Shown here: piece after piece, positions 1-64,000 of the stretch | How positions within the stretch are numbered: position 1 is the first letter of the stretch | Layout of the letters: each line of letters begins with the position of its first letter | Assembly: GCA_018433675.1 (NCBI GenBank) | Contig: JAHDQS010000045.1 | Span: forward strand, 70,356 to 134,355 | Direction: 5' to 3' | From: Clostridia bacterium | GTDB taxonomy: Bacteria > Bacillota > Peptococcia > DRI-13 > SM3-B62 | Length of the DNA stretch: 64,000 bases | Position numbers and translations under genes: made by a program | Notes under the pieces: generated by a model | What the model was told of the DNA's origin: nothing | The model's database searches: none | The model's input: only the letters and a program-made list of their open reading frames with translations

Positions 1-1010
1 AGGCAAAGGGGCAGGTGCTGCTGCAGCTTCTGGCGGAAGCGGGAGAGGGTGGGCAGCTTGCTTACGCTTGCGGAGGATTGTTGAGGACCGCTCGTCTGGA
101 AAATCCCAAAATCAACGGGCAAATCATTACGGTGGAGCAATTATCCGGACAGCCGGTAAAGACTGTTGCCCGTCTTTTGCAAAGAGAGGCTGCAGGCTGC
201 AGGGATGGATGCCTGGAGGTATGCTACCGGGGAGAACCCTTGCGACGTTACCGGAAAAAGCTGCGGGAGATAACGGCAAAAGCCGAAAAACGAGCCTCGT
301 GGCTGAAGGAAAACGGGGTTTACCTCATCACCGGCGGTCTAGGGGGATTAGGTCTTTTACTGGCCGGGTATCTGGCCGGTAAGAGCAAGGTCAAACTTGC
401 CTTGTTGGGACGGAAAGAATTAAGTATTAAAACCGAAGAATCGCTCAGGCAATTGAGGAAGAAGGGTGCAGAAGTCCTGTATCGCCAAGTGGATGCAGGT
501 AATAAAGAGGATGTGGTCAAAGTCGTTGAAGATATCAGGAAGACTTTGGGGCCGCTTGCCGGGGTGTTCCACTGCGCCGGGGTGTTAAAGGATAAGGTGA
601 TTATTCAAAAGGGACAGGATGAAATAAAAGAGGTATTCAGACCGAAAGTACACGGTCTGTGGAATTTAGATGAAGCCGTCGGGTCGGAGAAGCTCGACTT
701 TTTTGTGGCCTTTTCTTCCCTTTCGGCTGTGCTGGGAAACCTGGGACAGGCGGATTACGCCGGTGCCAACGCTTTTATGGACAGCTTTGCCGAGCTGCGT
801 CGTCTGAGGGTCGAAAAGGGAGAACGATACGGCAGGACCATGACTGTGAATTGGCCCTTGTGGTCCGCAGGAGGGATGAGGGTCGATTATGAGACAGAGA
901 AAAAGTTTTACCATGATTTGGGATTGAGTCTCTTGCCGACGGTCTTTGGTCTTTGGGCCTTAGAAGCGGTAATGGCTCAAGAAGAAGCCCAGAGTGTGGT
1001 GCTTTACGGA
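1..1010 (+). other. PKS domain KR-a (structural subdomain cut by window edge)
   Basis: LLRTARLENP structural motif; Rossmann GVYLITGGLGGLG (~nt 311); HCAGVLKD; GQADYAGANAF. Confidence 0.85.
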
Positions 1011-4000
1011 CATGAGGAGAGAATTAAAAAGCACCTGGATGGATACAACGAAGGCGGGGAGGCTACAGCAGTCGGAGAGAACAGCGGGGCAGGGACAGAG
1101 GCGGAAATATGGCTGGGTGAAGACCGGAAGTCTGTCGATACTGATGAAGTGGCGATTATTGGGCTGGCGGGTCGTTATCCCCGCTCGGAGACCATCGAGG
1201 AATACTACCGCAACCTGCGGGAAGGGAAGGACTGTATCACCGGTTTTCCCCGGGAAAGATGGAAGAACTACCGGTTTTCCTACGATGTGGAGAAGTTCTA
1301 TCGATATGGCGGTTTTCTTAAGGGCATTGATTGCTTTGATCCCCTCTTTTTTAATATTTCTCCCCGTCAGGCGGAGAGGATGGATCCCCAGGCCAGGTTG
1401 TTCCTGGAAACGGCTTGGGAGGCTTGTGAGGATGCAGGATGGTGTCAGGACAGGCTTTCGCACCATTACCCCTCGTCAAGCGAGAAAAGCGTGGGAGTCT
1501 TTGTCGGGGTGTTTTGGAGTCACTATGAGTTGTTTGGGGCAGAAATTACCCAAAGGGGTATGCCGCTTTCCTTTGGGATAGGGTCGGCGGCCATAGCAAA
1601 CTGGGTGTCGTACTGCCTGAACCTGCACGGGCCGTCGATGGCTGTCGACAGCATGTGCTCATCTTCATTGACGGCCCTTCACTTGGCCTGTGAGAGTCTG
1701 AGAAAGGGCGAGTGCCATTATGCCATTGCCGGCGGCGTGAATCTTGTTACTCATCCTCATAAGTACATTGCCTTACAGGAAGCGGGGTTTTTGGCTTCGG
1801 ACGGAGTCAGCCGTAGCTTTGGGAAAGGCGGGGACGGGTACGTGCCGGGAGAGGGTGTGGGAGCAGTGCTGGTTACTACCCTGTCTAGGGCGGAGAGAGA
1901 AGGTTATCCCATTTACGGCGTTATCAAAGGCTCCGCCCTCAACCATGTCGGCAAGACAGCGGGAGTGACGGTGCCGGATCCTGTGGCTCAAGCAGAGGTG
2001 ATTGCGGATGCCATTAAACGGGCGGGAGTAGATCCGCGTACCATCGGGTATCTCGAGGCTCATGGTACAGGGACTTCCCTGGGGGATCCCATTGAGGTTC
2101 AGGGTTTACAGAGGGCTTTTGCGAAATGGACTGTGGATAAGCAGTTTTGTGCCATAGGCTCTTGTAAGTCGAATATCGGCCATCTGGAAGCGGCTGCGGG
2201 GATGGCCGGCTTAACAAAGGTCCTGTTGCAGTTTAAACACCGGGAAATATTCCCCTCCTTGCATGCTCGAGAGCTAAATCCGCACATCCCTTTCGCTGAG
2301 ACACCTTTTGTGGTGGTCCAAGAGTTGAGGAAGTGGGAGCCATATTCGGCAGGGACAGATAAGGGTAGCGTGGTTCATCCCCGGCGTGCCGGCATCAGTG
2401 CCTTTGGGGCCAACGGTAGCAACGCCCACCTTATACTTGAAGAATATATCAGGCCGGAGCAGGTCCGGCTTAAAGAAGGACCGACGGCGGCAAGGCTACT
2501 CGTACCCCTTTCTGCCGCCAGCAAAGGGCAGCTGTTGCGTTACGCAGAAAAGCTGTTGGCCTTTTTACTGAAAGAAGAAGGAGTTGGCGACGGAAACGGC
2601 AACCCCATTGCTACGGCTGTCAGGGCAACAGACAGGCTGCTTTTGGAGAAGCCGGAAACGGAAATACAGGAAGTTCTCGCGTTATTACTGGGTGTTGAAA
2701 AAAAGGAAATATCGCCGGAACAGGAGTTTAGCGAGTTGACCATAGCCTATCCTGAACTCCTCGCTTTACATCAGGCCTTGTGTACGAAATGGGGGATAGA
2801 GCTGGCGGAGAAAACCGTTCTTAGCGCCGGTTCTGTTAGCGAATTGGCCGCAGAAATAACGAGCAGGCATCGGGAGGAGCTGGCGGAAGATGCCCTCCGG
2901 CGGCTTGATCCGGTCTCCCTGGCCTATACCCTGCAGGTGGGACGGGAAGCCCTAGAGGAAAGGGTCATTTTTCTGGTCGGAAATATCAAGGAACTGGTAC
3001 GGGAATTGCAAGCCTTTATAGATAGAAAAGGAGAGGCCGGTAATGCCGGCAGTTGTTATGTGGGATCGGTCAAGGAAGATTTGACGGAAGCGGAGGAATC
3101 TGCAGTCGCCCCATGGTTCAATGAGGGTAAGGGAGAACGGTTGGCCGAATTGTGGGTACGGGGAAGGAAAATACCTTGGGAAAATCTCTATGGAGAGGTA
3201 AAGCCTCGGCGGATCAATCTGCCTACTTATCCCTTTGCCAGGGAGAACTATTGGCTGCCGGAAGCCGGAGTAGAAGCAGCCGGTAGAATGCCGTTTTTGA
3301 CGGCAGGTCATGCTCTTCATCCTCTGTTGCATCAGAACACCTCCGACCTTTACGAACAAAGATATACCACAAGCTTCAGCGGAGAGGAGTTTTTCCTGGC
3401 AGACCACCAGGTGGAGGGTAAGAAGATCCTGCCGGGAGCAGCCTGCCTGGAAATGGCCGGAGCAGCGGTAGTCCAGGCTACAGGGGTGCAAGGCGGGGTA
3501 GTGCGGCTGAAAGACGTTGTCTGGATCCGGCCCCTGGTGGTTGATGAAGTACCGCTACAGGTAGAGGTCGGGCTTTCCCTCGGTAAGGAGGGTGAGATTG
3601 CCTTTAGGATATATCAAGGGGAGACGATTTGCAGCCAGGGTACGGCTATTGTTTCAGGTGAGGCGGAGGGCCCAGCGACTGTGGATATTTCCAAGCTTTT
3701 GGAGCAATGCGGGGAAGGGGTTCTTGCGGCTGCAGAATGTTATGAGATCTTTAAAAGGATGGGGTTGGAATACGGGCCCGGACACCAAGGCCTGGAAGAG
3801 ATCCATCTCGGAAAGGAACAGGTGCTGGCCAGGTTGGTCCTGCCTTCTTTCCTGGAGGATACCCTGGATGAATATGTGTTACATCCCGGTATGCTGGATG
3901 CGGCTTTGCAGGCGTCACTGGGCTTGTTGACAGCCGAGGCGGGAGGCCGGGCCATTGACAAACCCTTACTGCCCTTTGCGTTGGAGGAAATAGAAATTAT

Positions 4001-7000
4001 AAAGGGCTGTACCTGCAGGATGTGGGCAGTGGTGCGACAAAGTAGCAAAAGCCTGGTTGGAAGCGGAAGCAGGAGATACGATCTGGAACTTTGCAGTGAT
4101 GACGGCAGCGTGTGTGCCCGCTTAAGGGGTTTAACGATGAGAGAAGGAACAAAGCGGGAGCTAGCGTTTTATGCCCCCATCTGGCAAGAAAGCAGCAACG
4201 CCGAGGAAGGCATAACGGCAACGGGATATGGGCAGCACATGGCAGTGGTGTGCGGGACAGACGAGCTATGGTGCGCGAGTGTGACAAAAAGTCTGCAAGA
4301 GCAAATAGCGGGTATAAAGTGTCTTGTCATACCTTCCCCCCAACAGGAGGTAGCCGCAAGATTCCAGGCTTGTGCTGCCATGGTGCTGGAGGAGGTCGCC
4401 GATATTTTTAAGGAAAAAGCCAGCGAGAGGGTTTTGTTGCAGGTCGTCGTTCCCAAGGAGGGAGAGGAACAGGTCTTGGCCGGGCTTTCCGGTCTCCTGA
4501 GGACGGCCAGGTTAGAAAACCCCCGGTTGGTGGGACAGGTGGTGGAAATGCCGGGGCAGATCGAGGGGACCGGCGTGGCAAAAATCTTGCGGGAGAACGC
4601 CGCAAGGCCTCATGAGGATTGGGTGAGCTATAGGGCTGAGAAACGGTTGGTGAAGTGTTGGCAGGAGGTCACGTCAACATACAAAAAGGAGAAGATGCCC
4701 TGGCAGAAAGGCGGTATCTATCTTTTAAGCGGTGGCGCCGGCGGTTTGGGAAGGATACTGGCAGAGGAAATCGTCAAGAAGGTCGGGGACGTGACCTTAA
4801 TCCTTTCCGGTCGTTCGCCGCTTTCGGAAAAGAAGGCGGCTCGGCTTAAAGAGCTAGGGAAAAAACAGAGCCGGGTTGTATATCGACAGGCAGATATCAC
4901 CGATAAAAAAGAGACTGTCAAGTTGATCCAAGACATTGTCAAAGAGTATGGCCCCCTTAACGGGATTATTCATTGTGCCGGGGTGCTGCGCGATTCCTTC
5001 ATTATCAACAAGACCGGGGAGGAACTGCGGGAGGTGTTGGCTCCGAAAGTGGCCGGACTGGTCAATCTGGATGAGGCCTCAAAGGATTTGCAGCTTGATT
5101 TCTTCCTGCTGTTTTCTTCCGGGGCGGCGGTTTTAGGAAATGTAGGTCAGGCCGATTATGCGGCGGCTAATGCCTTTATGGATATGTATGCCAGTCTTCG
5201 TCAGGATTTAGTGAACAAGGGGCAGCGCCGGGGTAGGACGTTGTCTTTGAACTGGCCTCTGTGGAAGGATGGCGGTATGCAGCCGGACGAGAGAACAGCG
5301 GGATTTATTGAGGAAAGCATGGGTATGGCGGTTCTGACAACAGAGGAAGGGATCCGTGCCTTGTATCGCTCTTTTGCCGGTGAAGAGAACCAGGTCATGG
5401 TGGCAGGAAGTGAGTTCAGACTGCCGGCCTTTCTCCGGGGAGAAAAAGAGGTAAAGGCGGAAAACACGGTCGGTTATGCCGGTGGGGAAGGAGCTGGGGA
5501 AAGCACTGAAGGCATTGTCCCGGAAAAAGTGGAGGGCTTTTTGAAGAAGCTTCTTTCCGTCGAACTGAAGCTGCCGCCGGAACGGATAGAGGCAGATGCC
5601 CTGTTGGAGAAATATGGAATAGATTCGGTGATGGTTTTACGATTGACCAACGAGTTGGAAAAAACCTTTGGATCCTTGTCAAAAACCCTCTTTTTTGAAT
5701 ACCGGAGTATTCGGGAATTAAGCGGATACTTTCTGGAATTCCACCGGGGACGGTTGCTTGAATTGATAAAAACAGGGCAAGATACTCCGGCGGCAACGAT
5801 GCGGAGAAACGGCGGGACTCTGAGGATTGCAGGTGGAAACAGTAAGGCTTCCGAGACATACGGACAGCAGAGGTTTTTAACGAAAGCAGACAGTGCGGGG
5901 CTGGGGAATAAAATCGCGCCGCAGAATAGGGATATTGCCGTGATTGGTCTGGCCGGGCGCTATCCCGGAGCAAGGAACATCAGGGAGTTTTGGCGGGTTT
6001 TACGGGAGGGTAGGGATTGTATTACCGAGATTCCGCGGGAACGTTGGAATCACAGTCAATACTATGACGAGGAAAAGGGCAGATTAGACAAAACCTATAG
6101 CAAGTGGGGCGGCTTTTTGGAAGGCGTGGACGAGTTCGATTCCCTCTTTTTCAACATCTCACCCCGGGAAGCGGAACTTATGGACCCACAGACCAGGTTG
6201 TTTCTGGAATGTGCCTATGCCGCCATAGAGGATGCCGGGTATACCCGCAGGTCCCTTGCTCAGCGTAGTATGGCGGGCTTAAAGGGCAATGTTGGCGTCT
6301 ATGTCGGGGTGATGTACGAGGACTATTTATTGTATGGGGCTCAGGGAGAAAAGAGGGAAAACGGAGGGGCCCTTTTCCCGAATACTTCTTCTATTGCCAA
6401 CCGTGTTTCATATTCAGGCGATTTTCACGGTCCCAGCATGGTGGTCAATACCATGTGTTCTTCCTCCTTGACTTCCCTTCATTTAGCGTGTCGGGGTTTG
6501 CAGCGGGGAGAATGTGAGGTTGCCCTGGCGGGAGGCGTCAACCTTTCCCTTCATCCCCTTAAATATCTCTCTCTGGCCCAGGCTAACTTCCTGTCCAGCA
6601 AGGGACGTTGTGAAAGCTTTGGGAAGGACGGGGACGGGTATGTGCCCGGGGAAGGGGTTGGAGCCGTACTGCTCAAACCCTTGGTTCAGGCAGAGGAGGA
6701 CGGTGATCATATTTACGGCGTTATCAAGGGAACCGTTCTTAACCATGGCGGGAAAACCAACGGCTATACCGTTCCTAACCCTCAGGCCCAGTCTGCGGTT
6801 ATCATCTCGGCCTTGGAGGAGGCCGGTATCAACCCGCGACTTCTCAGCTATCTGGAAGCACATGGTACAGGGACGATTCTGGGTGATCCCATTGAGATCA
6901 ATGCCTTGACCGCCGCTTTTCGTAAGTACACCCGGGATGTTGGTTTTTGCGCCATTGGCTCCGTCAAATCAAACATTGGTCACTGTGAGAGCGCGGCGGG

Positions 7001-10000
7001 GATTGCCGGGGTGACAAAGGTGCTGTTGCAATTGAAATATGGTCGGCTTGTGCCTTCCCTGCACTCTGAGATGCTTAACCCTCACATAGATTTTGACCGC
7101 ACTCCTTTTGTGGTGCAACGGGAAGGGGCAGAGTGGAAAGGGTCCCCGGCCAGGATAGCAGGTGTCTCTTCCTTTGGAGCCGGTGGTGCTAACGCCCATG
7201 TCTTGATTGCAGAATACATACCCGAAAAAGAGAGCAAAGAAGGGACCAAAGGGACGGTTCCGGTGGTTCCGGTGGTGCTTTCCGCCAAGAACGAGGAGCG
7301 CCTGCGGGAGCAGGCGGCCCAGTTGGCAGAGGTCCTTGCCACGGAGGAGTACATGTCTGCTGAGCTTGCCGATGTAGCCTATACGCTGCAGGTCGGGCGT
7401 GAAGCCATGACTGAAAGGCTGGGGATAATAGCGGGTTCTGTTATGGAACTGGCAGATAAGTTGCGTGGCTTTGCAAAGGACGGCGACGGGTCGGAGGGGG
7501 TTTATCGGGGACAGGCCAAGGGCGGCCAAGAGGAATTTGCCCTGTTCTCCTCCGATGAAGACATGCAAGAGGCTGTGGACAAATGGATTACCGGCCAGAA
7601 ATACGCCCAGCTTCTCCAAATGTGGGTCAAAGGCTTTGCTTTTGATTGGCGCAAGCTTTATCCGGGAAGGAGGCCGTGCCGCATCAGTCTGCCGACTTAT
7701 CCTTTTGCTCGGGAGCGTTTCCCACTGCCGGAAATTGGGGGCAGTCGGGCTGGCGGGGTGTCAGCCCTTCATCCGCTGCTGGCCTGCAATACATCGGATT
7801 TATCGGAGCAGCGGTATACCACTGTCTTTACGGGTCAGGAGTTTTTCTTGTCTGACCATGTCGTCAATGGACGGCGCATCCTGCCGGGGGTGGTTTATCT
7901 GGAGATGGCTCGAGCTGCGGTAGCGTTGGCCGCAGGGGATTTTCACGGTAGGGAGGAAAGCTGGTCTTGGCAGAACATTGTGTGGAGCCGACCCTGCGAA
8001 GTGTCGGATATACCCAAAGAAGTACATGTCGGGCTTTATCCCGCAGGGGAGAAAGAAATATCCTTTGAAATATATTCAGCAGCGACAGAGGACCCGGAGG
8101 CAAGAGTGGTGTACAGTCAGGGCTCTGGGGTGCTGCTTTTGTTGCAGGAACCGGAGCTCTTGGATATTGAGGGCTGGAAGCAGGCCTGCAGCCGGGAGGT
8201 CATTCTTGCGGAAGATTGTTATGAGGCCTTCAGGGAAATGGGGATCGAATACGGCCCGGGACACCGGGGGATCGAACGGATATATCAAGGGGAAGGCGTC
8301 GTATTGGCCAAGCTGGCTTTGCCTGCTGCTGTGAGCGGAACTCTGGAGCAGTATGTGCTGCATCCTGCTTTACTGGATGCTGCGCTGCAGGCGGCCGTTG
8401 GTTTTAGCCTGAAAGAGTCCGCACCTCCGACGCCGGCTCTGCCTTTTGCCTTGGACAGTCTGGAAGTCTTCGGCAGCTGTACGCCTGTCATGTGGGCTCT
8501 GCTGCGGGTCAGGGAGCAAGACCTTGGCCGCAGTGAAAGACACGGTATTGAAATTGAGTTGAGTGATGCTCAAGGTGTGGTGCGCGCCAGAATGAAAGGG
8601 CTTGTCACCAGACCTGTTGCTGATAAGAAAGCACCGACAGAAACAGCGGATGTCAATCCGGCCCGGGAGGCTACGTCACCGGGGGGCAAAGTGATGCTGC
8701 TGCCGGTCTGGGATGCGGTTACACCCGCCAAAGGACGGGAGTTTCCGTCGGCGACTCAACGGGTAGTAATTATTGGCGGTCAAAGCGGTCTTCTCGAAGC
8801 GGTGCAGCTGCAGTACCCCCAAGGGGCTGTCTTGTCTCTTCAATCTGGAGAGGGAGTGGAAGAGATAACCAAGAAGCTGGCGGACCAGGGGGAGGTGGAG
8901 CATCTTATCTGGCTTCCCTTGGTGACCCGTAACGGTCCGCCGGAGGATGAGGCTCTGTTTAAGGAACAAAAGGCCGAGGTTATTCAGGTGTTGCGGATCA
9001 TCAAGGCTCTGCTGGGGCTGGGATACGGTGATAAAGAACTGGGTTGGACACTGCTTACGATGGGAAACCAGGCGGCTGTTCAAGGTTTAAGCGGCGTCCT
9101 GGCTAAGGAATATCCCCATTGGCAGGTGAGAGTTGTTGACTTGGAAACCTGTGATGACCTGCCCCTTGCGGAGGTGTTCAAAATCTTGCCGGATCCTCAG
9201 GGGGAGCCTTTGCTGTACAGGAAGGGCGAGTGGCTCAGGCAGAAACTGATCCCGCTGAAATATGTCGGAGAGAAACAGACCCTTTACAGAGAGGGAGGGG
9301 TCTACGTCGTAATCGGTGGTGCGGGGGGTATCGGAGAAGTCTGGAGCGAATATATGATCAAGACTTACCGGGCCCAAATCATCTGGTTGGGCAGAAGGAA
9401 GCAGGATCACAAGATCGAGGAAAAAATAGAGAGGCTTGCTCGTTTAGGACCCGCTCCCCTCTACATTCAGGCCGATGCCACGAGGCTTGAGGATATGGAA
9501 CAGGCCTATGGCCTGATTAAGGAAAGGTACGCTCAGGTCAACGGGGTCGTTCATGCAGCCATCGTTTTACGGGATGGGACATTGGCGAATATGCAGGAGA
9601 GTGATTTCCTGGAGGCCTTTGAGGCGAAGGCCGATGTCTGCCTGCGCCTGGCTCAGGTCTTTAAGGGTGTAAAGCCGGACTTTGTTCTTTTCTTCTCCTC
9701 GGCTCAGTCCTTTGCCAAGCCGCCCGGACAGGGGAACTACACCGCCGGCTGTCTTTTCAAGGATGCCTTTGCCAAACGAATTACCCGGGAATGGGGCTGC
9801 CCCGGGAAGGTGATGAATTGGGGATACTGGAGCCAAGTGGGTGCCGTGGCTTCCTCTAACTACGAGAGGCGCATGGCACAAGCGGGAATAGCCCCAATCG
9901 TTCCTAACGAAGCTATGGAGGCTTTGGAAGGGTTGCTTTCCGGTTCGGGGGAGCAGTGTGTGTTGATTAATACGACTAAGCCCTTGGCAATGGAAGGGGT

Positions 10001-13000
10001 TACAACAAAAGAGGTAATCACTGCTTATCCCGCCAAACTGCCTGCGGTCGTTGACCACTTGCCCCGGGAAGTCCTGCCGGAGGACAGCCGACTGCAACTG
10101 GCGGCTGCTTCGCTAAAACAGCAAGAGGAGATGGAAGAGCTGTTGGGCAGGATGCTGTTGGCTAAATTGAACGTTCTGGGGGTTTCACAGCAAGACGGGA
10201 TCAAGGCAGAGGAAATCGCCAACAGGGCCGGGATTCTTCCCTCCTACGAGAGATGGCTGGACGAAAGTCTTGCCAAGATAGCGCAGCTTCAGGGGGAAGG
10301 TTCTGTTTCAACCGAGGATGAGGGCGAGCTTTGGCAGGAATGGGAACAAAAAAAGGTGTCCTGGCCGGAGAATACGGGGCTTAAGGCGCGGGCCGCACTG
10401 GTGGAAAAAACCCTGGCAGCTTTGCCGGAAGTGCTTACCGGGAAAAGAGCGGCTCCGGATGTAGTCTTTCCCGAGGCTTCCTTCGAATTGGTGGACGGGA
10501 TTTACAGGGATAATCCTCTTGCCGATTACTGTAATGAGGTATTGGCAAGAACGGTAGATTTATATATCCAAGAACTCCTGGGGCAAAAGCCAAAAGCCCG
10601 TCTGCGCCTTTTAGAAATCGGGGCGGGGACCGGAGGTACTACCTCCGTTGTCTTAGAAAGGCTGCAGCCTTATCGGGAGCAAATCGCGGAGTACTGTTAT
10701 ACCGATATATCAAGGTCGTTTTTACTATATGGGGAGCGGGAATTTCCTTCCCGGGCTCCGTATTTGACCTGTCAGGTCTTTGATGTGGAGAAGCCGCCGG
10801 CAGAACAGGGTGTGGCGGTGGATCATTACGACCTGGTGATCGCCGCCAATGTCCTGCATGCCACCCGGAACATACGGCAGACCCTGGGCAATGTCAAAGC
10901 GGTGTTGAAACAAAACGGTCTGCTGCTCATAAACGAGATAAGCGAAAGATCTCTGTTTCTGCATTTGACCTTTGGGCTTTTAGAGGGCTGGTGGCGGTAT
11001 GAAGATTCGTTGCTGCGGATACCGGGCTGTCCGGGGCTGGACCCTCAAGGTTGGCAAAATGTTTTGGGGTTAGAGGGTTTCAGGCAGGTATTCTTTCCGG
11101 CCCAAGGGGCCCACGCTTTGGGGCAGCAAATAGTGGCGGGTGCCAGCGATGGCCTCATCCGGCAAAGGCTGCGGGATGAAGAAGAAACGATTTCTGTGAA
11201 GTCCAGCGGGCCTTTTGGGGTAGAGAAGCAGGTTATTCCTTTAAGGATTACTCCGAGGCAGCAGGGTTCAGAGATAACCGACGATTTGCTTCGCCAAAGG
11301 CTTACGGCATATCTGAGAGGTTTGGTAGGGGAGACCTTAAAAATAGCGGAGGATAAGATTGATACGAGGGAGGATTTTAGAAATTACGGCGTAGACTCGA
11401 TTCTTGTCATCCAACTGACAAATGCCCTGCGCCAGGTGCTGGTTGATGTGAGCACTGCCTTGTTTTTTGAGTATCCGACGATTGATGCCCTGACGGAGCA
11501 TTTCCTGGAGACCCAAAGGGATGCGCTGCTGAAGCTGTGGGGCGGGGAGGAAAGGGAAAGGCAAAAGGAGGGAACAGCTCAACAACAAGAAAGAGGATTT
11601 TCCCGGGTGTATTTCCCAGATGCAGTGCCATTTAGCAGCAGACGGCAAAAGGGACGCTTCCTGCAACGGAGTGAAGATAAAGACGGTATTGCCGTGATAG
11701 GGCTGGCCGGACGCTATCCTCAGGCGGAGGATGTTCATCAATACTGGCTTAACCTAAAAGCCGGAAAAGACTGTATCAGCGAGATTCCACGCGAGAGGCG
11801 GACAGAGGGATGGTCCAATAATTGGGGCGGGTTTATGGACGATATAGATAAATTTGATCCGTTGTTTTTCCGGATTTCTCCTCAAGAGGCGGAAAAAATG
11901 GATCCCCAGGAACGCTTGTTTCTACAGACGGCCTACGCCTGTATCGAGGATGCCGGGTATAGGCCGGAGAGGTTGTGTCCTTCCGGGAAGACCGGGGTGT
12001 TTGTAGGGGTCATGAACGGTAATTACTCTGCCGGAACGCCCTACTGGTCGATTGCCAACCGGGTTTCGTACTGTTTGAACCTGCAGGGACCCAGTATGGC
12101 TGTGGATACAGCCTGTTCTTCTTCGTTGACGGCGCTGCATTTAGCCGTGGAGAGCATCTATAACGGGGTGAGCGAGTGTGCCTTGGCAGGAGGGGTCAAC
12201 TTAGTCGTGGATCCTGTGCACTATCGAAGGTTGACTGCTATGAATATGCTCTCTGTCCAGGGTAAGTGCAGGGTGTTCGGAGAAGGTGCCGATGGATTTG
12301 TCGTAGGCGAGGGCGTTGGTGTGGTATTGTTAAAACCTTTGGCACAAGCGATTGCCGATAACGACCATATTTACGGCATCATTAAGGGAACCGGCATCAA
12401 CGCCGGAGGGAAAACAGGAGGATATACCGTTCCGAATCCCCAGGCTCAGGCCCGGGTGGTCCGTGAAACACTGCAAAAAAGCGGGATCCAAGCCCGCAGG
12501 ATCAGCTATTTAGAGGCCCACGGTACAGGCACGGCTTTGGGAGATCCCATTGAAATAGCGGGTTTGTGCAGAGCCTTTGGCGAGGATACTCAGGATACGC
12601 AGTTTTGTGCCATCGGTTCGGCAAAGTCGAACATAGGGCACGCTGAGAGCGCTTCAGGCATTGCCGGTTTAACCAAGGTGCTGCTGCAGTTACAATACGG
12701 GCAGCTTGTGCCTTCCCTGCATTCCCGGAAGCTCAATCCCGAGATAGACTTTGCCGGGAGTCCCTTTGTGGTGCAGCAGGAGTTGAAAGAGTGGAAACGT
12801 CCGGTCTTGGAGATAGGCGGTGCAAGGAAGGAGTATCCGCGTATCGCCGGTATTTCCTCCTTTGGTGCCGGCGGTGCCAATGCCCACGTCATCGTCGAAG
12901 AGTACGTGCCACGGGAGCAAGGGGTCAGCGGGACGATCATGAACACCAGCGAACCTGTGATGATTGTCCTTTCGGCCCAAGATGAAGAACGGCTTGCTGC

Positions 13001-16000
13001 GAGAGCTAAGCAGCTATTAGCGCTGCTCGAAAGGGAGGAGGCACAAACAGGCGGCGGATTAAAGGAAATGGCCTATACCCTGCAGGTGGGGCGTACGCCC
13101 ATGGAGGAGAGACTGGGTATCGTTGTTTCTTCCCGGCAGGAGCTTGCGGAGAAGCTGCAGGATTTCCTAAGTGAAAAGCAGGGAATCCACGGTCTTTACC
13201 GGGGGCAGGTCAAACGCAAAAAAGAGGCGCTGGCAGTGCTGGCTGAGGACGAGGAAATGCAGGAGACCCTCAGTAAATGGATGCAGCGCAAGAAGTATGG
13301 CCGGATCTTGGAAATGTGGGTCCAGGGGTTGGATTTTGACTGGAAACAGCTGTACCAAGGGGAGAACCCCCGTCGGATAAGCCTTCCCACCTATCCCTTT
13401 GCCAAGGAGAGCTATTGGCAAAAGGGCGACCAAAAGGTTTCTGCCGGGGTAGAACACCTCCATCCGCTGTTGCACCGCAACACCTCGGATTTGACGGAAC
13501 AACGTTTTAGTACGGTGTTTACGGGGCAAGAGTCCTTCCTGACAGATCATGTAATAAAGGGTAAGAACATTCTGCCGGGGGTCGTCTGTTTAGAAATGGC
13601 TAGGGCGGCGGCAGAACATGCCGGGGCGGTTTTGTGGGGTGAAAAAGCGGCGGTGAGGCTGCAAAAGGTGGTGTGGCTGCGACCGTTGGTCGTGGAAGAG
13701 GATCCGGTGGAAGTAAATATCGGCCTGTACCCTCAGGAAAACGGTGAGATCGCTTTTGAAGTCTACAGCGGGACAGACGGGGGAACAGAAGAAAACAATG
13801 AGCCTGTCGTCTTTTGCCGGGGCGAAGTGAAGGGTTTTCCCTCTCTGACGGGAGGAAGATGCGAGATAGCGGCCCTGCAGGAGGCCTGTGGGCAAAGAAT
13901 CATGACTAAGGAAGAGTGTTACGAAGCCTTTTGCGGCATGGGGCTGGAATACGGACCGGGGCAGCAAGGCCTGGAGAGGATTGAAGCAGGTCAGGGGCAA
14001 GCCTTGGCCAGGCTCTCTTTGGCCTCTGTCGGGGCAACCCCGGCGGCGGGCAGTGTGCGATCAGGGTACGTGCTGTCTCCGGGTATCATGGATGCCGCCT
14101 TGCAGTCCATTCTGGGGTTAACTGACGGACAGGGAGAGTTAAAACCTGCCTTGCCCTTTGCTTTAGAGGAAATGACGGTATTCGGCGCTTTAGTTCCCTC
14201 AATGTGGGCGTATGTGCGGTACAGCGAGGGCAGCAACGCCGAGGAACGGATTCGCAAGTTCGATATTGATGTGTGTGATGAAGAGGGAAACATCGCAGTG
14301 ATGATTAAAGGCTATTCAACCAGAGAGATGGCAGGCGGTGTGGAGCTGAAGGCTCTGCCCCCTGCGGAGACATTTTTACTGAAGCCTGCTTGGCGGGAAA
14401 AAGCTGTCGCTGGGGAAAACAACGAAAACGAAAAGGGCGGGGCAGCGAAGATTACGATGCAGCGGTTGATTATCTTCTGCGAACCGTCAGAGGAATTCAC
14501 ACAGCGTTATCACCAAAAAGGCGAGAGTTTTATCGAGGGAGGACGCACTTTGCTTTTTACTTCCCGGCAAAAGAGCCTTGCAGATAGGTTTCAGGAATAT
14601 GCCGCCGGTCTTTTGGAGGAAATCAAAAAGATGTGCCGTCAGAAGACAGAAGACGAGGTGCTGATACAAGTGGTGGTTTCCCCGGGGAAAAAGAGACAGC
14701 AGCCTAAAGAGGCAGAGGTTTTTGGAGCTTTGGCGGCTATGCTGAAAACAGCCCGGCTGGAGAATTTCCGGATCAGGGGACAAGTGATCGCAACAAAGGA
14801 TTTGAGGGATATCGAAAGGCTCCTGGCGGAAAACAGCAAAAGCCCCCTGGAGACAAACATCAGCTACCGGGAAGGCAAACGTTTGGTGGAGTCTTGGCAG
14901 GAGGAAGGTGAGCCGGTCAAGGCCAAGGCTGCCATTCCTTGGCGGGAAGGAGGCCGGTATTTGATTACCGGCGGTTTGGGCGGCCTGGGATTTATTGTAG
15001 CCCGGGACATTGCCCAGAAAGCCAAAGGTTCGTTAATTATTCTCACAGGCAGATCCCAACTTGACGGTCACAAGAAGACGAAGCTGCAGGAACTGGAAAG
15101 GTTAGGGGATACTGAAAAAAAAGGCGTGCGGATAGAGTACAGGCAGTTGGACGTTAGCGACCGGCAGGCGGTGACCGGTCTGTTTACAGAGATCAGAGAG
15201 GAATTCGGCGGTTTGGAAGGGATCATCCACAGCGCCGGAGTCATTCGTGACAGCCTGATTCTCAAGAAGACAAAAGAGAACCTTTTAGAGGTGCTGTTGC
15301 CTAAAACAACGGGCTTGGTCAATCTTGATGAAGCGAGTAAGGATCTGTCCCTTGATTTTATCGTGGCCTTTTCCTCGCTAACCGGTGCGTTTGGCAACGT
15401 GGGACAGGTCGGTTATGCTGCCGCCAACGCTTTTATGGATGCCTATGCCGTTTACCGGAAGGAGCTGACGATGAAAAAGCAGCGTCAGGGCAGGATGATT
15501 TCCATCGGTTGGCCCCTTTGGGAAGAGGGCGGCATGAAAGTGGATGAGGCAACCGGGGCGGGGATGAAAGACAGGACCGGACTGGTTCCTTTAGACAGTG
15601 AGAGCGGTCTGCGAGCCTTTTATCAAGCCGTGGCTTCCGGGGAGGAAAGGGTGCTGGTGGTTAAGGGAGACACTACTGAGATTAAGGAGAAGCTGATTCG
15701 GTCGGATGAAGGCACAGCTACGGGTGCAGCCTGTGAAACAAAACAGGAACAGAGTGAGGAAAAAGCAGGAGGGCTGGAGAGAGAAACCGCGATATATTTA
15801 AAAACCCTGTTGTCGGAAGTGCTCAAGCTGCCTCCTGAGAAGATTGATGAAGAGGCGCCTCTGGAGAAGTATGGGATAGATTCTGTCATGGTTATGCAGC
15901 TGACCACTGAATTGGAAAAAACCTTTGGGACATTGTCTAAAACCCTGTTTTTCGAGTATCAGAGTATCTTAGAGCTGGCGCAATACTTTCTTGATCACCA

Positions 16001-18938
16001 CCGGGGGCATTTGTCCCGGCTATCAAGGAAAAACGCGGAGCAGGCGGCAGTGAGTTATGACAAAAATGAAGGGTATAAAGAGACGGCGGCGGTAAGTATG
16101 ATGCCAGAAGGCCGAAGACGGTCGCGTATGGCCCGCTTTGTGGGCGGTGAGAAGCCAGGTGCAATGGAGATCGCTATTGTGGGTTTGGCGGGGCGCTATC
16201 CCGGGGCGAGAAACCTCAGGGAGTTCTGGCAGAACCTTTGTCAGGGGGTGGATTCCATCACGGAGATTCCCCGGGAGCGCTGGGAGCACAGTCGGTACTA
16301 CGATGAAGAGAAAGGTAAGCCGGGGAAAACATACAGCAAATGGGGTGGATTTCTGGAGGGTGCGGCGGAATTTGATCCCCTCTTTTTTAACATCACGCCA
16401 TACGAGGCTGAATTAATGGATCCCCAGGGGAGGCTGTTTTTGCAATGTGCCCATGAGGCCTTGGAAGATGCGGGTTACACCCGGGAAAGACTGAAAAGAA
16501 ACCGGGGCCAAGGGTTGGAAGGCAATGTAGGTGTTTACGTGGGTGTAATGAACGAAGACTATGCGCTTTTGGGAGCCCGGGAACAGGCTTGGGGCAAGCC
16601 GGTGGTTCTGGCGGGCAATCCTTCGGCGATTGCCAATAGGGTTTCATATTTCTACAATTTCCATGGCCCGAGTATGGCTGTGGATACCATGTGTTCATCC
16701 TCCCTGACGGCCATTCATTTGGCCTGCCGGGGAATACAAAAGGGCGAGTGTGAAATGGCTTTGGCCGGGGGGGTCAATCTTTCCCTGCATCCCGGTAAAT
16801 ACATCATGCTCGGACAGAACAACTTTGTCTCCAGTAAAGGACGGTGCGAGAGCTTCGGGGAGGGAGGCGACGGTTACGTGCCCGGTGAAGGCGTGGGCGC
16901 TATCCTTCTTAAACCGCTGGCCAGGGCTGTTGCGGAACAAGATCAGATTTATGGGGTTATTAAGGCCACGGCGGTCAATCACGGCGGGAAAACCAACGGC
17001 TACACCGTTCCTAATCCCCAAGCCCAAGCCGATGTGATCGGCAGGGTTTTCCGGGAGGCCGATATTGATCCCCGGACCATCAGTTATGTAGAAGCCCACG
17101 GGACAGGGACGATCCTGGGGGATCCCATTGAGATAACCGGCTTGAGTAAAGCCATTCGGGAGTATACTCAAGATGCGCAGTTTTGTGCCATCGGTTCCGT
17201 CAAGTCAAACATCGGACACGGTGAAAGTGCGGCAGGAATTGCCGGGTTGACAAAGGTGCTGCTGCAGTTGAAGCATGGCTGTCTGGTACCTTCGCTCCAC
17301 TCCGCCACGCTGAATTCTCACATCGATTTTGCCCAGAGTCCCTTTATTGTTCAGCAGGAATTGGCAGAGTGGGAACGGCCCCTGCTCGAAGAGGGCGGAA
17401 AGATGAAAGAATATCCCCGTCTGGCAGGGGTTTCGGCCTTTGGGGCGGGAGGATCTAATGCTCATTTAGTGGTGGAAGAATACCGGGAGCGGGACGAACT
17501 GCAAACGAGGGGCAGTGAATTTGCAGGGCCGGTTGCGGTGGTGTTGTCGGCAAAAAATGAGGCGAGGCTGAAGGAGCAGGCAGGACAGCTTATTACTTTT
17601 CTTGAGGAGCAGGGGACCGATGGGGTCGCTTTGCACGATCTAGCCTATACCCTGCAGTCCGGGCGGGAAGCGCTGGAAGAACGTTTGGCCTTGGTGGCAG
17701 GAACGATTCCGGAGTTGGTGGAGAAATTAAAGGGCTTTTTGGAGGGTAAGGAAGAAACTGAGCTTTATCGAGGACAGGTGAGAGTAAGGGACGGTCGGCC
17801 GGCAGATATTGCGGCGGATGAGGATCTGGAGAAAACCGTTGCTGCCTGGATCGCCAAGAAAAAGTACGGCAAACTGCTGGAGTTCTGGGTTCAGGGGGCG
17901 GCGATTGATTGGGAAAGGCTCTATGAAGGGGCGAAACCAAGACGTATCAGTCTTCCCACCTATCCCTTCGCGCAAGAAGAGTATTGGGCACCGCAGCCGG
18001 AGGGAGGGAAAACCGCAGATGAGGCGGCAGCAACGGGTAGTTCGGCGGTGCTCCATCCTCTGGTCCACCGGAATACCTCTGATTTTAAGGAGCAGCGGTA
18101 CAGTAGCCGCTTTACGGGCAGTGAATCCTTCTTGACCGGGCACATAGTGCAGGGCAAGGCTATCCTTCCCGGAATTGCCTATCTGGAAATGGCACGGGTA
18201 GCCCGGGAACAGGCCTTAGGAGAAGGTGACAGTCTTTCGGCGGGACTCCGGTTTAAGAAGATGGTCTGGTCACGCCCACTGGCGGCGGCGGAACAAACGG
18301 GCCCGGTACACATCAGGCTTTTCCGCAAAGAAAGGGAGGAAGTCGCTTATGAGATTTACCGTACTTCATCCCCAAAAGGCGGGGAAGTGTTGGTAGCTGG
18401 TCAGGGTGTCATGGCCGGCGAAAAGGGACTGAAAGGCTCCAGGCTGGAGATAGAAGAATTAAAAAGTCAGTGTGACCAGAGTGTTATGGATGCAAACCAA
18501 TATTATGAATCCTGGCGGAAGAAGGGATATGCTTTCAGCCCGATGTACCGGGGGCTGGAGAAGCTCTATCTGGGGAGGGATCAGGCGCTGGCCAAGGTGA
18601 GTCTGCCAACGCCTTTCTCCGACAGACCGGAACGATATGGACTGCATCCCGCTTTGTTGGAGGCAGCCCTGCAGGTTGGTGTAGTGCTGAACAATGGGGT
18701 GGAGAGATTTGGGCCGCTCTTGCCCTTGGCGTTAGAGGAGATGGAGTTTTACGGCACGTGTCCTCCGGTTTTGTGGGTGCTGGTCAGCCGTGCCGAGGGA
18801 GAACAAAGAAAAGGAAATCTGCTGAAGCTCAATCTTAGGCTGGCCGCTGAGGATGGAGCTCTCTGGGCAGCGGCCGAGGGTTTTACGGTCAAGCCGACAA
18901 ATGTGCCGGTGTTTGAACCGGATAAGGGGGGTGTTTGA
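1..18938 (+). CDS. trans-AT type I polyketide synthase subunit 1 (5' end upstream of window): KR / KS-DH-KR-ACP / KS-DH-KR-cMT-ACP / KS-DH-KR-ACP / KS-DH
   Basis: 6307-codon ORF; the frame stays open back to nt 3. Four complete KS with Cys/His/His motifs, each followed by an AT-less flanking region ending LPTYPFA. No acyltransferase domain. Confidence 0.95.
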   Translation, partial: AKGQVLLQLLAEAGEGGQLAYACGGLLRTARLENPKINGQIITVEQLSGQPVKTVARLLQREAAGCRDGCLEVCYRGEPLRRYRKKLREITAKAEKRASWLKENGVYLITGGLGGLGLLLAGYLAGKSKVKLALLGRKELSIKTEESLRQLRKKGAEVLYRQVDAGNKEDVVKVVEDIRKTLGPLAGVFHCAGVLKDKVIIQKGQDEIKEVFRPKVHGLWNLDEAVGSEKLDFFVAFSSLSAVLGNLGQADYAGANAFMDSFAELRRLRVEKGERYGRTMTVNWPLWSAGGMRVDYETEKKFYHDLGLSLLPTVFGLWALEAVMAQEEAQSVVLYGHEERIKKHLDGYNEGGEATAVGENSGAGTEAEIWLGEDRKSVDTDEVAIIGLAGRYPRSETIEEYYRNLREGKDCITGFPRERWKNYRFSYDVEKFYRYGGFLKGIDCFDPLFFNISPRQAERMDPQARLFLETAWEACEDAGWCQDRLSHHYPSSSEKSVGVFVGVFWSHYELFGAEITQRGMPLSFGIGSAAIANWVSYCLNLHGPSMAVDSMCSSSLTALHLACESLRKGECHYAIAGGVNLVTHPHKYIALQEAGFLASDGVSRSFGKGGDGYVPGEGVGAVLVTTLSRAEREGYPIYGVIKGSALNHVGKTAGVTVPDPVAQAEVIADAIKRAGVDPRTIGYLEAHGTGTSLGDPIEVQGLQRAFAKWTVDKQFCAIGSCKSNIGHLEAAAGMAGLTKVLLQFKHREIFPSLHARELNPHIPFAETPFVVVQELRKWEPYSAGTDKGSVVHPRRAGISAFGANGSNAHLILEEYIRPEQVRLKEGPTAARLLVPLSAASKGQLLRYAEKLLAFLLKEEGVGDGNGNPIATAVRATDRLLLEKPETEIQEVLALLLGVEKKEISPEQEFSELTIAYPELLALHQALCTKWGIELAEKTVLSAGSVSELAAEITSRHREELAEDALRRLDPVSLAYTLQVGREALEERVIFLVGNIKELVRELQAFIDRKGEAGNAGSCYVGSVKEDLTEAEESAVAPWFNEGKGERLAELWVRGRKIPWENLYGEVKPRRINLPTYPFARENYWLPEAGVEAAGRMPFLTAGHALHPLLHQNTSDLYEQRYTTSFSGEEFFLADHQVEGKKILPGAACLEMAGAAVVQATGVQGGVVRLKDVVWIRPLVVDEVPLQVEVGLSLGKEGEIAFRIYQGETICSQGTAIVSGEAEGPATVDISKLLEQCGEGVLAAAECYEIFKRMGLEYGPGHQGLEEIHLGKEQVLARLVLPSFLEDTLDEYVLHPGMLDAALQASLGLLTAEAGGRAIDKPLLPFALEEIEIIKGCTCRMWAVVRQSSKSLVGSGSRRYDLELCSDDGSVCARLRGLTMREGTKRELAFYAPIWQESSNAEEGITATGYGQHMAVVCGTDELWCASVTKSLQEQIAGIKCLVIPSPQQEVAARFQACAAMVLEEVADIFKEKASERVLLQVVVPKEGEEQVLAGLSGLLRTARLENPRLVGQVVEMPGQIEGTGVAKILRENAARPHEDWVSYRAEKRLVKCWQEVTSTYKKEKMPWQKGGIYLLSGGAGGLGRILAEEIVKKVGDVTLILSGRSPLSEKKAARLKELGKKQSRVVYRQADITDKKETVKLIQDIVKEYGPLNGIIHCAGVLRDSFIINKTGEELREVLAPKVAGLVNLDEASKDLQLDFFLLFSSGAAVLGNVGQADYAAANAFMDMYASLRQDLVNKGQRRGRTLSLNWPLWKDGGMQPDERTAGFIEESMGMAVLTTEEGIRALYRSFAGEENQVMVAGSEFRLPAFLRGEKEVKAENTVGYAGGEGAGESTEGIVPEKVEGFLKKLLSVELKLPPERIEADALLEKYGIDSVMVLRLTNELEKTFGSLSKTLFFEYRSIRELSGYFLEFHRGRLLELIKTGQDTPAATMRRNGGTLRIAGGNSKASETYGQQRFLTKADSAGLGNKIAPQNRDIAVIGLAGRYPGARNIREFWRVLREGRDCITEIPRERWNHSQYYDEEKGRLDKTYSKWGGFLEGVDEFDSLFFNISPREAELMDPQTRLFLECAYAAIEDAGYTRRSLAQRSMAGLKGNVGVYVGVMYEDYLLYGAQGEKRENGGALFPNTSSIANRVSYSGDFHGPSMVVNTMCSSSLTSLHLACRGLQRGECEVALAGGVNLSLHPLKYLSLAQANFLSSKGRCESFGKDGDGYVPGEGVGAVLLKPLVQAEEDGDHIYGVIKGTVLNHGGKTNGYTVPNPQAQSAVIISALEEAGINPRLLSYLEAHGTGTILGDPIEINALTAAFRKYTRDVGFCAIGSVKSNIGHCESAAGIAGVTKVLLQLKYGRLVPSLHSEMLNPHIDFDRTPFVVQREGAEWKGSPARIAGVSSFGAGGANAHVLIAEYIPEKESKEGTKGTVPVVPVVLSAKNEERLREQAAQLAEVLATEEYMSAELADVAYTLQVGREAMTERLGIIAGSVMELADKLRGFAKDGDGSEGVYRGQAKGGQEEFALFSSDEDMQEAVDKWITGQKYAQLLQMWVKGFAFDWRKLYPGRRPCRISLPTYPFARERFPLPEIGGSRAGGVSALHPLLACNTSDLSEQRYTTVFTGQEFFLSDHVVNGRRILPGVVYLEMARAAVALAAGDFHGREESWSWQNIVWSRPCEVSDIPKEVHVGLYPAGEKEISFEIYSAATEDPEARVVYSQGSGVLLLLQEPELLDIEGWKQACSREVILAEDCYEAFREMGIEYGPGHRGIERIYQGEGVVLAKLALPAAVSGTLEQYVLHPALLDAALQAAVGFSLKESAPPTPALPFALDSLEVFGSCTPVMWALLRVREQDLGRSERHGIEIELSDAQGVVRARMKGLVTRPVADKKAPTETADVNPAREATSPGGKVMLLPVWDAVTPAKGREFPSATQRVVIIGGQSGLLEAVQLQYPQGAVLSLQSGEGVEEITKKLADQGEVEHLIWLPLVTRNGPPEDEALFKEQKAEVIQVLRIIKALLGLGYGDKELGWTLLTMGNQAAVQGLSGVLAKEYPHWQVRVVDLETCDDLPLAEVFKILPDPQGEPLLYRKGEWLRQKLIPLKYVGEKQTLYREGGVYVVIGGAGGIGEVWSEYMIKTYRAQIIWLGRRKQDHKIEEKIERLARLGPAPLYIQADATRLEDMEQAYGLIKERYAQVNGVVHAAIVLRDGTLANMQESDFLEAFEAKADVCLRLAQVFKGVKPDFVLFFSSAQSFAKPPGQGNYTAGCLFKDAFAKRITREWGCPGKVMNWGYWSQVGAVASSNYERRMAQAGIAPIVPNEAMEALEGLLSGSGEQCVLINTTKPLAMEGVTTKEVITAYPAKLPAVVDHLPREVLPEDSRLQLAAASLKQQEEMEELLGRMLLAKLNVLGVSQQDGIKAEEIANRAGILPSYERWLDESLAKIAQLQGEGSVSTEDEGELWQEWEQKKVSWPENTGLKARAALVEKTLAALPEVLTGKRAAPDVVFPEASFELVDGIYRDNPLADYCNEVLARTVDLYIQELLGQKPKARLRLLEIGAGTGGTTSVVLERLQPYREQIAEYCYTDISRSFLLYGEREFPSRAPYLTCQVFDVEKPPAEQGVAVDHYDLVIAANVLHATRNIRQTLGNVKAVLKQNGLLLINEISERSLFLHLTFGLLEGWWRYEDSLLRIPGCPGLDPQGWQNVLGLEGFRQVFFPAQGAHALGQQIVAGASDGLIRQRLRDEEETISVKSSGPFGVEKQVIPLRITPRQQGSEITDDLLRQRLTAYLRGLVGETLKIAEDKIDTREDFRNYGVDSILVIQLTNALRQVLVDVSTALFFEYPTIDALTEHFLETQRDALLKLWGGEERERQKEGTAQQQERGFSRVYFPDAVPFSSRRQKGRFLQRSEDKDGIAVIGLAGRYPQAEDVHQYWLNLKAGKDCISEIPRERRTEGWSNNWGGFMDDIDKFDPLFFRISPQEAEKMDPQERLFLQTAYACIEDAGYRPERLCPSGKTGVFVGVMNGNYSAGTPYWSIANRVSYCLNLQGPSMAVDTACSSSLTALHLAVESIYNGVSECALAGGVNLVVDPVHYRRLTAMNMLSVQGKCRVFGEGADGFVVGEGVGVVLLKPLAQAIADNDHIYGIIKGTGINAGGKTGGYTVPNPQAQARVVRETLQKSGIQARRISYLEAHGTGTALGDPIEIAGLCRAFGEDTQDTQFCAIGSAKSNIGHAESASGIAGLTKVLLQLQYGQLVPSLHSRKLNPEIDFAGSPFVVQQELKEWKRPVLEIGGARKEYPRIAGISSFGAGGANAHVIVEEYVPREQGVSGTIMNTSEPVMIVLSAQDEERLAARAKQLLALLEREEAQTGGGLKEMAYTLQVGRTPMEERLGIVVSSRQELAEKLQDFLSEKQGIHGLYRGQVKRKKEALAVLAEDEEMQETLSKWMQRKKYGRILEMWVQGLDFDWKQLYQGENPRRISLPTYPFAKESYWQKGDQKVSAGVEHLHPLLHRNTSDLTEQRFSTVFTGQESFLTDHVIKGKNILPGVVCLEMARAAAEHAGAVLWGEKAAVRLQKVVWLRPLVVEEDPVEVNIGLYPQENGEIAFEVYSGTDGGTEENNEPVVFCRGEVKGFPSLTGGRCEIAALQEACGQRIMTKEECYEAFCGMGLEYGPGQQGLERIEAGQGQALARLSLASVGATPAAGSVRSGYVLSPGIMDAALQSILGLTDGQGELKPALPFALEEMTVFGALVPSMWAYVRYSEGSNAEERIRKFDIDVCDEEGNIAVMIKGYSTREMAGGVELKALPPAETFLLKPAWREKAVAGENNENEKGGAAKITMQRLIIFCEPSEEFTQRYHQKGESFIEGGRTLLFTSRQKSLADRFQEYAAGLLEEIKKMCRQKTEDEVLIQVVVSPGKKRQQPKEAEVFGALAAMLKTARLENFRIRGQVIATKDLRDIERLLAENSKSPLETNISYREGKRLVESWQEEGEPVKAKAAIPWREGGRYLITGGLGGLGFIVARDIAQKAKGSLIILTGRSQLDGHKKTKLQELERLGDTEKKGVRIEYRQLDVSDRQAVTGLFTEIREEFGGLEGIIHSAGVIRDSLILKKTKENLLEVLLPKTTGLVNLDEASKDLSLDFIVAFSSLTGAFGNVGQVGYAAANAFMDAYAVYRKELTMKKQRQGRMISIGWPLWEEGGMKVDEATGAGMKDRTGLVPLDSESGLRAFYQAVASGEERVLVVKGDTTEIKEKLIRSDEGTATGAACETKQEQSEEKAGGLERETAIYLKTLLSEVLKLPPEKIDEEAPLEKYGIDSVMVMQLTTELEKTFGTLSKTLFFEYQSILELAQYFLDHHRGHLSRLSRKNAEQAAVSYDKNEGYKETAAVSMMPEGRRRSRMARFVGGEKPGAMEIAIVGLAGRYPGARNLREFWQNLCQGVDSITEIPRERWEHSRYYDEEKGKPGKTYSKWGGFLEGAAEFDPLFFNITPYEAELMDPQGRLFLQCAHEALEDAGYTRERLKRNRGQGLEGNVGVYVGVMNEDYALLGAREQAWGKPVVLAGNPSAIANRVSYFYNFHGPSMAVDTMCSSSLTAIHLACRGIQKGECEMALAGGVNLSLHPGKYIMLGQNNFVSSKGRCESFGEGGDGYVPGEGVGAILLKPLARAVAEQDQIYGVIKATAVNHGGKTNGYTVPNPQAQADVIGRVFREADIDPRTISYVEAHGTGTILGDPIEITGLSKAIREYTQDAQFCAIGSVKSNIGHGESAAGIAGLTKVLLQLKHGCLVPSLHSATLNSHIDFAQSPFIVQQELAEWERPLLEEGGKMKEYPRLAGVSAFGAGGSNAHLVVEEYRERDELQTRGSEFAGPVAVVLSAKNEARLKEQAGQLITFLEEQGTDGVALHDLAYTLQSGREALEERLALVAGTIPELVEKLKGFLEGKEETELYRGQVRVRDGRPADIAADEDLEKTVAAWIAKKKYGKLLEFWVQGAAIDWERLYEGAKPRRISLPTYPFAQEEYWAPQPEGGKTADEAAATGSSAVLHPLVHRNTSDFKEQRYSSRFTGSESFLTGHIVQGKAILPGIAYLEMARVAREQALGEGDSLSAGLRFKKMVWSRPLAAAEQTGPVHIRLFRKEREEVAYEIYRTSSPKGGEVLVAGQGVMAGEKGLKGSRLEIEELKSQCDQSVMDANQYYESWRKKGYAFSPMYRGLEKLYLGRDQALAKVSLPTPFSDRPERYGLHPALLEAALQVGVVLNNGVERFGPLLPLALEEMEFYGTCPPVLWVLVSRAEGEQRKGNLLKLNLRLAAEDGALWAAAEGFTVKPTNVPVFEPDKGGV
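1143..2447 (+). other. PKS domain KS1 (elongating)
   Basis: VAIIGLAGRYP; DSMCSSSL (Cys codon 1656-1658); EAHGTGTSLGDP; KSNIGHLE; ends GSNAHLILEEY. Confidence 0.9.
2581..2915 (+). other. ~110-aa insertion in the KS1 flanking subdomain with a carrier-protein-like, serine-less segment
   Basis: Lies between LLAFLLKEE and VSLAYTLQVGREA, which are ~10 aa apart after KS2-KS6. Contains LLLGVEKKEISPEQEFSELTIAYPELLALHQAL...SVSELAAEI. Confidence 0.5.
3311..4145 (+). other. PKS domain DH1
   Basis: LHPLLHQNTSD; LADHQVEGKKILPG (His codon 3405-3407); YGPGHQG; LHPGMLDAALQ. Confidence 0.9.
4425..5410 (+). other. PKS domain KR1
   Basis: LLRTARLENP; GGIYLLSGGAGGLG; HCAGVLRD; GQADYAAANAF. Confidence 0.9.
5529..5745 (+). 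other. PKS domain ACP1
   Basis: LEKYGIDSVMVLRL (Ser codon 5625-5627). Confidence 0.9.
5931..7217 (+). other. PKS domain KS2 (elongating)
   Basis: NTMCSSSL (Cys codon 6456-6458); EAHGTGTILGDP; SNIGHCE. Confidence 0.9.
7764..8615 (+). other. PKS domain DH2
   Basis: LSDHVVNGRRILPG (His codon 7857-7859); YGPGHRG; LHPALLDAALQ. Confidence 0.9.
8760..10000 (+). other. PKS domain KR2
   Basis: GGVYVVIGGAGGIG (~nt 9294); HAAIVLRD; GQGNYTAGCLF. Confidence 0.85.
10180..11155 (+). other. PKS domain C-methyltransferase (cMT)
   Basis: SAM-binding LLEIGAGTGGTT (~nt 10607-10645); DLVIAANVLHAT. Located between KR2 and ACP2. Confidence 0.85.
11284..11520 (+). other. PKS domain ACP2
   Basis: FRNYGVDSILVIQL (Ser codon 11397-11399). 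Confidence 0.9.
11685..12905 (+). other. PKS domain KS3 (elongating)
   Basis: DTACSSSL (Cys codon 12114-12116); EAHGTGTALGDP; SNIGHAE. Confidence 0.9.
13457..14330 (+). other. PKS domain DH3
   Basis: LTDHVIKGKNILPG (His codon 13548-13550); YGPGQQG; LSPGIMDAALQ. Confidence 0.9.
14650..15670 (+). other. PKS domain KR3
   Basis: MLKTARLENF; GGRYLITGGLGGLG; HSAGVIRD; GQVGYAAANAF. Confidence 0.9.
15787..16005 (+). other. PKS domain ACP3
   Basis: LEKYGIDSVMVMQL (Ser codon 15882-15884). Confidence 0.9.
16168..17482 (+). other. PKS domain KS4 (elongating)
   Basis: DTMCSSSL (Cys codon 16692-16694); EAHGTGTILGDP; SNIGHGE. Confidence 0.9.
18051..18900 (+). other. PKS domain DH4 (variant motifs; C-terminal domain of subunit 1)
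   Basis: LTGHIVQGKAILPG (His codon 18141-18143). The YGP motif reads GYAFSPMYRG, and the Asp motif reads LHPALLEAALQ (Glu where DH1, DH2, DH3 and DH5 have Asp). Confidence 0.8.
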
Positions 18939-18939
18939 G

Positions 18940-21900
18940 ATGAAACGACAACAAGAAACGGCTCCTTTAGCCGCGGTATCGGAGAAGACGAGAGTAATGC
19001 TGTACAAACCTTGTTGGCGGGAAGGAAGAATAAAAGGGCAGGGGAATACAGCCGGGGCGGACTTCAGGCGACTGGTGGTTTTTTGCGAACCACAGGGTCT
19101 TCAGGCGGAGGATATTGCCGGGATGATAGAAGGGACAAACTGTCTGATCCTGCAATCCCGGGAAAAGGAAATTGAAAAAAGATATCAGGAATATGCCCTG
19201 GAGTTGCTGCGAGAGATTCAGTCCATCATGGGAAAGAAGGATGAGTCACGGGTGCTGATCCAGGTTATGATATCCTCCCAGGGGGAACAACGCTTATTCG
19301 GCGGACTCTCCGGATTGCTTAAAACCGCCCAGGCTGAGTCCTCCCGCCTGTGGGTTCAGCTCATTATGACGGATGATTGGGAGAAAAAGGGTGTAATCGA
19401 AATGTTGAGGGAGAACGGGTTATCCCCTCAGGATGCCCAGGTCCGTTACCGGGACGGCAAACGGCAGGTGACCGGTTGGGAGGAAGTAACGGGAGCTGAA
19501 CTCGCGGAGAGCATTCCCTGGCAAGATAAAGGCGTTTACCTTATTACCGGAGGCGCGGGGGGCTTAGGCTTGCTCTTTGCCTCGGAAATAGCAAGAAGGG
19601 TCAAAAACCCGGTTATTGTTCTAGCCGGGCGTTCTTCTTTGGATAAGGTGGAAAAGAGGCTGGCCAAGAAGTTTGCCGGTTTGGGGGCCAGGATCGTTTA
19701 CAGACAAGGGGATGTGTCACAAAAAAGGGAGACGGTTGACCTCGTGACAGGCATCAGAGAGGAATTTGGCAGCCTGAACGGCATTATTCACGCCGCCGGT
19801 GTTACCAGGGACAGTTTGATTATTAACAAGACTGCGGATCAACTGCGGGAGGTTTTCGCTGCCAAGGTGGAGGGGTTGCTGAATCTGGAGACGGCTTGCC
19901 GGGGAATGGAGCTTGATTTTCTGGTGCTCTTTTCCTCTGTGGCGGCGAGTTTGGGCAATCCGGGACAGGCTGATTATGCTGCGGCCAATGCTTTTCTTGA
20001 CTGTTATGCTGAATACCGCAGGGAACCGGAAACTGACGAACAAAAGCAGTTCGCCCGCATCATTTCGTATAACTGGCCCCTCTGGCAGGAGGGAGGAATG
20101 CATGTGTCGCCGGAGGCGGAAAGGAGTATGCGGCAGAAAGGGTTCGTTCCTTTGGGGACTGTCGGCGGAATCAAGTCGTTTTATCAGGGTTGGGCTTATG
20201 GCGGGTCGCTGTTTATGGTGCTGGAGGGGGATGGACTCCGGTTGAAGGAAGTGATGTCCGCTCGAGCCTATCCCCGGTTGTCTGACCGGAAGGGCCCGGT
20301 GTCGGTCAAGCCGGAGAGGCTGTTGCAAGAGACACTGGGGCGTTTGAAAGAGTTATTTGGTGAGATCACCGGCTTAAGCAGGGAGCAAATTGATGCCCAG
20401 GAAATCCTGGAAAGTTACGGGATAGATTCTGTCATGATAAGCAAATTGAACAGTAGGCTGGAATCGGTTTTCCGGGAGGTATCCAAGACCCTGTTCTTTG
20501 AAGGACGGACTCTGGAGGCTGTAGCCCGTCGCCTTTGTGAGGACTATCCGGAAGAATGCATGGCCTGGGCTCATTTGCAGGGCGGCGAGGAAGAGCCCGG
20601 AGATAAGGAACTCTTTGGTGATGATGCTTTGGAGTGGGGCGAAGATGAAGAGTTCCCGGTTTTGAGGCCTCTGAAGGCCCCGCAGATGAGGGCAGAGGGA
20701 TTTGAACCGATTGCCGTCATCGGTTTAAGCGGGAAATATCCTCAGGCGGAAAACTTGACGGAGTACTGGGAGAACCTGCAGGCGGGCAAGGACTGCATCA
20801 CGGAAATACCCTCGGAACGCTGGTCTCTGGAGGGTTTTTACCTTCCGGATCAGCAAAAGGCTGCGGCTACGGGGAAGAGCTACTGTAAGTGGGGCGGCTT
20901 TATAGACGGGTTTGCTGACTTTGACCCCCTCTTTTTTAACATTTCTCCCCGGGAGGCCTTAAACATGGATCCCCAGGAACGCTTGTTTATTGAGCATTGC
21001 TGGCAGGTCCTGGAGGACGCGGGATATACCAGGCAGCAGCTGATGGAGGAATACGGCGGTAGGGTCGGGGTTTTTGCGGGTATCACCAAAACCGGCTTTG
21101 CTTTGTATGGTCCGGCCTTGTGGAGGCAGGGGGAGCAGGCCTTTCCCCGAACTTCCTTTAGTTCCTTGGCCAATCGGGTCTCTTACCTTTTTGACCTGCG
21201 GGGGCCCAGCATGCCGGTGGATACGATGTGTTCTTCATCCTCGACGGCAATCCATGAGGCCTGCAGGTGCCTCCAGCGGGGTGAATGTGAAATAGCCATT
21301 GCCGGTGGGGTCAATCTTTATCTCCACCCCGCCAACTATAACGAGCTGTGTGTGCAGCAGATGCTGTCACCGGATGGGAGAAGCCGGGCTTTTGGTGCCG
21401 GTGCCAACGGTTTTGTACCGGGAGAAGGGGTCGGCTGTGTCCTCTTGAAATCGCTGTCACAAGCGGTTGAAGACGGTGATAATATTTATGCCGTCATCAA
21501 AGGAACGGCAGTTAACCATGGCGGAAAAACCAACGGCTACACCGTGCCCAACCCCCAGGCTCAAAGTGAGGTGATTAGGGCGGCTCTGGACAACGCGGGA
21601 GTCAAGGCCAGAGAAGTCAGCTATTTGGAAGCTCATGGCACGGGTACCAGATTGGGTGATCCCATAGAAATTACGGGGGCCAAGCAGGCCTTTGAAAGTG
21701 ATACCCAAGAAAGAGGCTATTGTTCCCTAGGCTCTGTCAAGTCGAATATCGGGCATTTGGAAGCGGCGGCAGGGATTGCGGGGCTGACCAAAATAGTATT
21801 GCAGATGAGGTACAAGAAGCTTGTGCCGAGCCTGCACGCTAAAGTTTTAAACCCAAACATCAACTTTGCCAAAACCCCCTTTGTCGTGCAACAGGAGGCA

Positions 21901-24900
21901 ACGGATTGGAACAGTAAGGAATATCCCAGGATTGCAGGGCTCTCTTCTTTTGGAGCAGGGGGGGCCAATGCCCACATCGTGCTGGAGGAATATCTTCCTG
22001 CCGCAAGAAAACATTCCGTCCCTGCCATTGACGATGAGAGGCCGGCGGTAATCGTACTTTCCGCGCGGAATAAAGAGGATTTAAAGAAACGGGCGGAGGG
22101 GCTTTTGTCCCGGCTTAAGGCCCGGGAATATTCCGAGGCGGACCTGGCCGCTCTTGCCTATACCCTGCAGGTAGGGCGCGAGGCGATGGAAGAAAGGCTG
22201 GGGATGACGGTTGTTTCCTTGCAGGAGCTGGAGGAAAAGCTGCAGGGCTGCTTGGAGGGAGAGGAAGACAAGAGCGACCTTTATTGGGGCCGGGTTGAGC
22301 AAAACAAGGAAAAATTGGCGGCCCTGGCAACGGACGAGGTAGTGCAGGAAAACGTCAGTCGGTGGTTGGAAAACGGGGAATATGGCAGACTTCTTGAGAT
22401 GTGGGTCCGGGGATTGAACCTGAATTGGAACAGGCTCTATCAGGGGGGAAAGCCAAAGAGGCTCAGCCTGCCCGGTTATCCTTTTGCTAGGGAACGCTAC
22501 TGGCTGCCTGAAATAAAGGAGGGAGAAGAAAAGGGTGAGCTTGTCCATTCTTCATTGCATCCCTTGCTGCATAGGAATACATCAGATTTGAAGGAACAGC
22601 GGTATACTTCAATTTTTACGGGTAAAGAGTTCTTTTTACGGGATCATATGGTGCAGGGACGGCACATTCTACCGGGAGTAGCTTATCTGGAGATGGCTCG
22701 GGCCGCAGCAGAACTGGCGGCGGGAGACATGCAGGGGGAGAATTCCTGCTTGAAACTGAAAAACGTGGTGTGGGCGCAGCCTGCCATTGTGGAAGAGGGG
22801 GAAGGGCTGCGTCTGCATTTGGGGCTTTATCCCACAGCGGAAGGGGAGCTGGCCTATGAGGTTTACGGTGCTTCCGTTATCTATAGTCAGGGTACGATCG
22901 AGATCGAGGGAGAAAAAACCAGGCCCAAAATGGATGTGGCGGCGGCCAAGGCGGCTTGCTCCAAGGGCATGCTAACCGGCCAACAGTGCTACGAAATCTT
23001 TTCACAAATGGGTATTGACTATGGCCCGGGGCACCGGGCTATTGAAGAGGTCTATCTGGGAGAGGGTGTGGCGGTGGCAAAACTGGTGTTACCATCTGCC
23101 GTCAAAGAGACATCAGATGGGTTTGTTTTGCACCCGACCATGATGGACGGCGCACTGCAGGCCTCTTTAGGGCTGGTCCTGACCGCGGGTGCTTCTGCTC
23201 CTCTTGTGCCTTTTGCTCTGGAGGAGTTAGAGGTATATGCCGGCTGTGTCCCAAGGATGTGGGTCCTGCTTCGTCGCAGCGGAAGCCTTGATATCGATTG
23301 CTGTGATGAGGAGGGAAATGTCTGCGTTCGGCTGAAAGGGTATTTTTCCAGGGAGCTGAAGGGAGAAGGAACAAAGACGGAGGAAACGATGCTCCTTGAA
23401 CCATGCTGGCGGGAAGAGGACGCTGCCTCATCTGTTGCTTTGTCCCCGGCGGCAGGTTCGGAAAACTACGGGCAGCACCTTGTTATCTTGTGTGAAGCGG
23501 TTAAGGTAAAGCCAAAAGACGTGGAGGGACTTTGGCCCGGGGTGCGTTGTCTAATGTTAAGCTCCCGCAAAAAGGATCCGGCTGTACGGTATGGGGAATA
23601 TGTCTTGCGGGTTCTGCAGGAGATCCAAGGAATCTTACGGCAAAAGCCGAAGGGCCGGGTCTTGCTGCAGGTTGTTATTCCGGGCCACGGAGAAAGCCGG
23701 CTCTTGGCCGGGCTGGCCGGGCTGCTGGTAACCGCAGGGCTGGAGAATCCTCAATTATGCGGACAATTGATTGAACTTGAGGATTGGCAGGGGCTTGAGA
23801 GGATACTGCGGGAGAACAGGGAAAAGCCCACAGCCGGGCGGATCCGTTACCGCGAAGGAACAAGGTATGTAGCGGCCCTGGCAGAGGTGGAGTCTTTCCA
23901 AAAGATGCCGCAGTCTCCCTGGCGGGAAGGTGGCAGGTATTTGATAACAGGAGGTGCAGGCGGGTTGGGCCTGCTCTTCGCCGCAGAGATAGCGCGGACG
24001 ACAAGGAATGTGACCCTGATCCTGACGGGGCGTTCCTTGCTGGATACAGCTCGAGAAAACAAAATCAAAGAGTTGCGGGAAGCGGGCGCCCAAGTTATTT
24101 ACAGGCAGCTGGATGTCATCGATCAAAAGGCGGTGGAGAACCTTGTGCATGCAGTTGTCCAAGAGTTCGGCGGACTTGACGGTATCATTCACAGCGCCGG
24201 TGTCATTCGCGACGCTTTTATTCTTAATCAAAGTGAGGCGGAGAGCCTTGAAGTCTTGTCTCCCAAGGTTAACGGTCTGGTAAACCTGGATGAGGCGACT
24301 CAAGACTTAAAGTTGGATTTCTTCCTGCTCTTTTCCTCCCAGGCGGCTGTTCTGGGTAATCCGGGTCAGGCTGTTTACGCTGCTGCCAACGCCTTTTTGG
24401 ACAGCTATGTTGAGTATCGCAACGAGTTAGTTGCTGTTCAGGAAAGACACGGTGCGACACTTTCCGTCAACTGGGCCCTCTGGCAGGAGGGTGGGATGGG
24501 TATTGAGGACGCAGCCGAGAAAATCATCAGGGAGAATACGGGAATGATACCTTTACGGACCTCCAGCGCTTTTTTGGCCTTGTATCAAGGGATGGAGCAG
24601 GGGAAGGCCCGCCTGATGGTGATGGAAGGCAGTCGTCCTCTGATGGAACGATGGCTCTTTGGCAGACAGGAAAGTGGGGAATACCACGGAAGGGAGAACC
24701 GCAGGATTACAGAGGATCTCTTGGTGAAGGCAGCCGCCTTGCTGCAGGTGGGGGTCGAGGACTTGGAAGAGGATACGGCTTGGGACGAGCACGGCTTCGA
24801 TCAGGTCACTCTGACCAAACTGGTGGGCGAACTCAATCGGGAATATGGTTTGCAGCTTTCCTCTGCCGTCTTTTCCTCTTTTCCTACGTTGCGAAGCCTG

Positions 24901-27900
24901 GCCGGATACCTAAGCGGACAATCGGCCGAGGAAGATGGGGAACAGCCAGGTGCGGCCGTGTCCGTGCCTGCACATGCCACTGCAGACGCGGCAGTGCTCC
25001 CGGCAGGGGAATTGGCGGAAGATGCGGTGGAATATCTCAAAAAGCGACTGTCCGCCGTTATCAAGCTGCCGCCTCACAGGATAGAAGAGAATGCCCCGTT
25101 AGAGAAATATGGGATCGATTCCGTCATGGTCATGCAGCTTACCAACGAACTGGAAAAGACCTTCGGGTCGCTGCCTAAGACCTTGTTTTTTGAGTATCAA
25201 AACCTCCGGGAATTAACAGGGTATTTCCTGGAGGCTCATCGTGTACGGTTATTAGATGCCCTGGGTATGGGAGTGGAAAGGGGAGAGGAGGATAAGCCTG
25301 CTGCTGTGGTGCCTTGGCGCGAGGAGACGCCCCGCCTGGTTTACGAAAGGCCGCGCTTTGCCACGGGGTGGGGGAGGGGCCGGCGGGAGGATACTTCGTT
25401 ATCTTCCGACATTGCCATTATCGGTTTGGCCGGGCGTTATCCCGGGGCCCGTAACTTGCGGGAGTTTTGGCTTAATCTGTCTGAAGGAAAAGACTGTATC
25501 ACAGAGATACCTGCAGAGCGTTGGGATCATAGCAGGTATTTTGATGAAGACAGGAACAAACCGGGTAAGACGTACAGCAAGTGGGGAGGATTTCTGGAGG
25601 GTGTGGATGAGTTTGACCCGCTGTTTTTTAACATTTCTCCCCGGGAAGCCGAAATTATGGAACCCCAGGAACGCCTTTTTCTGGAGTGTGTTTATGAGAC
25701 TTTAGAGGATGCCGGCTATACCAGGGGGTCTCTTGCCTCTTACCGGGGAAGGGACCTGGAGGGCAATATCGGGGTTTATGTGGGAGTCATGTACGAGGAA
25801 TATCAGCTTTATGCGGCTCAGCAGCAGCTTTTGGGCAAACCGGTCACGGTATCCGGGAATCCTTCCTCGGTGGCCAACAGGGTTTCATATTTCTGCAACT
25901 TTCATGGTCCCAGCATGGCGATCGATACCATGTGTTCTTCTTCCATTACTGCCATTCATTTGGCTTGCCGGAGCTTGCAAAACGGGGAATGCCGCCTTGC
26001 TATAGCGGGCGGGGTCAACGTCTCGATTCACCCTAATAAGTATCTTTTCCTTGGTCAGAGTAACTTTGTATCCAGTAAGGGGTTGTGCGAGGCCTTCGGA
26101 GCAGGCGGAGACGGTTATGTGCCGGGTGAAGGCGTGGGTGCCGTGCTGCTAAAACCTTTAAACGAGGCTGTTAAGGACGGTGACCACATTTATGGGATCG
26201 TGAAGGGAACCGCCCTTAATCACGGCGGGAAGACTAACGGCTATTCGGTACCCAACCCCAATGCTCAGGCGGCGGTCATCGGGCAAGCCCTTAAGGGTTC
26301 GGGGGTTAATCCCCGGGCGGTCAGTTACCTGGAGGCTCACGGGACCGGAACTATCTTAGGTGATCCTATCGAAATTGCGGGTCTGAGCAAGGCTTTTCGG
26401 GAGCATACAAAAGATACGCAGTTTTGTGCCATCGGTTCTGTCAAGTCGAATATCGGGCACAGCGAAAGCGCGGCAGGGATTGCCGGGTTGACAAAGGTGC
26501 TTTTGCAGATGAAACACCGCCAATTGGTGCCTTCACTGCATACGGACACCCTTAATCCCAATATCGATTTCGATACCACACCTTTCGTGGTGCAGCAGAA
26601 AAGGGCGGAGTGGAAACCCATAGTAGCGGAGGTTGGCGGGGGTAAGAAGGAATATCCACTGATCGCCGGGGTTTCATCCTTTGGGGCCGGTGGTTCCAAT
26701 GCCCATTTGGTGGTTCAGGAATATATACCCGAAGGGGAAAGAGCTTTACCAGGATTTCTTTCCCGGAAAAGACCGGTGTTGATCGTGCTATCGGCTAAAA
26801 ATGAGGAGCGTCTCAGGGAAAGGGTACTCAGTCTCATCAGTATTTTCCAAGAGGAGGGCTTGGACGAAGATGACCTGGTTAATGTGGCCTATACATTGCA
26901 GGTGGGGCGTGAAGCCATGGAAGAAAGACTGGCGTTGCTGGTGGAATCTGTGGATGAAATGGTTGGGAAGCTACAGGGCTTTCTTTCGCAAAAGAAGGAT
27001 GAGTCCGGGATTTACCGTGGACATATTAGACAAAGTAAGGAAACGATAGCCGTTTTTGCAGCGGACGAGGATATGGAAAAAACCCTTGCGGCCTGGATCG
27101 AGAAGGGAAAGTACGGGAAGCTTGCCAACCTATGGGTTCAGGGCTTGGATATTGATTGGCGGAGGCTCTATACCACCGGTTTACCCCAAAGGGTCAGTTT
27201 GCCCCCTTATCCCTTCGAGCGGGAGCGTTACTGGATACCGGAGAAAGAAGCTTTAGAGGAAGCTTTAGATGCAGGAGTCAGCGGGACAATCAGGAAGACT
27301 TGTTTTTTGCAAAAACAGTGGGAACTCTGTCCTGTTGTTGCCGGTAAGAGCTTTACAGGAAAGGTTGCCATTCTGGCGACAAAAGAGACTCTCAGTCTGG
27401 CAGAAAGGCTGAGGGAATATTTTTCGCCGGGAGTGGTGTTTGAAGAAGAACAGCTTGGGTTGGAAAATGGTGTTTTCCAAGAAGAAGCAGCAGATTGGAA
27501 CGGCTTTATTGACCTGACCGGTTGCGGAAAAGAGGAGCAGGGATCTCTTACCTGGCTTTCCCGGTTGCAGAGGCTGATTGAAAACGGAAAAGACCGAGGA
27601 TTGGTCGTCTTGGGCGTAACCCGGGGATTGGAAGCCTTTTTGCAGACAGAAATCAATCTCGCAGGAGCTTCCCGAGCCGGGCTGTACCGCATGCTGCAAA
27701 GTGAATATGGCCGTCTGAAGTCACGGCATGTGGAGCTGGACCCTGATTCCGCTATTGCCGAAAGTCAATTGGCAGAGCAGATAGCAGCAGAATTTTTTGC
27801 GGCGGGGGACGAAGCGGAGGTATGTTACCGCGACGGCAAACGATATCAAGCTGTTTTACGGGAGATACCGGCAGAAAGGCAGGAAGAGAAAGGTGAGGAG

Positions 27901-30522
27901 AAAGAGGGGTTTGTGGCGGGAGGATTCCCGGCTGAACAGGTTTTATGGATCACCGGCGGGACACGGGGACTTGGATATTTATGTGCCCGGCATTTTGTGG
28001 AGTGTTACGGTGTTAAACGCTTGGTTTTAACAGGACGGGAAGAGCTTCCGCCTCGTAGTGAGTGGGAAGGGTATCTGGAACAGGATGACGGGGTCGGCAA
28101 AAAGCTCAGGAATATTCTTTATCTGGAGGAACAAGGAGTACAGGTCTTGACTCCCCAGGTTTCGCTTACGGATGGCGAAGCTTTCAAAAAGTGTGTACAG
28201 GAAGTTACAAAGGCCCTGGGGCCAATCGGAGGAGTGATTCATTGCGCCGGCAGCAGCGATGCCAAGAATCCGGCTTTTATTCGCAAGCCGCTGCAAGGAC
28301 TAGCAGAGGTGCTGGCGCCGAAGGTCACAGGCATTAATGTTTTATATGAGGCCTTACGAGGGGAGCCCTTGCGGGTTTTCATGGTTTTTTCGTCCGTCGC
28401 CGGTCTTATTCCCACTTTGGGAGTGGGACAGAGCGATTACGCTATGGCCAATGCCTACCTGGATTACTTTGTCCAGGCCAAGGAGGGGGAGTTCCCGCTT
28501 TTGAGCATCCAATGGCCGAGTTGGAAAGAGACGGGGATGGGAGAGGTGAAAACCAGAGCCTTTCAGCAAACGGGGCTGTTGAGTCTGACTGATGAGGAAG
28601 GTTTAAGGCTGATGGATACCATTCTAGCGGCAAAGCTGGGTCCGGTGGTGATGCCGGCGGTGGTGCAAACGGAGTTATGGAAGCCCCAGCGTTTGATGAA
28701 GGCCAGGATCGAACAAGAGCCTGTGGCTGTGACCGGTCCGAGTTATTCGCTGACCGCAAGGGAGAAGAAAGGGGAGGAAGGAGATGCTTTCAGCCGGGTC
28801 CAGGCCTGGCTGGTCGGCTTGTTCTCCCGGGATCTGAAAATTCCTCCTGCCAAACTGGACGTGGATACACCCTTCCAGGAGTATGGGGTTGATTCGATTT
28901 TGCTGGCCCAATTGCTGCGTTCTGTTAATGAAGTGCTCCCGGAGGAAATAGATCCTTCCGTCTTTTATGAGTACTCTACGATCAGGCTTTTGACCTCGTG
29001 GCTGGTGGATAACCACGCCGAAAGCTTCCGGGATGCGGCTGCTTCTGCTGCCCGGGAGGAAGTGGACTCCGAAGTAAGCCGGGCACAACCTCAAGAGGCA
29101 GGTCAGGAGGCACGTTTGGAGTTGCAAGAGAGGGCTTCCGGGGAGGTGACGGTATCTGCGGGCATACCGGCAAGTGACTCTGAGATTGTGGTTGTCGGGA
29201 TGTCCTGCCGCTTTCCGGGAGCAGGTAACCTGGACGAATACTGGCAGCTGTTATCTCAGGGGAAAACAGCCATTCGTCCCGCACCGCCAGGTTGGCGGGA
29301 TTTCTCCAAGGAGTTCTGGGGAGGATTCATCGAAGACGCTACGTATTTTGATCCGGAATTCTTTTTGCTCCCGGAGGAAGACGCGGCGGAAATGGATCCT
29401 CAGGCCTTGTTGGTACTGGAGGAGAGCTTGAAAGCCTGGCATCATGCGGGTTATTCCCTTGCAGAGCTGAAAGGGAGACGTGTCGGGGTCTATTTAGGGG
29501 GCAGGGCACGTTACCAGCCAAGTGAAGCGGGACTGGATAAGACACGTAATCCCATTGTGGTTGTGGGGCAAAACTATCTGGCCGCAAATGTTTCACAATT
29601 CTTTGATCTGCGCGGGCCCAGCCTTGTTGTCGATACGGCGTGTTCTTCCGCTTTGGTAGGAATGCACATGGCACTACAGGCCTTGGTAAGCGGAGAGGTG
29701 GAAGCAGCCTTGGTGGGAGGGGTCAGTCTGTTGCACACGGACAAGACCCACCTGATATTTGAGCAGAGGCGGCTTCTTAATCCTGAGAATCGTTTTCATA
29801 TCTTTGACCGGCGTGCTGCCGGGATTGTGCTGGGGGAAGGGGTAGGCATGGTCGTTGTGAAAACAAAACAGCAAGCCTTGAAGGATAAGGACCGGATTTA
29901 TGCCCGGATCAAGGGGTTGGCCGTCAATAACGACGGGCGTACTGCGGGTCCGGCCACTCCCAATATCCAGGCGCAAAAGGAAGTCATGCTCGCAGCCCTG
30001 GAGAAAAGTAAAAAGAGGCCGGAGGAAATCGCTTATCTTGAGGCAAACGGTTCAGGCAGTGAGGTTACCGATCTGTTGGAATTAAAGGCCATCACCGGCG
30101 TCTATCGTGCGGCAAGCAAAGAACCACTTGCGTTAGGGTCTATTAAGCCAAACATCGGCCATCCTCTTTGTGCCGAGGGGATAGCGGGATTTATCAAGAC
30201 GGTTCTGATGCTGCATCACGGGCGGATGGTTCCCTTTTTATCCGGGCAGGAAGCGATGAAACACTTTGCCCTGGAAGAGACCCCGTTATATTTTTGCCGG
30301 GAGAGCAAAAAGTGGCAAGGTATACCGCGAGTGGCGGCACTCAACTGTTTTGCCGATGGGGGTACTAATGCCCATGTGATTCTACAGGCCCATGACGATT
30401 CGGAGAATAAACGTCCGCACAGGGAGCCCCTTGCACCTTTGACTTTAAAACGCCGTGATGTTCGTTCCACGGGGCAGGGTGGCAGGGAAAGCATCTGGAA
30501 GCGAAAAATTGTGGAGGGATGA
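18940..30522 (+). CDS. trans-AT type I polyketide synthase subunit 2: KR-ACP / KS-DH-KR-ACP0-ACP / KS-KR-ACP / KS0
   Basis: ATG at 18940, 1 nt after the subunit-1 stop (TGAgATG), preceded by AAGGGGGG. The track start at 18853 lies inside the upstream gene. The N-terminus LYKPCWRE matches the KR lead-in of the other modules. Confidence 0.95.
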   Translation: MKRQQETAPLAAVSEKTRVMLYKPCWREGRIKGQGNTAGADFRRLVVFCEPQGLQAEDIAGMIEGTNCLILQSREKEIEKRYQEYALELLREIQSIMGKKDESRVLIQVMISSQGEQRLFGGLSGLLKTAQAESSRLWVQLIMTDDWEKKGVIEMLRENGLSPQDAQVRYRDGKRQVTGWEEVTGAELAESIPWQDKGVYLITGGAGGLGLLFASEIARRVKNPVIVLAGRSSLDKVEKRLAKKFAGLGARIVYRQGDVSQKRETVDLVTGIREEFGSLNGIIHAAGVTRDSLIINKTADQLREVFAAKVEGLLNLETACRGMELDFLVLFSSVAASLGNPGQADYAAANAFLDCYAEYRREPETDEQKQFARIISYNWPLWQEGGMHVSPEAERSMRQKGFVPLGTVGGIKSFYQGWAYGGSLFMVLEGDGLRLKEVMSARAYPRLSDRKGPVSVKPERLLQETLGRLKELFGEITGLSREQIDAQEILESYGIDSVMISKLNSRLESVFREVSKTLFFEGRTLEAVARRLCEDYPEECMAWAHLQGGEEEPGDKELFGDDALEWGEDEEFPVLRPLKAPQMRAEGFEPIAVIGLSGKYPQAENLTEYWENLQAGKDCITEIPSERWSLEGFYLPDQQKAAATGKSYCKWGGFIDGFADFDPLFFNISPREALNMDPQERLFIEHCWQVLEDAGYTRQQLMEEYGGRVGVFAGITKTGFALYGPALWRQGEQAFPRTSFSSLANRVSYLFDLRGPSMPVDTMCSSSSTAIHEACRCLQRGECEIAIAGGVNLYLHPANYNELCVQQMLSPDGRSRAFGAGANGFVPGEGVGCVLLKSLSQAVEDGDNIYAVIKGTAVNHGGKTNGYTVPNPQAQSEVIRAALDNAGVKAREVSYLEAHGTGTRLGDPIEITGAKQAFESDTQERGYCSLGSVKSNIGHLEAAAGIAGLTKIVLQMRYKKLVPSLHAKVLNPNINFAKTPFVVQQEATDWNSKEYPRIAGLSSFGAGGANAHIVLEEYLPAARKHSVPAIDDERPAVIVLSARNKEDLKKRAEGLLSRLKAREYSEADLAALAYTLQVGREAMEERLGMTVVSLQELEEKLQGCLEGEEDKSDLYWGRVEQNKEKLAALATDEVVQENVSRWLENGEYGRLLEMWVRGLNLNWNRLYQGGKPKRLSLPGYPFARERYWLPEIKEGEEKGELVHSSLHPLLHRNTSDLKEQRYTSIFTGKEFFLRDHMVQGRHILPGVAYLEMARAAAELAAGDMQGENSCLKLKNVVWAQPAIVEEGEGLRLHLGLYPTAEGELAYEVYGASVIYSQGTIEIEGEKTRPKMDVAAAKAACSKGMLTGQQCYEIFSQMGIDYGPGHRAIEEVYLGEGVAVAKLVLPSAVKETSDGFVLHPTMMDGALQASLGLVLTAGASAPLVPFALEELEVYAGCVPRMWVLLRRSGSLDIDCCDEEGNVCVRLKGYFSRELKGEGTKTEETMLLEPCWREEDAASSVALSPAAGSENYGQHLVILCEAVKVKPKDVEGLWPGVRCLMLSSRKKDPAVRYGEYVLRVLQEIQGILRQKPKGRVLLQVVIPGHGESRLLAGLAGLLVTAGLENPQLCGQLIELEDWQGLERILRENREKPTAGRIRYREGTRYVAALAEVESFQKMPQSPWREGGRYLITGGAGGLGLLFAAEIARTTRNVTLILTGRSLLDTARENKIKELREAGAQVIYRQLDVIDQKAVENLVHAVVQEFGGLDGIIHSAGVIRDAFILNQSEAESLEVLSPKVNGLVNLDEATQDLKLDFFLLFSSQAAVLGNPGQAVYAAANAFLDSYVEYRNELVAVQERHGATLSVNWALWQEGGMGIEDAAEKIIRENTGMIPLRTSSAFLALYQGMEQGKARLMVMEGSRPLMERWLFGRQESGEYHGRENRRITEDLLVKAAALLQVGVEDLEEDTAWDEHGFDQVTLTKLVGELNREYGLQLSSAVFSSFPTLRSLAGYLSGQSAEEDGEQPGAAVSVPAHATADAAVLPAGELAEDAVEYLKKRLSAVIKLPPHRIEENAPLEKYGIDSVMVMQLTNELEKTFGSLPKTLFFEYQNLRELTGYFLEAHRVRLLDALGMGVERGEEDKPAAVVPWREETPRLVYERPRFATGWGRGRREDTSLSSDIAIIGLAGRYPGARNLREFWLNLSEGKDCITEIPAERWDHSRYFDEDRNKPGKTYSKWGGFLEGVDEFDPLFFNISPREAEIMEPQERLFLECVYETLEDAGYTRGSLASYRGRDLEGNIGVYVGVMYEEYQLYAAQQQLLGKPVTVSGNPSSVANRVSYFCNFHGPSMAIDTMCSSSITAIHLACRSLQNGECRLAIAGGVNVSIHPNKYLFLGQSNFVSSKGLCEAFGAGGDGYVPGEGVGAVLLKPLNEAVKDGDHIYGIVKGTALNHGGKTNGYSVPNPNAQAAVIGQALKGSGVNPRAVSYLEAHGTGTILGDPIEIAGLSKAFREHTKDTQFCAIGSVKSNIGHSESAAGIAGLTKVLLQMKHRQLVPSLHTDTLNPNIDFDTTPFVVQQKRAEWKPIVAEVGGGKKEYPLIAGVSSFGAGGSNAHLVVQEYIPEGERALPGFLSRKRPVLIVLSAKNEERLRERVLSLISIFQEEGLDEDDLVNVAYTLQVGREAMEERLALLVESVDEMVGKLQGFLSQKKDESGIYRGHIRQSKETIAVFAADEDMEKTLAAWIEKGKYGKLANLWVQGLDIDWRRLYTTGLPQRVSLPPYPFERERYWIPEKEALEEALDAGVSGTIRKTCFLQKQWELCPVVAGKSFTGKVAILATKETLSLAERLREYFSPGVVFEEEQLGLENGVFQEEAADWNGFIDLTGCGKEEQGSLTWLSRLQRLIENGKDRGLVVLGVTRGLEAFLQTEINLAGASRAGLYRMLQSEYGRLKSRHVELDPDSAIAESQLAEQIAAEFFAAGDEAEVCYRDGKRYQAVLREIPAERQEEKGEEKEGFVAGGFPAEQVLWITGGTRGLGYLCARHFVECYGVKRLVLTGREELPPRSEWEGYLEQDDGVGKKLRNILYLEEQGVQVLTPQVSLTDGEAFKKCVQEVTKALGPIGGVIHCAGSSDAKNPAFIRKPLQGLAEVLAPKVTGINVLYEALRGEPLRVFMVFSSVAGLIPTLGVGQSDYAMANAYLDYFVQAKEGEFPLLSIQWPSWKETGMGEVKTRAFQQTGLLSLTDEEGLRLMDTILAAKLGPVVMPAVVQTELWKPQRLMKARIEQEPVAVTGPSYSLTAREKKGEEGDAFSRVQAWLVGLFSRDLKIPPAKLDVDTPFQEYGVDSILLAQLLRSVNEVLPEEIDPSVFYEYSTIRLLTSWLVDNHAESFRDAAASAAREEVDSEVSRAQPQEAGQEARLELQERASGEVTVSAGIPASDSEIVVVGMSCRFPGAGNLDEYWQLLSQGKTAIRPAPPGWRDFSKEFWGGFIEDATYFDPEFFLLPEEDAAEMDPQALLVLEESLKAWHHAGYSLAELKGRRVGVYLGGRARYQPSEAGLDKTRNPIVVVGQNYLAANVSQFFDLRGPSLVVDTACSSALVGMHMALQALVSGEVEAALVGGVSLLHTDKTHLIFEQRRLLNPENRFHIFDRRAAGIVLGEGVGMVVVKTKQQALKDKDRIYARIKGLAVNNDGRTAGPATPNIQAQKEVMLAALEKSKKRPEEIAYLEANGSGSEVTDLLELKAITGVYRAASKEPLALGSIKPNIGHPLCAEGIAGFIKTVLMLHHGRMVPFLSGQEAMKHFALEETPLYFCRESKKWQGIPRVAALNCFADGGTNAHVILQAHDDSENKRPHREPLAPLTLKRRDVRSTGQGGRESIWKRKIVEG
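19246..20235 (+). other. PKS domain KR4 (completes the module split across subunits 1 and 2)
   Basis: LLKTAQAESS; KGVYLITGGAGGLG; HAAGVTRD; GQADYAAANAF. Confidence 0.9.
20320..20550 (+). other. PKS domain ACP4
   Basis: LESYGIDSVMISKL (Ser codon 20428-20430). Confidence 0.9.
20710..21993 (+). other. PKS domain KS5 (elongating)
   Basis: DTMCSSSS (Cys codon 21229-21231); EAHGTGTRLGDP; SNIGHLE. Confidence 0.9.
22555..23360 (+). other. PKS domain DH5
   Basis: LRDHMVQGRHILPG (His codon 22645-22647); YGPGHRA; LHPTMMDGALQ. Confidence 0.9.
23652..24632 (+). other. PKS domain KR5
   Basis: LLVTAGLENP; GGRYLITGGAGGLG; HSAGVIRD; GQAVYAAANAF. Confidence 0.9.
24706..24920 (+). other. PKS degenerate carrier domain (ACP0; phosphopantetheinyl Ser replaced by Gln)
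   Basis: Carrier-protein-like segment LLQVGVEDLEEDTAWDEHGFDQVTLTKLVGEL...LRSLAGYL. Gln codon 24802-24804 sits where the other ACPs have the DS Ser. Confidence 0.7.
25024..25240 (+). other. PKS domain ACP5
   Basis: LEKYGIDSVMVMQL (Ser codon 25120-25122). Confidence 0.9.
25411..26724 (+). other. PKS domain KS6 (elongating)
   Basis: DTMCSSSI (Cys codon 25933-25935); EAHGTGTILGDP; SNIGHSE. Confidence 0.9.
27300..28665 (+). other. PKS domain KR6 (no DH in this module)
   Basis: VLWITGGTRGLG (~nt 27940); GQSDYAMANAY. Reads HCAGSSDAKNP where the other six KRs have the xRD/LKD motif. Confidence 0.85.
28795..29015 (+). other. PKS domain ACP6
   Basis: FQEYGVDSILLAQL (Ser codon 28894-28896). Confidence 0.9.
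29185..30393 (+). other. PKS domain KS7 = KS0 (non-elongating)
   Basis: DTACSSAL (Cys codon 29641-29643) and PNIGHPL are retained. EAHGTGT is replaced by EANGSGS (Asn codon 30046-30048). No flanking LPTYPF region; the protein ends ~40 aa later. Confidence 0.85.
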
Positions 30523-30523
30523 A

Positions 30524-31330
30524 ATGGAGGAGAAATATCTTATCGGCATTGATAACCCAATCGTGAAGAACCATCAGGTCTACGGAAACTGTGTGCTGCC
30601 TGGTTTGGCCTATATCGATATGGTGTACCAGCTGTTTCGTGAGCAGGGCTATGACCATACCCGTCTGGAGCTGCGCAATCTTTCGATTTTCAATCCCTTG
30701 ATAGCGAGTAAGGACAAGGAGGTGACCCTCCATGTGCGCTGTGAAGAGGTTGCAAGCGGGAGATGGCGGATAGTCATGGAGGGAGGGGAGGACAACAAGC
30801 GGTATGCCACTGCCGAAATGCTGCAAACGGCACCGGTGGTCTTCGCAAAGGAGCCTGTGGCCCTTGATTGGGCAAAACAAGAGAACAAGAAGGCAAAAGA
30901 GGTTCTTGATTTGGAGGCGGCCTATGAATTCTGCCGTGAGCTTGAACTGCTGCATACAGGTTTCATGAAGGCGAAGGGTAAGGTTTACGGTACCGCTACT
31001 GAAATATGGGTCGATATTTCCCCGGGAGATGAATCCCGGGCCGTTAAGGAAGCTTTCATGTTTCATCCGGTCTTGCTCGACGGTGCCGCTATCGGCACGT
31101 GGGGGCTTCTTGCTACCCGTTTAGGGAAAAAACGGCAGCTAAGCCTGCCGCTTTTCTACGAGTCTTTTAAAGCAACTGGTTTGCTGCAGGAAAGTTGCTT
31201 TGTCAGGATTAAGTCTTCTTCCCTGCGGGAGAAAAAGGAACTCTCTTATCTGAGCATGGAGTTTTTCGATACAACGGGAAGAAAGGTTGCCGAACTGTTA
31301 AATTTCGCCGGTAAGGCGGTCAAAGAGCCC
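30524..31330 (+). other. PKS domain DH6 (divergent DH-like, directly after KS0)
   Basis: VKNHQVYGNCVLPG (His codon 30572-30574); FHPVLLDGAAIG (Asp kept, Gln absent); no YGP motif. Confidence 0.75.
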
Positions 31331-33895
31331 GGGCAGCTTGGACAGGTTGAGACCGAAAGGCCGCGAGCCGCCGAAGTAGAGACATTTTTACGGCAGTTGT
31401 TGGCAGAGAGGATGAGGATCCCGGCGGAGAAAATCAATACACAGGTGGGGTACTACGAGATGGGGCTGGATTCTACCGGCCTGTTAGGGCTGGTGGAGGA
31501 ACTGACCGCAAAAATTGGGGTTGACTTATCTCCTACCCTGTTGTTTGAGTATACGACCATAGCCGAACTGGCGGCCTATTTGAGTGAACATCATTCTGTA
31601 GGTTTTGCCTCCGGAGCCTCTGCCGGTTTGGAAGATGTCGATGAATCATCTGGGCCAAGAGAGAAAGGGGATATTGCCATTATTGGGATGGCGGGGCGTT
31701 ATCCTCAGGCCGGGAACCTTTGGGAGTATTGGGAGAACTTATGCGGGGGGAAGGAGTGTATTACGGAAATTCCCTCCTCCCGTTGGGAAAGGCAAGAGAT
31801 GGAAGGGCTTGAATCCCCGACCGGGAAGAGGATTTCCCAATGGGGCGGCTTTATCGATGATGTGGATTGTTTTGATGCGGAGTTTTTCCGGATTTCGCCG
31901 CGTCATGCGGAGGTCTTCGATCCCCAGGAACGGCTCTTTTTGGAGACCTGTTGGGAAGCCGTAGAGGATGCCGGTTATACCCCGGCCACATTGACCCCGC
32001 TCCGGAAGAACCGGAAGGGTCGGAAGGTAGGGGTTTTTGCCGGTGTAATGCACAGTGATTATCTGTTGTTGAGTGCCGAGGCGGCAGCTAAAGGCAGTTT
32101 TTTTCCCCTGCCCTTAAGCAGCGCCTCTATTTCCAACCGTACTTCCTACTTTTTCGACTTTTGCGGGCCGAGTATTACCCTGGATACGATGTGTTCTTCG
32201 TCGTTGACTGCCGTACACTTGGCAGCGGGTAGTATCAGGTGCGGGGAGTGTGAAGTGGCTTTGGCGGGAGGTGTCAATTTATCGCTCCATCCGTATAAAT
32301 ATATGTCTTACGGTTTGTTGGACATGTACAGTGATAAACCCCATTGTCATGCCTTCGGCAGTGAGGGAGACGGCTATATTTCAGCGGAGGGAGTGGGGGT
32401 GGTTGTCCTCAAACCCCTGGCAAAGGCCGTTGAGGACGGGGACAACATTTACGCGGTGATTAAGGGTAGTGCAATCAATCACGGGGGGACAACCAGCGGC
32501 TTTACGGTGCCAAATCCGGCCGCCCAGGCTGAACTGATTATCTCTTGTCTGGAGGAGGCGGGAATTAATCCCCGGACAATCAGTTACGTGGAGGCTGCCG
32601 CCGTAGGCTCCGCCCTGGGAGACCCGATTGAGGTGGCGGCCCTAACAAAAGCTTTTCGTCGGTACACTGCGGATAGGCAGTATTGTGCCATAGGTTCCGT
32701 TAAGTCCAATATCGGGCACGCGGAATCGGCTGCGGGGATCTCCCAGCTGATGAAGGCCGTCTTGCAAATACGGTACGGAGAACTGCTGCCTAGTATCAAC
32801 GCCGAGCCCTTAAACCCGGAAATAGATTTTACAAAGACCCCTTTTTATCTCCAAAAGGAAAAGAGGAGTTGGGAACGCCCGGAGGTAAATATCGACGGAG
32901 AGAAGCGAGTGTATCCCAGGCGTGGGGCTGTAAATTCTTTTGGGGCGGGGGGTTCTAATGTTCATATGATTATTGAGGAGCATCTTTTGTCAGACGAACC
33001 GTTGGCTGAAAAAGAGCTTTCCGCTGGGGCGGCAGGGGCTCAGGTTGTCATACTTTCAGCGAAAAACCCTTCGCGTTTGCAGGCGGTGGCACAGGGGTTG
33101 CTGGAGTTTCTGGAGTCAAGGAAAGGACAGGGCGGAATATCCCTGCAGGATTTAGCTTATACCTTTCAGGTGGGAAGGGTTGCCTGGGAATCACGCCTGG
33201 CCATGGTGGTCGCAAACCAAGAGGAGCTGGTTCAGGGGTTGAAGGTCTTTCTGGCGGGAGAAAAAGGAGCCAAGAACGTATTTGTTTCCGTTAAAGAAAA
33301 CGAAAATGCGGTAGGAGGAAAGAACACGGGGAAAAGCGGATCGGCAAAGAAACCTTCGGCAGCAGACGACCTTATGGGAGTTGCGGCGTACTGGGCGCAG
33401 GGGGGAGAAGTTGATTGGAAGACGCTGCACAAAGGGGCACGAGTCAAAAGGATTTCTTTGCCCACATATCCTTTTGAGCGTAAGCGTTATTGGGTTTCCC
33501 GCCAGAATGATGAGGAGGCGGTGGAAGGTTCACGGGAAGGTGGCTTGCAAGAATATCTTGTTCGGTTCTTGCAGCAGGAGCTTCGCCTCGCCGAGGGAGG
33601 AGTCGATTTAGACAGGAACCTGCAGGAGTATGGGGTGGATTCGATTATTACCATGAAGCTTTTGCGCAGTCTGGAAAAGGAGTATCGCTTTAAAGCCCCG
33701 CTGCGATCGGTGTTGGAACACCCGACGATTTCCTCGTTGGCTGAACACCTGATGTCATTAAAGACGGAAGCGGAGAGGGCAGTAACGAAAAAGACTGGAA
33801 TTGAAGAGGAAAACGGATATTTGGAAAAATTCAAGCAGGGGCTGTTGACCCTTGAGGAGATAGATGAATTGATTGAAAAAGGAGAGATAGTATGA
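30524..33895 (+). CDS. trans-AT type I polyketide synthase subunit 3: DH-ACP / KS0-ACP plus a short C-terminal helical tail
   Basis: ATG at 30524, 1 nt after the subunit-2 stop (GGAGGGATGAaATG). The track start at 30455 lies inside the upstream gene. Confidence 0.95.
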   Translation: MEEKYLIGIDNPIVKNHQVYGNCVLPGLAYIDMVYQLFREQGYDHTRLELRNLSIFNPLIASKDKEVTLHVRCEEVASGRWRIVMEGGEDNKRYATAEMLQTAPVVFAKEPVALDWAKQENKKAKEVLDLEAAYEFCRELELLHTGFMKAKGKVYGTATEIWVDISPGDESRAVKEAFMFHPVLLDGAAIGTWGLLATRLGKKRQLSLPLFYESFKATGLLQESCFVRIKSSSLREKKELSYLSMEFFDTTGRKVAELLNFAGKAVKEPGQLGQVETERPRAAEVETFLRQLLAERMRIPAEKINTQVGYYEMGLDSTGLLGLVEELTAKIGVDLSPTLLFEYTTIAELAAYLSEHHSVGFASGASAGLEDVDESSGPREKGDIAIIGMAGRYPQAGNLWEYWENLCGGKECITEIPSSRWERQEMEGLESPTGKRISQWGGFIDDVDCFDAEFFRISPRHAEVFDPQERLFLETCWEAVEDAGYTPATLTPLRKNRKGRKVGVFAGVMHSDYLLLSAEAAAKGSFFPLPLSSASISNRTSYFFDFCGPSITLDTMCSSSLTAVHLAAGSIRCGECEVALAGGVNLSLHPYKYMSYGLLDMYSDKPHCHAFGSEGDGYISAEGVGVVVLKPLAKAVEDGDNIYAVIKGSAINHGGTTSGFTVPNPAAQAELIISCLEEAGINPRTISYVEAAAVGSALGDPIEVAALTKAFRRYTADRQYCAIGSVKSNIGHAESAAGISQLMKAVLQIRYGELLPSINAEPLNPEIDFTKTPFYLQKEKRSWERPEVNIDGEKRVYPRRGAVNSFGAGGSNVHMIIEEHLLSDEPLAEKELSAGAAGAQVVILSAKNPSRLQAVAQGLLEFLESRKGQGGISLQDLAYTFQVGRVAWESRLAMVVANQEELVQGLKVFLAGEKGAKNVFVSVKENENAVGGKNTGKSGSAKKPSAADDLMGVAAYWAQGGEVDWKTLHKGARVKRISLPTYPFERKRYWVSRQNDEEAVEGSREGGLQEYLVRFLQQELRLAEGGVDLDRNLQEYGVDSIITMKLLRSLEKEYRFKAPLRSVLEHPTISSLAEHLMSLKTEAERAVTKKTGIEEENGYLEKFKQGLLTLEEIDELIEKGEIV
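31375..31595 (+). other. PKS domain ACP7
   Basis: YYEMGLDSTGLLGL (Ser codon 31472-31474). Confidence 0.85.
31673..32983 (+). other. PKS domain KS8 = KS0 (non-elongating)
   Basis: DTMCSSSL (Cys codon 32192-32194) and SNIGHAE are retained. EAHGTGT is replaced by EAAAVGS (Ala codon 32597-32599). Confidence 0.85.
33545..33765 (+). other. PKS domain ACP8 (terminal)
   Basis: LQEYGVDSIITMKL (Ser codon 33641-33643). Followed by a 43-aa charged tail, ...GLLTLEEIDELIEKGEIV. Confidence 0.85.
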
Positions 33896-35154
33896 CAGGG
33901 GAAAAATCAAATCCGTTGAGTTTTTTGCTTCGCTCTTTCCAATACAGGAACTATCGCCTGTATTTTGGGGGACAGAGTGTTTCACAGATAGGGACCTGGA
34001 TTCAGACTATTGCGCTAAGCTGGCTGGTTTACAGTTTGACCGGCTCTGCTTTGTATTTGGGAATCGTGGGTTTTATCGGGCAGATCCCAATTTTGGTGTT
34101 ATCGTTTTTAACCGGGGTTTTGATGGACAGGTGGAATCGCCATCGCACCTTTATCGCCACCCAGGTTTTGACGATGATACTGGCTTTCGTGCTGTCCGCA
34201 TTAGTGTTGACCGGAAGGATAGAGGTTTGGCACATTATTGTTTTAAGCTTGTTAAACGGCTTGGTGGCTTCTTTTGAATTAACATCCAGTCAAACGTTTT
34301 TGTACCATATTATCGAGAAGAAGGAGGACATTGGTAATGCCATTGCCCTCAACTCTATGCTGGTCAACCTGGCACGTATGCTGGGACCTTCTATAGCAGG
34401 TATTCTGATTGCCAGTATAGGAGAGGGACTGTGCTTCTTTGTCAACGGTGCGAGCTATCTTCCCGTTATTGCGGCCTTGCTTCTCATGAGGGTTAAGCCT
34501 CAGCCGCCTGCCGCTTCTAAACGAAATATTTTAAAGGGGCTGCAGGAAGGGATTAACTACGCCTGTGGCTCTACTCCCATCATCTCCATCATACTGCTTC
34601 AGTCTCTGATTAGCCTGATTGGGATGCCCTTTCAGGTGCTGATGCCGGTTTTTGTTCAGGAGATTTTAAATGGCGGACCTCACGCCCTCGGTTTCATCAT
34701 GGGATGTTCCGGCGTAGGGGCTATTGTCGCCACCCTTTATCTGGCCACACGGCGGGATCCTTTCGGTCTGGTTAAATTAGTACCCGTGGCCGCCGCTATT
34801 CTGGGTGCGGGTTTGATTGCTTCTTCTTTGTCGCGTCTTACGGTGTTGTCGATGTTTTTTGCCTTGTTTACCGGCTTTGGCGCTATTCTTTTAATGGCGG
34901 TGAATAATACGGTTTTGCAGACAATAGTCGCTGACGATAAAAGGGCTCGGGTCATGAGCTTATATACTATTTCTTTTTTAGGTATTTATCCCTTTGGAAA
35001 TTTGTTGGCAGGGGGTTTGGCCAATTTAATCGGTGTACCGAACGAGTTCATGTTGAGCGGAATTTGCTGTTTGGTAGGGTCGCTGGTTTTTGCCAGCAGG
35101 TTAGGGGCTATCAAAGCCGGTATCAAGCGGCCCTCCCAGCAGGTATCTTCTTGA
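33892..35154 (+). CDS. MFS transporter (MFS_3 / EntS-like exporter family)
   Basis: Start overlaps the PKS stop (ATGA at 33892-33895); RBS AAGGAGAG. Multi-TM protein, FRNYRLYFGGQSVSQIGTW...MDRWNRH, typical of the enterobactin-exporter-like MFS family. Confidence 0.85.
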   Translation: MTGEKSNPLSFLLRSFQYRNYRLYFGGQSVSQIGTWIQTIALSWLVYSLTGSALYLGIVGFIGQIPILVLSFLTGVLMDRWNRHRTFIATQVLTMILAFVLSALVLTGRIEVWHIIVLSLLNGLVASFELTSSQTFLYHIIEKKEDIGNAIALNSMLVNLARMLGPSIAGILIASIGEGLCFFVNGASYLPVIAALLLMRVKPQPPAASKRNILKGLQEGINYACGSTPIISIILLQSLISLIGMPFQVLMPVFVQEILNGGPHALGFIMGCSGVGAIVATLYLATRRDPFGLVKLVPVAAAILGAGLIASSLSRLTVLSMFFALFTGFGAILLMAVNNTVLQTIVADDKRARVMSLYTISFLGIYPFGNLLAGGLANLIGVPNEFMLSGICCLVGSLVFASRLGAIKAGIKRPSQQVSS

Positions 35155-35183
35155 AAACCGAAATATGGGGAGAGGTGAGATGA

Positions 35184-37265
35184 GTGGGTGAAAGGATCGA
35201 TTTAAAGGATAAGGTGGAGGAAGGATTACAGGACGAGGATTCGCGTCGGGGGCGTTTGAAGGCATTGAGCGTTATTAAACCAGGGATAGTGAGAATGGCA
35301 ACCCTGGAGCCTGAGTTAAGGGACAGGTTGCGGGAAATCAAAGAGAGTTCACTGGCTGATCTTCCAAGGTTGCTGGATGAGGCTGTTTGCTCGTTAAGAG
35401 AAAACGGCTGCCGGGTGCTGGTTGCCGATTCCCATGAAGAGGCCGTCCAATATATAAAGGGTATTGTCCGGCAGGGCTTGGTAGTCAAGTCTAAAACAAA
35501 TGCTGGGCAGGAGATAGGAATCTCCAGGCATCTTAAGGAACAAGGAGCAGAGGTCATCGAGACGGATCTGGGGGATCGTATCAATCAGTTGGCGGAAAGC
35601 GGTGCCAGTCATTCCCTGGCTCCCGCCATCCATATCCCGATTGAGAAGGTAGCCGAGCTTTTTGTCTCAGAAACGGGTGAGAAGTTGGAGTGCAATACAC
35701 AAGTTCTGGTGGGAGCGGCTCGGAAGAGCTTGCGGGGCTACCTGGAACGGGCGGATGTGGGTATAACCGGGGCGAACGCGATTGCTGCCGAAACCGGCTC
35801 GATCCTGCTGACGGAGAACGAGGGTAATATCAGGGCAGTGAGCGGGATGCCTCCGGTACATATTGTGATCGCCGGGGTGGAGAAAATCGTGCCAAGCCTG
35901 GACGATGCTCTTGTGGTAGCCAGGGCGGCGGCAGTTTATGGCTTGGGTCAGGACATCGGCACCTATGTCTCCGTTATTTCCGGAACCGGACGCTGCGGCG
36001 GAAGTACCCAGCAAGAGGCGGCAGGAGGCTTGGGGACCCGGGAAGTGCATGTGGTATTGCTGCGGCAAGGCCGGGAAAAAGCAATTAGAGACGGCTTTGC
36101 CCCAGCCCTTTATTGCATCAATTGCGGAAGTTGTTTGAATTTCTGTCCCGTGTACACCGAAATAGGGGAGAAGTTCGGCTATAAGTATCTGGGAGGGCGG
36201 GGAGCGGTCTTTGCAGCCTTTCATGATCAACTGCAAAAAGCGGAGGAGGCGGGGCTGGATCTTTGTCTTGGGTGTGGGAGATGTCAGGAGGTCTGCCCTG
36301 CCGGGATCAACATTGCCGAGATGGTGATGCGGCTTAAGGCAAAGGTGGTTGAAGAAAACGGGCTAAAGCCAACAGACCGTTTTTTTGTCTCGTTATTGAC
36401 GGAGGAAGAACTTCGGCACAAAATCAAGACGGCACGTGGTATTTTGAAAAAAGCGGGGTCCAAAGACCGCCTGTTTCCTGAGAGTGCTAAAGGGCGCAGC
36501 TCTGTGAAAAACCCTGTTTTGAGGGTTTCTTTTTTTGCCGGTTGCGGGGTTAATTTTCTCCGACCGCGGCTCGGAGTGGCCTTGCTGGATGTTCTCGCGG
36601 CGCAAAACGTTGAGGTTGTACGGCATGAGAATGAAGCCTGCTGCGGCATGCCCCTGTTAAAGAACGGAGCCGTGCAGGAGGCTTTAACTTTGGTAAAGCG
36701 GAATATTGCCTTGCTGGCGAAGGACGATAGTGATTACCTCTTGTTTGTGTGCCCAGCCTGTGCGGCTGCCGTGAAAAATGAATGGCCCCTCTTAGCCGAG
36801 AGAGAAGGGGCCGGTTTAACAAAACAGGCCCGGGGTTTGGCAGATAAGGTGATGGATGTCAACCGGTTTTTGACCGAGGTATTGGCCTTTAGAGGAGAGT
36901 GGCCGGACGGGGAGAGCAAGGTGACCTACCATGATCCCTGTTATCTTGCCAGGGGTCTGGGGGTGAGAGAAGAACCCCGCAAGCTTTTGCAGGCCATCAA
37001 GGGCCTAGAGCTGGTGGAAATGTCGGAACCTGACAGTTGCTGCGGTTTGGCCTCGAGTTTCAGTTTGGACTATTACAACCTGTCAAAAAGGATCGGGCTG
37101 AGGAAGGCGGAGATGATTGAAAGAACCGGAGCGGATTTTGTGGCGACAAGCTGTCCGGGCTGTATGATTCATTTAGCGAACGGGCTGCATCATCTTGCAA
37201 GGGGCAAGAGGGTGTTTCATACAATCGAATTGGCTGCTGCCGCCATGAAAGGAGGAAGCAAGTGA
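35184..37265 (+). CDS. LUD-domain / 4Fe-4S / CCG-domain oxidoreductase (LutB-LutA-like fusion)
   Basis: GTG start after GGGGAGAGGTGAG. LUD (DUF162)-like N-terminal half. Two ferredoxin motifs, CINCGSCLNFCP and CLGCGRCQEVCP. C-terminal half has two CCG motifs (EACCGMP, DSCCGLA), as in LutA/GlpC/HdrD. Confidence 0.8.
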   Translation: MGERIDLKDKVEEGLQDEDSRRGRLKALSVIKPGIVRMATLEPELRDRLREIKESSLADLPRLLDEAVCSLRENGCRVLVADSHEEAVQYIKGIVRQGLVVKSKTNAGQEIGISRHLKEQGAEVIETDLGDRINQLAESGASHSLAPAIHIPIEKVAELFVSETGEKLECNTQVLVGAARKSLRGYLERADVGITGANAIAAETGSILLTENEGNIRAVSGMPPVHIVIAGVEKIVPSLDDALVVARAAAVYGLGQDIGTYVSVISGTGRCGGSTQQEAAGGLGTREVHVVLLRQGREKAIRDGFAPALYCINCGSCLNFCPVYTEIGEKFGYKYLGGRGAVFAAFHDQLQKAEEAGLDLCLGCGRCQEVCPAGINIAEMVMRLKAKVVEENGLKPTDRFFVSLLTEEELRHKIKTARGILKKAGSKDRLFPESAKGRSSVKNPVLRVSFFAGCGVNFLRPRLGVALLDVLAAQNVEVVRHENEACCGMPLLKNGAVQEALTLVKRNIALLAKDDSDYLLFVCPACAAAVKNEWPLLAEREGAGLTKQARGLADKVMDVNRFLTEVLAFRGEWPDGESKVTYHDPCYLARGLGVREEPRKLLQAIKGLELVEMSEPDSCCGLASSFSLDYYNLSKRIGLRKAEMIERTGADFVATSCPGCMIHLANGLHHLARGKRVFHTIELAAAAMKGGSK

Positions 37266-38257
37266 AGAAAGCGAAGAAAAAGGAATTGGCCGAGTTGCGT
37301 GAAGAAGATATCAAGAGGCTGCCGGAGCTGATTGAGTTGGCCACCAAAACTTTGCAGGCCAAGGGATGCCGGGTCTATGATGCCGCTGATACCGCCCAGG
37401 CCCGGGGAATTATCGGAGAACTGCTGGTAGGACAAAAGAGAGTCGTGCGTTCTTTTAGCCAGACCCTGTACGAGATAGGCTTCGATGGACTGATGAAAGA
37501 AAAGGGAATCGAAGTAGAAAAGACGAGTACCGCTGAAATATTGTGGTCCGAAGAAGGAAGACATCCGGACGGGCTGCCTCCTTTCCCTGTCGTTGACAGA
37601 GAAAGCGCGTCTTTGTCCGAATCGGAACTGCCGTTCGCTGAAAGGGTCAGGGAGCGAGTGAAGGAGAGTGAGTACGGTATTACAGGTATTAACAGTATTG
37701 CGGCAGAAAGAGGTACTTTGGTTCTGGCAGAAAACGAAGGAAACGGCAGAACAGTCTCGAATCTTCCTTACCACCACGTGGTAGTAGCCGGTGTGGATAA
37801 GATAACAGCTTCCCTGACAGGGGCTGTGGATGTTGTTTGCTGTGCTTCCGAGCACGGTCAAAACCGTAAAGTTCCGGTTTATATTTCTTTGATTTCAGGG
37901 CCGAGCCGCACGGGGGATATAGAGTTTCGTCTTACTTACGGGATGCACGGTCCGAAAGAGGTACATGTCATCTTGCTGGATAACGGCAGGCAAGAGTTGT
38001 GCCGGCAAGGATACGGCTATTTGCTGAAATGCATTGATTGTGGGTCTTGTTGTGAGCAGTGCCGGGAAATGGCTCTTGCTAACGGATGGTCCGGCATTAC
38101 CCTGACTATGAAAGGGCTAGCCCTGGCCTTGATTGGCGGGAGAATTGCTCCTCCCGTTTTGCAAAATAGACTGGGGAATTTTTCCTGCCAGGTGGGAATC
38201 ACGCCGAAAATGGCTGCAGAGGCATTGAAAGGGCTAAACACAGTAAAATCCTTTTAG
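37262..38257 (+). CDS. LUD-domain protein (LutC-like) with C-terminal Cys cluster
   Basis: GTGA start/stop overlap with the upstream gene. ITGINSIAAERGTLVLAENEGNGR parallels ITGANAIAAETGSILLTENEGNIR in the upstream protein. CIDCGSCCEQC near the C-terminus. Confidence 0.75.
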   Translation: MKKAKKKELAELREEDIKRLPELIELATKTLQAKGCRVYDAADTAQARGIIGELLVGQKRVVRSFSQTLYEIGFDGLMKEKGIEVEKTSTAEILWSEEGRHPDGLPPFPVVDRESASLSESELPFAERVRERVKESEYGITGINSIAAERGTLVLAENEGNGRTVSNLPYHHVVVAGVDKITASLTGAVDVVCCASEHGQNRKVPVYISLISGPSRTGDIEFRLTYGMHGPKEVHVILLDNGRQELCRQGYGYLLKCIDCGSCCEQCREMALANGWSGITLTMKGLALALIGGRIAPPVLQNRLGNFSCQVGITPKMAAEALKGLNTVKSF

Positions 38258-38278
38258 GGTGCATTAAGAGAGGACAAA

Positions 38279-38287
38279 TGTTATAAT
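38279..38287 (+). promoter_or_regulatory. extended -10 promoter element (TGTTATAAT)
   Basis: TGnTATAAT match 60-70 nt upstream of the 38352 start. The -35 is weak. Confidence 0.35.
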
Positions 38288-38351
38288 GGCTCTAACGCTG
38301 TAGAAAGATATAAAAGGCGAGCAACCTTTTTTATACGAGGGAGAGATGAAT

Positions 38352-38717
38352 ATGCCTTGGTGTCCGAAGTGCAAAACGGAATTCAGGGAAGGGGTCACTG
38401 TTTGCAGCGATTGCCAAGCAGAACTGGTTGAAGAATTGCCGGTGGAGGATGAGGAAATACAGGAAGAGGAACTGCTGGAGGAAGAAGAGTGGGCATTCCT
38501 TCAAACCGTTGAAGACGACAGAGAACTCGACGTGATCGAGTCGGTCTTGAGGTCCTTCGACATTATCACATTGAGAAAATACCGGTGGGCCGGGGGGTAT
38601 TTAAAGGTTGTGATGGGCGTGTCCACCTTTGGAGTGGATTTGTATGTACCGGAAAGCCGGTTGGCGTTGGCCCGGGAAGTATTAAACGGCGATTTTGAGG
38701 ATGTTGAGCAGGAATAA
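38352..38717 (+). CDS. zinc-ribbon / DUF2007-like small protein
   Basis: CPKC...CSDC zinc ribbon, an acidic linker, then a small alpha/beta domain. RBS GAGGGAGAG favours the ATG at 38352 over 38346. Confidence 0.6.
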   Translation: MPWCPKCKTEFREGVTVCSDCQAELVEELPVEDEEIQEEELLEEEEWAFLQTVEDDRELDVIESVLRSFDIITLRKYRWAGGYLKVVMGVSTFGVDLYVPESRLALAREVLNGDFEDVEQE

Positions 38718-38946
38718 ATCGATAAGTTCAACGTTTTAGCTCCCCCAGTATTTATTGAAAATCACCAAGTGACGACAATAGTAATAAAATAGGAGTAATA
38801 TGTAAACTAATAATGCTCTAAACTGCCTATATTTACCAGGACATGATTAGAGGATATTCGACATATTAGGGAGAATTAACAAAAGGGTAGGATAAACAGT
38901 CTAGATCAAAGCAATGTGATGAAGCTGGAGAAAAGGAGGTGAAACG

Positions 38947-40851
38947 GTGAAGATAAAACACCGCCAGCGGTGGTTTTTTTGTATTTTGGCGGCAATTTTC
39001 CTGTTAGTTAGTATTCCTGTATGGGGAGCCGCGGATGGGTTTGTTACCGGTAATGTGGTAAATGTGCGCAGCGGAGCCGGTACGTCTTATTCGATCATTG
39101 CCAAAGCGGAAGCCGGTCAACGGTTTGAGCTGTTGGAACGTTCAGGCGATTGGCAGAAGGTTACTCTACATACCGGGCAGGTAGGTTGGATGCATATTGA
39201 TTATATCCAGGCTAAAGAGGTTATTAAGAAGGTTATTGTCAAAGGCAATGTGGTTAATTTGCGTACAGGGCCGGGAACCGGATATGCCAAGGCCGACCAG
39301 GTGTCGTCAGGCACATCCCTTTCCGTTTATCAGGAAAAAGACGGTTGGTATCAGGTATATGTGAACGGACCGGGCCTATGCTGGATTGCAGGCTGGCTGG
39401 TTGAGGATGCGGTCTCAAGTTCGAGCTACATAGTGGTCAAGACCGAGGTCCTTAATGTGAGAAGCGGTCCGGGTACCAATTATTCTCTTGCCACCAAAAT
39501 TGGGATGAATGAAAAGCACGCTGTTATTCAGGAAGATAACGGCTGGTATAAAATAGCTATCGGAAGTGTTCAAGGCTGGGTCAGCGGTGATTATGTAGAT
39601 GTTATTCGCCCGGACGGTCAGACGGTGGTTGCACCTAATCCTCCGGATACGGGCGGTGAATCTGAAGGAAACGCTTCCGAGCCGTCCAATAAAACAGTGA
39701 TAGTAAACGGCGGTGTGGTGAATGTAAGGAGTGCGGGCTCATTGAACGCCCAAGTTGTTGCCAAGGTTTATGCGGGGGAACGTTTGACGGTCACCGGACA
39801 GCAAGGTGACTGGTACCAAGTAACGTTGACAAACGGTACGAAAGGCTGGATAGCCAGTTGGCTTACAAATCCTGAAGGAACTCCATCTGCTTCGCAGGAT
39901 AACAGTGCTGCGGAGAGTGATGTTCTCATCGCACCTATTACTGAGGGTAAAGTATTCAAAATCGTTAATGACAGAGGGAGTCCCGTTCTGGTATTGGAAG
40001 GTTGGAACACTGATGAATACAGGGTCAGACAGGATTCGGGAACGGAAAACACTTTAATATTGGAAATGGACGGAGCCTGTGAAAGAAACTACACCGGCAA
40101 GGTGACAAACCTGGGAATAACTGAGGTTAGTATTAAGCCTGTTTCCGGAAAGGGGCAAATAAGGCTCACATTTACGTTTCCTCCGGTTACGGCTGTTGCA
40201 TACGATACTGCCCATAAGGTCGCTCGGATACGTGTCAGTACCGGTACCGCACAGACGAAGGAATTGACAGGGAAGGTCATTGTGATTGACCCCGGTCATG
40301 CCAGTGTACAGCCGGGTGGTTGGTTGGATCCGGGCGCAATAGGCAACAGGCTTGGGCTTCAGGAAAAGGATGTTAATTTGAGTGTTTCCCTTAAGCTGAA
40401 GACTCTCTTGGAAAATGCCGGGGCCAGGGTTGTCATGACCCATGCGGGGAGCACAAACTTGTCATTGGCCGGGCGAGCGAATGTTGCCAACAGCATTAAC
40501 GCAGATATCTTTGTCAGCGTTCATGCCAATTACAATAACAACAGCAGTATTGCAGGACATTCCGTTTATTATTATGCTCCTTCCTCCAATCCGGTGTTGG
40601 CCTCCCAAAGGTACAGTCGACAAAAGCTGGCTACCATGGTACAGAGGGAAATGGTTAAGGCCGGAGGGAGAAGTGATTTGGGCACTAAGGAGAGCAACTT
40701 TGCTGTATTGCGGGAAACGAGGGTGCCCTCCATCCTGATTGAAACGGCCTATCTTTCCAATAGTATTGAGGAGGCAATGTTGGCAAGCGACGCTTTCCGG
40801 CAAAAATTAGCTGAAGGTATTTCCAACGGGATAGTTGCATATTTCAAATAG
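38947..40851 (+). CDS. secreted N-acetylmuramoyl-L-alanine amidase with four SH3b repeats
   Basis: GTG start 7 nt after GGAGG; signal peptide. Four repeats of the form VVNVRSGPGT..Y......G......DGWYKV. C-terminal Amidase_3 motifs VIVIDPGHA, DIFVSVHAN, LIETAYLSN. Confidence 0.9.
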   Translation: MKIKHRQRWFFCILAAIFLLVSIPVWGAADGFVTGNVVNVRSGAGTSYSIIAKAEAGQRFELLERSGDWQKVTLHTGQVGWMHIDYIQAKEVIKKVIVKGNVVNLRTGPGTGYAKADQVSSGTSLSVYQEKDGWYQVYVNGPGLCWIAGWLVEDAVSSSSYIVVKTEVLNVRSGPGTNYSLATKIGMNEKHAVIQEDNGWYKIAIGSVQGWVSGDYVDVIRPDGQTVVAPNPPDTGGESEGNASEPSNKTVIVNGGVVNVRSAGSLNAQVVAKVYAGERLTVTGQQGDWYQVTLTNGTKGWIASWLTNPEGTPSASQDNSAAESDVLIAPITEGKVFKIVNDRGSPVLVLEGWNTDEYRVRQDSGTENTLILEMDGACERNYTGKVTNLGITEVSIKPVSGKGQIRLTFTFPPVTAVAYDTAHKVARIRVSTGTAQTKELTGKVIVIDPGHASVQPGGWLDPGAIGNRLGLQEKDVNLSVSLKLKTLLENAGARVVMTHAGSTNLSLAGRANVANSINADIFVSVHANYNNNSSIAGHSVYYYAPSSNPVLASQRYSRQKLATMVQREMVKAGGRSDLGTKESNFAVLRETRVPSILIETAYLSNSIEEAMLASDAFRQKLAEGISNGIVAYFK

Positions 40852-40854
40852 TAC

Positions 40855-40881
40855 GAGCCCTGCCAAGGCGGGGCTTTTTTC
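40855..40881 (+). terminator. rho-independent terminator
   Basis: GAGCCCTGCCAAGGCGGGGCTTTTTT immediately after the amidase stop. Confidence 0.6.
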
Positions 40882-40997
40882 TTGCTTGTCCATAGAAAAT
40901 TTATGATGGTTTATCTGACGGAAGCATGATAACATGGTATACTGATATATGTTTACAATAGTTTTCCCAGGACTTATGATTTATGGAGGGGTTTGAA

Positions 40998-41519
40998 GTG
41001 TTGGGCGTTTTAGGAGGATATCTGCTGGTTTTTGCTGCTCGTGTCTGTGATGTTTCAATGTGCACCGTTCGTACGTTAATGGTGGTCAGAGGCAAAAAAT
41101 TCTATGCCGCTTTAATCGGCTTTTTTGAGGTAATAATATATGTGCTGGTTTTGAATAAAGTATTCGCCAACCTGGACAATCCTTTAAACATAATCTTCTA
41201 TGCCGCTGGTTTTGCAACGGGGAATATTGTCGGCGGTGTAATAGAGGAAAAGTTGGCAGTGGGTGTTCTGACTGTGCAAGTTATTACTATGAAATCGCCG
41301 TTGGAGCTGACCGAAATACTGAGGAAACAAGGATATGGAGTAACTTTGATAGAGGGGCAGGGACGCGAAGGAGTCCGTTATATTTTGCAAATAATCTTGG
41401 TGAGAAAAATGTTGTGTAAACTGAAAAAGACAATCGACGATTGGGATTCCCATGCTTTTTGGACGGTATTTGATGCCCGTCAAACAAGAGGAGGAGTTCT
41501 TCTCCGCAAGGGCAAATAA
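40998..41519 (+). CDS. UPF0316 / DUF2179 family membrane protein
   Basis: Three TM helices plus a C-terminal DUF2179-like domain (GYGVTLIEGQGREG). GTG at 40998 sits 7 nt after GGAGGGG; the alternative ATG is at 40983. Confidence 0.8.
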   Translation: MLGVLGGYLLVFAARVCDVSMCTVRTLMVVRGKKFYAALIGFFEVIIYVLVLNKVFANLDNPLNIIFYAAGFATGNIVGGVIEEKLAVGVLTVQVITMKSPLELTEILRKQGYGVTLIEGQGREGVRYILQIILVRKMLCKLKKTIDDWDSHAFWTVFDARQTRGGVLLRKGK

Positions 41520-41551
41520 CATGCGTTAATTCCCGGGAATGGGGTGGAAGA

Positions 41552-42358
41552 ATGGTAAAAAACTTAACAGCACCGGTGGGTGTGTTTGATTCGGGTGTTG
41601 GTGGACTGACTGTAGTACTGGAAATGTTGCGGCAAATGCCTTATGAAAGTTTGCTGTACTACGGTGATACAGCCCATGTGCCTTATGGACCGCGGGAGCC
41701 ACAGGAGCTTAAAGGGTTTGCCTTTTCAATAACGGAGCATCTGGTGAAACAAGGTTGCAAAATGGTAATAATTGCCTGTAATACGAGTACTTCACTTGCT
41801 TATGAGGAATTATGCGCCGGCTTTAGAATTCCAATAATTGGGGTGATTGAGCCTGGTGTCGATAAGGCGTTGGAGACTACGAAAAATATGAAGGTCGGAG
41901 TGATTGCAACATCGGCAACCGTCAACAGCGGAGTATATCAGAATCTTTTAAAACAGAAAAATCCCGATATTGACGTTTTTGCTGCATCCTGTCCCTCGTT
42001 TGTACCGCTGGTTGAAGCAGGAAAAACGGAGGGAGAGCAGGCCGAGGCTGCTGCAGAGCTATATTTAAGACCGTTGGTGGAAAAGGGAATAGACACCCTC
42101 ATTCTTGGTTGTACCCATTATCCGTTTTTGCTGTCGGTGATAACAAAAACTATAGGACCTTTCGTTACAAGTGTTGATCCGGCCAGAGAAACGGTAAGTC
42201 GAGCTAAAAAGACTTTAGAGGATATCGGCGGATTAAGACCGGAAGGAGAACCCATGCACCGGTTCTGCTCAAGCGGCGATGCGGTTAAGTTCAGGAAAAC
42301 TGCGACTGTTTTTTTAGGACGGGATATAGGCAGGGCGGAGAGGGTTTGTCTTGATTGA
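41552..42358 (+). CDS. murI: glutamate racemase
   Basis: VGVFDSGVGGLTV; IIACNTST; LGCTHYPFL. Confidence 0.95.
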   Translation: MVKNLTAPVGVFDSGVGGLTVVLEMLRQMPYESLLYYGDTAHVPYGPREPQELKGFAFSITEHLVKQGCKMVIIACNTSTSLAYEELCAGFRIPIIGVIEPGVDKALETTKNMKVGVIATSATVNSGVYQNLLKQKNPDIDVFAASCPSFVPLVEAGKTEGEQAEAAAELYLRPLVEKGIDTLILGCTHYPFLLSVITKTIGPFVTSVDPARETVSRAKKTLEDIGGLRPEGEPMHRFCSSGDAVKFRKTATVFLGRDIGRAERVCLD

Positions 42359-42417
42359 AGCAGGGAAGAATAAATAAAAGAAAAGGTTAATCAGCAAAAG
42401 AAGATGGAGTGATGATT

Positions 42418-43152
42418 ATGGTTAGAAAAGATGGCAGAAAAAAAGAAGAATTGAGACCGGTAAAGCTGTCCGCTGATTACATTAAATATGCGGAGGGCTC
42501 TGTTTTGATAGAGATGGGGGAAACAAAGGTCATTTGCAACGCAACTATTGAGGACAGAGTTCCGCCCTTTTTGAAGGGAATGAATAAAGGCTGGGTTACC
42601 GCCGAATATTCAATGCTCCCACGGTCAACGCCCGTGAGAAACCAGAGAGAGGCTATTAGGGGCAGGATCAGCGGTCGTACCAACGAGATACAGCGATTAA
42701 TAGGGCGTTCCCTGCGTGCCGTTGTTGACTTGGAAGCTTTAGGGGAGCGTACAGTGACTTTGGATTGTGATGTTTTGCAAGCCGATGGTGGAACCCGGAC
42801 GGCTGCAATAACCGGTTCGTTTGTGGCCCTGGTAATTGCCTTAAGGAAGCTTGTGCAAGAGGGTGTCTTAGAAAAAATGCCTATTAGGGATTGGTTGGCA
42901 GCGGTGAGTGTCGGGAAGGTGGAAGATGACCTTGTACTTGATCTTTGCTTCACCGAGGATTCCGGTGCCGTGGTTGATATGAATATTGTGATGACGGGTA
43001 AAGGACAATTTGTGGAGATTCAAGGAACGGCAGAAGGTTATCCCTTTACCGAGAAAGAATTGAGCGGGCTATTGGATTTGGGAAAAAAAGGCGTAAGTGA
43101 ATTAATAGAATTACAGAAGAGTATACTTGCGGAGGAAGGATATGAGTTCTAA
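42418..43152 (+). CDS. rph: ribonuclease PH
   Basis: [13 protein letters not shown]...[12 protein letters not shown]...[22 protein letters not shown] lies 8 nt upstream of the ATG at 42418; the track start is 42409. Confidence 0.95.
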
Positions 43153-43768
43153 GGGTCATCTGGGATATGACAGATTGTTGCTGGCTACGAGAAACAAGGG
43201 AAAAATGCTGGAGTTGAAGGAACATATAATCGGTATGCCAATTGAAATATTGACAATGGACGATATTTTCGGTATACCTGAAGTTGAAGAGGATGGGGAT
43301 ACATTCCTCGAAAATGCGAAAAAGAAAGCGGTCACAGCGGCAAAAAAAAGCGGACTTTTGACATTAGCTGATGATTCAGGCCTAGCGGTGGATGCTTTAA
43401 ATGGTCTTCCCGGGGTTCACTCGGCTCGCTTCGCCGGGGATGAAAGAAACGATGACCTGAATAACGTGAAGCTGCTGGAAATGCTGAAGGATGTGCCGCC
43501 ATCCCGGAGAACGGCCCGTTTTGTTTGTGCGATTGTTATCGCTACACCCGGAGGGCAGACGTATGCCGCCGAGGGTTTATCTGAAGGAGTAATACTTGAT
43601 AAGCTGAGGGGCACAGGGGGATTTGGCTATGATCCGCTTTTTTATGTGCCGGAATTAAAGAAAACCTTTGCCGAGTTGGATAAGAAGGAGAAAAACCTGG
43701 TCAGCCATCGGGGAAGGGCGCTGCAACAGGCGGCAGGGACACTAAAGATGCTTATTGAGGTAGGATGA
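43142..43768 (+). CDS. rdgB: dITP/XTP pyrophosphatase (RdgB/HAM1 family)
   Basis: [14 protein letters not shown]...ADDSGL.VDALNG.PGV.SAR...FGYDP.F...SHRG. ATG at 43142 after GGAGGAAGGA; overlaps the rph end. Confidence 0.9.
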
Positions 43769-43785
43769 AGGATGGCGTAAATCGG

Positions 43786-43814
43786 TTGACAGAAAGCGGT
43801 TTTTTTGTTAACAT
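43786..43814 (+). promoter_or_regulatory. sigma-A-type promoter for the tRNA cluster
   Basis: TTGACA, 17 nt, TAACAT, about 25 nt upstream of the first tRNA. Confidence 0.5.
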
Positions 43815-43840
43815 ATCATTTGCTGTATATTGATTATTTT

Positions 43841-43917
43841 GTGCCCATAGCTCAGCTGGATAGAGCAACGGCCTTCTAAGCCGTGAGTCCGGGGTTCGAA
43901 TCCCTGTGGGCACGCCA
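43841..43917 (+). tRNA. tRNA-Arg (anticodon TCT)
   Basis: Cloverleaf with acceptor GTGCCCA/TGGGCAC, anticodon loop CTTCTAA, GGTTCGAATCC T-arm and encoded CCA. Confidence 0.9.
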
Positions 43918-43924
43918 TAAACAT

Positions 43925-44001
43925 GGTGGCTGTGGCGAAGTGGTTAACGCACCGGATTGTGGCTCCGGCACTCGTGGGTTCAAGTCCCATCAGTCACCCC
44001 A
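43925..44001 (+). tRNA. tRNA-His (anticodon GTG)
   Basis: Extra 5' G(-1), anticodon loop TTGTGGC, GGTTCAAGTCC T-arm and encoded CCA. Confidence 0.9.
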
Positions 44002-44020
44002 TACTAAAATACCGTTTTTT

Positions 44021-44095
44021 TGGGGCGTCGCCAAGCGGTAAGGCAACGGACTCTGACTCCGTCATCCGTAGGTTCGAATCCTACCGCCCCAGCCA
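44021..44095 (+). tRNA. tRNA-Gln (anticodon CTG)
   Basis: Acceptor TGGGGCG/CGCCCCA, anticodon loop CTCTGAC, GGTTCGAATCC and encoded CCA. Confidence 0.9.
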
Positions 44096-44110
44096 TTTAA
44101 AATACAATGA

Positions 44111-44186
44111 GGGCCATTAGCTCAGCTGGTAGAGCACCTGACTCTTAATCAGGGTGTCCCGGGTTCGAATCCCTGATGGCCCACCA
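44111..44186 (+). tRNA. tRNA-Lys (anticodon CTT)
   Basis: GGGCCATTAGCTCAGCTGGTAGAGC, anticodon loop CTCTTAA, GGTTCGAATCC and encoded CCA. Confidence 0.9.
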
Positions 44187-44201
44187 TATTTCCCTTGATA
44201 T

Positions 44202-44284
44202 GCGGGAGTGGCGGAACTGGCAGACGCGCTGGATTTAGGTTCCAGTGGGAGACCGTGGGGGTTCAAGTCCCTTCTCCCGCACCA
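44202..44284 (+). tRNA. tRNA-Leu (anticodon TAG)
   Basis: Long variable arm, anticodon loop TTTAGGT, GGTTCAAGTCC and encoded CCA. Confidence 0.9.
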
Positions 44285-44299
44285 TTAGATTGGGTAGAT

Positions 44300-44330
44300 T
44301 AGTGCCAGGTTATCAGCACTAGTTTTTTAT
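44300..44330 (+). terminator. rho-independent terminator after the tRNA cluster
   Basis: TAGTGC-CAGGTTATCA-GCACTA hairpin followed by a T-rich run (GTTTTTTATTATTT). Confidence 0.6.
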
Positions 44331-44447
44331 TATTTGTTTTATTATTTGAATGAAGATAATAATAATTAATTGCCATGCGAATGGATTAAATTGGTTATAC
44401 TGTAGAGGTTATACTTAGAGAAGTTACGATGTATGGGAGGAGAACAA

Positions 44448-45740
44448 ATGAAAGTTACTGCTGAAAGATTGGACAAAACAAGGGCCCAGGTAACTGTGGA
44501 AATATCCGAAGAGGAATTTGAGCCCTCGTTACAAAAGGCTTACCGGATAGTTGTGAAAAAAGTCCAAATTCCGGGGTTTAGAAAAGGAAAAGCACCACGC
44601 CGCATTCTTGAAAATATGTATGGTAGGGAAATACTTTTAGAGGATGCCATCAATGATGCAATTCCCACTGCTTATGCGAAAGCACTTGAGGAGATAAAGG
44701 ATGAATACGTAGCGGTAGGGCAACCGGAATATGACATTGTCCAGGTCGAAAAAGATGAACCTGTCATTTTTAAAGCCGCATTTGATATCAAGCCCGAGGT
44801 GGTTTTGGGGCAATACAAAGGGTTGGAGCTCAAGAAGGAGAAGGTTGACGTAACAAAAGAGCATGTTGATAAAGAGATATCCCTGATGCAGCAGCGTTAT
44901 GCCAAACTGGAAGTTGTGGAAGGTCCTGCACAAGAGGGAGATATAGTGAGTATTGACTTTGAGGGCAGGATCGGCGAAGAAGCATTCCAGGGCGGCAAAG
45001 GGGAAGACTATTCTCTGGAATTAGGTTCAAACACCTTTATTCCAGGCTTTGAGGAACAGGTTGTCGGAATGGCAAAGGATGAAACAAAAGATATTAAGGT
45101 TATGTTTCCCGAAGATTACCAAGCTGAAGAATTGGCAGGAAAGGAAGCAGTATTTACGGTAACAATTAAGGAGATAAAAAGGAAGGAACTGACTGAGCTG
45201 GACGACGAGTTCGCAAAAGACGTATCCGAATTTGCTACAATGCAGGAATTAAGGGATGATATCGAGAATAAATTAAAGGAAGCGGCAGAGAAGAAAGCCG
45301 AGGAAGCATTAAAAGAAAGCGCCGTTAAATTAGCTGCGGAAAGTGCCGAAATAGATGTGCCGCAGTCGATGATAGAAAGCAGGATCGATACATTGGTTGG
45401 GAATTTTGCTCAAGAGATCCAGCGCCAGGGAATACCTTTCGAGTATTATCTTGAGGTCACAAAAAACACTCTTGAGGGGATAAGAGACGGTTATCGTCCC
45501 AATGCGGAAGCTTCGGTACGTTCCGATCTGGTTTTGGAGGCTATAGCGAAGGAAGAAAAAATTGAAGTCACTCCCGAAGATGTTGATGAAGAGATAGAAA
45601 AAATTGCCAAACAGGTTAATCAGGAAAAAGAAAAGGTTCGCGAGATCATGGAAAAGCAGGGACAGATTTCTTCGATAGAATTTGGTATAATGATGACGAA
45701 AGCGGTAGACCTTATAATTGCAGAGGCAAAAGTAGAGTAG
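44448..45740 (+). CDS. tig: trigger factor
   Basis: MKVTAERLDKTRAQVTVEI...IPGFRKGKAPRRI. GGAGGAG lies 7 nt upstream of the ATG at 44448; the track start is 44433. Confidence 0.95.
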   Translation: MKVTAERLDKTRAQVTVEISEEEFEPSLQKAYRIVVKKVQIPGFRKGKAPRRILENMYGREILLEDAINDAIPTAYAKALEEIKDEYVAVGQPEYDIVQVEKDEPVIFKAAFDIKPEVVLGQYKGLELKKEKVDVTKEHVDKEISLMQQRYAKLEVVEGPAQEGDIVSIDFEGRIGEEAFQGGKGEDYSLELGSNTFIPGFEEQVVGMAKDETKDIKVMFPEDYQAEELAGKEAVFTVTIKEIKRKELTELDDEFAKDVSEFATMQELRDDIENKLKEAAEKKAEEALKESAVKLAAESAEIDVPQSMIESRIDTLVGNFAQEIQRQGIPFEYYLEVTKNTLEGIRDGYRPNAEASVRSDLVLEAIAKEEKIEVTPEDVDEEIEKIAKQVNQEKEKVREIMEKQGQISSIEFGIMMTKAVDLIIAEAKVE

Positions 45741-45777
45741 AAAAAAGTGTTAACGGTTCCAAACGGAGGTGTTAGTT

Positions 45778-46419
45778 GTGTATAATAATAAACAGGGCTT
45801 CGACGGTCCGTCTTTGCAGACGCTTGTTCCCATGGTTGTTGAACAGTCAAGCAGGGGCGAGCGTGCTTATGATATATATTCCAGGCTGTTGAAGGACAGA
45901 ATCATTTTTTTGGGTTCGGCAATAGATGATAACGTGGCTAATCTGGTTATTGCTCAGTTATTGTTTTTATACGCGGAAGACCCTGATAAGGATATTTCGC
46001 TGTATATTAACAGCCCGGGCGGTTCTATTACAGCAGGTATGGCTATTTATGACACAATGCAATATATCCGCGCAGATGTGTCGACTATTTGTGTGGGTCT
46101 GGCGGCATCGATGGGGGCATTTTTGTTGGCTGCGGGAGCAAAGGGTAAGCGCTATGCTTTGCCTAATGCGGAGATACTAATCCATCAGCCTTCGGGAGGT
46201 GCCCAAGGGCAGGCTACCGATATTGAAATCCATGCAAAAAGAATCATACACATCAGGGAGAAACTGAATAAGATATTAGCACAGAACACAGGACAGTCAA
46301 TCCAAAGAATACAAGAAGATACAGAGCGAGATCGTTTTATGGATACTGAAGAGGCTAAGAAATATGGTATTATTGACGATTTACTTTTAAGGATTCCTGA
46401 AAACCCCAAGACCAAATAG
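45778..46419 (+). CDS. clpP: ATP-dependent Clp protease proteolytic subunit
   Basis: [30 protein letters not shown]; active-site context [11 protein letters not shown]; HQP. The start is uncertain: GTG at 45778 is 8 nt after GGAGG, and the ATG at 45832 is the alternative. Confidence 0.9.
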
Positions 46420-46434
46420 TTAAGAGGTGAAACT

Positions 46435-47697
46435 ATGTACAAATTTGGGGACGAGAAAGGGCAACTGAAGTGTTCTTTTTGTGGCAAAATGCAAGATCAG
46501 GTAAAAAAACTGGTGGCAGGTCCGGGCGTTTACATCTGCGACGAATGTATTGAGCTTTGCAACGAGATAATTGAAGAAGAATTAGCAGAGGACGTTGGTC
46601 TTGATATCGGTGAAATACCGAAACCTAAGGAAATTAAAGATATTCTTGATCAATATGTCATTGATCAGGAACCGGCGAAAAAAACGATGGCAGTTGCCGT
46701 TTATAACCATTATAAACGGATAAACATGGGAATAAGGACAGACGATGTGGAACTGCAAAAGAGTAACATTATTATGCTGGGGCCCACGGGAAGCGGCAAG
46801 ACCTTATTGGCGCAAACCTTGGCACGTATCTTGAATGTTCCTTTTGCTATCGCCGATGCCACATCCCTTACTGAGGCGGGATATGTGGGCGAAGATGTGG
46901 AAAACATCTTACTGAAGCTTATTCAGGCCGCGGATTATGATGTGGAAAAGGCAGAGAAGGGTATAGTATACATTGATGAAATCGACAAGGTTGCCAGGAA
47001 ATCCGAGAACCCCTCGATTACAAGAGATGTTTCCGGTGAAGGGGTGCAACAGGCCCTCCTGAAAATATTGGAGGGAACTGTGGCCAGCGTTCCACCTCAG
47101 GGTGGGCGTAAACACCCTCATCAGGAATTTATTCAGTTGGATACGACCAACATTCTCTTTATCTGTGGAGGAGCCTTTGAAGGTATTGATAAGATTATCC
47201 ATAATCGTATCGGTAAGAAGGTAATGGGCTTTGGCGCAGATATCAAGAGCAAGACGGAAGTCAAGGTGGGGGAGGTTCTCAGCAAGATACTGCCTACGGA
47301 TCTTGTTAAGTATGGGTTGATTCCCGAATTTGTCGGGAGGATGCCGATAGTTGTCACCTTGGATGCTCTTGACGAGAATGCCTTGGTACGCATCTTGACA
47401 GAGCCTAAAAATGCCTTGGTTAAGCAGTACCAGAAGTTTCTCGAGCTTGACAATGTCTCCTTGGAGTTCAAGGCTGATGCACTTCAGGCCATTGCGGCTG
47501 AAGCAATCAAACGAAACACCGGCGCCCGGGGCTTGCGGTCAATAATCGAGTCATTGATGCGCGATGTGATGTATGAGATACCTTCAAGGAGAGACATCAA
47601 CAAGTGCATTGTCACAAAAGAAGTTGTTAAGAACAATGAAGAGCCGTTGCTCGTTACGACCAGTGAACGCAAAAAGAAGAAAGAGGAATCAGCTTAA
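46435..47697 (+). CDS. clpX: ATP-dependent Clp protease ATP-binding subunit ClpX
   Basis: N-terminal zinc finger CSFCGK...CDEC; Walker A GPTGSGKT; IVYIDEIDK. Confidence 0.97.
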
Positions 47698-47720
47698 AAA
47701 ACAACATAAAGAGTAGATAA

Positions 47721-47745
47721 ATAGCCAGGCATAACGCCTGGCTAT
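47721..47745. terminator. bidirectional terminator hairpin between clpX and the SASP gene
   Basis: Perfect 10-bp stem ATAGCCAGGC / GCCTGGCTAT with a 5-nt loop, between convergent genes. Confidence 0.7.
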
Positions 47746-47757
47746 TGAGCTTCGAAA

Positions 47758-47946
47758 CTAAAGAGGATTAGCATTAGCTGTTGTTAAGTTTCTCTGTGCC
47801 ATTTGGATGGCGGTTTTAACCATGTTGCCGCAGTTGCGGGATGAGACGTTGCCGAAGTCCCCGTCTGCTCGTACCTGATCAAAGAAACCCAACTCCTTGG
47901 CAATTTCCATCTTAAGAGAATCTGACATTACGCGTCCATTTCTCAT
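47758..47946 (-). CDS. alpha/beta-type small acid-soluble spore protein
   Basis: SDSLKMEIAKELGF......NVSSRNCGNMVKTAIQMAQ matches the SASP signature. The ATG at 47946 is preceded by AAAGGAGGA; the track start at 47994 is an upstream extension. Confidence 0.85.
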   Translation of the reverse strand: MRNGRVMSDSLKMEIAKELGFFDQVRADGDFGNVSSRNCGNMVKTAIQMAQRNLTTANANPL

Positions 47947-48113
47947 GGGATGATCCTCCTTTTTTGTTTTTCGGCCCGTTATTATTGTCTGCAAAATAGA
48001 TTTAATAATTTAATAAAAATATTTCCATAGATGTCATTTTTCATAGAAAGGCCGCCGAGGAAATCACGGTGGCTTATTCTGACTTTCCAGCATCGACTTT
48101 TGCCCGAAAAGCA

Positions 48114-48143
48114 GGATAAAAGAGCCTGTGGCAGGCCATAATA
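48114..48143 (+). promoter_or_regulatory. candidate forespore-type (sigma-F/G-like) promoter upstream of lonB
   Basis: GGATA, 18 nt, CATAATA, about 17 nt upstream of the lonB ORF start. By-eye consensus match only. Confidence 0.3.
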
Positions 48144-48159
48144 AGAGCACAGTGGAAAT

Positions 48160-49872
48160 ATGGGAAGTGATGATGTGTTGAACGGGGAATTTGCCGGAAT
48201 ATTTATGATGCTGCAGGTATTTTTTGTTATCGTGATAGGTCTTTATTTTTTAAATCTCTTGCGTGGACAGCAGGGAAGCAAGACGGCTGTTTCTAAAGAA
48301 TCCCGGAAGGAGCTGGACAAACTTGAACGCATGAGGAAGGTGAAACTAAGCCAGCCGTTGGCAGAACGGACCAGGCCCAGCAGCTTTGCCGATATAGTAG
48401 GGCAAGAAGAAGGCATACAGGCTTTGCGGGCGGCTTTATGCGGCCCTAATCCTCAACACATCATAGTTTACGGTCCGCCGGGTGTAGGGAAAACTGCGGC
48501 GGCAAGGCTTGTTTTGGAGGAAGCAAAAAAGAACCCCCTTTCTCCTTTTGACAAAGAAGCAAAATTTTTAGAGGTAGATGGGGCAACTTCCCGTTTTGAC
48601 GAAAGGGGTATTGCCGATCCTTTGATTGGTTCGGTCCATGATCCCATTTATCAGGGAGCGGGGGCAATGGGGGTAGCGGGTATCCCTCAGCCTAAGCCGG
48701 GAGCGGTAACAAAGGCTCACGGAGGAGTGCTGTTCATCGATGAGATCGGGGAGCTTCATCATATGCAGATCAATAAGCTGTTGAAGGTCCTGGAAGACAG
48801 AAAGGTAACGATGGAAAGCGCGTATTACTCCACTGAGGATGCCAATATACCCAGCCATATCCATGATATCTTCCAAAACGGCTTGCCAGCTGATTTTCGT
48901 TTGATTGCGGCAACAACAAGGCAGCCCCAAGAGATTCCGCCGGCGATACGTTCGCGTTGCGTAGAGGTATTTTTTCGTAATCTCCTGCCTCATGAAATAG
49001 GCATTATCGGAAAAAACGGTGCGGATAAAATCGGTGTTCCGGCTGAAAAAGAGGCTTTGGATGTGCTTGTTAAATATGCCAACAACGGTAGGGAGGCAGT
49101 GAATATCATTCAGATTGCCGCCGGTTTGGCCTTGATGAAGAAGAAAAAAGTGATAACAGCTAAAGAAATTGAATGGGTCGTAAACTGCGGACACTATTCG
49201 CCGCGACCGGAGAAAAAGGTGCCGGACGAACCGCAGGTCGGGCAGGTGAGCGGTCTGGCGGTTTACGGATGCAATATGGGCATGCTTTTAGAGATAGAAG
49301 TGTGCGTAATGCCGGTGAATACAACAAACGGCAATATTATTATAACGGGCATCGTCGAAGAAGAGGAAATGCACGCCACGGCTGGATATACCACACGTCG
49401 CAAGAGCATGGCCAAGGGATCGGTGGAGAATGTTTTGACGGTGCTTAGACATAGCTTAGGCTTGGATTGCAGGAACTATGATTTGCATGTAAATTTTCCG
49501 GGGGGTATCCCTGCAGACGGACCGTCGGCAGGGATAGCGATTGCTGTTGCCATTTATTCAGCTATTACTGGGACTCCTGTCGACAACACCGTTGCCATGA
49601 CGGGAGAGCTTTCGATACGGGGTAAGGTAAAGCCGGTGGGAGGAATAGCGGCAAAGGTAGAGGCAGCACGATTAGCGGGTGCGGAAAAGGTGATTATTCC
49701 GCAAGAGAATTGGCAAACGGTTTTTTCTGAGATGGGAATAACAGTGGTTGGCGTTGAGAAGATAGAGGAAGTGATAGAACAAGCGTTATTACCTAAACAT
49801 ACAGAGTGCAATACGGTTGTTAACAATGTGAAGCAAGCGAAACAGAGCCAAGTATGTCCCCTGATTTCGTAG
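48160..49872 (+). CDS. lonB: sporulation protease LonB
   Basis: N-terminal TM helix; [40 protein letters not shown]; C-terminal Lon protease domain DGPSAGIA...K. The start codon is uncertain. Confidence 0.9.
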   Translation: MGSDDVLNGEFAGIFMMLQVFFVIVIGLYFLNLLRGQQGSKTAVSKESRKELDKLERMRKVKLSQPLAERTRPSSFADIVGQEEGIQALRAALCGPNPQHIIVYGPPGVGKTAAARLVLEEAKKNPLSPFDKEAKFLEVDGATSRFDERGIADPLIGSVHDPIYQGAGAMGVAGIPQPKPGAVTKAHGGVLFIDEIGELHHMQINKLLKVLEDRKVTMESAYYSTEDANIPSHIHDIFQNGLPADFRLIAATTRQPQEIPPAIRSRCVEVFFRNLLPHEIGIIGKNGADKIGVPAEKEALDVLVKYANNGREAVNIIQIAAGLALMKKKKVITAKEIEWVVNCGHYSPRPEKKVPDEPQVGQVSGLAVYGCNMGMLLEIEVCVMPVNTTNGNIIITGIVEEEEMHATAGYTTRRKSMAKGSVENVLTVLRHSLGLDCRNYDLHVNFPGGIPADGPSAGIAIAVAIYSAITGTPVDNTVAMTGELSIRGKVKPVGGIAAKVEAARLAGAEKVIIPQENWQTVFSEMGITVVGVEKIEEVIEQALLPKHTECNTVVNNVKQAKQSQVCPLIS

Positions 49873-50045
49873 ATTCATATCTTAACTTTCTTCATAATAC
49901 CCGCCGCATACTCGTGGCCTCAGTCGTGAGTCAGGCGGGCTTAGTTGCTTAAGCCACTATAATTATTGTCTTGTACATGTTAAAATATATATGATGTTGA
50001 ATAAGGGGATAGAATTGTATTATCAGCGGGAGGTGTAATACAAAC

Positions 50046-52382
50046 ATGACAAAAACGGAACAAAATGAACGTACAATGCCGCTGCTTCCCCTGCGAGGTG
50101 TAATGGTCTTTCCATATATGGTCATACACCTTGATGTAGGGCGGGAGAAGTCGATTAAAGCTCTCGAAGAAGCAATGCTCAATGACCGCGAGATATTTTT
50201 AGCTGCCCAAAAGGATGCCCAGCATGATGACCCGCAACAGAATGACATCTATCAAGTCGGCAGCGTAGCTGAAATAAAACAGTTACTAAAACTTCCGGGG
50301 GGCACAATCCGGGTTTTAGTTGAGGGCTTAAGCCGTGGGAAAATTGAAGAATATCTTGAAGAGGAGCCTTATTACCGTGTCAGAATTGTAGAATTTGAGG
50401 AGGATACGGACAAGACTTCGGAGATTACGGCTCTTATGCAAAACCTCATTAGCCAATTTGAGCAATACGTTAAGCTGAGTAAAAGGATTGCTCCGGAGAG
50501 TGTGGTAGGGATTGTTACTATTGAAGAACCACATCGCTTGGCTGACCTTATTGCTGCCCATTTGAACCTGAAAATACCCGATAAACAGGCGCTGCTCGAA
50601 GCGGTAGATATTAAAACCAGGTTAGAAAGGCTGTCTTTGATTATTGCGGGAGAGCTTGAAATTTTGGAACTTGAGCGAAAAATCAACATGCGCGTACGCA
50701 AGCAGATGGAAAAAACTCAGAAGGAATACTACCTGCGGGAGCAAATGAAGGCTATTCAAAAGGAACTGGGGGAAAAGGACGAACGCGGTGTGGAAAATGA
50801 GGAGTATCGTAAGAAGATCAAGGAAGCTGGGTTGACCGGAGAGGTTGAAGAAAAGGCCCTCAAGGAACTGGATAGATTAAACAAGATGCCTCCAATGGTA
50901 GCGGAATCGGCAGTTATCAGGAATTACTTAGATTGGTTGCTGTCCATTCCCTGGAACAAGACAACGGAAGATAAGATAGACATTAAAAGGGCTGAACGAA
51001 TACTCAACGAAGACCATTACGGATTAGAGAAGGCTAAGGAAAGAATCCTGGAATATTTGGCAGTCAGGAAGCTGACGCAAAAAATCAAAGGGCCCATTAT
51101 TTGTTTTGTCGGTCCTCCCGGGGTAGGGAAAACCTCTTTGGCAAAATCGGTGGCCAGGGCTTTGGAACGCAAGTTTGTACGGATGTCTTTAGGCGGAGTG
51201 CGAGACGAAGCCGAAATACGGGGCCATCGGCGGACATACGTAGGAGCGATGCCGGGACGGATTGTGCAAGGACTGAAGAATGCCGGGACGAAGAATCCGG
51301 TTTTTCTCCTTGATGAAGTAGATAAAATGAGCACGGATTTCCGCGGAGACCCTTCTGCCGCTCTTTTGGAAGTGCTCGATCCGGAGCAGAATAATACGTT
51401 CAGTGATCATTACATCGAAGTACCGGTGGATTTATCCCAGGTATTATTTATTACCACTGCCAATGTTTCATATAGCATTCCCCGGCCTTTGCTGGATAGG
51501 ATGGAACTAATCTACATTTCCGGTTATACGGAAGATGATAAGCTGAATATCGCGAAAAGCTATCTCTTGCCCAAGCAGGTTAAGGAGCATGGCTTGAAAA
51601 AAAGTCAGTTTACGCTCAGTGAAAATGCCATCGTTGGGATTATTCGTCTTTACACAAGGGAAGCCGGGGTCAGAAATCTGGAGAGGGAATTAGCCAGTCT
51701 TTGCCGTAAGGCTGCCAAAAAGATTGCCGCGGGAACAAAAAAAAGGGTAAGTATCAACAGTAAAAACCTTGCCGAGTATTTAGGTATCCCACGTTATCGC
51801 TATGGTGTGTCCGAAAAGGAAAACATAGTTGGAGTCGTGACCGGGCTTGGCTGGACCGAGGTAGGCGGAGACGTTTTGAATATCGAGGTTACGATGGTTA
51901 AAGGCAAAGGCAAGCTGACACTTACCGGGAAACTGGGGGACGTAATGAAAGAATCCGCCCAAGCAGGGTTTACCTACGTACGTTCCAGGGCCGAAGAGTT
52001 GGGGATTGCCGAGAGTTCTTACGGGGACTATGATATCCATATCCACGTTCCGGAGGGGGCTATACCAAAAGACGGTCCTTCCGCCGGTATCACCATGGCA
52101 ACTGCTTTGGCTTCCGCTTTGACCAACAGAAAAGTAAAGAGCGAAGTGGCTATGACAGGAGAGATTACTTTGCGGGGACGGGTACTGCCGGTTGGCGGCA
52201 TCAAGGAAAAGGTCTTAGCCGCCCACAGGGCGGGAAGTAAAGTGATTATTTTACCGTCGGAGAATAAAAAGGATTTAGAAGATATCCCTGTAAATATAAA
52301 AAAGAACCTGGAATTTGTTCTGGTCGAACATATGGATCAGGTCCTGGAGGTCGCTTTGGAAGATGAAGGTAAAAAAAGCTGA
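50046..52382 (+). CDS. lon: ATP-dependent protease Lon (LonA)
   Basis: LON N-terminal domain [13 protein letters not shown]; Walker [10 protein letters not shown]; protease [13 protein letters not shown]...K. Confidence 0.97.
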
Positions 52383-52956
52383 ATACATTATTAGTGCCGT
52401 CGGGCCTGGGCAGTATCCTGACGGCGAACAACCGGAAATTGCCCTGCTCGGGCGTTCAAATGTGGGCAAATCTTCATTGATTAACAAGTTTGTCAACAGA
52501 AAAAACCTGGCACGTACCAGCAGTCGTCCCGGAAAAACACAGGCCATAAATTTTTATCACATCAACGAGGCCTGGTATTTCGTTGACCTTCCGGGTTACG
52601 GTTTTGCGAAGGTATCAAAGGAGCAAAAGGCGGTCTGGGGTAAGTTCATTAACGAGTACTTATCTTCTCGGGAACAATTAGCCGGTCTTATTCAAATTGT
52701 TGACCTTCGACATCCGCCCTCCGCAGACGATGTAACGATGTACGAGTGGGTTGTGGCCTCGGGTATTCCCTATCTGATTGTTGCGACCAAGGCTGATAAG
52801 ATTTCCCGGGGGCAGTGGCAAAAGCATGAAATGATTATTCGAAAAAGGCTGAATGCCTCGAAGGATGCTTCTGTTGTGTTGTTTTCGTCCATATCCGGAT
52901 CAGGAAGTGAAGAGTTGGGAGGCTGGTTGGAGAAACTGTTAGAGGAGATTAATTAA
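52363..52956 (+). CDS. engB: ribosome biogenesis GTPase EngB/YsxC
   Basis: [12 protein letters not shown]; DLPGYGFA; TKADK. The ATG at 52363 overlaps the lon 3' end. Confidence 0.92.
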
Positions 52957-52960
52957 AAAA

Positions 52961-52983
52961 AGCCGTAGCTTTTTGCTACAGCT
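52961..52983. terminator. possible bidirectional terminator hairpin
   Basis: AGCCGTAGC-TTTTT-GCTACAGCT between convergent genes, preceded by an A-run. The stem is short and overlaps the minus-strand stop codon. Confidence 0.35.
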
Positions 52984-53635
52984 TTCTCTTAACCTCCAAC
53001 GCTTTCCCCATCACTTTTATTTTTAATGATTCCCCGCCCGCATAAATCTTAACGGGGTATGCCGTATTTGACGGTTGCAGGACGATGGTGGAGTCCTTTC
53101 TGTAAATACGGAACAGCTTCCCCGTGTCATTATCCACCGAGACCAGAGCAATTTCGCCGTTTTTTACTTGGGTGGTCTCTTTGATTAAACACAAATCGCC
53201 GGGTATAATATAGTCATTTTTCATAGAATCGTCCCGAATCCTTAGCCAATAATATTTATCGTTTAGAAGATTGTCACCGCACACACACTCGCGGTCAGAG
53301 CAGTATTCGTGGGAAAAAATCTTTTGGCCGGGTCGGATGTCTGATAATACGGGAAGTGTGCGGTATATCGTTTTTGTTTCGTCGTTTGTACTATTTTCAG
53401 AAAACTCCTCCTCCGTAAAAACCCGGGGGCAGATATCTTCCGTATAGCCTAACAGATAGTCGGTCGTAACGTTGAAGAATAAAGCAAATTTCTTGAGCAT
53501 TTCATAATCAGGGGATCTTTTCCCGGATTCATATAGAGAAATCGTTGATTCGGCAAGGTTGAAATGTGAACCGAGTTGGGATTGTGTAAGGCTCTTTTCC
53601 TGTCTTAATGCTCGAAGTCTTTCACCCAATTGCAT
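52976..53635 (-). CDS. XRE-family HTH repressor fused to an S24 (LexA/CI-like) peptidase domain
   Basis: N-terminal LGERLRALRQEKSLTQSQLG...STISLYESGKRSP. C-terminal S24 signature LRIRDDSMKNDYIIPGDL...NGEIAL. The ATG at 53635 is preferred over the TTG at 53656. Confidence 0.85.
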   Translation of the reverse strand: MQLGERLRALRQEKSLTQSQLGSHFNLAESTISLYESGKRSPDYEMLKKFALFFNVTTDYLLGYTEDICPRVFTEEEFSENSTNDETKTIYRTLPVLSDIRPGQKIFSHEYCSDRECVCGDNLLNDKYYWLRIRDDSMKNDYIIPGDLCLIKETTQVKNGEIALVSVDNDTGKLFRIYRKDSTIVLQPSNTAYPVKIYAGGESLKIKVMGKALEVKRKL

Positions 53636-53659
53636 AAAAAACCTACCGCCTTTCAACTA

Positions 53660-53687
53660 CATTATATCCTTTATAAACTATAAAGGA
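53660..53687 (-). promoter_or_regulatory. promoter -10 (TATAAT on the minus strand) with an abutting perfect inverted-repeat operator
   Basis: ATCCTTTATA-AAC-TATAAAGGAT (10-bp arms, ~53665-53687) abuts a minus-strand TATAAT (~53660-53665), about 25 nt upstream of the repressor ATG. Confidence 0.5.
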
Positions 53688-53815
53688 TAGCCGAGGCGTC
53701 TTTGCGATGCGAAAATAGCAGATAAACCTTGACACAACGCAAAGAACTGAGTTAGAATAAAATATATAATATTGTTAATAAAAGAGAATATTACAGCAAA
53801 AAGGTATTAAAATGT

Positions 53816-54823
53816 CTATTCCGGAAAACTCTCAAGGGGTATTTTTCTTACAGGTATTTTTTCGTTTATTTCTTTTCCTTTCAGCAAAACATCTTGCAGG
53901 TTGGTTAATTCCTTGATGCTGAGGCAGGAGTTTGAGGGCCAGCAGTTACCGCTCTTGCAACGGCTGACAGCCTTTAGCAGCACATTGGACTGCAAAGCGG
54001 GAAAATGTTCTTGAACGCTAAGAGTGATTTCTTCCGGAAACAGTTCTTTTGTCCGTTCTATTCCTTGGCGGTATGCCTTGATGAATTTTTGACAAGCCGT
54101 CCGATGTGCAGACAGAAATTCGGAAGTGGTTAGGAAAACGTTTGTTACCAGAGGGGTGTCGGCAAGTTCCAAGGAGGCAACGATATGTCCGATATTGCTG
54201 CTTTCCGCCAGTGAAGCCAAGGGCTCGGAAAGTACTATATACTGGCCGGTCCCGGCTTGAAAAGAGCCCAGCATCATTTCCGGGGGCAGGTTATTGATGA
54301 TATGAACGTCGACAAAGGGACGCAGGTTATGCTGTCTGAGGATGTGTTCGAAAACTATTTGCGGCAGTTCACCATTCTTGTGACCGATAACGACCTTTCC
54401 TTTCAAATCATTCCAATCAAACGGTTTGTCGTTTTTTCTGGTTAGGAGAAAGCAGCAGTTGGCATTTGAAGCGGGAGCGATTATTACCAATTCTTCAGTT
54501 TTGTCTTGCTGAAGGTGGAAGAAGACTATTTCAGGTCCAGTCAGGATGATGTCTGTTTCGCCCGCTAAGAGTGTGTTATATGCATCCCACTGTGATGTAC
54601 AGGTGGCGACGGATACTTCCAGTCCGTAAGACGCAAAGACGTTTTTTTCCAGAGCGACATAAAAGGGTAGGAAAAGCGTGGAATGGGAAACGAGGGAGAC
54701 ATTTAATTGTTGGCTAGGAGTAGCTTCTTCTGTAGGTGTCTCGCTTTTGATATTTAAAATGAATATTGCAGAGACGATTGATAGAACCAGGAGGATAAAA
54801 AGGACAATGGATTTTTTTCGCAA
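53816..54823 (-). CDS. membrane-anchored NMT1/SsuA-like ABC substrate-binding protein (orphan)
   Basis: TTG at 54823, 10 nt after AAGGGGGAA, gives MRKKSIVLFILLVLSIVSAIFIL (TM anchor) followed by a periplasmic-binding-protein-like fold. The track extension to 55099 is antisense to the HTH gene. Confidence 0.7.
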   Translation of the reverse strand: MRKKSIVLFILLVLSIVSAIFILNIKSETPTEEATPSQQLNVSLVSHSTLFLPFYVALEKNVFASYGLEVSVATCTSQWDAYNTLLAGETDIILTGPEIVFFHLQQDKTEELVIIAPASNANCCFLLTRKNDKPFDWNDLKGKVVIGHKNGELPQIVFEHILRQHNLRPFVDVHIINNLPPEMMLGSFQAGTGQYIVLSEPLASLAESSNIGHIVASLELADTPLVTNVFLTTSEFLSAHRTACQKFIKAYRQGIERTKELFPEEITLSVQEHFPALQSNVLLKAVSRCKSGNCWPSNSCLSIKELTNLQDVLLKGKEINEKIPVRKIPLESFPE

Positions 54824-54977
54824 AATAGTGGTTCCCCCTTGAGTGGGAATGTATTGTGATAATTTATATGCAAACTTGAAGATGAATATTATTATGAGAT
54901 ATTTGTTGAATTCAGAAATGCCAGGACATAGTCTGTAGTTTGGCGTGATAACACAACTTTGCATGGAGGTGGATTTT

Positions 54978-55187
54978 TTGTCAATCAGGGAAGAGATTAA
55001 ATCAATGATTGTTAAATCGGGATGGACAATGAGTGCTGTGATAAAGGTAATAAACGAAAAGGAATCTCGGCATGATACACTACAAAATCTGAGCAACAAA
55101 TTAACCCGCGGTACTATCCAGTACAGGGACGTAAAAAAGATCGCAGAGGTGATTGGCTACAGAATCGAGTGGGTAAAAATAGAATGA
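54978..55187 (+). CDS. small HTH DNA-binding protein (XRE-like)
   Basis: TTG 7 nt after GGAGGTG. IREEIKSMIVKSGWTMSAVIKVINEK...LQNLSNKLTRGTIQYRDVKKIAEVIGYRIEW. Confidence 0.6.
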   Translation: MSIREEIKSMIVKSGWTMSAVIKVINEKESRHDTLQNLSNKLTRGTIQYRDVKKIAEVIGYRIEWVKIE

Positions 55188-55306
55188 AACAGGAAAGTTG
55201 GTTTGTGCGTCGGGGTTCGTACATAAAATGTTCATAAAATATTGATGTCTGCATAAAATATAGCAGCAAGATAATTCAGTAATTGTTATCGGTTGGAGGA
55301 ATCCCT

Positions 55307-55744
55307 TTGAAGGAGCGGGTGCGGCAGCGTGAGAATACAAGAACAAAACGCAGATTAGCAGAAGGAAAGGCAATTTTAGTCGGTTGTATCGCAACTTTGG
55401 CAGTCTGGCTTCTTGCGGCGCTGTTGGCAGCACTTTGGGTTTATTTTAAAGGTACGGGTACGTACTTGTTTAGCACTTATATTTACCTTTTAGGAGTAGT
55501 TGGAGTTTTTGCCGGTGGTCTGGCCGCGGGTCTTCTAGCGGACAAAAGCGGTTGGACCAGCGGTGCAGCAGTCGGATTGCTGCTTGGCATAGTAGGGGTA
55601 GCGGTCGGTTTAGAAGTCATACCCCAAGCATATACCTTATTGGAGGGAGTTCGTTGTGTTCTGGTGTGGTCTTTGTGGGGTTTGAGCGGAGGTTATCTCG
55701 GATCTAGTATAAAGGCTGTTTTGAAGAAAACAAAGGAATCATAA
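55307..55744 (+). CDS. small integral membrane protein (YrzE / TIGR04086-like)
   Basis: TTG 6 nt after GGAGGA. Basic N-terminus, then four Gly/Ala-rich TM helices. Confidence 0.65.
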   Translation: MKERVRQRENTRTKRRLAEGKAILVGCIATLAVWLLAALLAALWVYFKGTGTYLFSTYIYLLGVVGVFAGGLAAGLLADKSGWTSGAAVGLLLGIVGVAVGLEVIPQAYTLLEGVRCVLVWSLWGLSGGYLGSSIKAVLKKTKES

Positions 55745-56315
55745 CATTAGCGAGTTTGCAAAATTAATATGGGATTATATAGAAAGAGATTACCCTTCTA
55801 TTGGTAGGATAGTTACTAAAAACCAATCATGCCGAGGAAGGAATAATCTCTTTATTGTTTTGTATAAAAAAGTATGAGTGGAGCCTCTGTCTTGGTCGAT
55901 CATGGTCACAGACAGGAGGTGATGCCCCGTGGAAATCTCAACATTGGTAAACCTTCTAATACTCATCGTAATGATCATGGCTTTAGCTCAAAAAAAGAAT
56001 TAGAACTGTGCTGTCACACAGTCCTATAGGGTGATGAAAACCTTATTAACGGCTGTGACCGGCCAAGAGGGGACAGCCACTCATTAAGGGACCTTCGGTG
56101 TTCACCGCACCGGAGGTTTCCATTTATATTATGCATAAAACAAAAAAAAATATCAAGATTTTTTCCCTTAGAAGATTATGCCAGATTATATCGTACGAAA
56201 TATAGAAAAAAGAGAACAAAAAAAGACGAAATAAAGAACAAAAGCAAGGAGGTAAATGAGCAAAAGTATTGCAATATATTGTGTAAAATGATATGCTGTT
56301 TTCGGAGGTGGTTGC

Positions 56316-57083
56316 ATGAAACCGTTAGAACCAAGGGAAGGTATCGTAGTAACTGCGAGCGAGTTGAAAAAAAACTTTGGGAAGTATTTGAATTGTGTTA
56401 GAAAGCAACATGATGTGGTCATTACTAAAAATGGCAGAAAAATTGCGAGGTTAACGCCTTATGTAACAGACATAGAGCAATATTTTACGGTAAGAGAGAA
56501 CGCCTTGGATTACCAATATGGCGGGAAAAAGGTATCCTATGAAGAATTTATGGTGATTAACGAAAATAGTAAGCTGAGAATGGAATTGATCAACGGTGAA
56601 GTCTACTTATTGGATTCGCCGAATATTATACATCAAGAAATCCTGGGAAGACTTTACCTCATGTATAACGAATACTTCAAGGATAAAAAATGCAGGGTAT
56701 TTTTTGCGCCTTTTGATGTGCACTTAAAGAAAAAGAAAATGAAGACACCGGACGTTGTGCAGCCCGATATCTTAGTGGTTTGTGATCTTGAAGGCAGTGT
56801 CGCGGAAAAAGGTCGGTATATGGGCACCCCGGATTTGGTCGTTGAAATCTTGTCAGACACCACCCGCAGCAAGGATATGATAGATAAACTGAATTCATAT
56901 ATGCTGTCCGAAGTAAAGGAGTATTGGATTATTGATCCGAAACAGGAGAATATAATCGTGTACGTTTACGATAATCATGAAGTTGAAAGGATCAGGACGT
57001 TTGAAAAAGGAGATATTGCTCAGTCCTTTGTATTTGAAGGACTAGCGGTAAATGTCCGGGAACTCTTTGAGGATTTGATATGA
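56316..57083 (+). CDS. Phd/YefM antitoxin-like domain fused to a Uma2 (DUF820, PD-(D/E)xK) endonuclease domain
   Basis: The N-terminal ~55 aa, VVTASELKKNFGKYLNCVRKQHDVVITKNGRKIARLTPY, are Phd/YefM-like. The C-terminal part, PDVVQPDILVV...TPDLVVEILSDTTRSKDMIDKLNSYMLSEVKEYWIIDP, carries the Uma2 core. Confidence 0.8.
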   Translation: MKPLEPREGIVVTASELKKNFGKYLNCVRKQHDVVITKNGRKIARLTPYVTDIEQYFTVRENALDYQYGGKKVSYEEFMVINENSKLRMELINGEVYLLDSPNIIHQEILGRLYLMYNEYFKDKKCRVFFAPFDVHLKKKKMKTPDVVQPDILVVCDLEGSVAEKGRYMGTPDLVVEILSDTTRSKDMIDKLNSYMLSEVKEYWIIDPKQENIIVYVYDNHEVERIRTFEKGDIAQSFVFEGLAVNVRELFEDLI

Positions 57084-57128
57084 GTCCGGGTACCTGAAAT
57101 AACTTGGTTTTATGAAAGGACGGACATA

Positions 57129-57137
57129 TGGTATAAT
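57129..57137 (+). promoter_or_regulatory. extended -10 promoter element (TGGTATAAT) upstream of the MNT/HepT pair
   Basis: TGnTATAAT about 40 nt upstream of the MNT start. Confidence 0.4.
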
Positions 57138-57175
57138 AAGTTTGGATTTTATAAGAATGCTTGGGAGGGGTAATT

Positions 57176-57463
57176 ATGTTAACCCTGACTCAAATTAAAG
57201 ATTCAATTACAGAGGTAGTAAATAAATATCCGGTTAAAAAACTGTCTATATTTGGGTCTTATGCAGATGGAAGCGCGACAGAAGGAAGTGATCTTGATAT
57301 GTTAATTGAGTTTTCATCAACAGAAGTTTCGCTTTTTTTACTATCTGAAATAAAAGATGAGATTCAATCTAAATTAAATAGAGAAATTGACTTGATTCAT
57401 GCGCCAATTGACGAAGGTGCTTTAATAAAAATTGACAGGGTCGTTGATATTTATGAACAGTAG
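57176..57463 (+). CDS. MNT nucleotidyltransferase antitoxin (type VII TA)
   Basis: LSIFGSYADGSATEGSDLDMLIEF (GSx10DxD). ATG after GGGAGGGG. Confidence 0.85.
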   Translation: MLTLTQIKDSITEVVNKYPVKKLSIFGSYADGSATEGSDLDMLIEFSSTEVSLFLLSEIKDEIQSKLNREIDLIHAPIDEGALIKIDRVVDIYEQ

Positions 57464-57788
57464 GGACAAGCAAATAGTGAAGAAAATTCTCCAAGAGATA
57501 AATGTAATAGGGCATTTAATTGCAGGGTACAACTTAGAAAAATTTATCCTCGATGAACGGACAAAGAGAGCCATATGCATGACATTAATAAACATTGGAG
57601 AGTTAAGCAAAAGCCTTACGGAAAGTTTTAAACAACAACATAATTATATTGCGTGGCGAGCTGTTGCAGGAATGAGAGATGTTACAGCGCATAAATATCA
57701 AACATTGAAAATGGGTGATGTATGGGTTACCGTCGTAAATGATATTCCAATACTAAAAAAGCAATTAAATGACATATTGAGCCAATGA
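57453..57788 (+). CDS. HepT (DUF86) RNase toxin
   Basis: Rx4HxY motif as RDVTAHKY. Overlaps the MNT gene by 11 nt. Confidence 0.85.
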   Translation: MNSRDKQIVKKILQEINVIGHLIAGYNLEKFILDERTKRAICMTLINIGELSKSLTESFKQQHNYIAWRAVAGMRDVTAHKYQTLKMGDVWVTVVNDIPILKKQLNDILSQ

Positions 57789-57809
57789 CATTTTATGGGA
57801 CAACCTTAG

Positions 57810-57839
57810 TTGGACAACTACATTCTTACATGCTATAAT
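57810..57839 (+). promoter_or_regulatory. sigma-A promoter with extended -10
   Basis: TTGGAC, 18 nt, TGCTATAAT. Followed by a ~130-nt leader before the ECF S-component gene. Confidence 0.55.
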
Positions 57840-57977
57840 ATTTGCAATACCATGAAGGTATTTGCTTTCTTGAAAGAAAGCGCAGGCCTCGTGGTGTTTT
57901 TTTTGTGCGAACGGGGTTCTAACTGTGTTTAAGATTAACGCAGGTCAAGAATTCAGAATAAGGATGGTTGATGAGAA

Positions 57978-58523
57978 GTGAAAAAACAAGAAGTGAGAAA
58001 GTTGGTTTTAGCCGGTTTGTTTCTGGCGCTGTGTTTAGTACTTCCGTTCTTGACGGGTCAACTCAAGGAGCTTGGTAATGCTCTCTCGCCGATGCATATT
58101 CCGGTCTTGCTGTGCGGTTTTATTTGTGGGTGGCAGTACGGTTTGGCAGTAGGGTTTATAGCACCGTTGCTTCGCTTTTTACTGTTTGGGATGCCACCCA
58201 TTTTTCCCATTGGAATTTCCATGGCCTTTGAACTGGCCGCTTATGGCCTTTTATCAGGGCTTCTTTACAATCTGCTTCCCAAAAAGACGGGTAATATCTA
58301 TGTGACACTGATTGTCTCGATGCTCCTTGGCCGTATCGTCTGGGGTATTACCAGGGTAGTAATACTGGGAGTAGCCGGTATTGAATTTACCTGGGCCATG
58401 TTTATCACCGCGGCCTTTATTAAATCTGTTCCCGGTATTATAATTCACATCATTTTAATACCTCTCATAGTGATTGCCCTGCAAAAAGCTAACCTTATGG
58501 AGGATAAGAAAGAGTCTTGTTGA
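57978..58523 (+). CDS. ECF transporter S component (substrate unknown)
   Basis: Six-TM small protein: LVLAGLFLALCLVLPFLTG...MHIPVLLCGF...GRIVWG. ECF_trnsprt-like. Confidence 0.75.
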   Translation: MKKQEVRKLVLAGLFLALCLVLPFLTGQLKELGNALSPMHIPVLLCGFICGWQYGLAVGFIAPLLRFLLFGMPPIFPIGISMAFELAAYGLLSGLLYNLLPKKTGNIYVTLIVSMLLGRIVWGITRVVILGVAGIEFTWAMFITAAFIKSVPGIIIHIILIPLIVIALQKANLMEDKKESC

Positions 58524-58547
58524 AACGGATTTAGCCGGAGGTGCGTC

Positions 58548-59132
58548 ATGCCGAAGCATGAGAAGTATGATCCTTTGTATTCCGCTATCGAAAGGCTAGC
58601 GGCGGAAAAAGAAACCGTAAACATCGTAATTGACGGAAAATGCGGGGCGGGAAAAACCACCTTTGCCGCGTATCTTGTTGCTGTTTACGAGTGCAATGTC
58701 ATACACATGGATGATTTTTTCCTGCCGCCGGCTTTGCGTAAGGAGGGAAGACTCACGGTTCCGGGAGGGAATGTACATTACGAAAGGTTTATAGATGAGG
58801 TGGGGCCGGGGTTAAGAAACGGAGAGCCTATAACATACCGAGTTTTTGATTGTGCGATGATGGATTACAACGGGGTAGTCACTTTGCCTCCAAAACCGCT
58901 CAATATTGTCGAAGGTTCTTACAGCCTTCATCCTGAATTAGCCTCGCTCTACGATCTCAAGGTATTCATGACCGTTTCCGAGGAGGAACAAAAAAGAAGG
59001 CTTCTGGAAAGAAGTAAGGGAAAAAGCAAGGAAAAGGGAGGATACCAGCTTTACCTCGATAAATGGATACCCTTGGAGAATCGTTACTTTAAGGCGTATA
59101 GGATCCCCCAAAACTGCGATTTTATCTTCTGA
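58548..59132 (+). CDS. P-loop kinase of the uridine kinase-like family
   Basis: Walker A IVIDGKCGAGKTT; HMDDFF; overall uridine/nucleoside kinase-like layout. Confidence 0.65.
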   Translation: MPKHEKYDPLYSAIERLAAEKETVNIVIDGKCGAGKTTFAAYLVAVYECNVIHMDDFFLPPALRKEGRLTVPGGNVHYERFIDEVGPGLRNGEPITYRVFDCAMMDYNGVVTLPPKPLNIVEGSYSLHPELASLYDLKVFMTVSEEEQKRRLLERSKGKSKEKGGYQLYLDKWIPLENRYFKAYRIPQNCDFIF

Positions 59133-59137
59133 ATGAA

Positions 59138-59170
59138 AAAGGCCGGCTCGAAAGCCGGCCTTTGATTTTT
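59138..59170. terminator. bidirectional rho-independent terminator
   Basis: AAAGGCCGGCT-CGAA-AGCCGGCCTTT flanked by A- and T-runs, between convergent genes. Confidence 0.8.
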
Positions 59171-59172
59171 AC

Positions 59173-61299
59173 TTACATGCTTACCTCGTCGAGTGGATAG
59201 AGATTATATTGCTTGATGATGTTGATGAGTTTCAGCGGGTACTTGGAATCCGTAGCGTATCCGCACCTTCTCAAGGCCCAAGCGCCCAGGGTGTAATCAT
59301 TCATGACTTCCCTGAACGGAGCGTATCTGTCCTTAAGCAAGAGGAGGTCCTTGTGGTCATCCCAGCTGTCCTCCGCCTGCTGATAGGCTCGAAAGGCTGC
59401 GTCTACGCGGAAGGTATTGCCGTTGTACTCCTCCCAGGTGTTGGAGGTTACCGAGCCCGCGGAACCCTGTCCTTTGATGCCAAAGATGTTGTTGGAAAGC
59501 TTCCCGGTGTACTTATCCACCGGTGTGCTTTGTCCCCAGCCTGTTTCCAGGATGGCTTGCGCAGCCTGCAAGGCCGCAGACATGCCGGTTTTCTGCTGGG
59601 ATTTAACGGCTAATTGAGAAACAAAGCTCAGGAAGCTGTTTTTTTCCATCAGGGGCTTGGCAGGAAAGATGGTGCCCAGGTAAAAGCGAATAGGGATTGT
59701 CTCGCTGTTAATTACCTGTCCCGCATTCGTTCTTCCTGTGGCCTGGATGAGCCAGTTGCCTCCATCCGCACTTGTTGGTGTATAGGAGTATTCTGCGGAA
59801 GAATCATTTCCGGAGGCGATAACTCTTTTTGCTCCGGTCTGCGGATTGATCAGCAGGTATTCGATACTGCCGAGTTCGACATTAGCGATTGATTTCAGTT
59901 TTACCGCGTCTGTCAATACCTGATTGGGGCCGACGGTTTGTAAAAGCAGCTTGGGGGTATTCGTTACATTTACTGTGACGCTTTCTGTCAGATGAGTATT
60001 TCCCGCCGTATCCTTGACTCTGGCCGACAGCTCCCATGTTCCGGCCTGTGCCGGTCCGGGAAACCAAGTACTGCCTGAATACCCATCGGCCGGAGCGATG
60101 ATTTCTGTCTGTCCGGTGGCGGTGTTTTTCAACAGGTATTCAGTCATGGTGACGGGATAATTCCTCCAGACCCAGAGGGTAACAGGTTTGTTGATTGTTG
60201 ATCCTGCTGAGACTCCGCGGAATTCTTGTTTTTTGGGGACTTCCACTGACAGTGAAACCGAAGGGCTGTTAAAGGCACGTCCCAAGCTGTCGTATGCAAT
60301 AGTCCGGACATTGGTAGCGGCGTTGTCGGCAGGCTCCGGCGACCATTGGTAAGGGCCGTCCGGATCAACTTCATCAGTGATAGTGATTTTCCCCGTTTTA
60401 TGGTTGGTAAACTCATATTTTATGTATTCTGCCAAAAAGTTAGTGTTGGACCTAATACTAACAGTGTCGGCAACTGTTTGCCCGTTTACTATCCCTGTTA
60501 AACTGACTTGCGGTGTGACCGCCATATTCACAGGGTAAGCGCATCCAGCCAGAAAGTTACCGCTTTTATCATAAAGGGAGGCTGCGAGAACTTGTCTGCC
60601 CTGCTTCGTTGTATCGGGTAACCAGCGATAAGAAGAGGTGAGTTCGGAACCTCTGGCGATTACTACGCCTTTTCCTGTCCCGGGGTCGAGGAGGAAAAAC
60701 CTGATTTCCGTGGCATCGGAGGGCAATGTTCCCGAGAAAGACGCTCTTAGTTCCTGAGCACCTGTAATAGCTTGTCCCGTCTGAATATTAGGGATAGTTA
60801 CGGCAAAAGTCTGGGTTTCCTCCGGCGGCAGGGAGGAGTTGACATATACCGTTCTGCTTGCGTCGTCCCATTTCACTTCAACCCCCAGGGCGTTGCTGAT
60901 CAACCGCAAGGGGACAAAAGTACGATTATCTATGATTTGGGGTGGAACATCGGTGACCCCTAATACTGCTCCGTCTGCTTGATAATCAACCAGGCGATTG
61001 TCGATCCGCAGCCGGACGAAACGTTCTCCCTTGGCAATTATTACGTTTCTTTCAGCTTCCAGCCATTCCACTTGGGCCTTAAGGGACTCGGAAACAAGCC
61101 GTACCGGTATCAAGGTTCGACCATTTTTAATAACCGGTTGAGGCGAGGATGTTACTTCCACCCCGTCAATTACCAGCCTTATACCGGCAGCCTCAATATC
61201 CGAAGAAGCTATTCCCAATGTCAGGATAAGGGCCATCATCGGTACAAGCAGTACTTTCACTTTCCTTGAAGAGAAAAACCTTTTAAAGATCATCAGCAT
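59173..61299 (-). CDS. secreted cell-wall hydrolase: copper-amine-oxidase-N-like stalk domains, Ig-like repeats and a C-terminal GH73 glucosaminidase
   Basis: ATG at 61299 after GAGGAGGG; signal peptide. Two IDGV......P.I.N.RT.VPLR repeats. C-terminal AQAILETGWGQS...NNIFGIKG. Confidence 0.85.
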   Translation of the reverse strand: MLMIFKRFFSSRKVKVLLVPMMALILTLGIASSDIEAAGIRLVIDGVEVTSSPQPVIKNGRTLIPVRLVSESLKAQVEWLEAERNVIIAKGERFVRLRIDNRLVDYQADGAVLGVTDVPPQIIDNRTFVPLRLISNALGVEVKWDDASRTVYVNSSLPPEETQTFAVTIPNIQTGQAITGAQELRASFSGTLPSDATEIRFFLLDPGTGKGVVIARGSELTSSYRWLPDTTKQGRQVLAASLYDKSGNFLAGCAYPVNMAVTPQVSLTGIVNGQTVADTVSIRSNTNFLAEYIKYEFTNHKTGKITITDEVDPDGPYQWSPEPADNAATNVRTIAYDSLGRAFNSPSVSLSVEVPKKQEFRGVSAGSTINKPVTLWVWRNYPVTMTEYLLKNTATGQTEIIAPADGYSGSTWFPGPAQAGTWELSARVKDTAGNTHLTESVTVNVTNTPKLLLQTVGPNQVLTDAVKLKSIANVELGSIEYLLINPQTGAKRVIASGNDSSAEYSYTPTSADGGNWLIQATGRTNAGQVINSETIPIRFYLGTIFPAKPLMEKNSFLSFVSQLAVKSQQKTGMSAALQAAQAILETGWGQSTPVDKYTGKLSNNIFGIKGQGSAGSVTSNTWEEYNGNTFRVDAAFRAYQQAEDSWDDHKDLLLLKDRYAPFREVMNDYTLGAWALRRCGYATDSKYPLKLINIIKQYNLYPLDEVSM

Positions 61300-61564
61300 C
61301 ACACCCTCCTCTTTGAAACCATCATATCCTATATTGACGATCAGGGGGAGGGGTTTGTTCCCGGTGTCATTATTTGGCAGATGTTGTCGAAATATGATGG
61401 AAAAAAATGCTATAAAAGTAAGAAAAAATGATGTATACTTTATATTGACCAATGAATACCTGCTAATTTGCTATATTCGGAGTTAGTACGTGTTTGGGGT
61501 TTTCGTAAAAATATCAACAGAAATAAATAAAAACAGGCAAGAAAAAATAAGGGGGAATATACTG

Positions 61565-64000
61565 ATGAATATTAGAAAAGGATGCAAAATTATAACAACT
61601 GTTGTTTTATTAATAGCATTTTTATCTACTAACTTTGCGTTTGCAATGGATAATAGCGAAACGCCGATTAATAACGATAAGGTAATAGATGAAGTAATAC
61701 CGGAAATAATACCGGTGTCCGGTGTTGTTTTGGATGATGAGACCTTGAGTATAGAAATAGATAACAGCCATGAACTGGCTATAAATATATCCCCGGAAAA
61801 TGCAACCAATCAAGAAGTGACTTGGACAAGCAGTGATGACGATGTGGCAACAGTGAATGAAAATGGCACAGTAACAGGGCTTTCCTTAGGGACTTCTACT
61901 ATTACGGTAATCACAGCAGATGGGGGATTCACTGCTGAGTGCCTTGTTGGAATAATAGAGAAAGAAATTAAAGAAAAGAATGTAATAAAAGACCTCCGCC
62001 CTGTTGTTATAGGGTCAGAGGAATACCAAACAGATAGATTCATCATCAAATATAAGGATAATAACGGCGAGAAAGAAAGGCTACAGCATAGTGAACTCTT
62101 TCAAGACAAGCTTGCCAAGGTAAAAAAGATCAAGGAAGCAAAGAGTCAAAACTATGAACAGGTAGTTTTAAATCAGTCCCTTAAAACAAAAGACTTTATT
62201 GATGCCATAAGCGGTAAAAGCCAGACTGCCGAAATCGAATACATTCAGCCTGACTATCAATTAAGTCTTTCTTCAAGCGATCCCTATTTTAATAGTCAAT
62301 GGGGGGTAGAGAATTCGGAAAACGAATCTGTATCACAAGATGAACCATTGAGGCAAGAAAGAATTCACCGGCTTCCCCCCCATTTAAGGGATATGCTGGA
62401 GAGATATCCTGAATTAATGGAAATGGTTCTGAACACACCGCCGGAGGAATTGAGGGAAACCCTTCTGCGGGGCGATGCGGCAGGTGATATGCCCGGCGAT
62501 ATTCCCCCTCATGTATTTTTTGAACTGGCCCATCAACTTCCATATTGGGAGATGGCGGATAATGAAGCCGCGCAACAGGGGTATCTTTGTGACGCCGATG
62601 TCGTCGGAGCCTGGGAGAAATCATTGGGAGAAGGAACCATCGTTGCGGTAATCGACACCGGAATCGACATAAACCACGAAGACTTAGCCGAGAATATCTG
62701 GATAAATACAGGGGAAATACCCGGAAACGGCATTGATGATGATAACAACGGTTATGTTGATGACGTCAACGGATGGAACTTTCCTGATGATAACAGTATT
62801 ATTTTTAACAATGGAAATCCTCAGGAAGAAAAGCATGGAACCCACATTGCCGGAACAATTGCCGCTGTTAAGGATAACGAAAAAGGCATCACAGGAACTG
62901 CCCCTAAGGCAGAAGTCATGGCGCTGAAAGCGTTTGCCAATGGAACTGCCTATACCAGCGATATAATTGCGGCGATAGAATATGCCGAAAAGATGGGGGC
63001 AAAAATTGCAAACTGCAGTTGGGGCAGTACTATGGATAATCCGGCACTGGAGGAAGCAATAGAAGAAAGCGAGATGCTTTTTGTCTGTGCCGCAGGGAAC
63101 AGTGGAGCAGATATAGATTCTAATCCGGTTTATCCCGCATCCTTTGGATATGACAACATTATTTCCGTAGCTTCGGTGGGCAGGTGCGGACAATTATCAT
63201 CCTTTTCCAATTATGGGCAGACAGCGGTCGATGTGGCGGCGCCGGGGGAAGACATCATCAGCACAACACCGGGAAACAACTATGAAAATATGAGCGGCAC
63301 CTCCATGGCCGCAGCTTTTGTATCGGGAGAAGCGGCGCTTTTATTAGGCATGGAAAGCAGTTTAAGCCCGGTGGGTGTCAAGGATAGGATCATAAGGTAC
63401 AGTGACAGGTTATCTTCTCTGACAGAAAAAGTGCTTTCAAGCAATAAGGTAAACTTCACAAACGCGGTTTATGAAATATATAACGATGAGATTATTATGG
63501 TGGAAGAGGGAACAAGTAGTGGGACAAACAATATGATATTCCCCGGTTCGGACGGATTCACCTTGTTCGATGCTTCGTCAACCGGACTGTTGAATGTGGT
63601 ACAAGTAGCCGGAGGGTATTATCACAGTTTGGCGTTAAAGGAAGACGGGACAGTGTGGACCTGGGGACGTAATAATTATGGGCAACTGGGAGATGGAACG
63701 ACAACGCAGAGGACAAGTCCGGTACAAGTGAGCGGTTTGAGTGGGGTAAAAGCCATAGCTGGAGGAAGTGATTACAGTATGGCGTTGAAGGAAGACGGGA
63801 CAGTGTGGACATGGGGACGGAATTATTATGGGCAATTGGGAGATGGAACTACGACAAATAGGACAAGTCCGGTGCAGGTGAGCGGATTAACAGGAGTAAA
63901 AGCCATAGCAGGAGGAGGTTATTACAGTCTGGCATTGAAGGAAGATGGGACAGTGTGGTCCTGGGGAGATAATAATTATGGGCAATTGGGAGATGGAACT
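61565..64000 (+). CDS. secreted Big_2 / subtilisin (S8) / RCC1-repeat protein, 3'-truncated by window edge (not in the supplied ORF track)
   Basis: Hand translation from the ATG at 61565 gives 812 codons open to nt 64000. Signal peptide MNIRKGCKIITTVVLLIAFLSTNFAFA. Big_2 segment NQEVTWTSSDDDVATVNENGTVTGLSLGTSTITV. Catalytic triad VAVIDTGID (62654), HGTHIAG (62834), SGTSMAAAF (63302). Followed by RCC1 blades. Confidence 0.85.
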   Translation, partial: MNIRKGCKIITTVVLLIAFLSTNFAFAMDNSETPINNDKVIDEVIPEIIPVSGVVLDDETLSIEIDNSHELAINISPENATNQEVTWTSSDDDVATVNENGTVTGLSLGTSTITVITADGGFTAECLVGIIEKEIKEKNVIKDLRPVVIGSEEYQTDRFIIKYKDNNGEKERLQHSELFQDKLAKVKKIKEAKSQNYEQVVLNQSLKTKDFIDAISGKSQTAEIEYIQPDYQLSLSSSDPYFNSQWGVENSENESVSQDEPLRQERIHRLPPHLRDMLERYPELMEMVLNTPPEELRETLLRGDAAGDMPGDIPPHVFFELAHQLPYWEMADNEAAQQGYLCDADVVGAWEKSLGEGTIVAVIDTGIDINHEDLAENIWINTGEIPGNGIDDDNNGYVDDVNGWNFPDDNSIIFNNGNPQEEKHGTHIAGTIAAVKDNEKGITGTAPKAEVMALKAFANGTAYTSDIIAAIEYAEKMGAKIANCSWGSTMDNPALEEAIEESEMLFVCAAGNSGADIDSNPVYPASFGYDNIISVASVGRCGQLSSFSNYGQTAVDVAAPGEDIISTTPGNNYENMSGTSMAAAFVSGEAALLLGMESSLSPVGVKDRIIRYSDRLSSLTEKVLSSNKVNFTNAVYEIYNDEIIMVEEGTSSGTNNMIFPGSDGFTLFDASSTGLLNVVQVAGGYYHSLALKEDGTVWTWGRNNYGQLGDGTTTQRTSPVQVSGLSGVKAIAGGSDYSMALKEDGTVWTWGRNYYGQLGDGTTTNRTSPVQVSGLTGVKAIAGGGYYSLALKEDGTVWSWGDNNYGQLGDGT
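63585..64000 (+). repeat. tandem 150-nt (50-codon) RCC1-blade repeats, at least 2.7 copies, continuing past the window
   Basis: GGCGTTAAAGGAAGACGGGACAGTGTGGAC-type units recur at 63631, 63781 and 63931. The peptide unit is GGxxYSxALKEDGTVWTWGxNxYGQLGDGTTTxRTSPVQVSGLxGVKAIA. Confidence 0.85.

Follow-up and report, generated by a model that had tools for sequence, protein, structure and literature searches.

The Phd-Uma2 fusion gene

The window, that is, the whole 64-kb stretch of DNA that was analyzed (64,000 nucleotides), carries on its plus strand an open reading frame (ORF; 56316..57083) that begins with ATG and encodes 255 amino acids followed by a stop codon (ORF list and sequence), exactly where an earlier, sequence-only reading had placed it. 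The encoded protein combines, in order, a Phd/YefM-type domain (residues 10-49, hereafter the N-domain), a linker (residues 50-72), and a Uma2 PD-(D/E)xK domain (residues 73-255). Phd/YefM-like and Uma2 domains had been assigned to this single frame by the sequence-only reading, and both were confirmed by searches against Pfam and NCBIfam, AlphaFold2 (AF2) modeling, and Foldseek comparison. The gene includes the following features:

56304-56308: Shine-Dalgarno sequence GGAGG (sequence)
56316..57083, plus strand: complete Phd(N-domain)-linker-Uma2 gene (both Pfam domains above cut-offs; homologs; dN/dS)
56343..56462, plus strand: predicted Phd/YefM-type DNA-binding/dimerization domain, residues 10-49 (PF02604, TIGR01552, AF2, Foldseek)
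56463..56531, plus strand: linker, residues 50-72, predicted to be flexible (pLDDT <50 for residues 52-66)
56532..57080, plus strand: Uma2 (DUF820, COG4636) PD-(D/E)xK nuclease-fold domain, residues 73-255 (PF05685, PDC-S03 model, PDB matches)
56583..56888, plus strand: span with the putative catalytic residues E90 (56583-85), D151 (“QPD” motif, 56766-68), E177 (“VVEILS”, 56844-46), and K191 (56886-88) (conservation)

The N-domain matched the Pfam profile PhdYeFM_antitox (PF02604; residues 11-49, E=7.8e-9, 35.6 bits versus a cut-off of 29.8) and the NCBIfam profile phd_fam (TIGR01552; residues 11-49, E=5e-10), and AF2 modeling revealed a beta-alpha-alpha-beta-beta core at residues 10-46. Foldseek matched this domain to the N-terminal domains of VapB46 (6jqy), RelB2 (3g5o), and 2odk and to the DNA-binding domain of P1 Phd (4zlx, 4zm2), with superpositions at ~1 A rmsd across ~40 residues. 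The nearest relatives of the N-domain are the stand-alone Phd-type antitoxins of PIN modules (43-53% identity). The PF02604 match covers only positions 3-42 of the 74 profile positions, leaving positions 43-74 unmatched. In the Phd/YefM family, the C-terminal tail is the toxin-binding part. This C-terminal segment is absent from the fusion: the tail of the stand-alone relatives has no counterpart there, and the linker is dissimilar to it. In these sequence comparisons, the retained portion of Phd/YefM is the DNA-binding/dimerization half, so that the “antitoxin” label is only half right. Database entries for the fused subfamily bear the name “type II toxin-antitoxin system Phd/YefM family antitoxin”, which is misleading because the neutralizing part and the toxin partner are both missing.

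The Uma2 part of the protein matched PF05685 at profile positions 2-171 of 172 (residues 76-247, E=3.5e-29, 101.9 bits versus a cut-off of 27) and the PADLOC model for PDC-S03 (PDLC04832; residues 71-252, E=3.6e-57). The latter match is confined to the Uma2 part, and PDC systems in PADLOC are untested candidates for defense. Matches of the Uma2 domain to PDB entries 9y1l and 6okh were detected at the sequence level, and Foldseek retrieved the solved structures 6okh, 9y1l, 3ot2, and 1wdj with E-values of 5e-16 to 1e-9, the best match being 6okh (E=4.7e-16, target TM-score 0.89; pLDDT of the model domain >90). A Cys126/Cys156 pair, which is missing from the solved Uma2 structures, was considered as a fusion-specific feature and rejected, given that unfused members of the subclade have the pair too. 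Leu179 occupies the canonical lysine position of the (D/E)xK motif.

The Uma2/DUF820 family is very large, since this protein as query was enough to retrieve 11,264 cluster representatives at E<=1e-3; it has four crystal structures and no function found in the literature searched. The searches returned nothing on the function, activity, or toxicity of any Uma2 protein, and nothing on PDC-S03. In 2009, Uma2 was named a “likely solo toxin” that is seldom linked with antitoxins, its genes being solitary and often organized in paralogous cassettes (PMC2701414). An early suggestion was that Uma2 proteins might be DNA-binding proteins (PMC1274311).

The residues E90, D151, E177, and K191, together with D134, D187, H106, and Q107, are invariant in 42 fused proteins, and the same four residues and their companions are nearly invariant among 150 representatives, fused and unfused, clustered at 50% identity. 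By analogy of fold, the conserved residues would correspond to the PD-(D/E)xK motifs, and conservation of this kind would be expected if they form an active site whose lysine has shifted onto the next helix. Alternatively, the protein could be a plain transcription factor in which a catalytically silent Uma2 serves as an oligomerization, DNA-clamping, or sensor domain. The position of Leu179, the early DNA-binding suggestion (PMC1274311), and the literature search, which found no demonstrated activity for any Uma2 protein, are compatible with such a regulator, but the residues E90, D151, E177, D187, and K191 show little or no variation across fused and unfused proteins, the phased arrays described below reveal no regulon, and we consider this reading very unlikely.

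The AF2 model of the Phd-Uma2 protein, built as a monomer (mean pLDDT 86.4), consists of the N-terminal core, a low-confidence linker (residues 52-66), and a confident alpha/beta domain (residues 67-255); with the linker at pLDDT <50, the monomer model contains no confident contact between the N-domain and the Uma2 domain. The linker includes a short conserved motif, [VI]-x-E-x-x-x-x-[YF] (E61, Y66), in which E61 is conserved at >=90% in the 42 divergent fused proteins. The sequence-only reading had envisaged that the antitoxin is covalently attached to the nuclease and keeps it in check. In a single-chain toxin-antitoxin (TA) of this kind, the Phd part or the linker would inhibit Uma2 in cis, and removal of the N-terminal part induced by stress or phage, for example by Lon or ClpXP, would free the toxin. 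The N-domain and the promoter-operator described below appear to derive from a genuine antitoxin, Uma2 sits in the place of the toxin, and the conserved E61/Y66 of the flexible linker could dock in cis; moreover, there is a precedent for fused TA in CapRel (PMC13423816), and Uma2 has been proposed to be a solo toxin (PMC2701414). The idea is weakened, however, by the restriction of the Phd/YefM match to positions 3-42 of 74, with the C-terminal tail missing and a linker unlike it, and by the lack of a confident inter-domain contact in the monomer model, which makes it, in our assessment, quite improbable. Within the same subclade, unfused Uma2 proteins that share this active site are widespread and have no partner, which argues that the nuclease needs no neutralizer.

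Distribution and genomic context of the fusion

A database survey for this architecture, as the sequence-only reading had suggested, showed that the fusion is a genuine family. Both Pfam domains are present in 119 of the 120 closest database proteins, the fused architecture recurs in 49 of the 150 divergent cluster representatives, and the fused family was collected at 73 genomic loci. Compared with the 95%-identical ortholog in the syntenic locus L001, the gene has a dN/dS of 0.06 (0.047 for the adjacent lon gene), with values of 0.04 for the N-domain and 0.07 for the Uma2 domain, indicating purifying selection on both. The whole region is ~93% identical to L001, and faster evolution of the gene than of its flanks was accordingly rejected. 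A frameshift or an assembly error merging two separate genes, which the sequence-only reading had kept in view, is practically discounted: independent assemblies and isolates, including Formimonas warabiya, Dethiobacter alkaliphilus, and Paenibacillus species, encode the uninterrupted fusion, 119 of 120 homologs are fused, and both halves are under purifying selection.

Searches of IMG/VR and of the phage and plasmid collections brought up Uma2-only and stand-alone Phd relatives but no full-length fused copy. No separate Phd gene is annotated beside the plasmid Uma2-only genes, and a BFVD search for viral carriage gave no useful match. A split-looking copy in locus L079 is a frameshifted remnant adjoining a Uma2-only gene.

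Downstream of the Phd-Uma2 gene, the window encodes MNT (NTP_transf_2; 57161-57463) and HepT (57432-57788), both identified with Pfam. This pair is missing from the syntenic ortholog L001, in agreement with the original view that it is unrelated to the fusion. The claim that no toxin or antitoxin partner is adjacent was likewise borne out: no conserved neighbor was found among the ORFs of >=60 aa at the 73 loci, no conserved small ORF (20-110 aa) was found within 400 nt of the gene, and no cognate toxin gene (Doc, YoeB, RelE, ParE, or PIN) was found directly downstream in the window, where MNT and HepT are located.

The 133 flanking proteins are mostly housekeeping or regulatory; a handful matched defense models, none of them recurrently, and no recurrent methyltransferase, toxin, or integrase was detected among the flanking genes. 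In the window, the gene lies in a tig-clpP-clpX-lonB-lon-engB context, and no DNA methyltransferase is encoded near it within the 64 kb. As to the question whether the neighborhoods are defense islands, neither a defense-island nor a mobile-element setting is supported by the flanking genes and the window context.

A 22-bp phased array upstream of the N-domain

Upstream of the family genes, we identified an array of sites with a GTAC/GCAC core, (A/T)ATCG(C/T)AC(A/G), that are placed 22 bp apart and reach into the promoter. This phased array, common to the fused family and Phd-PIN modules, is the new observation of this work. In an unbiased count of 6-mers across the 73 upstream regions, TCGCAC (18 times), TCGTAC (16 times), CGCACA, and GTACGA outranked the Shine-Dalgarno sequence. 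The density of sites is 2.1 per 260-nt upstream region compared with a background of 0.185; relative to codon 10, they are most frequent at -110, -88, and -65, and exactly 22 nt separate the members of 37 adjacent pairs. Arrays contain up to 4-5 operator-like sites, the best of which read ATCGTACGAT. Examples of promoters whose array is intact are those of Formimonas warabiya (CP017634; L080, sites at 5919 and 5941), L016, and L032. Across 781 kb of family loci, 70 phased pairs were detected, every one of them at the start of a family gene, so that no regulon is evident.

Most of the 73 aligned family promoters follow a common layout, TTGyAy, 17 nt, a TATAAT-like element, ~8 nt, and GGAGGTG. 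The proximal copies of the site adjoin or overlap the -35 element and sit in the promoter spacer, and in many family members, most of the strong sites are upstream of the -35 element.

The same array precedes the genes for stand-alone 71-72-aa Phd-type antitoxins with PIN toxins, where the sites, scored with a position weight matrix (PWM) made from the fused family alone, are at -65, -43, and -21, again 22 nt apart. No array was seen adjoining Uma2-only genes when the Uma2-only loci were scanned with the PWM. The motif thus tracks the N-domain, not Uma2. The motif was also compared with the consensus of the LexA (Cheo) box, and this identity was rejected: the core is CG(C/T)AC, and CGAAC is present in 12 of the 111 sites, without the inverted GTTCG partner.

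In the window, the upstream region contains the following elements:

56188..56201: consensus operator-like site ATATCGTACGAAAT with the palindrome TCGTACGA centered on GTAC (PWM)
56209..56244, plus strand: two weak, degenerate in-phase sites, AAAGAGAACAAAAA (core 56213) and ATAAAGAACAAAAG (core 56235) (PWM)
56269..56297, plus strand: putative sigma-70-type promoter, -35 TTGCAA (56269-74), 17-nt spacer, -10 TATGCT (56292-97) (sequence and family layout)

The putative promoter is not listed by a default promoter scan, and no Rfam families were found in the upstream non-coding region. On the plus strand of the 64-kb window, no position fits the family motif better than the site at 56188..56201, which is conserved in L001 (score of 16.8 with the 14-nt PWM and 13.2 in the window scan with the 11-nt PWM). 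It is one of four exact occurrences of ATCGYACR in the window, where 3.75 are expected by chance. The two weak sites, with PWM scores of 5.1 and 3.8 (0.09% of window positions score >=5 and 0.38% score >=2.5), sit in the 21-22-nt phase of the family with the strong site. The segment 56201-56300 is only 66% identical to L001, compared with 98-99% for its flanks, and in both the window and L001, the array is down to one consensus site ~75 nt upstream of the -35 element and the two weak in-phase sites. The operator array of the window is thus decayed, and given this decay, autoregulation in the window may be weak. Yet the N-domain is still under strong purifying selection (dN/dS of 0.04), so that the N-domain must act beyond proximal operator binding, a point that counts against the autoregulation proposed below.

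The latter consideration is among those that favor a sequence-targeted nuclease, in which the Phd-like domain would mainly bring Uma2 to GTAC/GCAC-core sites elsewhere, be it in foreign DNA, in a homing target, or in a repair substrate, and those in its own promoter would be incidental or secondary. Selection on the N-domain in the window despite the decayed array, the existence of HTH_17-Uma2 and HTH_3-Uma2 fusions, which suggest a general “DNA-binding domain plus Uma2” design, and the inclusion of Uma2 models in PADLOC as the defense candidate PDC-S03 are all in line with such targeting. Against it, the phased arrays are found solely where family genes begin (70 of 70), the 64-kb window contains the motif about as often as chance predicts (4 occurrences versus 3.75 expected), and the sites keep fixed positions with respect to the -35 and -10 elements, which is a regulatory signature. 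Furthermore, cutting beside its own promoter would be self-destructive, with no methyltransferase or self-protection gene nearby, and the same array in Phd-PIN modules serves no nuclease. Hence, we regard targeting as unlikely. The sequence-only reading had considered recruitment of a Phd-like DNA-binding domain to target the nuclease; recruitment is the part that comes nearer to the evidence, whereas the location of the phased array, in the promoter of the gene itself, favors autoregulation over targeting.

Proposed autoregulation and its implications

The explanation that we favor, and that we judge somewhat likelier to be right than wrong, is that the protein is a solitary, self-regulating Uma2 nuclease that was assembled from parts of a VapBC-like TA module and represses its own promoter. 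Under this scenario, the N-terminal ~50 residues of a VapB-like antitoxin, that is, the dimeric DNA-binding domain, would have arrived together with its promoter-operator, the array of which, with its 22-bp spacing equal to two helical turns, would abut the -35 element and reach into the promoter spacer. In place of the toxin-binding tail and the PIN toxin, there would now be a flexible linker, followed by a complete Uma2 domain with all conserved active-site residues. The protein would then bind and repress its own promoter, so that the level of a potentially harmful nuclease is kept low and self-limited, a TA-like regulatory logic within a single polypeptide. The upstream repeats suggest that the retained half shuts off its own promoter instead of neutralizing the nuclease. 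What the data show is a conserved fused architecture under purifying selection, an operator array that is inherited along with the N-domain, and no partner gene. From these we infer that the N-domain binds DNA, that it represses and does not activate, and that Uma2 is active as a nuclease and toxic; where the strong sites are upstream of the -35 element, the geometry is compatible with activation as well. Any role as an addiction, stress, or anti-phage module would be a guess.

A more elaborate possibility, unlikely as we see it, is that a repressor-tethered latent Uma2 nuclease constitutes an undescribed one-polypeptide TA or abortive-infection switch, with the linker (E61/Y66) as the trigger: cleavage or unfolding by Lon/ClpXP or a phage factor would both de-repress the gene and free the nuclease. 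If such a switch proved true, it would provide the first mechanism for the long-uncharacterized Uma2 family. The operator array that accompanies the N-domain, and the same array at Phd-PIN modules, yield a predicted DNA site, ATCGTACGAT, with a 22-bp phase, and a predicted regulatory circuit. Self-regulation of the favored kind would imply that TA modules can be dismantled and their repressor-operator half reused to govern another effector.

Comparison with known systems

A close parallel to the fusion is provided by the Phd-PIN modules with 71-aa antitoxins (L102, L104-L111), which share with it the Pfam family, the upstream sites, and the 22-nt phase. The stand-alone Phd-type antitoxins possess a C-terminal tail of ~30 residues, and their genes overlap with that of a PIN toxin, whereas the fusion has neither tail nor toxin gene.

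In CapRel, the antitoxin domain is the neutralizing and sensing part, whereas Phd-Uma2 keeps only the DNA-binding part of the antitoxin. The two are alike in that a toxin-type domain and an antitoxin-derived domain are joined in one polypeptide, CapRel being a fused toxin-antitoxin (PMC13423816).

Stand-alone Uma2 proteins (1wdj, 3ot2, 6okh, 9y1l) share the fold, the full Pfam match, and the conserved residues with the window protein but lack its N-terminal DNA-binding domain. Tandem Uma2 copies are present in L080, L012, L032, and L043. Other fusions of DNA-binding domains with Uma2 include HTH_17 in L032 and L043, where the HTH_17-Uma2 gene is directly downstream of the Phd-Uma2 gene, and an HTH_3-Uma2-Uma2 protein in P0225. 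As in Phd-Uma2, a complete Uma2 follows a small DNA-binding domain at the N terminus of these proteins, but this DNA-binding domain has another fold.

The proposed regulation resembles that of YefM-YoeB of E. coli, in which a Phd/YefM-fold repressor acts at GTAC-centered palindromes overlapping the promoter: YefM, the primary repressor, has an operator made up of two palindromes with TGTACA at their core (PMC1802561). In YefM-YoeB, 12 bp separate the sites and the toxin is a co-repressor, whereas the sites in the putative operator of Phd-Uma2 are 22 bp apart and there is no separate toxin.

Domain architecture and conservation of the Phd-Uma2 protein

The gene coincides exactly with the open reading frame delineated in the sequence-only reading and is preceded by GGAGG at 56304-56308:

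56316..57083, + strand: Phd-Uma2 gene, 255 aa, ATG start

Pfam searches identified PhdYeFM_antitox (PF02604) at residues 11-49 (35.6 bits, cut-off 29.8), concordant with the NCBIfam phd_fam model, and Uma2 (PF05685) at residues 76-247 (profile positions 2-171 of 172; 101.9 bits, cut-off 27). AlphaFold2 modeling from 42 diverse family members (mean pLDDT 86.4) revealed a beta-alpha-alpha-beta-beta core at residues 10-46, a segment with pLDDT <50 at residues 52-66, and a confident alpha/beta domain at residues 67-255. In Foldseek comparisons with the PDB, the C-terminal part resembled four solved Uma2 proteins (6okh, 9y1l, 3ot2, and 1wdj), and the N-terminal part matched, at ~1 A over ~40 residues, the N-terminal domains of VapB46, RelB2, and 2odk and the DNA-binding domain of phage P1 Phd. 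Because sequence and fold agree, both domain assignments of the sequence-only reading, Phd/YefM-like and Uma2, are confirmed.

Phd/YefM antitoxins bind the toxin through their C-terminal, largely disordered half. The Phd/YefM profile match is limited to positions 3-42 of 74, the dimerization and operator-binding half; the toxin-binding half is absent from the Phd-Uma2 protein. The linker contains a conserved motif, [VI]xExxxx[YF] (E61, Y66), in the segment left disordered by the model; it may either form a dimer helix or dock in cis as a peptide.

All 42 fused proteins share E90, H106, Q107, D151, E177, S180, D187, K191, Y195, and E202, and these residues vary very little across the 150 representatives, whether fused or unfused. 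Judging by the fold, E90, D151 (“QPD”), E177 (“VVEILS”), and K191 comprise a putative PD-(D/E)xK site; because position 179 is Leu, we read the active-site lysine as having shifted to the next helix. Profile match, fold, and conserved residues all make the protein a full Uma2 family member. The invariance of the putative active-site residues speaks against a plain regulator carrying a silent nuclease fold, which we consider very unlikely. Cys126 (56691-56693) and Cys156 (56781-56783) are also invariant, a trait of this Uma2 subclade found in fused and unfused proteins alike and missing from the solved structures 9y1l and 6okh. By strand register in the model, the two cysteines should lie opposite each other on neighboring antiparallel strands and might serve as a disulfide, a metal site, or a redox switch.

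Both Pfam domains are present in 119 of the 120 best matches (70-100% identical) among 5.8 billion proteins. These matches come from many independent Bacillota assemblies, including the isolates Candidatus Formimonas warabiya and Dethiobacter alkaliphilus, and are named “type II toxin-antitoxin system Phd/YefM family antitoxin” by NCBI. In a library clustered at 50% identity, 11,264 representatives matched at E<=1e-3, and the Phd-like domain was present in 49 of the best 150 of these, at identities down to ~36%. The 76 loci drawn from species-representative genomes belong mostly to uncultured anaerobic Bacillota, along with three Paenibacillus isolates and a few bins labeled Acidobacteriota. 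Comparison with the syntenic ortholog locus L001 (95% amino acid identity) gave a dN/dS of 0.06 over the entire gene, with 0.04 in the N-terminal domain plus linker and 0.07 in Uma2; the value for the neighboring lon is 0.047. Given the recurrence of both domains in independent assemblies and this dN/dS, the chance that the fusion is an artefact is negligible. Three loci contain decayed copies:

L057, 5980-6654: N-terminally truncated copy, Cys126 replaced by Ser
L073, 5917-6432: 171-aa remnant
L079, 2639-3546: frameshifted Phd-Uma2 fragment beside a Uma2-only gene and a separate Phd-PIN pair

Such turnover is typical of toxin-antitoxin (TA)-like genes.

Operator-like arrays and the origin of the N-terminal domain

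We analyzed the 260 nt preceding codon 10 in 73 family members that otherwise have unrelated surroundings. An unbiased count of 6-mers was topped by TCGCAC (18-fold), TCGTAC (16-fold), and CGCACA and GTACGA (15-fold each), with the Shine-Dalgarno word GAGGTG ranking lower (11-fold). The resulting motif is (A/T)ATCG(C/T)AC(A/G), the best versions of which, for example, ATCGTACGAT, are perfect palindromes centered on GTAC. A scan with the motif matrix (PWM) found 2.1 sites per upstream region against a background of 0.185, with sharp positional peaks at -110, -88, and -65 from codon 10. Among adjacent site pairs, 37 are exactly 22 nt apart and 48 are at 21-23 nt, with more near 44. Across 781 kb of locus sequence, 69 of the 70 site pairs spaced 21-23 nt lie <=300 nt from the start of a family gene, and the 70th, in L070, precedes a family gene cut off by the contig end. 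The aligned family promoters usually comprise a TTGyAy -35 element, a 17-nt spacer, and a TATAAT-like, often extended -10 element; one site touches or overlaps the -35, the spacer contains a degenerate copy (AAATCGTCC), and others follow upstream in 22-nt steps. Many strong sites are located upstream of the -35, which would be compatible with promoter activation.

Confinement of the phased arrays to the family's own promoters bears on the alternative raised in the sequence-only reading, namely, that the DNA-binding domain was recruited to target the nuclease to a motif. Such targeting is unlikely, considering also that the motif occurs at chance in the window (4 matches, 3.75 expected) and that no self-protection gene is present.

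A scan of IMG/VR with the family alignment yielded no fused copy. It identified stand-alone proteins 43-53% identical to residues 10-49, all of them Phd-type proteins of 71-77 aa whose genes overlap a PIN (PIN_3) toxin gene immediately downstream; these are therefore genuine VapBC-like modules. A database search with the 71-aa protein yielded 3,804 relatives at E<=1e-5, and a PIN gene follows in 3/3 of those examined in context. Using the PWM trained on the fused family only, we found sites in the same 22-nt phase in four independent Phd-PIN modules, at -65 and -43 from the ATG in L102 (which also has one at -21) and the L104-106 and L110-111 groups of loci, and at -46 and -24 in the L107-109 group. 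Across modules, these sites flank the -35, occupy the spacer, and extend to the transcription-start region. The same scan found no phased array next to the gene in ~22 Uma2-only loci. As the N-terminal domain is the sole component common to the fused and Phd-PIN systems, the motif belongs to this domain. The phased array that travels with it, a candidate operator, is the new result here. In Escherichia coli, YefM acts as the primary repressor at an operator made up of two promoter-overlapping palindromes with TGTACA cores (PMC1802561); the family sites resemble these in kind but not in flanking sequence or spacing.

Genomic context of the gene in the window

The features surrounding the gene are as follows:

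15-33895: three very large ORFs (6307, 3889, and 1146 aa)
33892-35154: MFS_3 exporter gene, after the large ORFs
43841-44281: cluster of five tRNA genes, upstream of tig
44433-53656: conserved Bacillota block tig, clpP, clpX, lonB, lon, engB; then a LexA-like repressor gene (HTH_3 + Peptidase_S24)
55929-56003 (+): 24-aa hydrophobic ORF (MEISTLVNLLILIVMIMALAQKKN), GGAGG nine nucleotides upstream
55995-56130 (+): 136 nt, four hairpins ending in a terminator (z = -4.63, 0/200 shuffles as good)
56026-56001: minus-strand terminator
56156-56128: leftward promoter-like site
57161-57463: MNT gene
57432-57788: HepT gene
57811-57977: strongest promoter-like site of the scanned region (TGGACA, 17 nt, TATAAT, extended TG), followed by a ~140-nt leader
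57978-58523: ECF-transporter S-component gene, then a P-loop kinase-like gene

The Phd-Uma2 gene lies just after the tig-engB block and the LexA-like gene and, given these and the tRNA cluster, therefore resides in the core chromosome, not in a mobile island. The MNT/HepT pair immediately downstream (a type VII TA-like cassette, region 57110-57800) is missing from L001 as a clean indel whose junction is bordered by a short direct repeat, TTTTATG(A/G); it is a separate module, in line with the sequence-only reading, and the spot 3' of Phd-Uma2 therefore seems to serve TA-like modules as a small insertion site. All-against-all ORF clustering across 73 loci revealed no conserved neighbor, and no small ORF (20-110 aa, within 400 nt) was common to >4 loci, bearing out the earlier observation that no partner is adjacent. 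The closest flanking genes encode 133 proteins of kinds such as AraC-type regulators, transporters, NDK, and tRNA synthetases; among them, no methyltransferase, toxin, integrase, or defense gene recurs, and the defense-island neighborhood suggested for survey did not materialize. With neither a toxin-binding segment nor a cognate toxin gene found, the protein is functionally not a Phd/YefM antitoxin.

The window's own promoter region contains one consensus site (ATATCGTACGAAAT, 56188-56201, score 16.8), conserved in L001, and two weak in-phase sites at 56213 and 56235 (scores 5.1 and 3.8); PWM scoring found no recognizable site abutting the -35. This array is decayed. As the N-terminal domain is under strong purifying selection despite this, it must do more than bind a proximal operator, with nuclease dimerization and binding of other sites being possible roles. 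Identity to L001 is 66% in the promoter (56201-56300) and 98-100% in 55400-56200 (98-99% in the last 400 bp), against ~93% regionally (dS about 0.3); possible causes of this pattern are a recently recombined tract whose end lies near the operator site and a non-coding element under constraint.

No Rfam or NCBIfam family matches at 55929-56156, where the layout recalls a type I toxin paired with an antisense RNA. That of 57811-57977 is typical of a riboswitch; no Rfam family scored above threshold in the leader. The two ORFs of 15-33895 that were scanned contain repeated KS, KR, DH, and ACP domains and RhiE-like KS linkers, with no acyltransferase domain listed, the pattern of a trans-AT polyketide synthase cluster.

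Proposed history and relation to known systems

Within the same subclade, unfused Uma2 proteins are common and partner-less, which argues that the nuclease needs no neutralizer and that a regulatory role for the fused domain is more likely than a protective one. The main proposal of the sequence-only reading, a covalently linked antitoxin restraining the nuclease, holds as to the fusion; the neutralizing role is weakened by the missing Phd/YefM toxin-binding tail and the partner-less relatives, and a single-chain TA system neutralized in cis is quite unlikely. In the most economical history, in which we place slightly better than even confidence, a stand-alone Uma2 nuclease acquired the repressor domain of a Phd-type VapB antitoxin together with its promoter-operator, and the antitoxin's neutralizing tail and the PIN toxin were thereby replaced. 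The product would be a predicted nuclease that represses its own synthesis, retaining the regulatory half of TA logic and dropping the neutralizing half. We are fairly confident of the architecture and operator part of this self-repressing reading and far less so of nuclease activity and toxicity.

Several loci and one database protein contain related arrangements:

L080, 6001-7637: two adjacent Phd-Uma2 genes, Formimonas warabiya
L012, 1608-3412: adjacent Uma2-fusion paralogs, head-to-head pair
L032, 6001-7549: Phd-Uma2, then HTH_17-Uma2 within ~25 nt
L043, 6001-7790: Phd-Uma2, then HTH_17-Uma2, ~260 nt apart
P0225: HTH_3 and tandem Uma2, 598 aa

The occurrence of Uma2 behind HTH_17 and HTH_3 suggests a general “DNA-binding domain plus Uma2” design. 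The adjacent paralogs echo the “cassettes of paralogous genes” of cyanobacterial Uma2 (Makarova et al. 2009). The Phd-Uma2 protein matches the PDC-S03 models of PADLOC, whose PDC set comprises 145 “guilt-by-embedding” defense candidates (bioRxiv 10.1101/2024.01.29.577857); the defense-island context of that set was not seen at Phd-Uma2 loci. Fused TA systems exist, CapRel being one (PMC13423816). Our literature search found no publication on the Phd-Uma2 fusion or on any Uma2 activity; the present analysis corrects a widespread annotation and makes a family of long-standing “unknown function” directly testable. In fused TA systems such as CapRel, the antitoxin part that is kept is the neutralizing part, whereas Phd-Uma2 is without the toxin-binding half of Phd/YefM.
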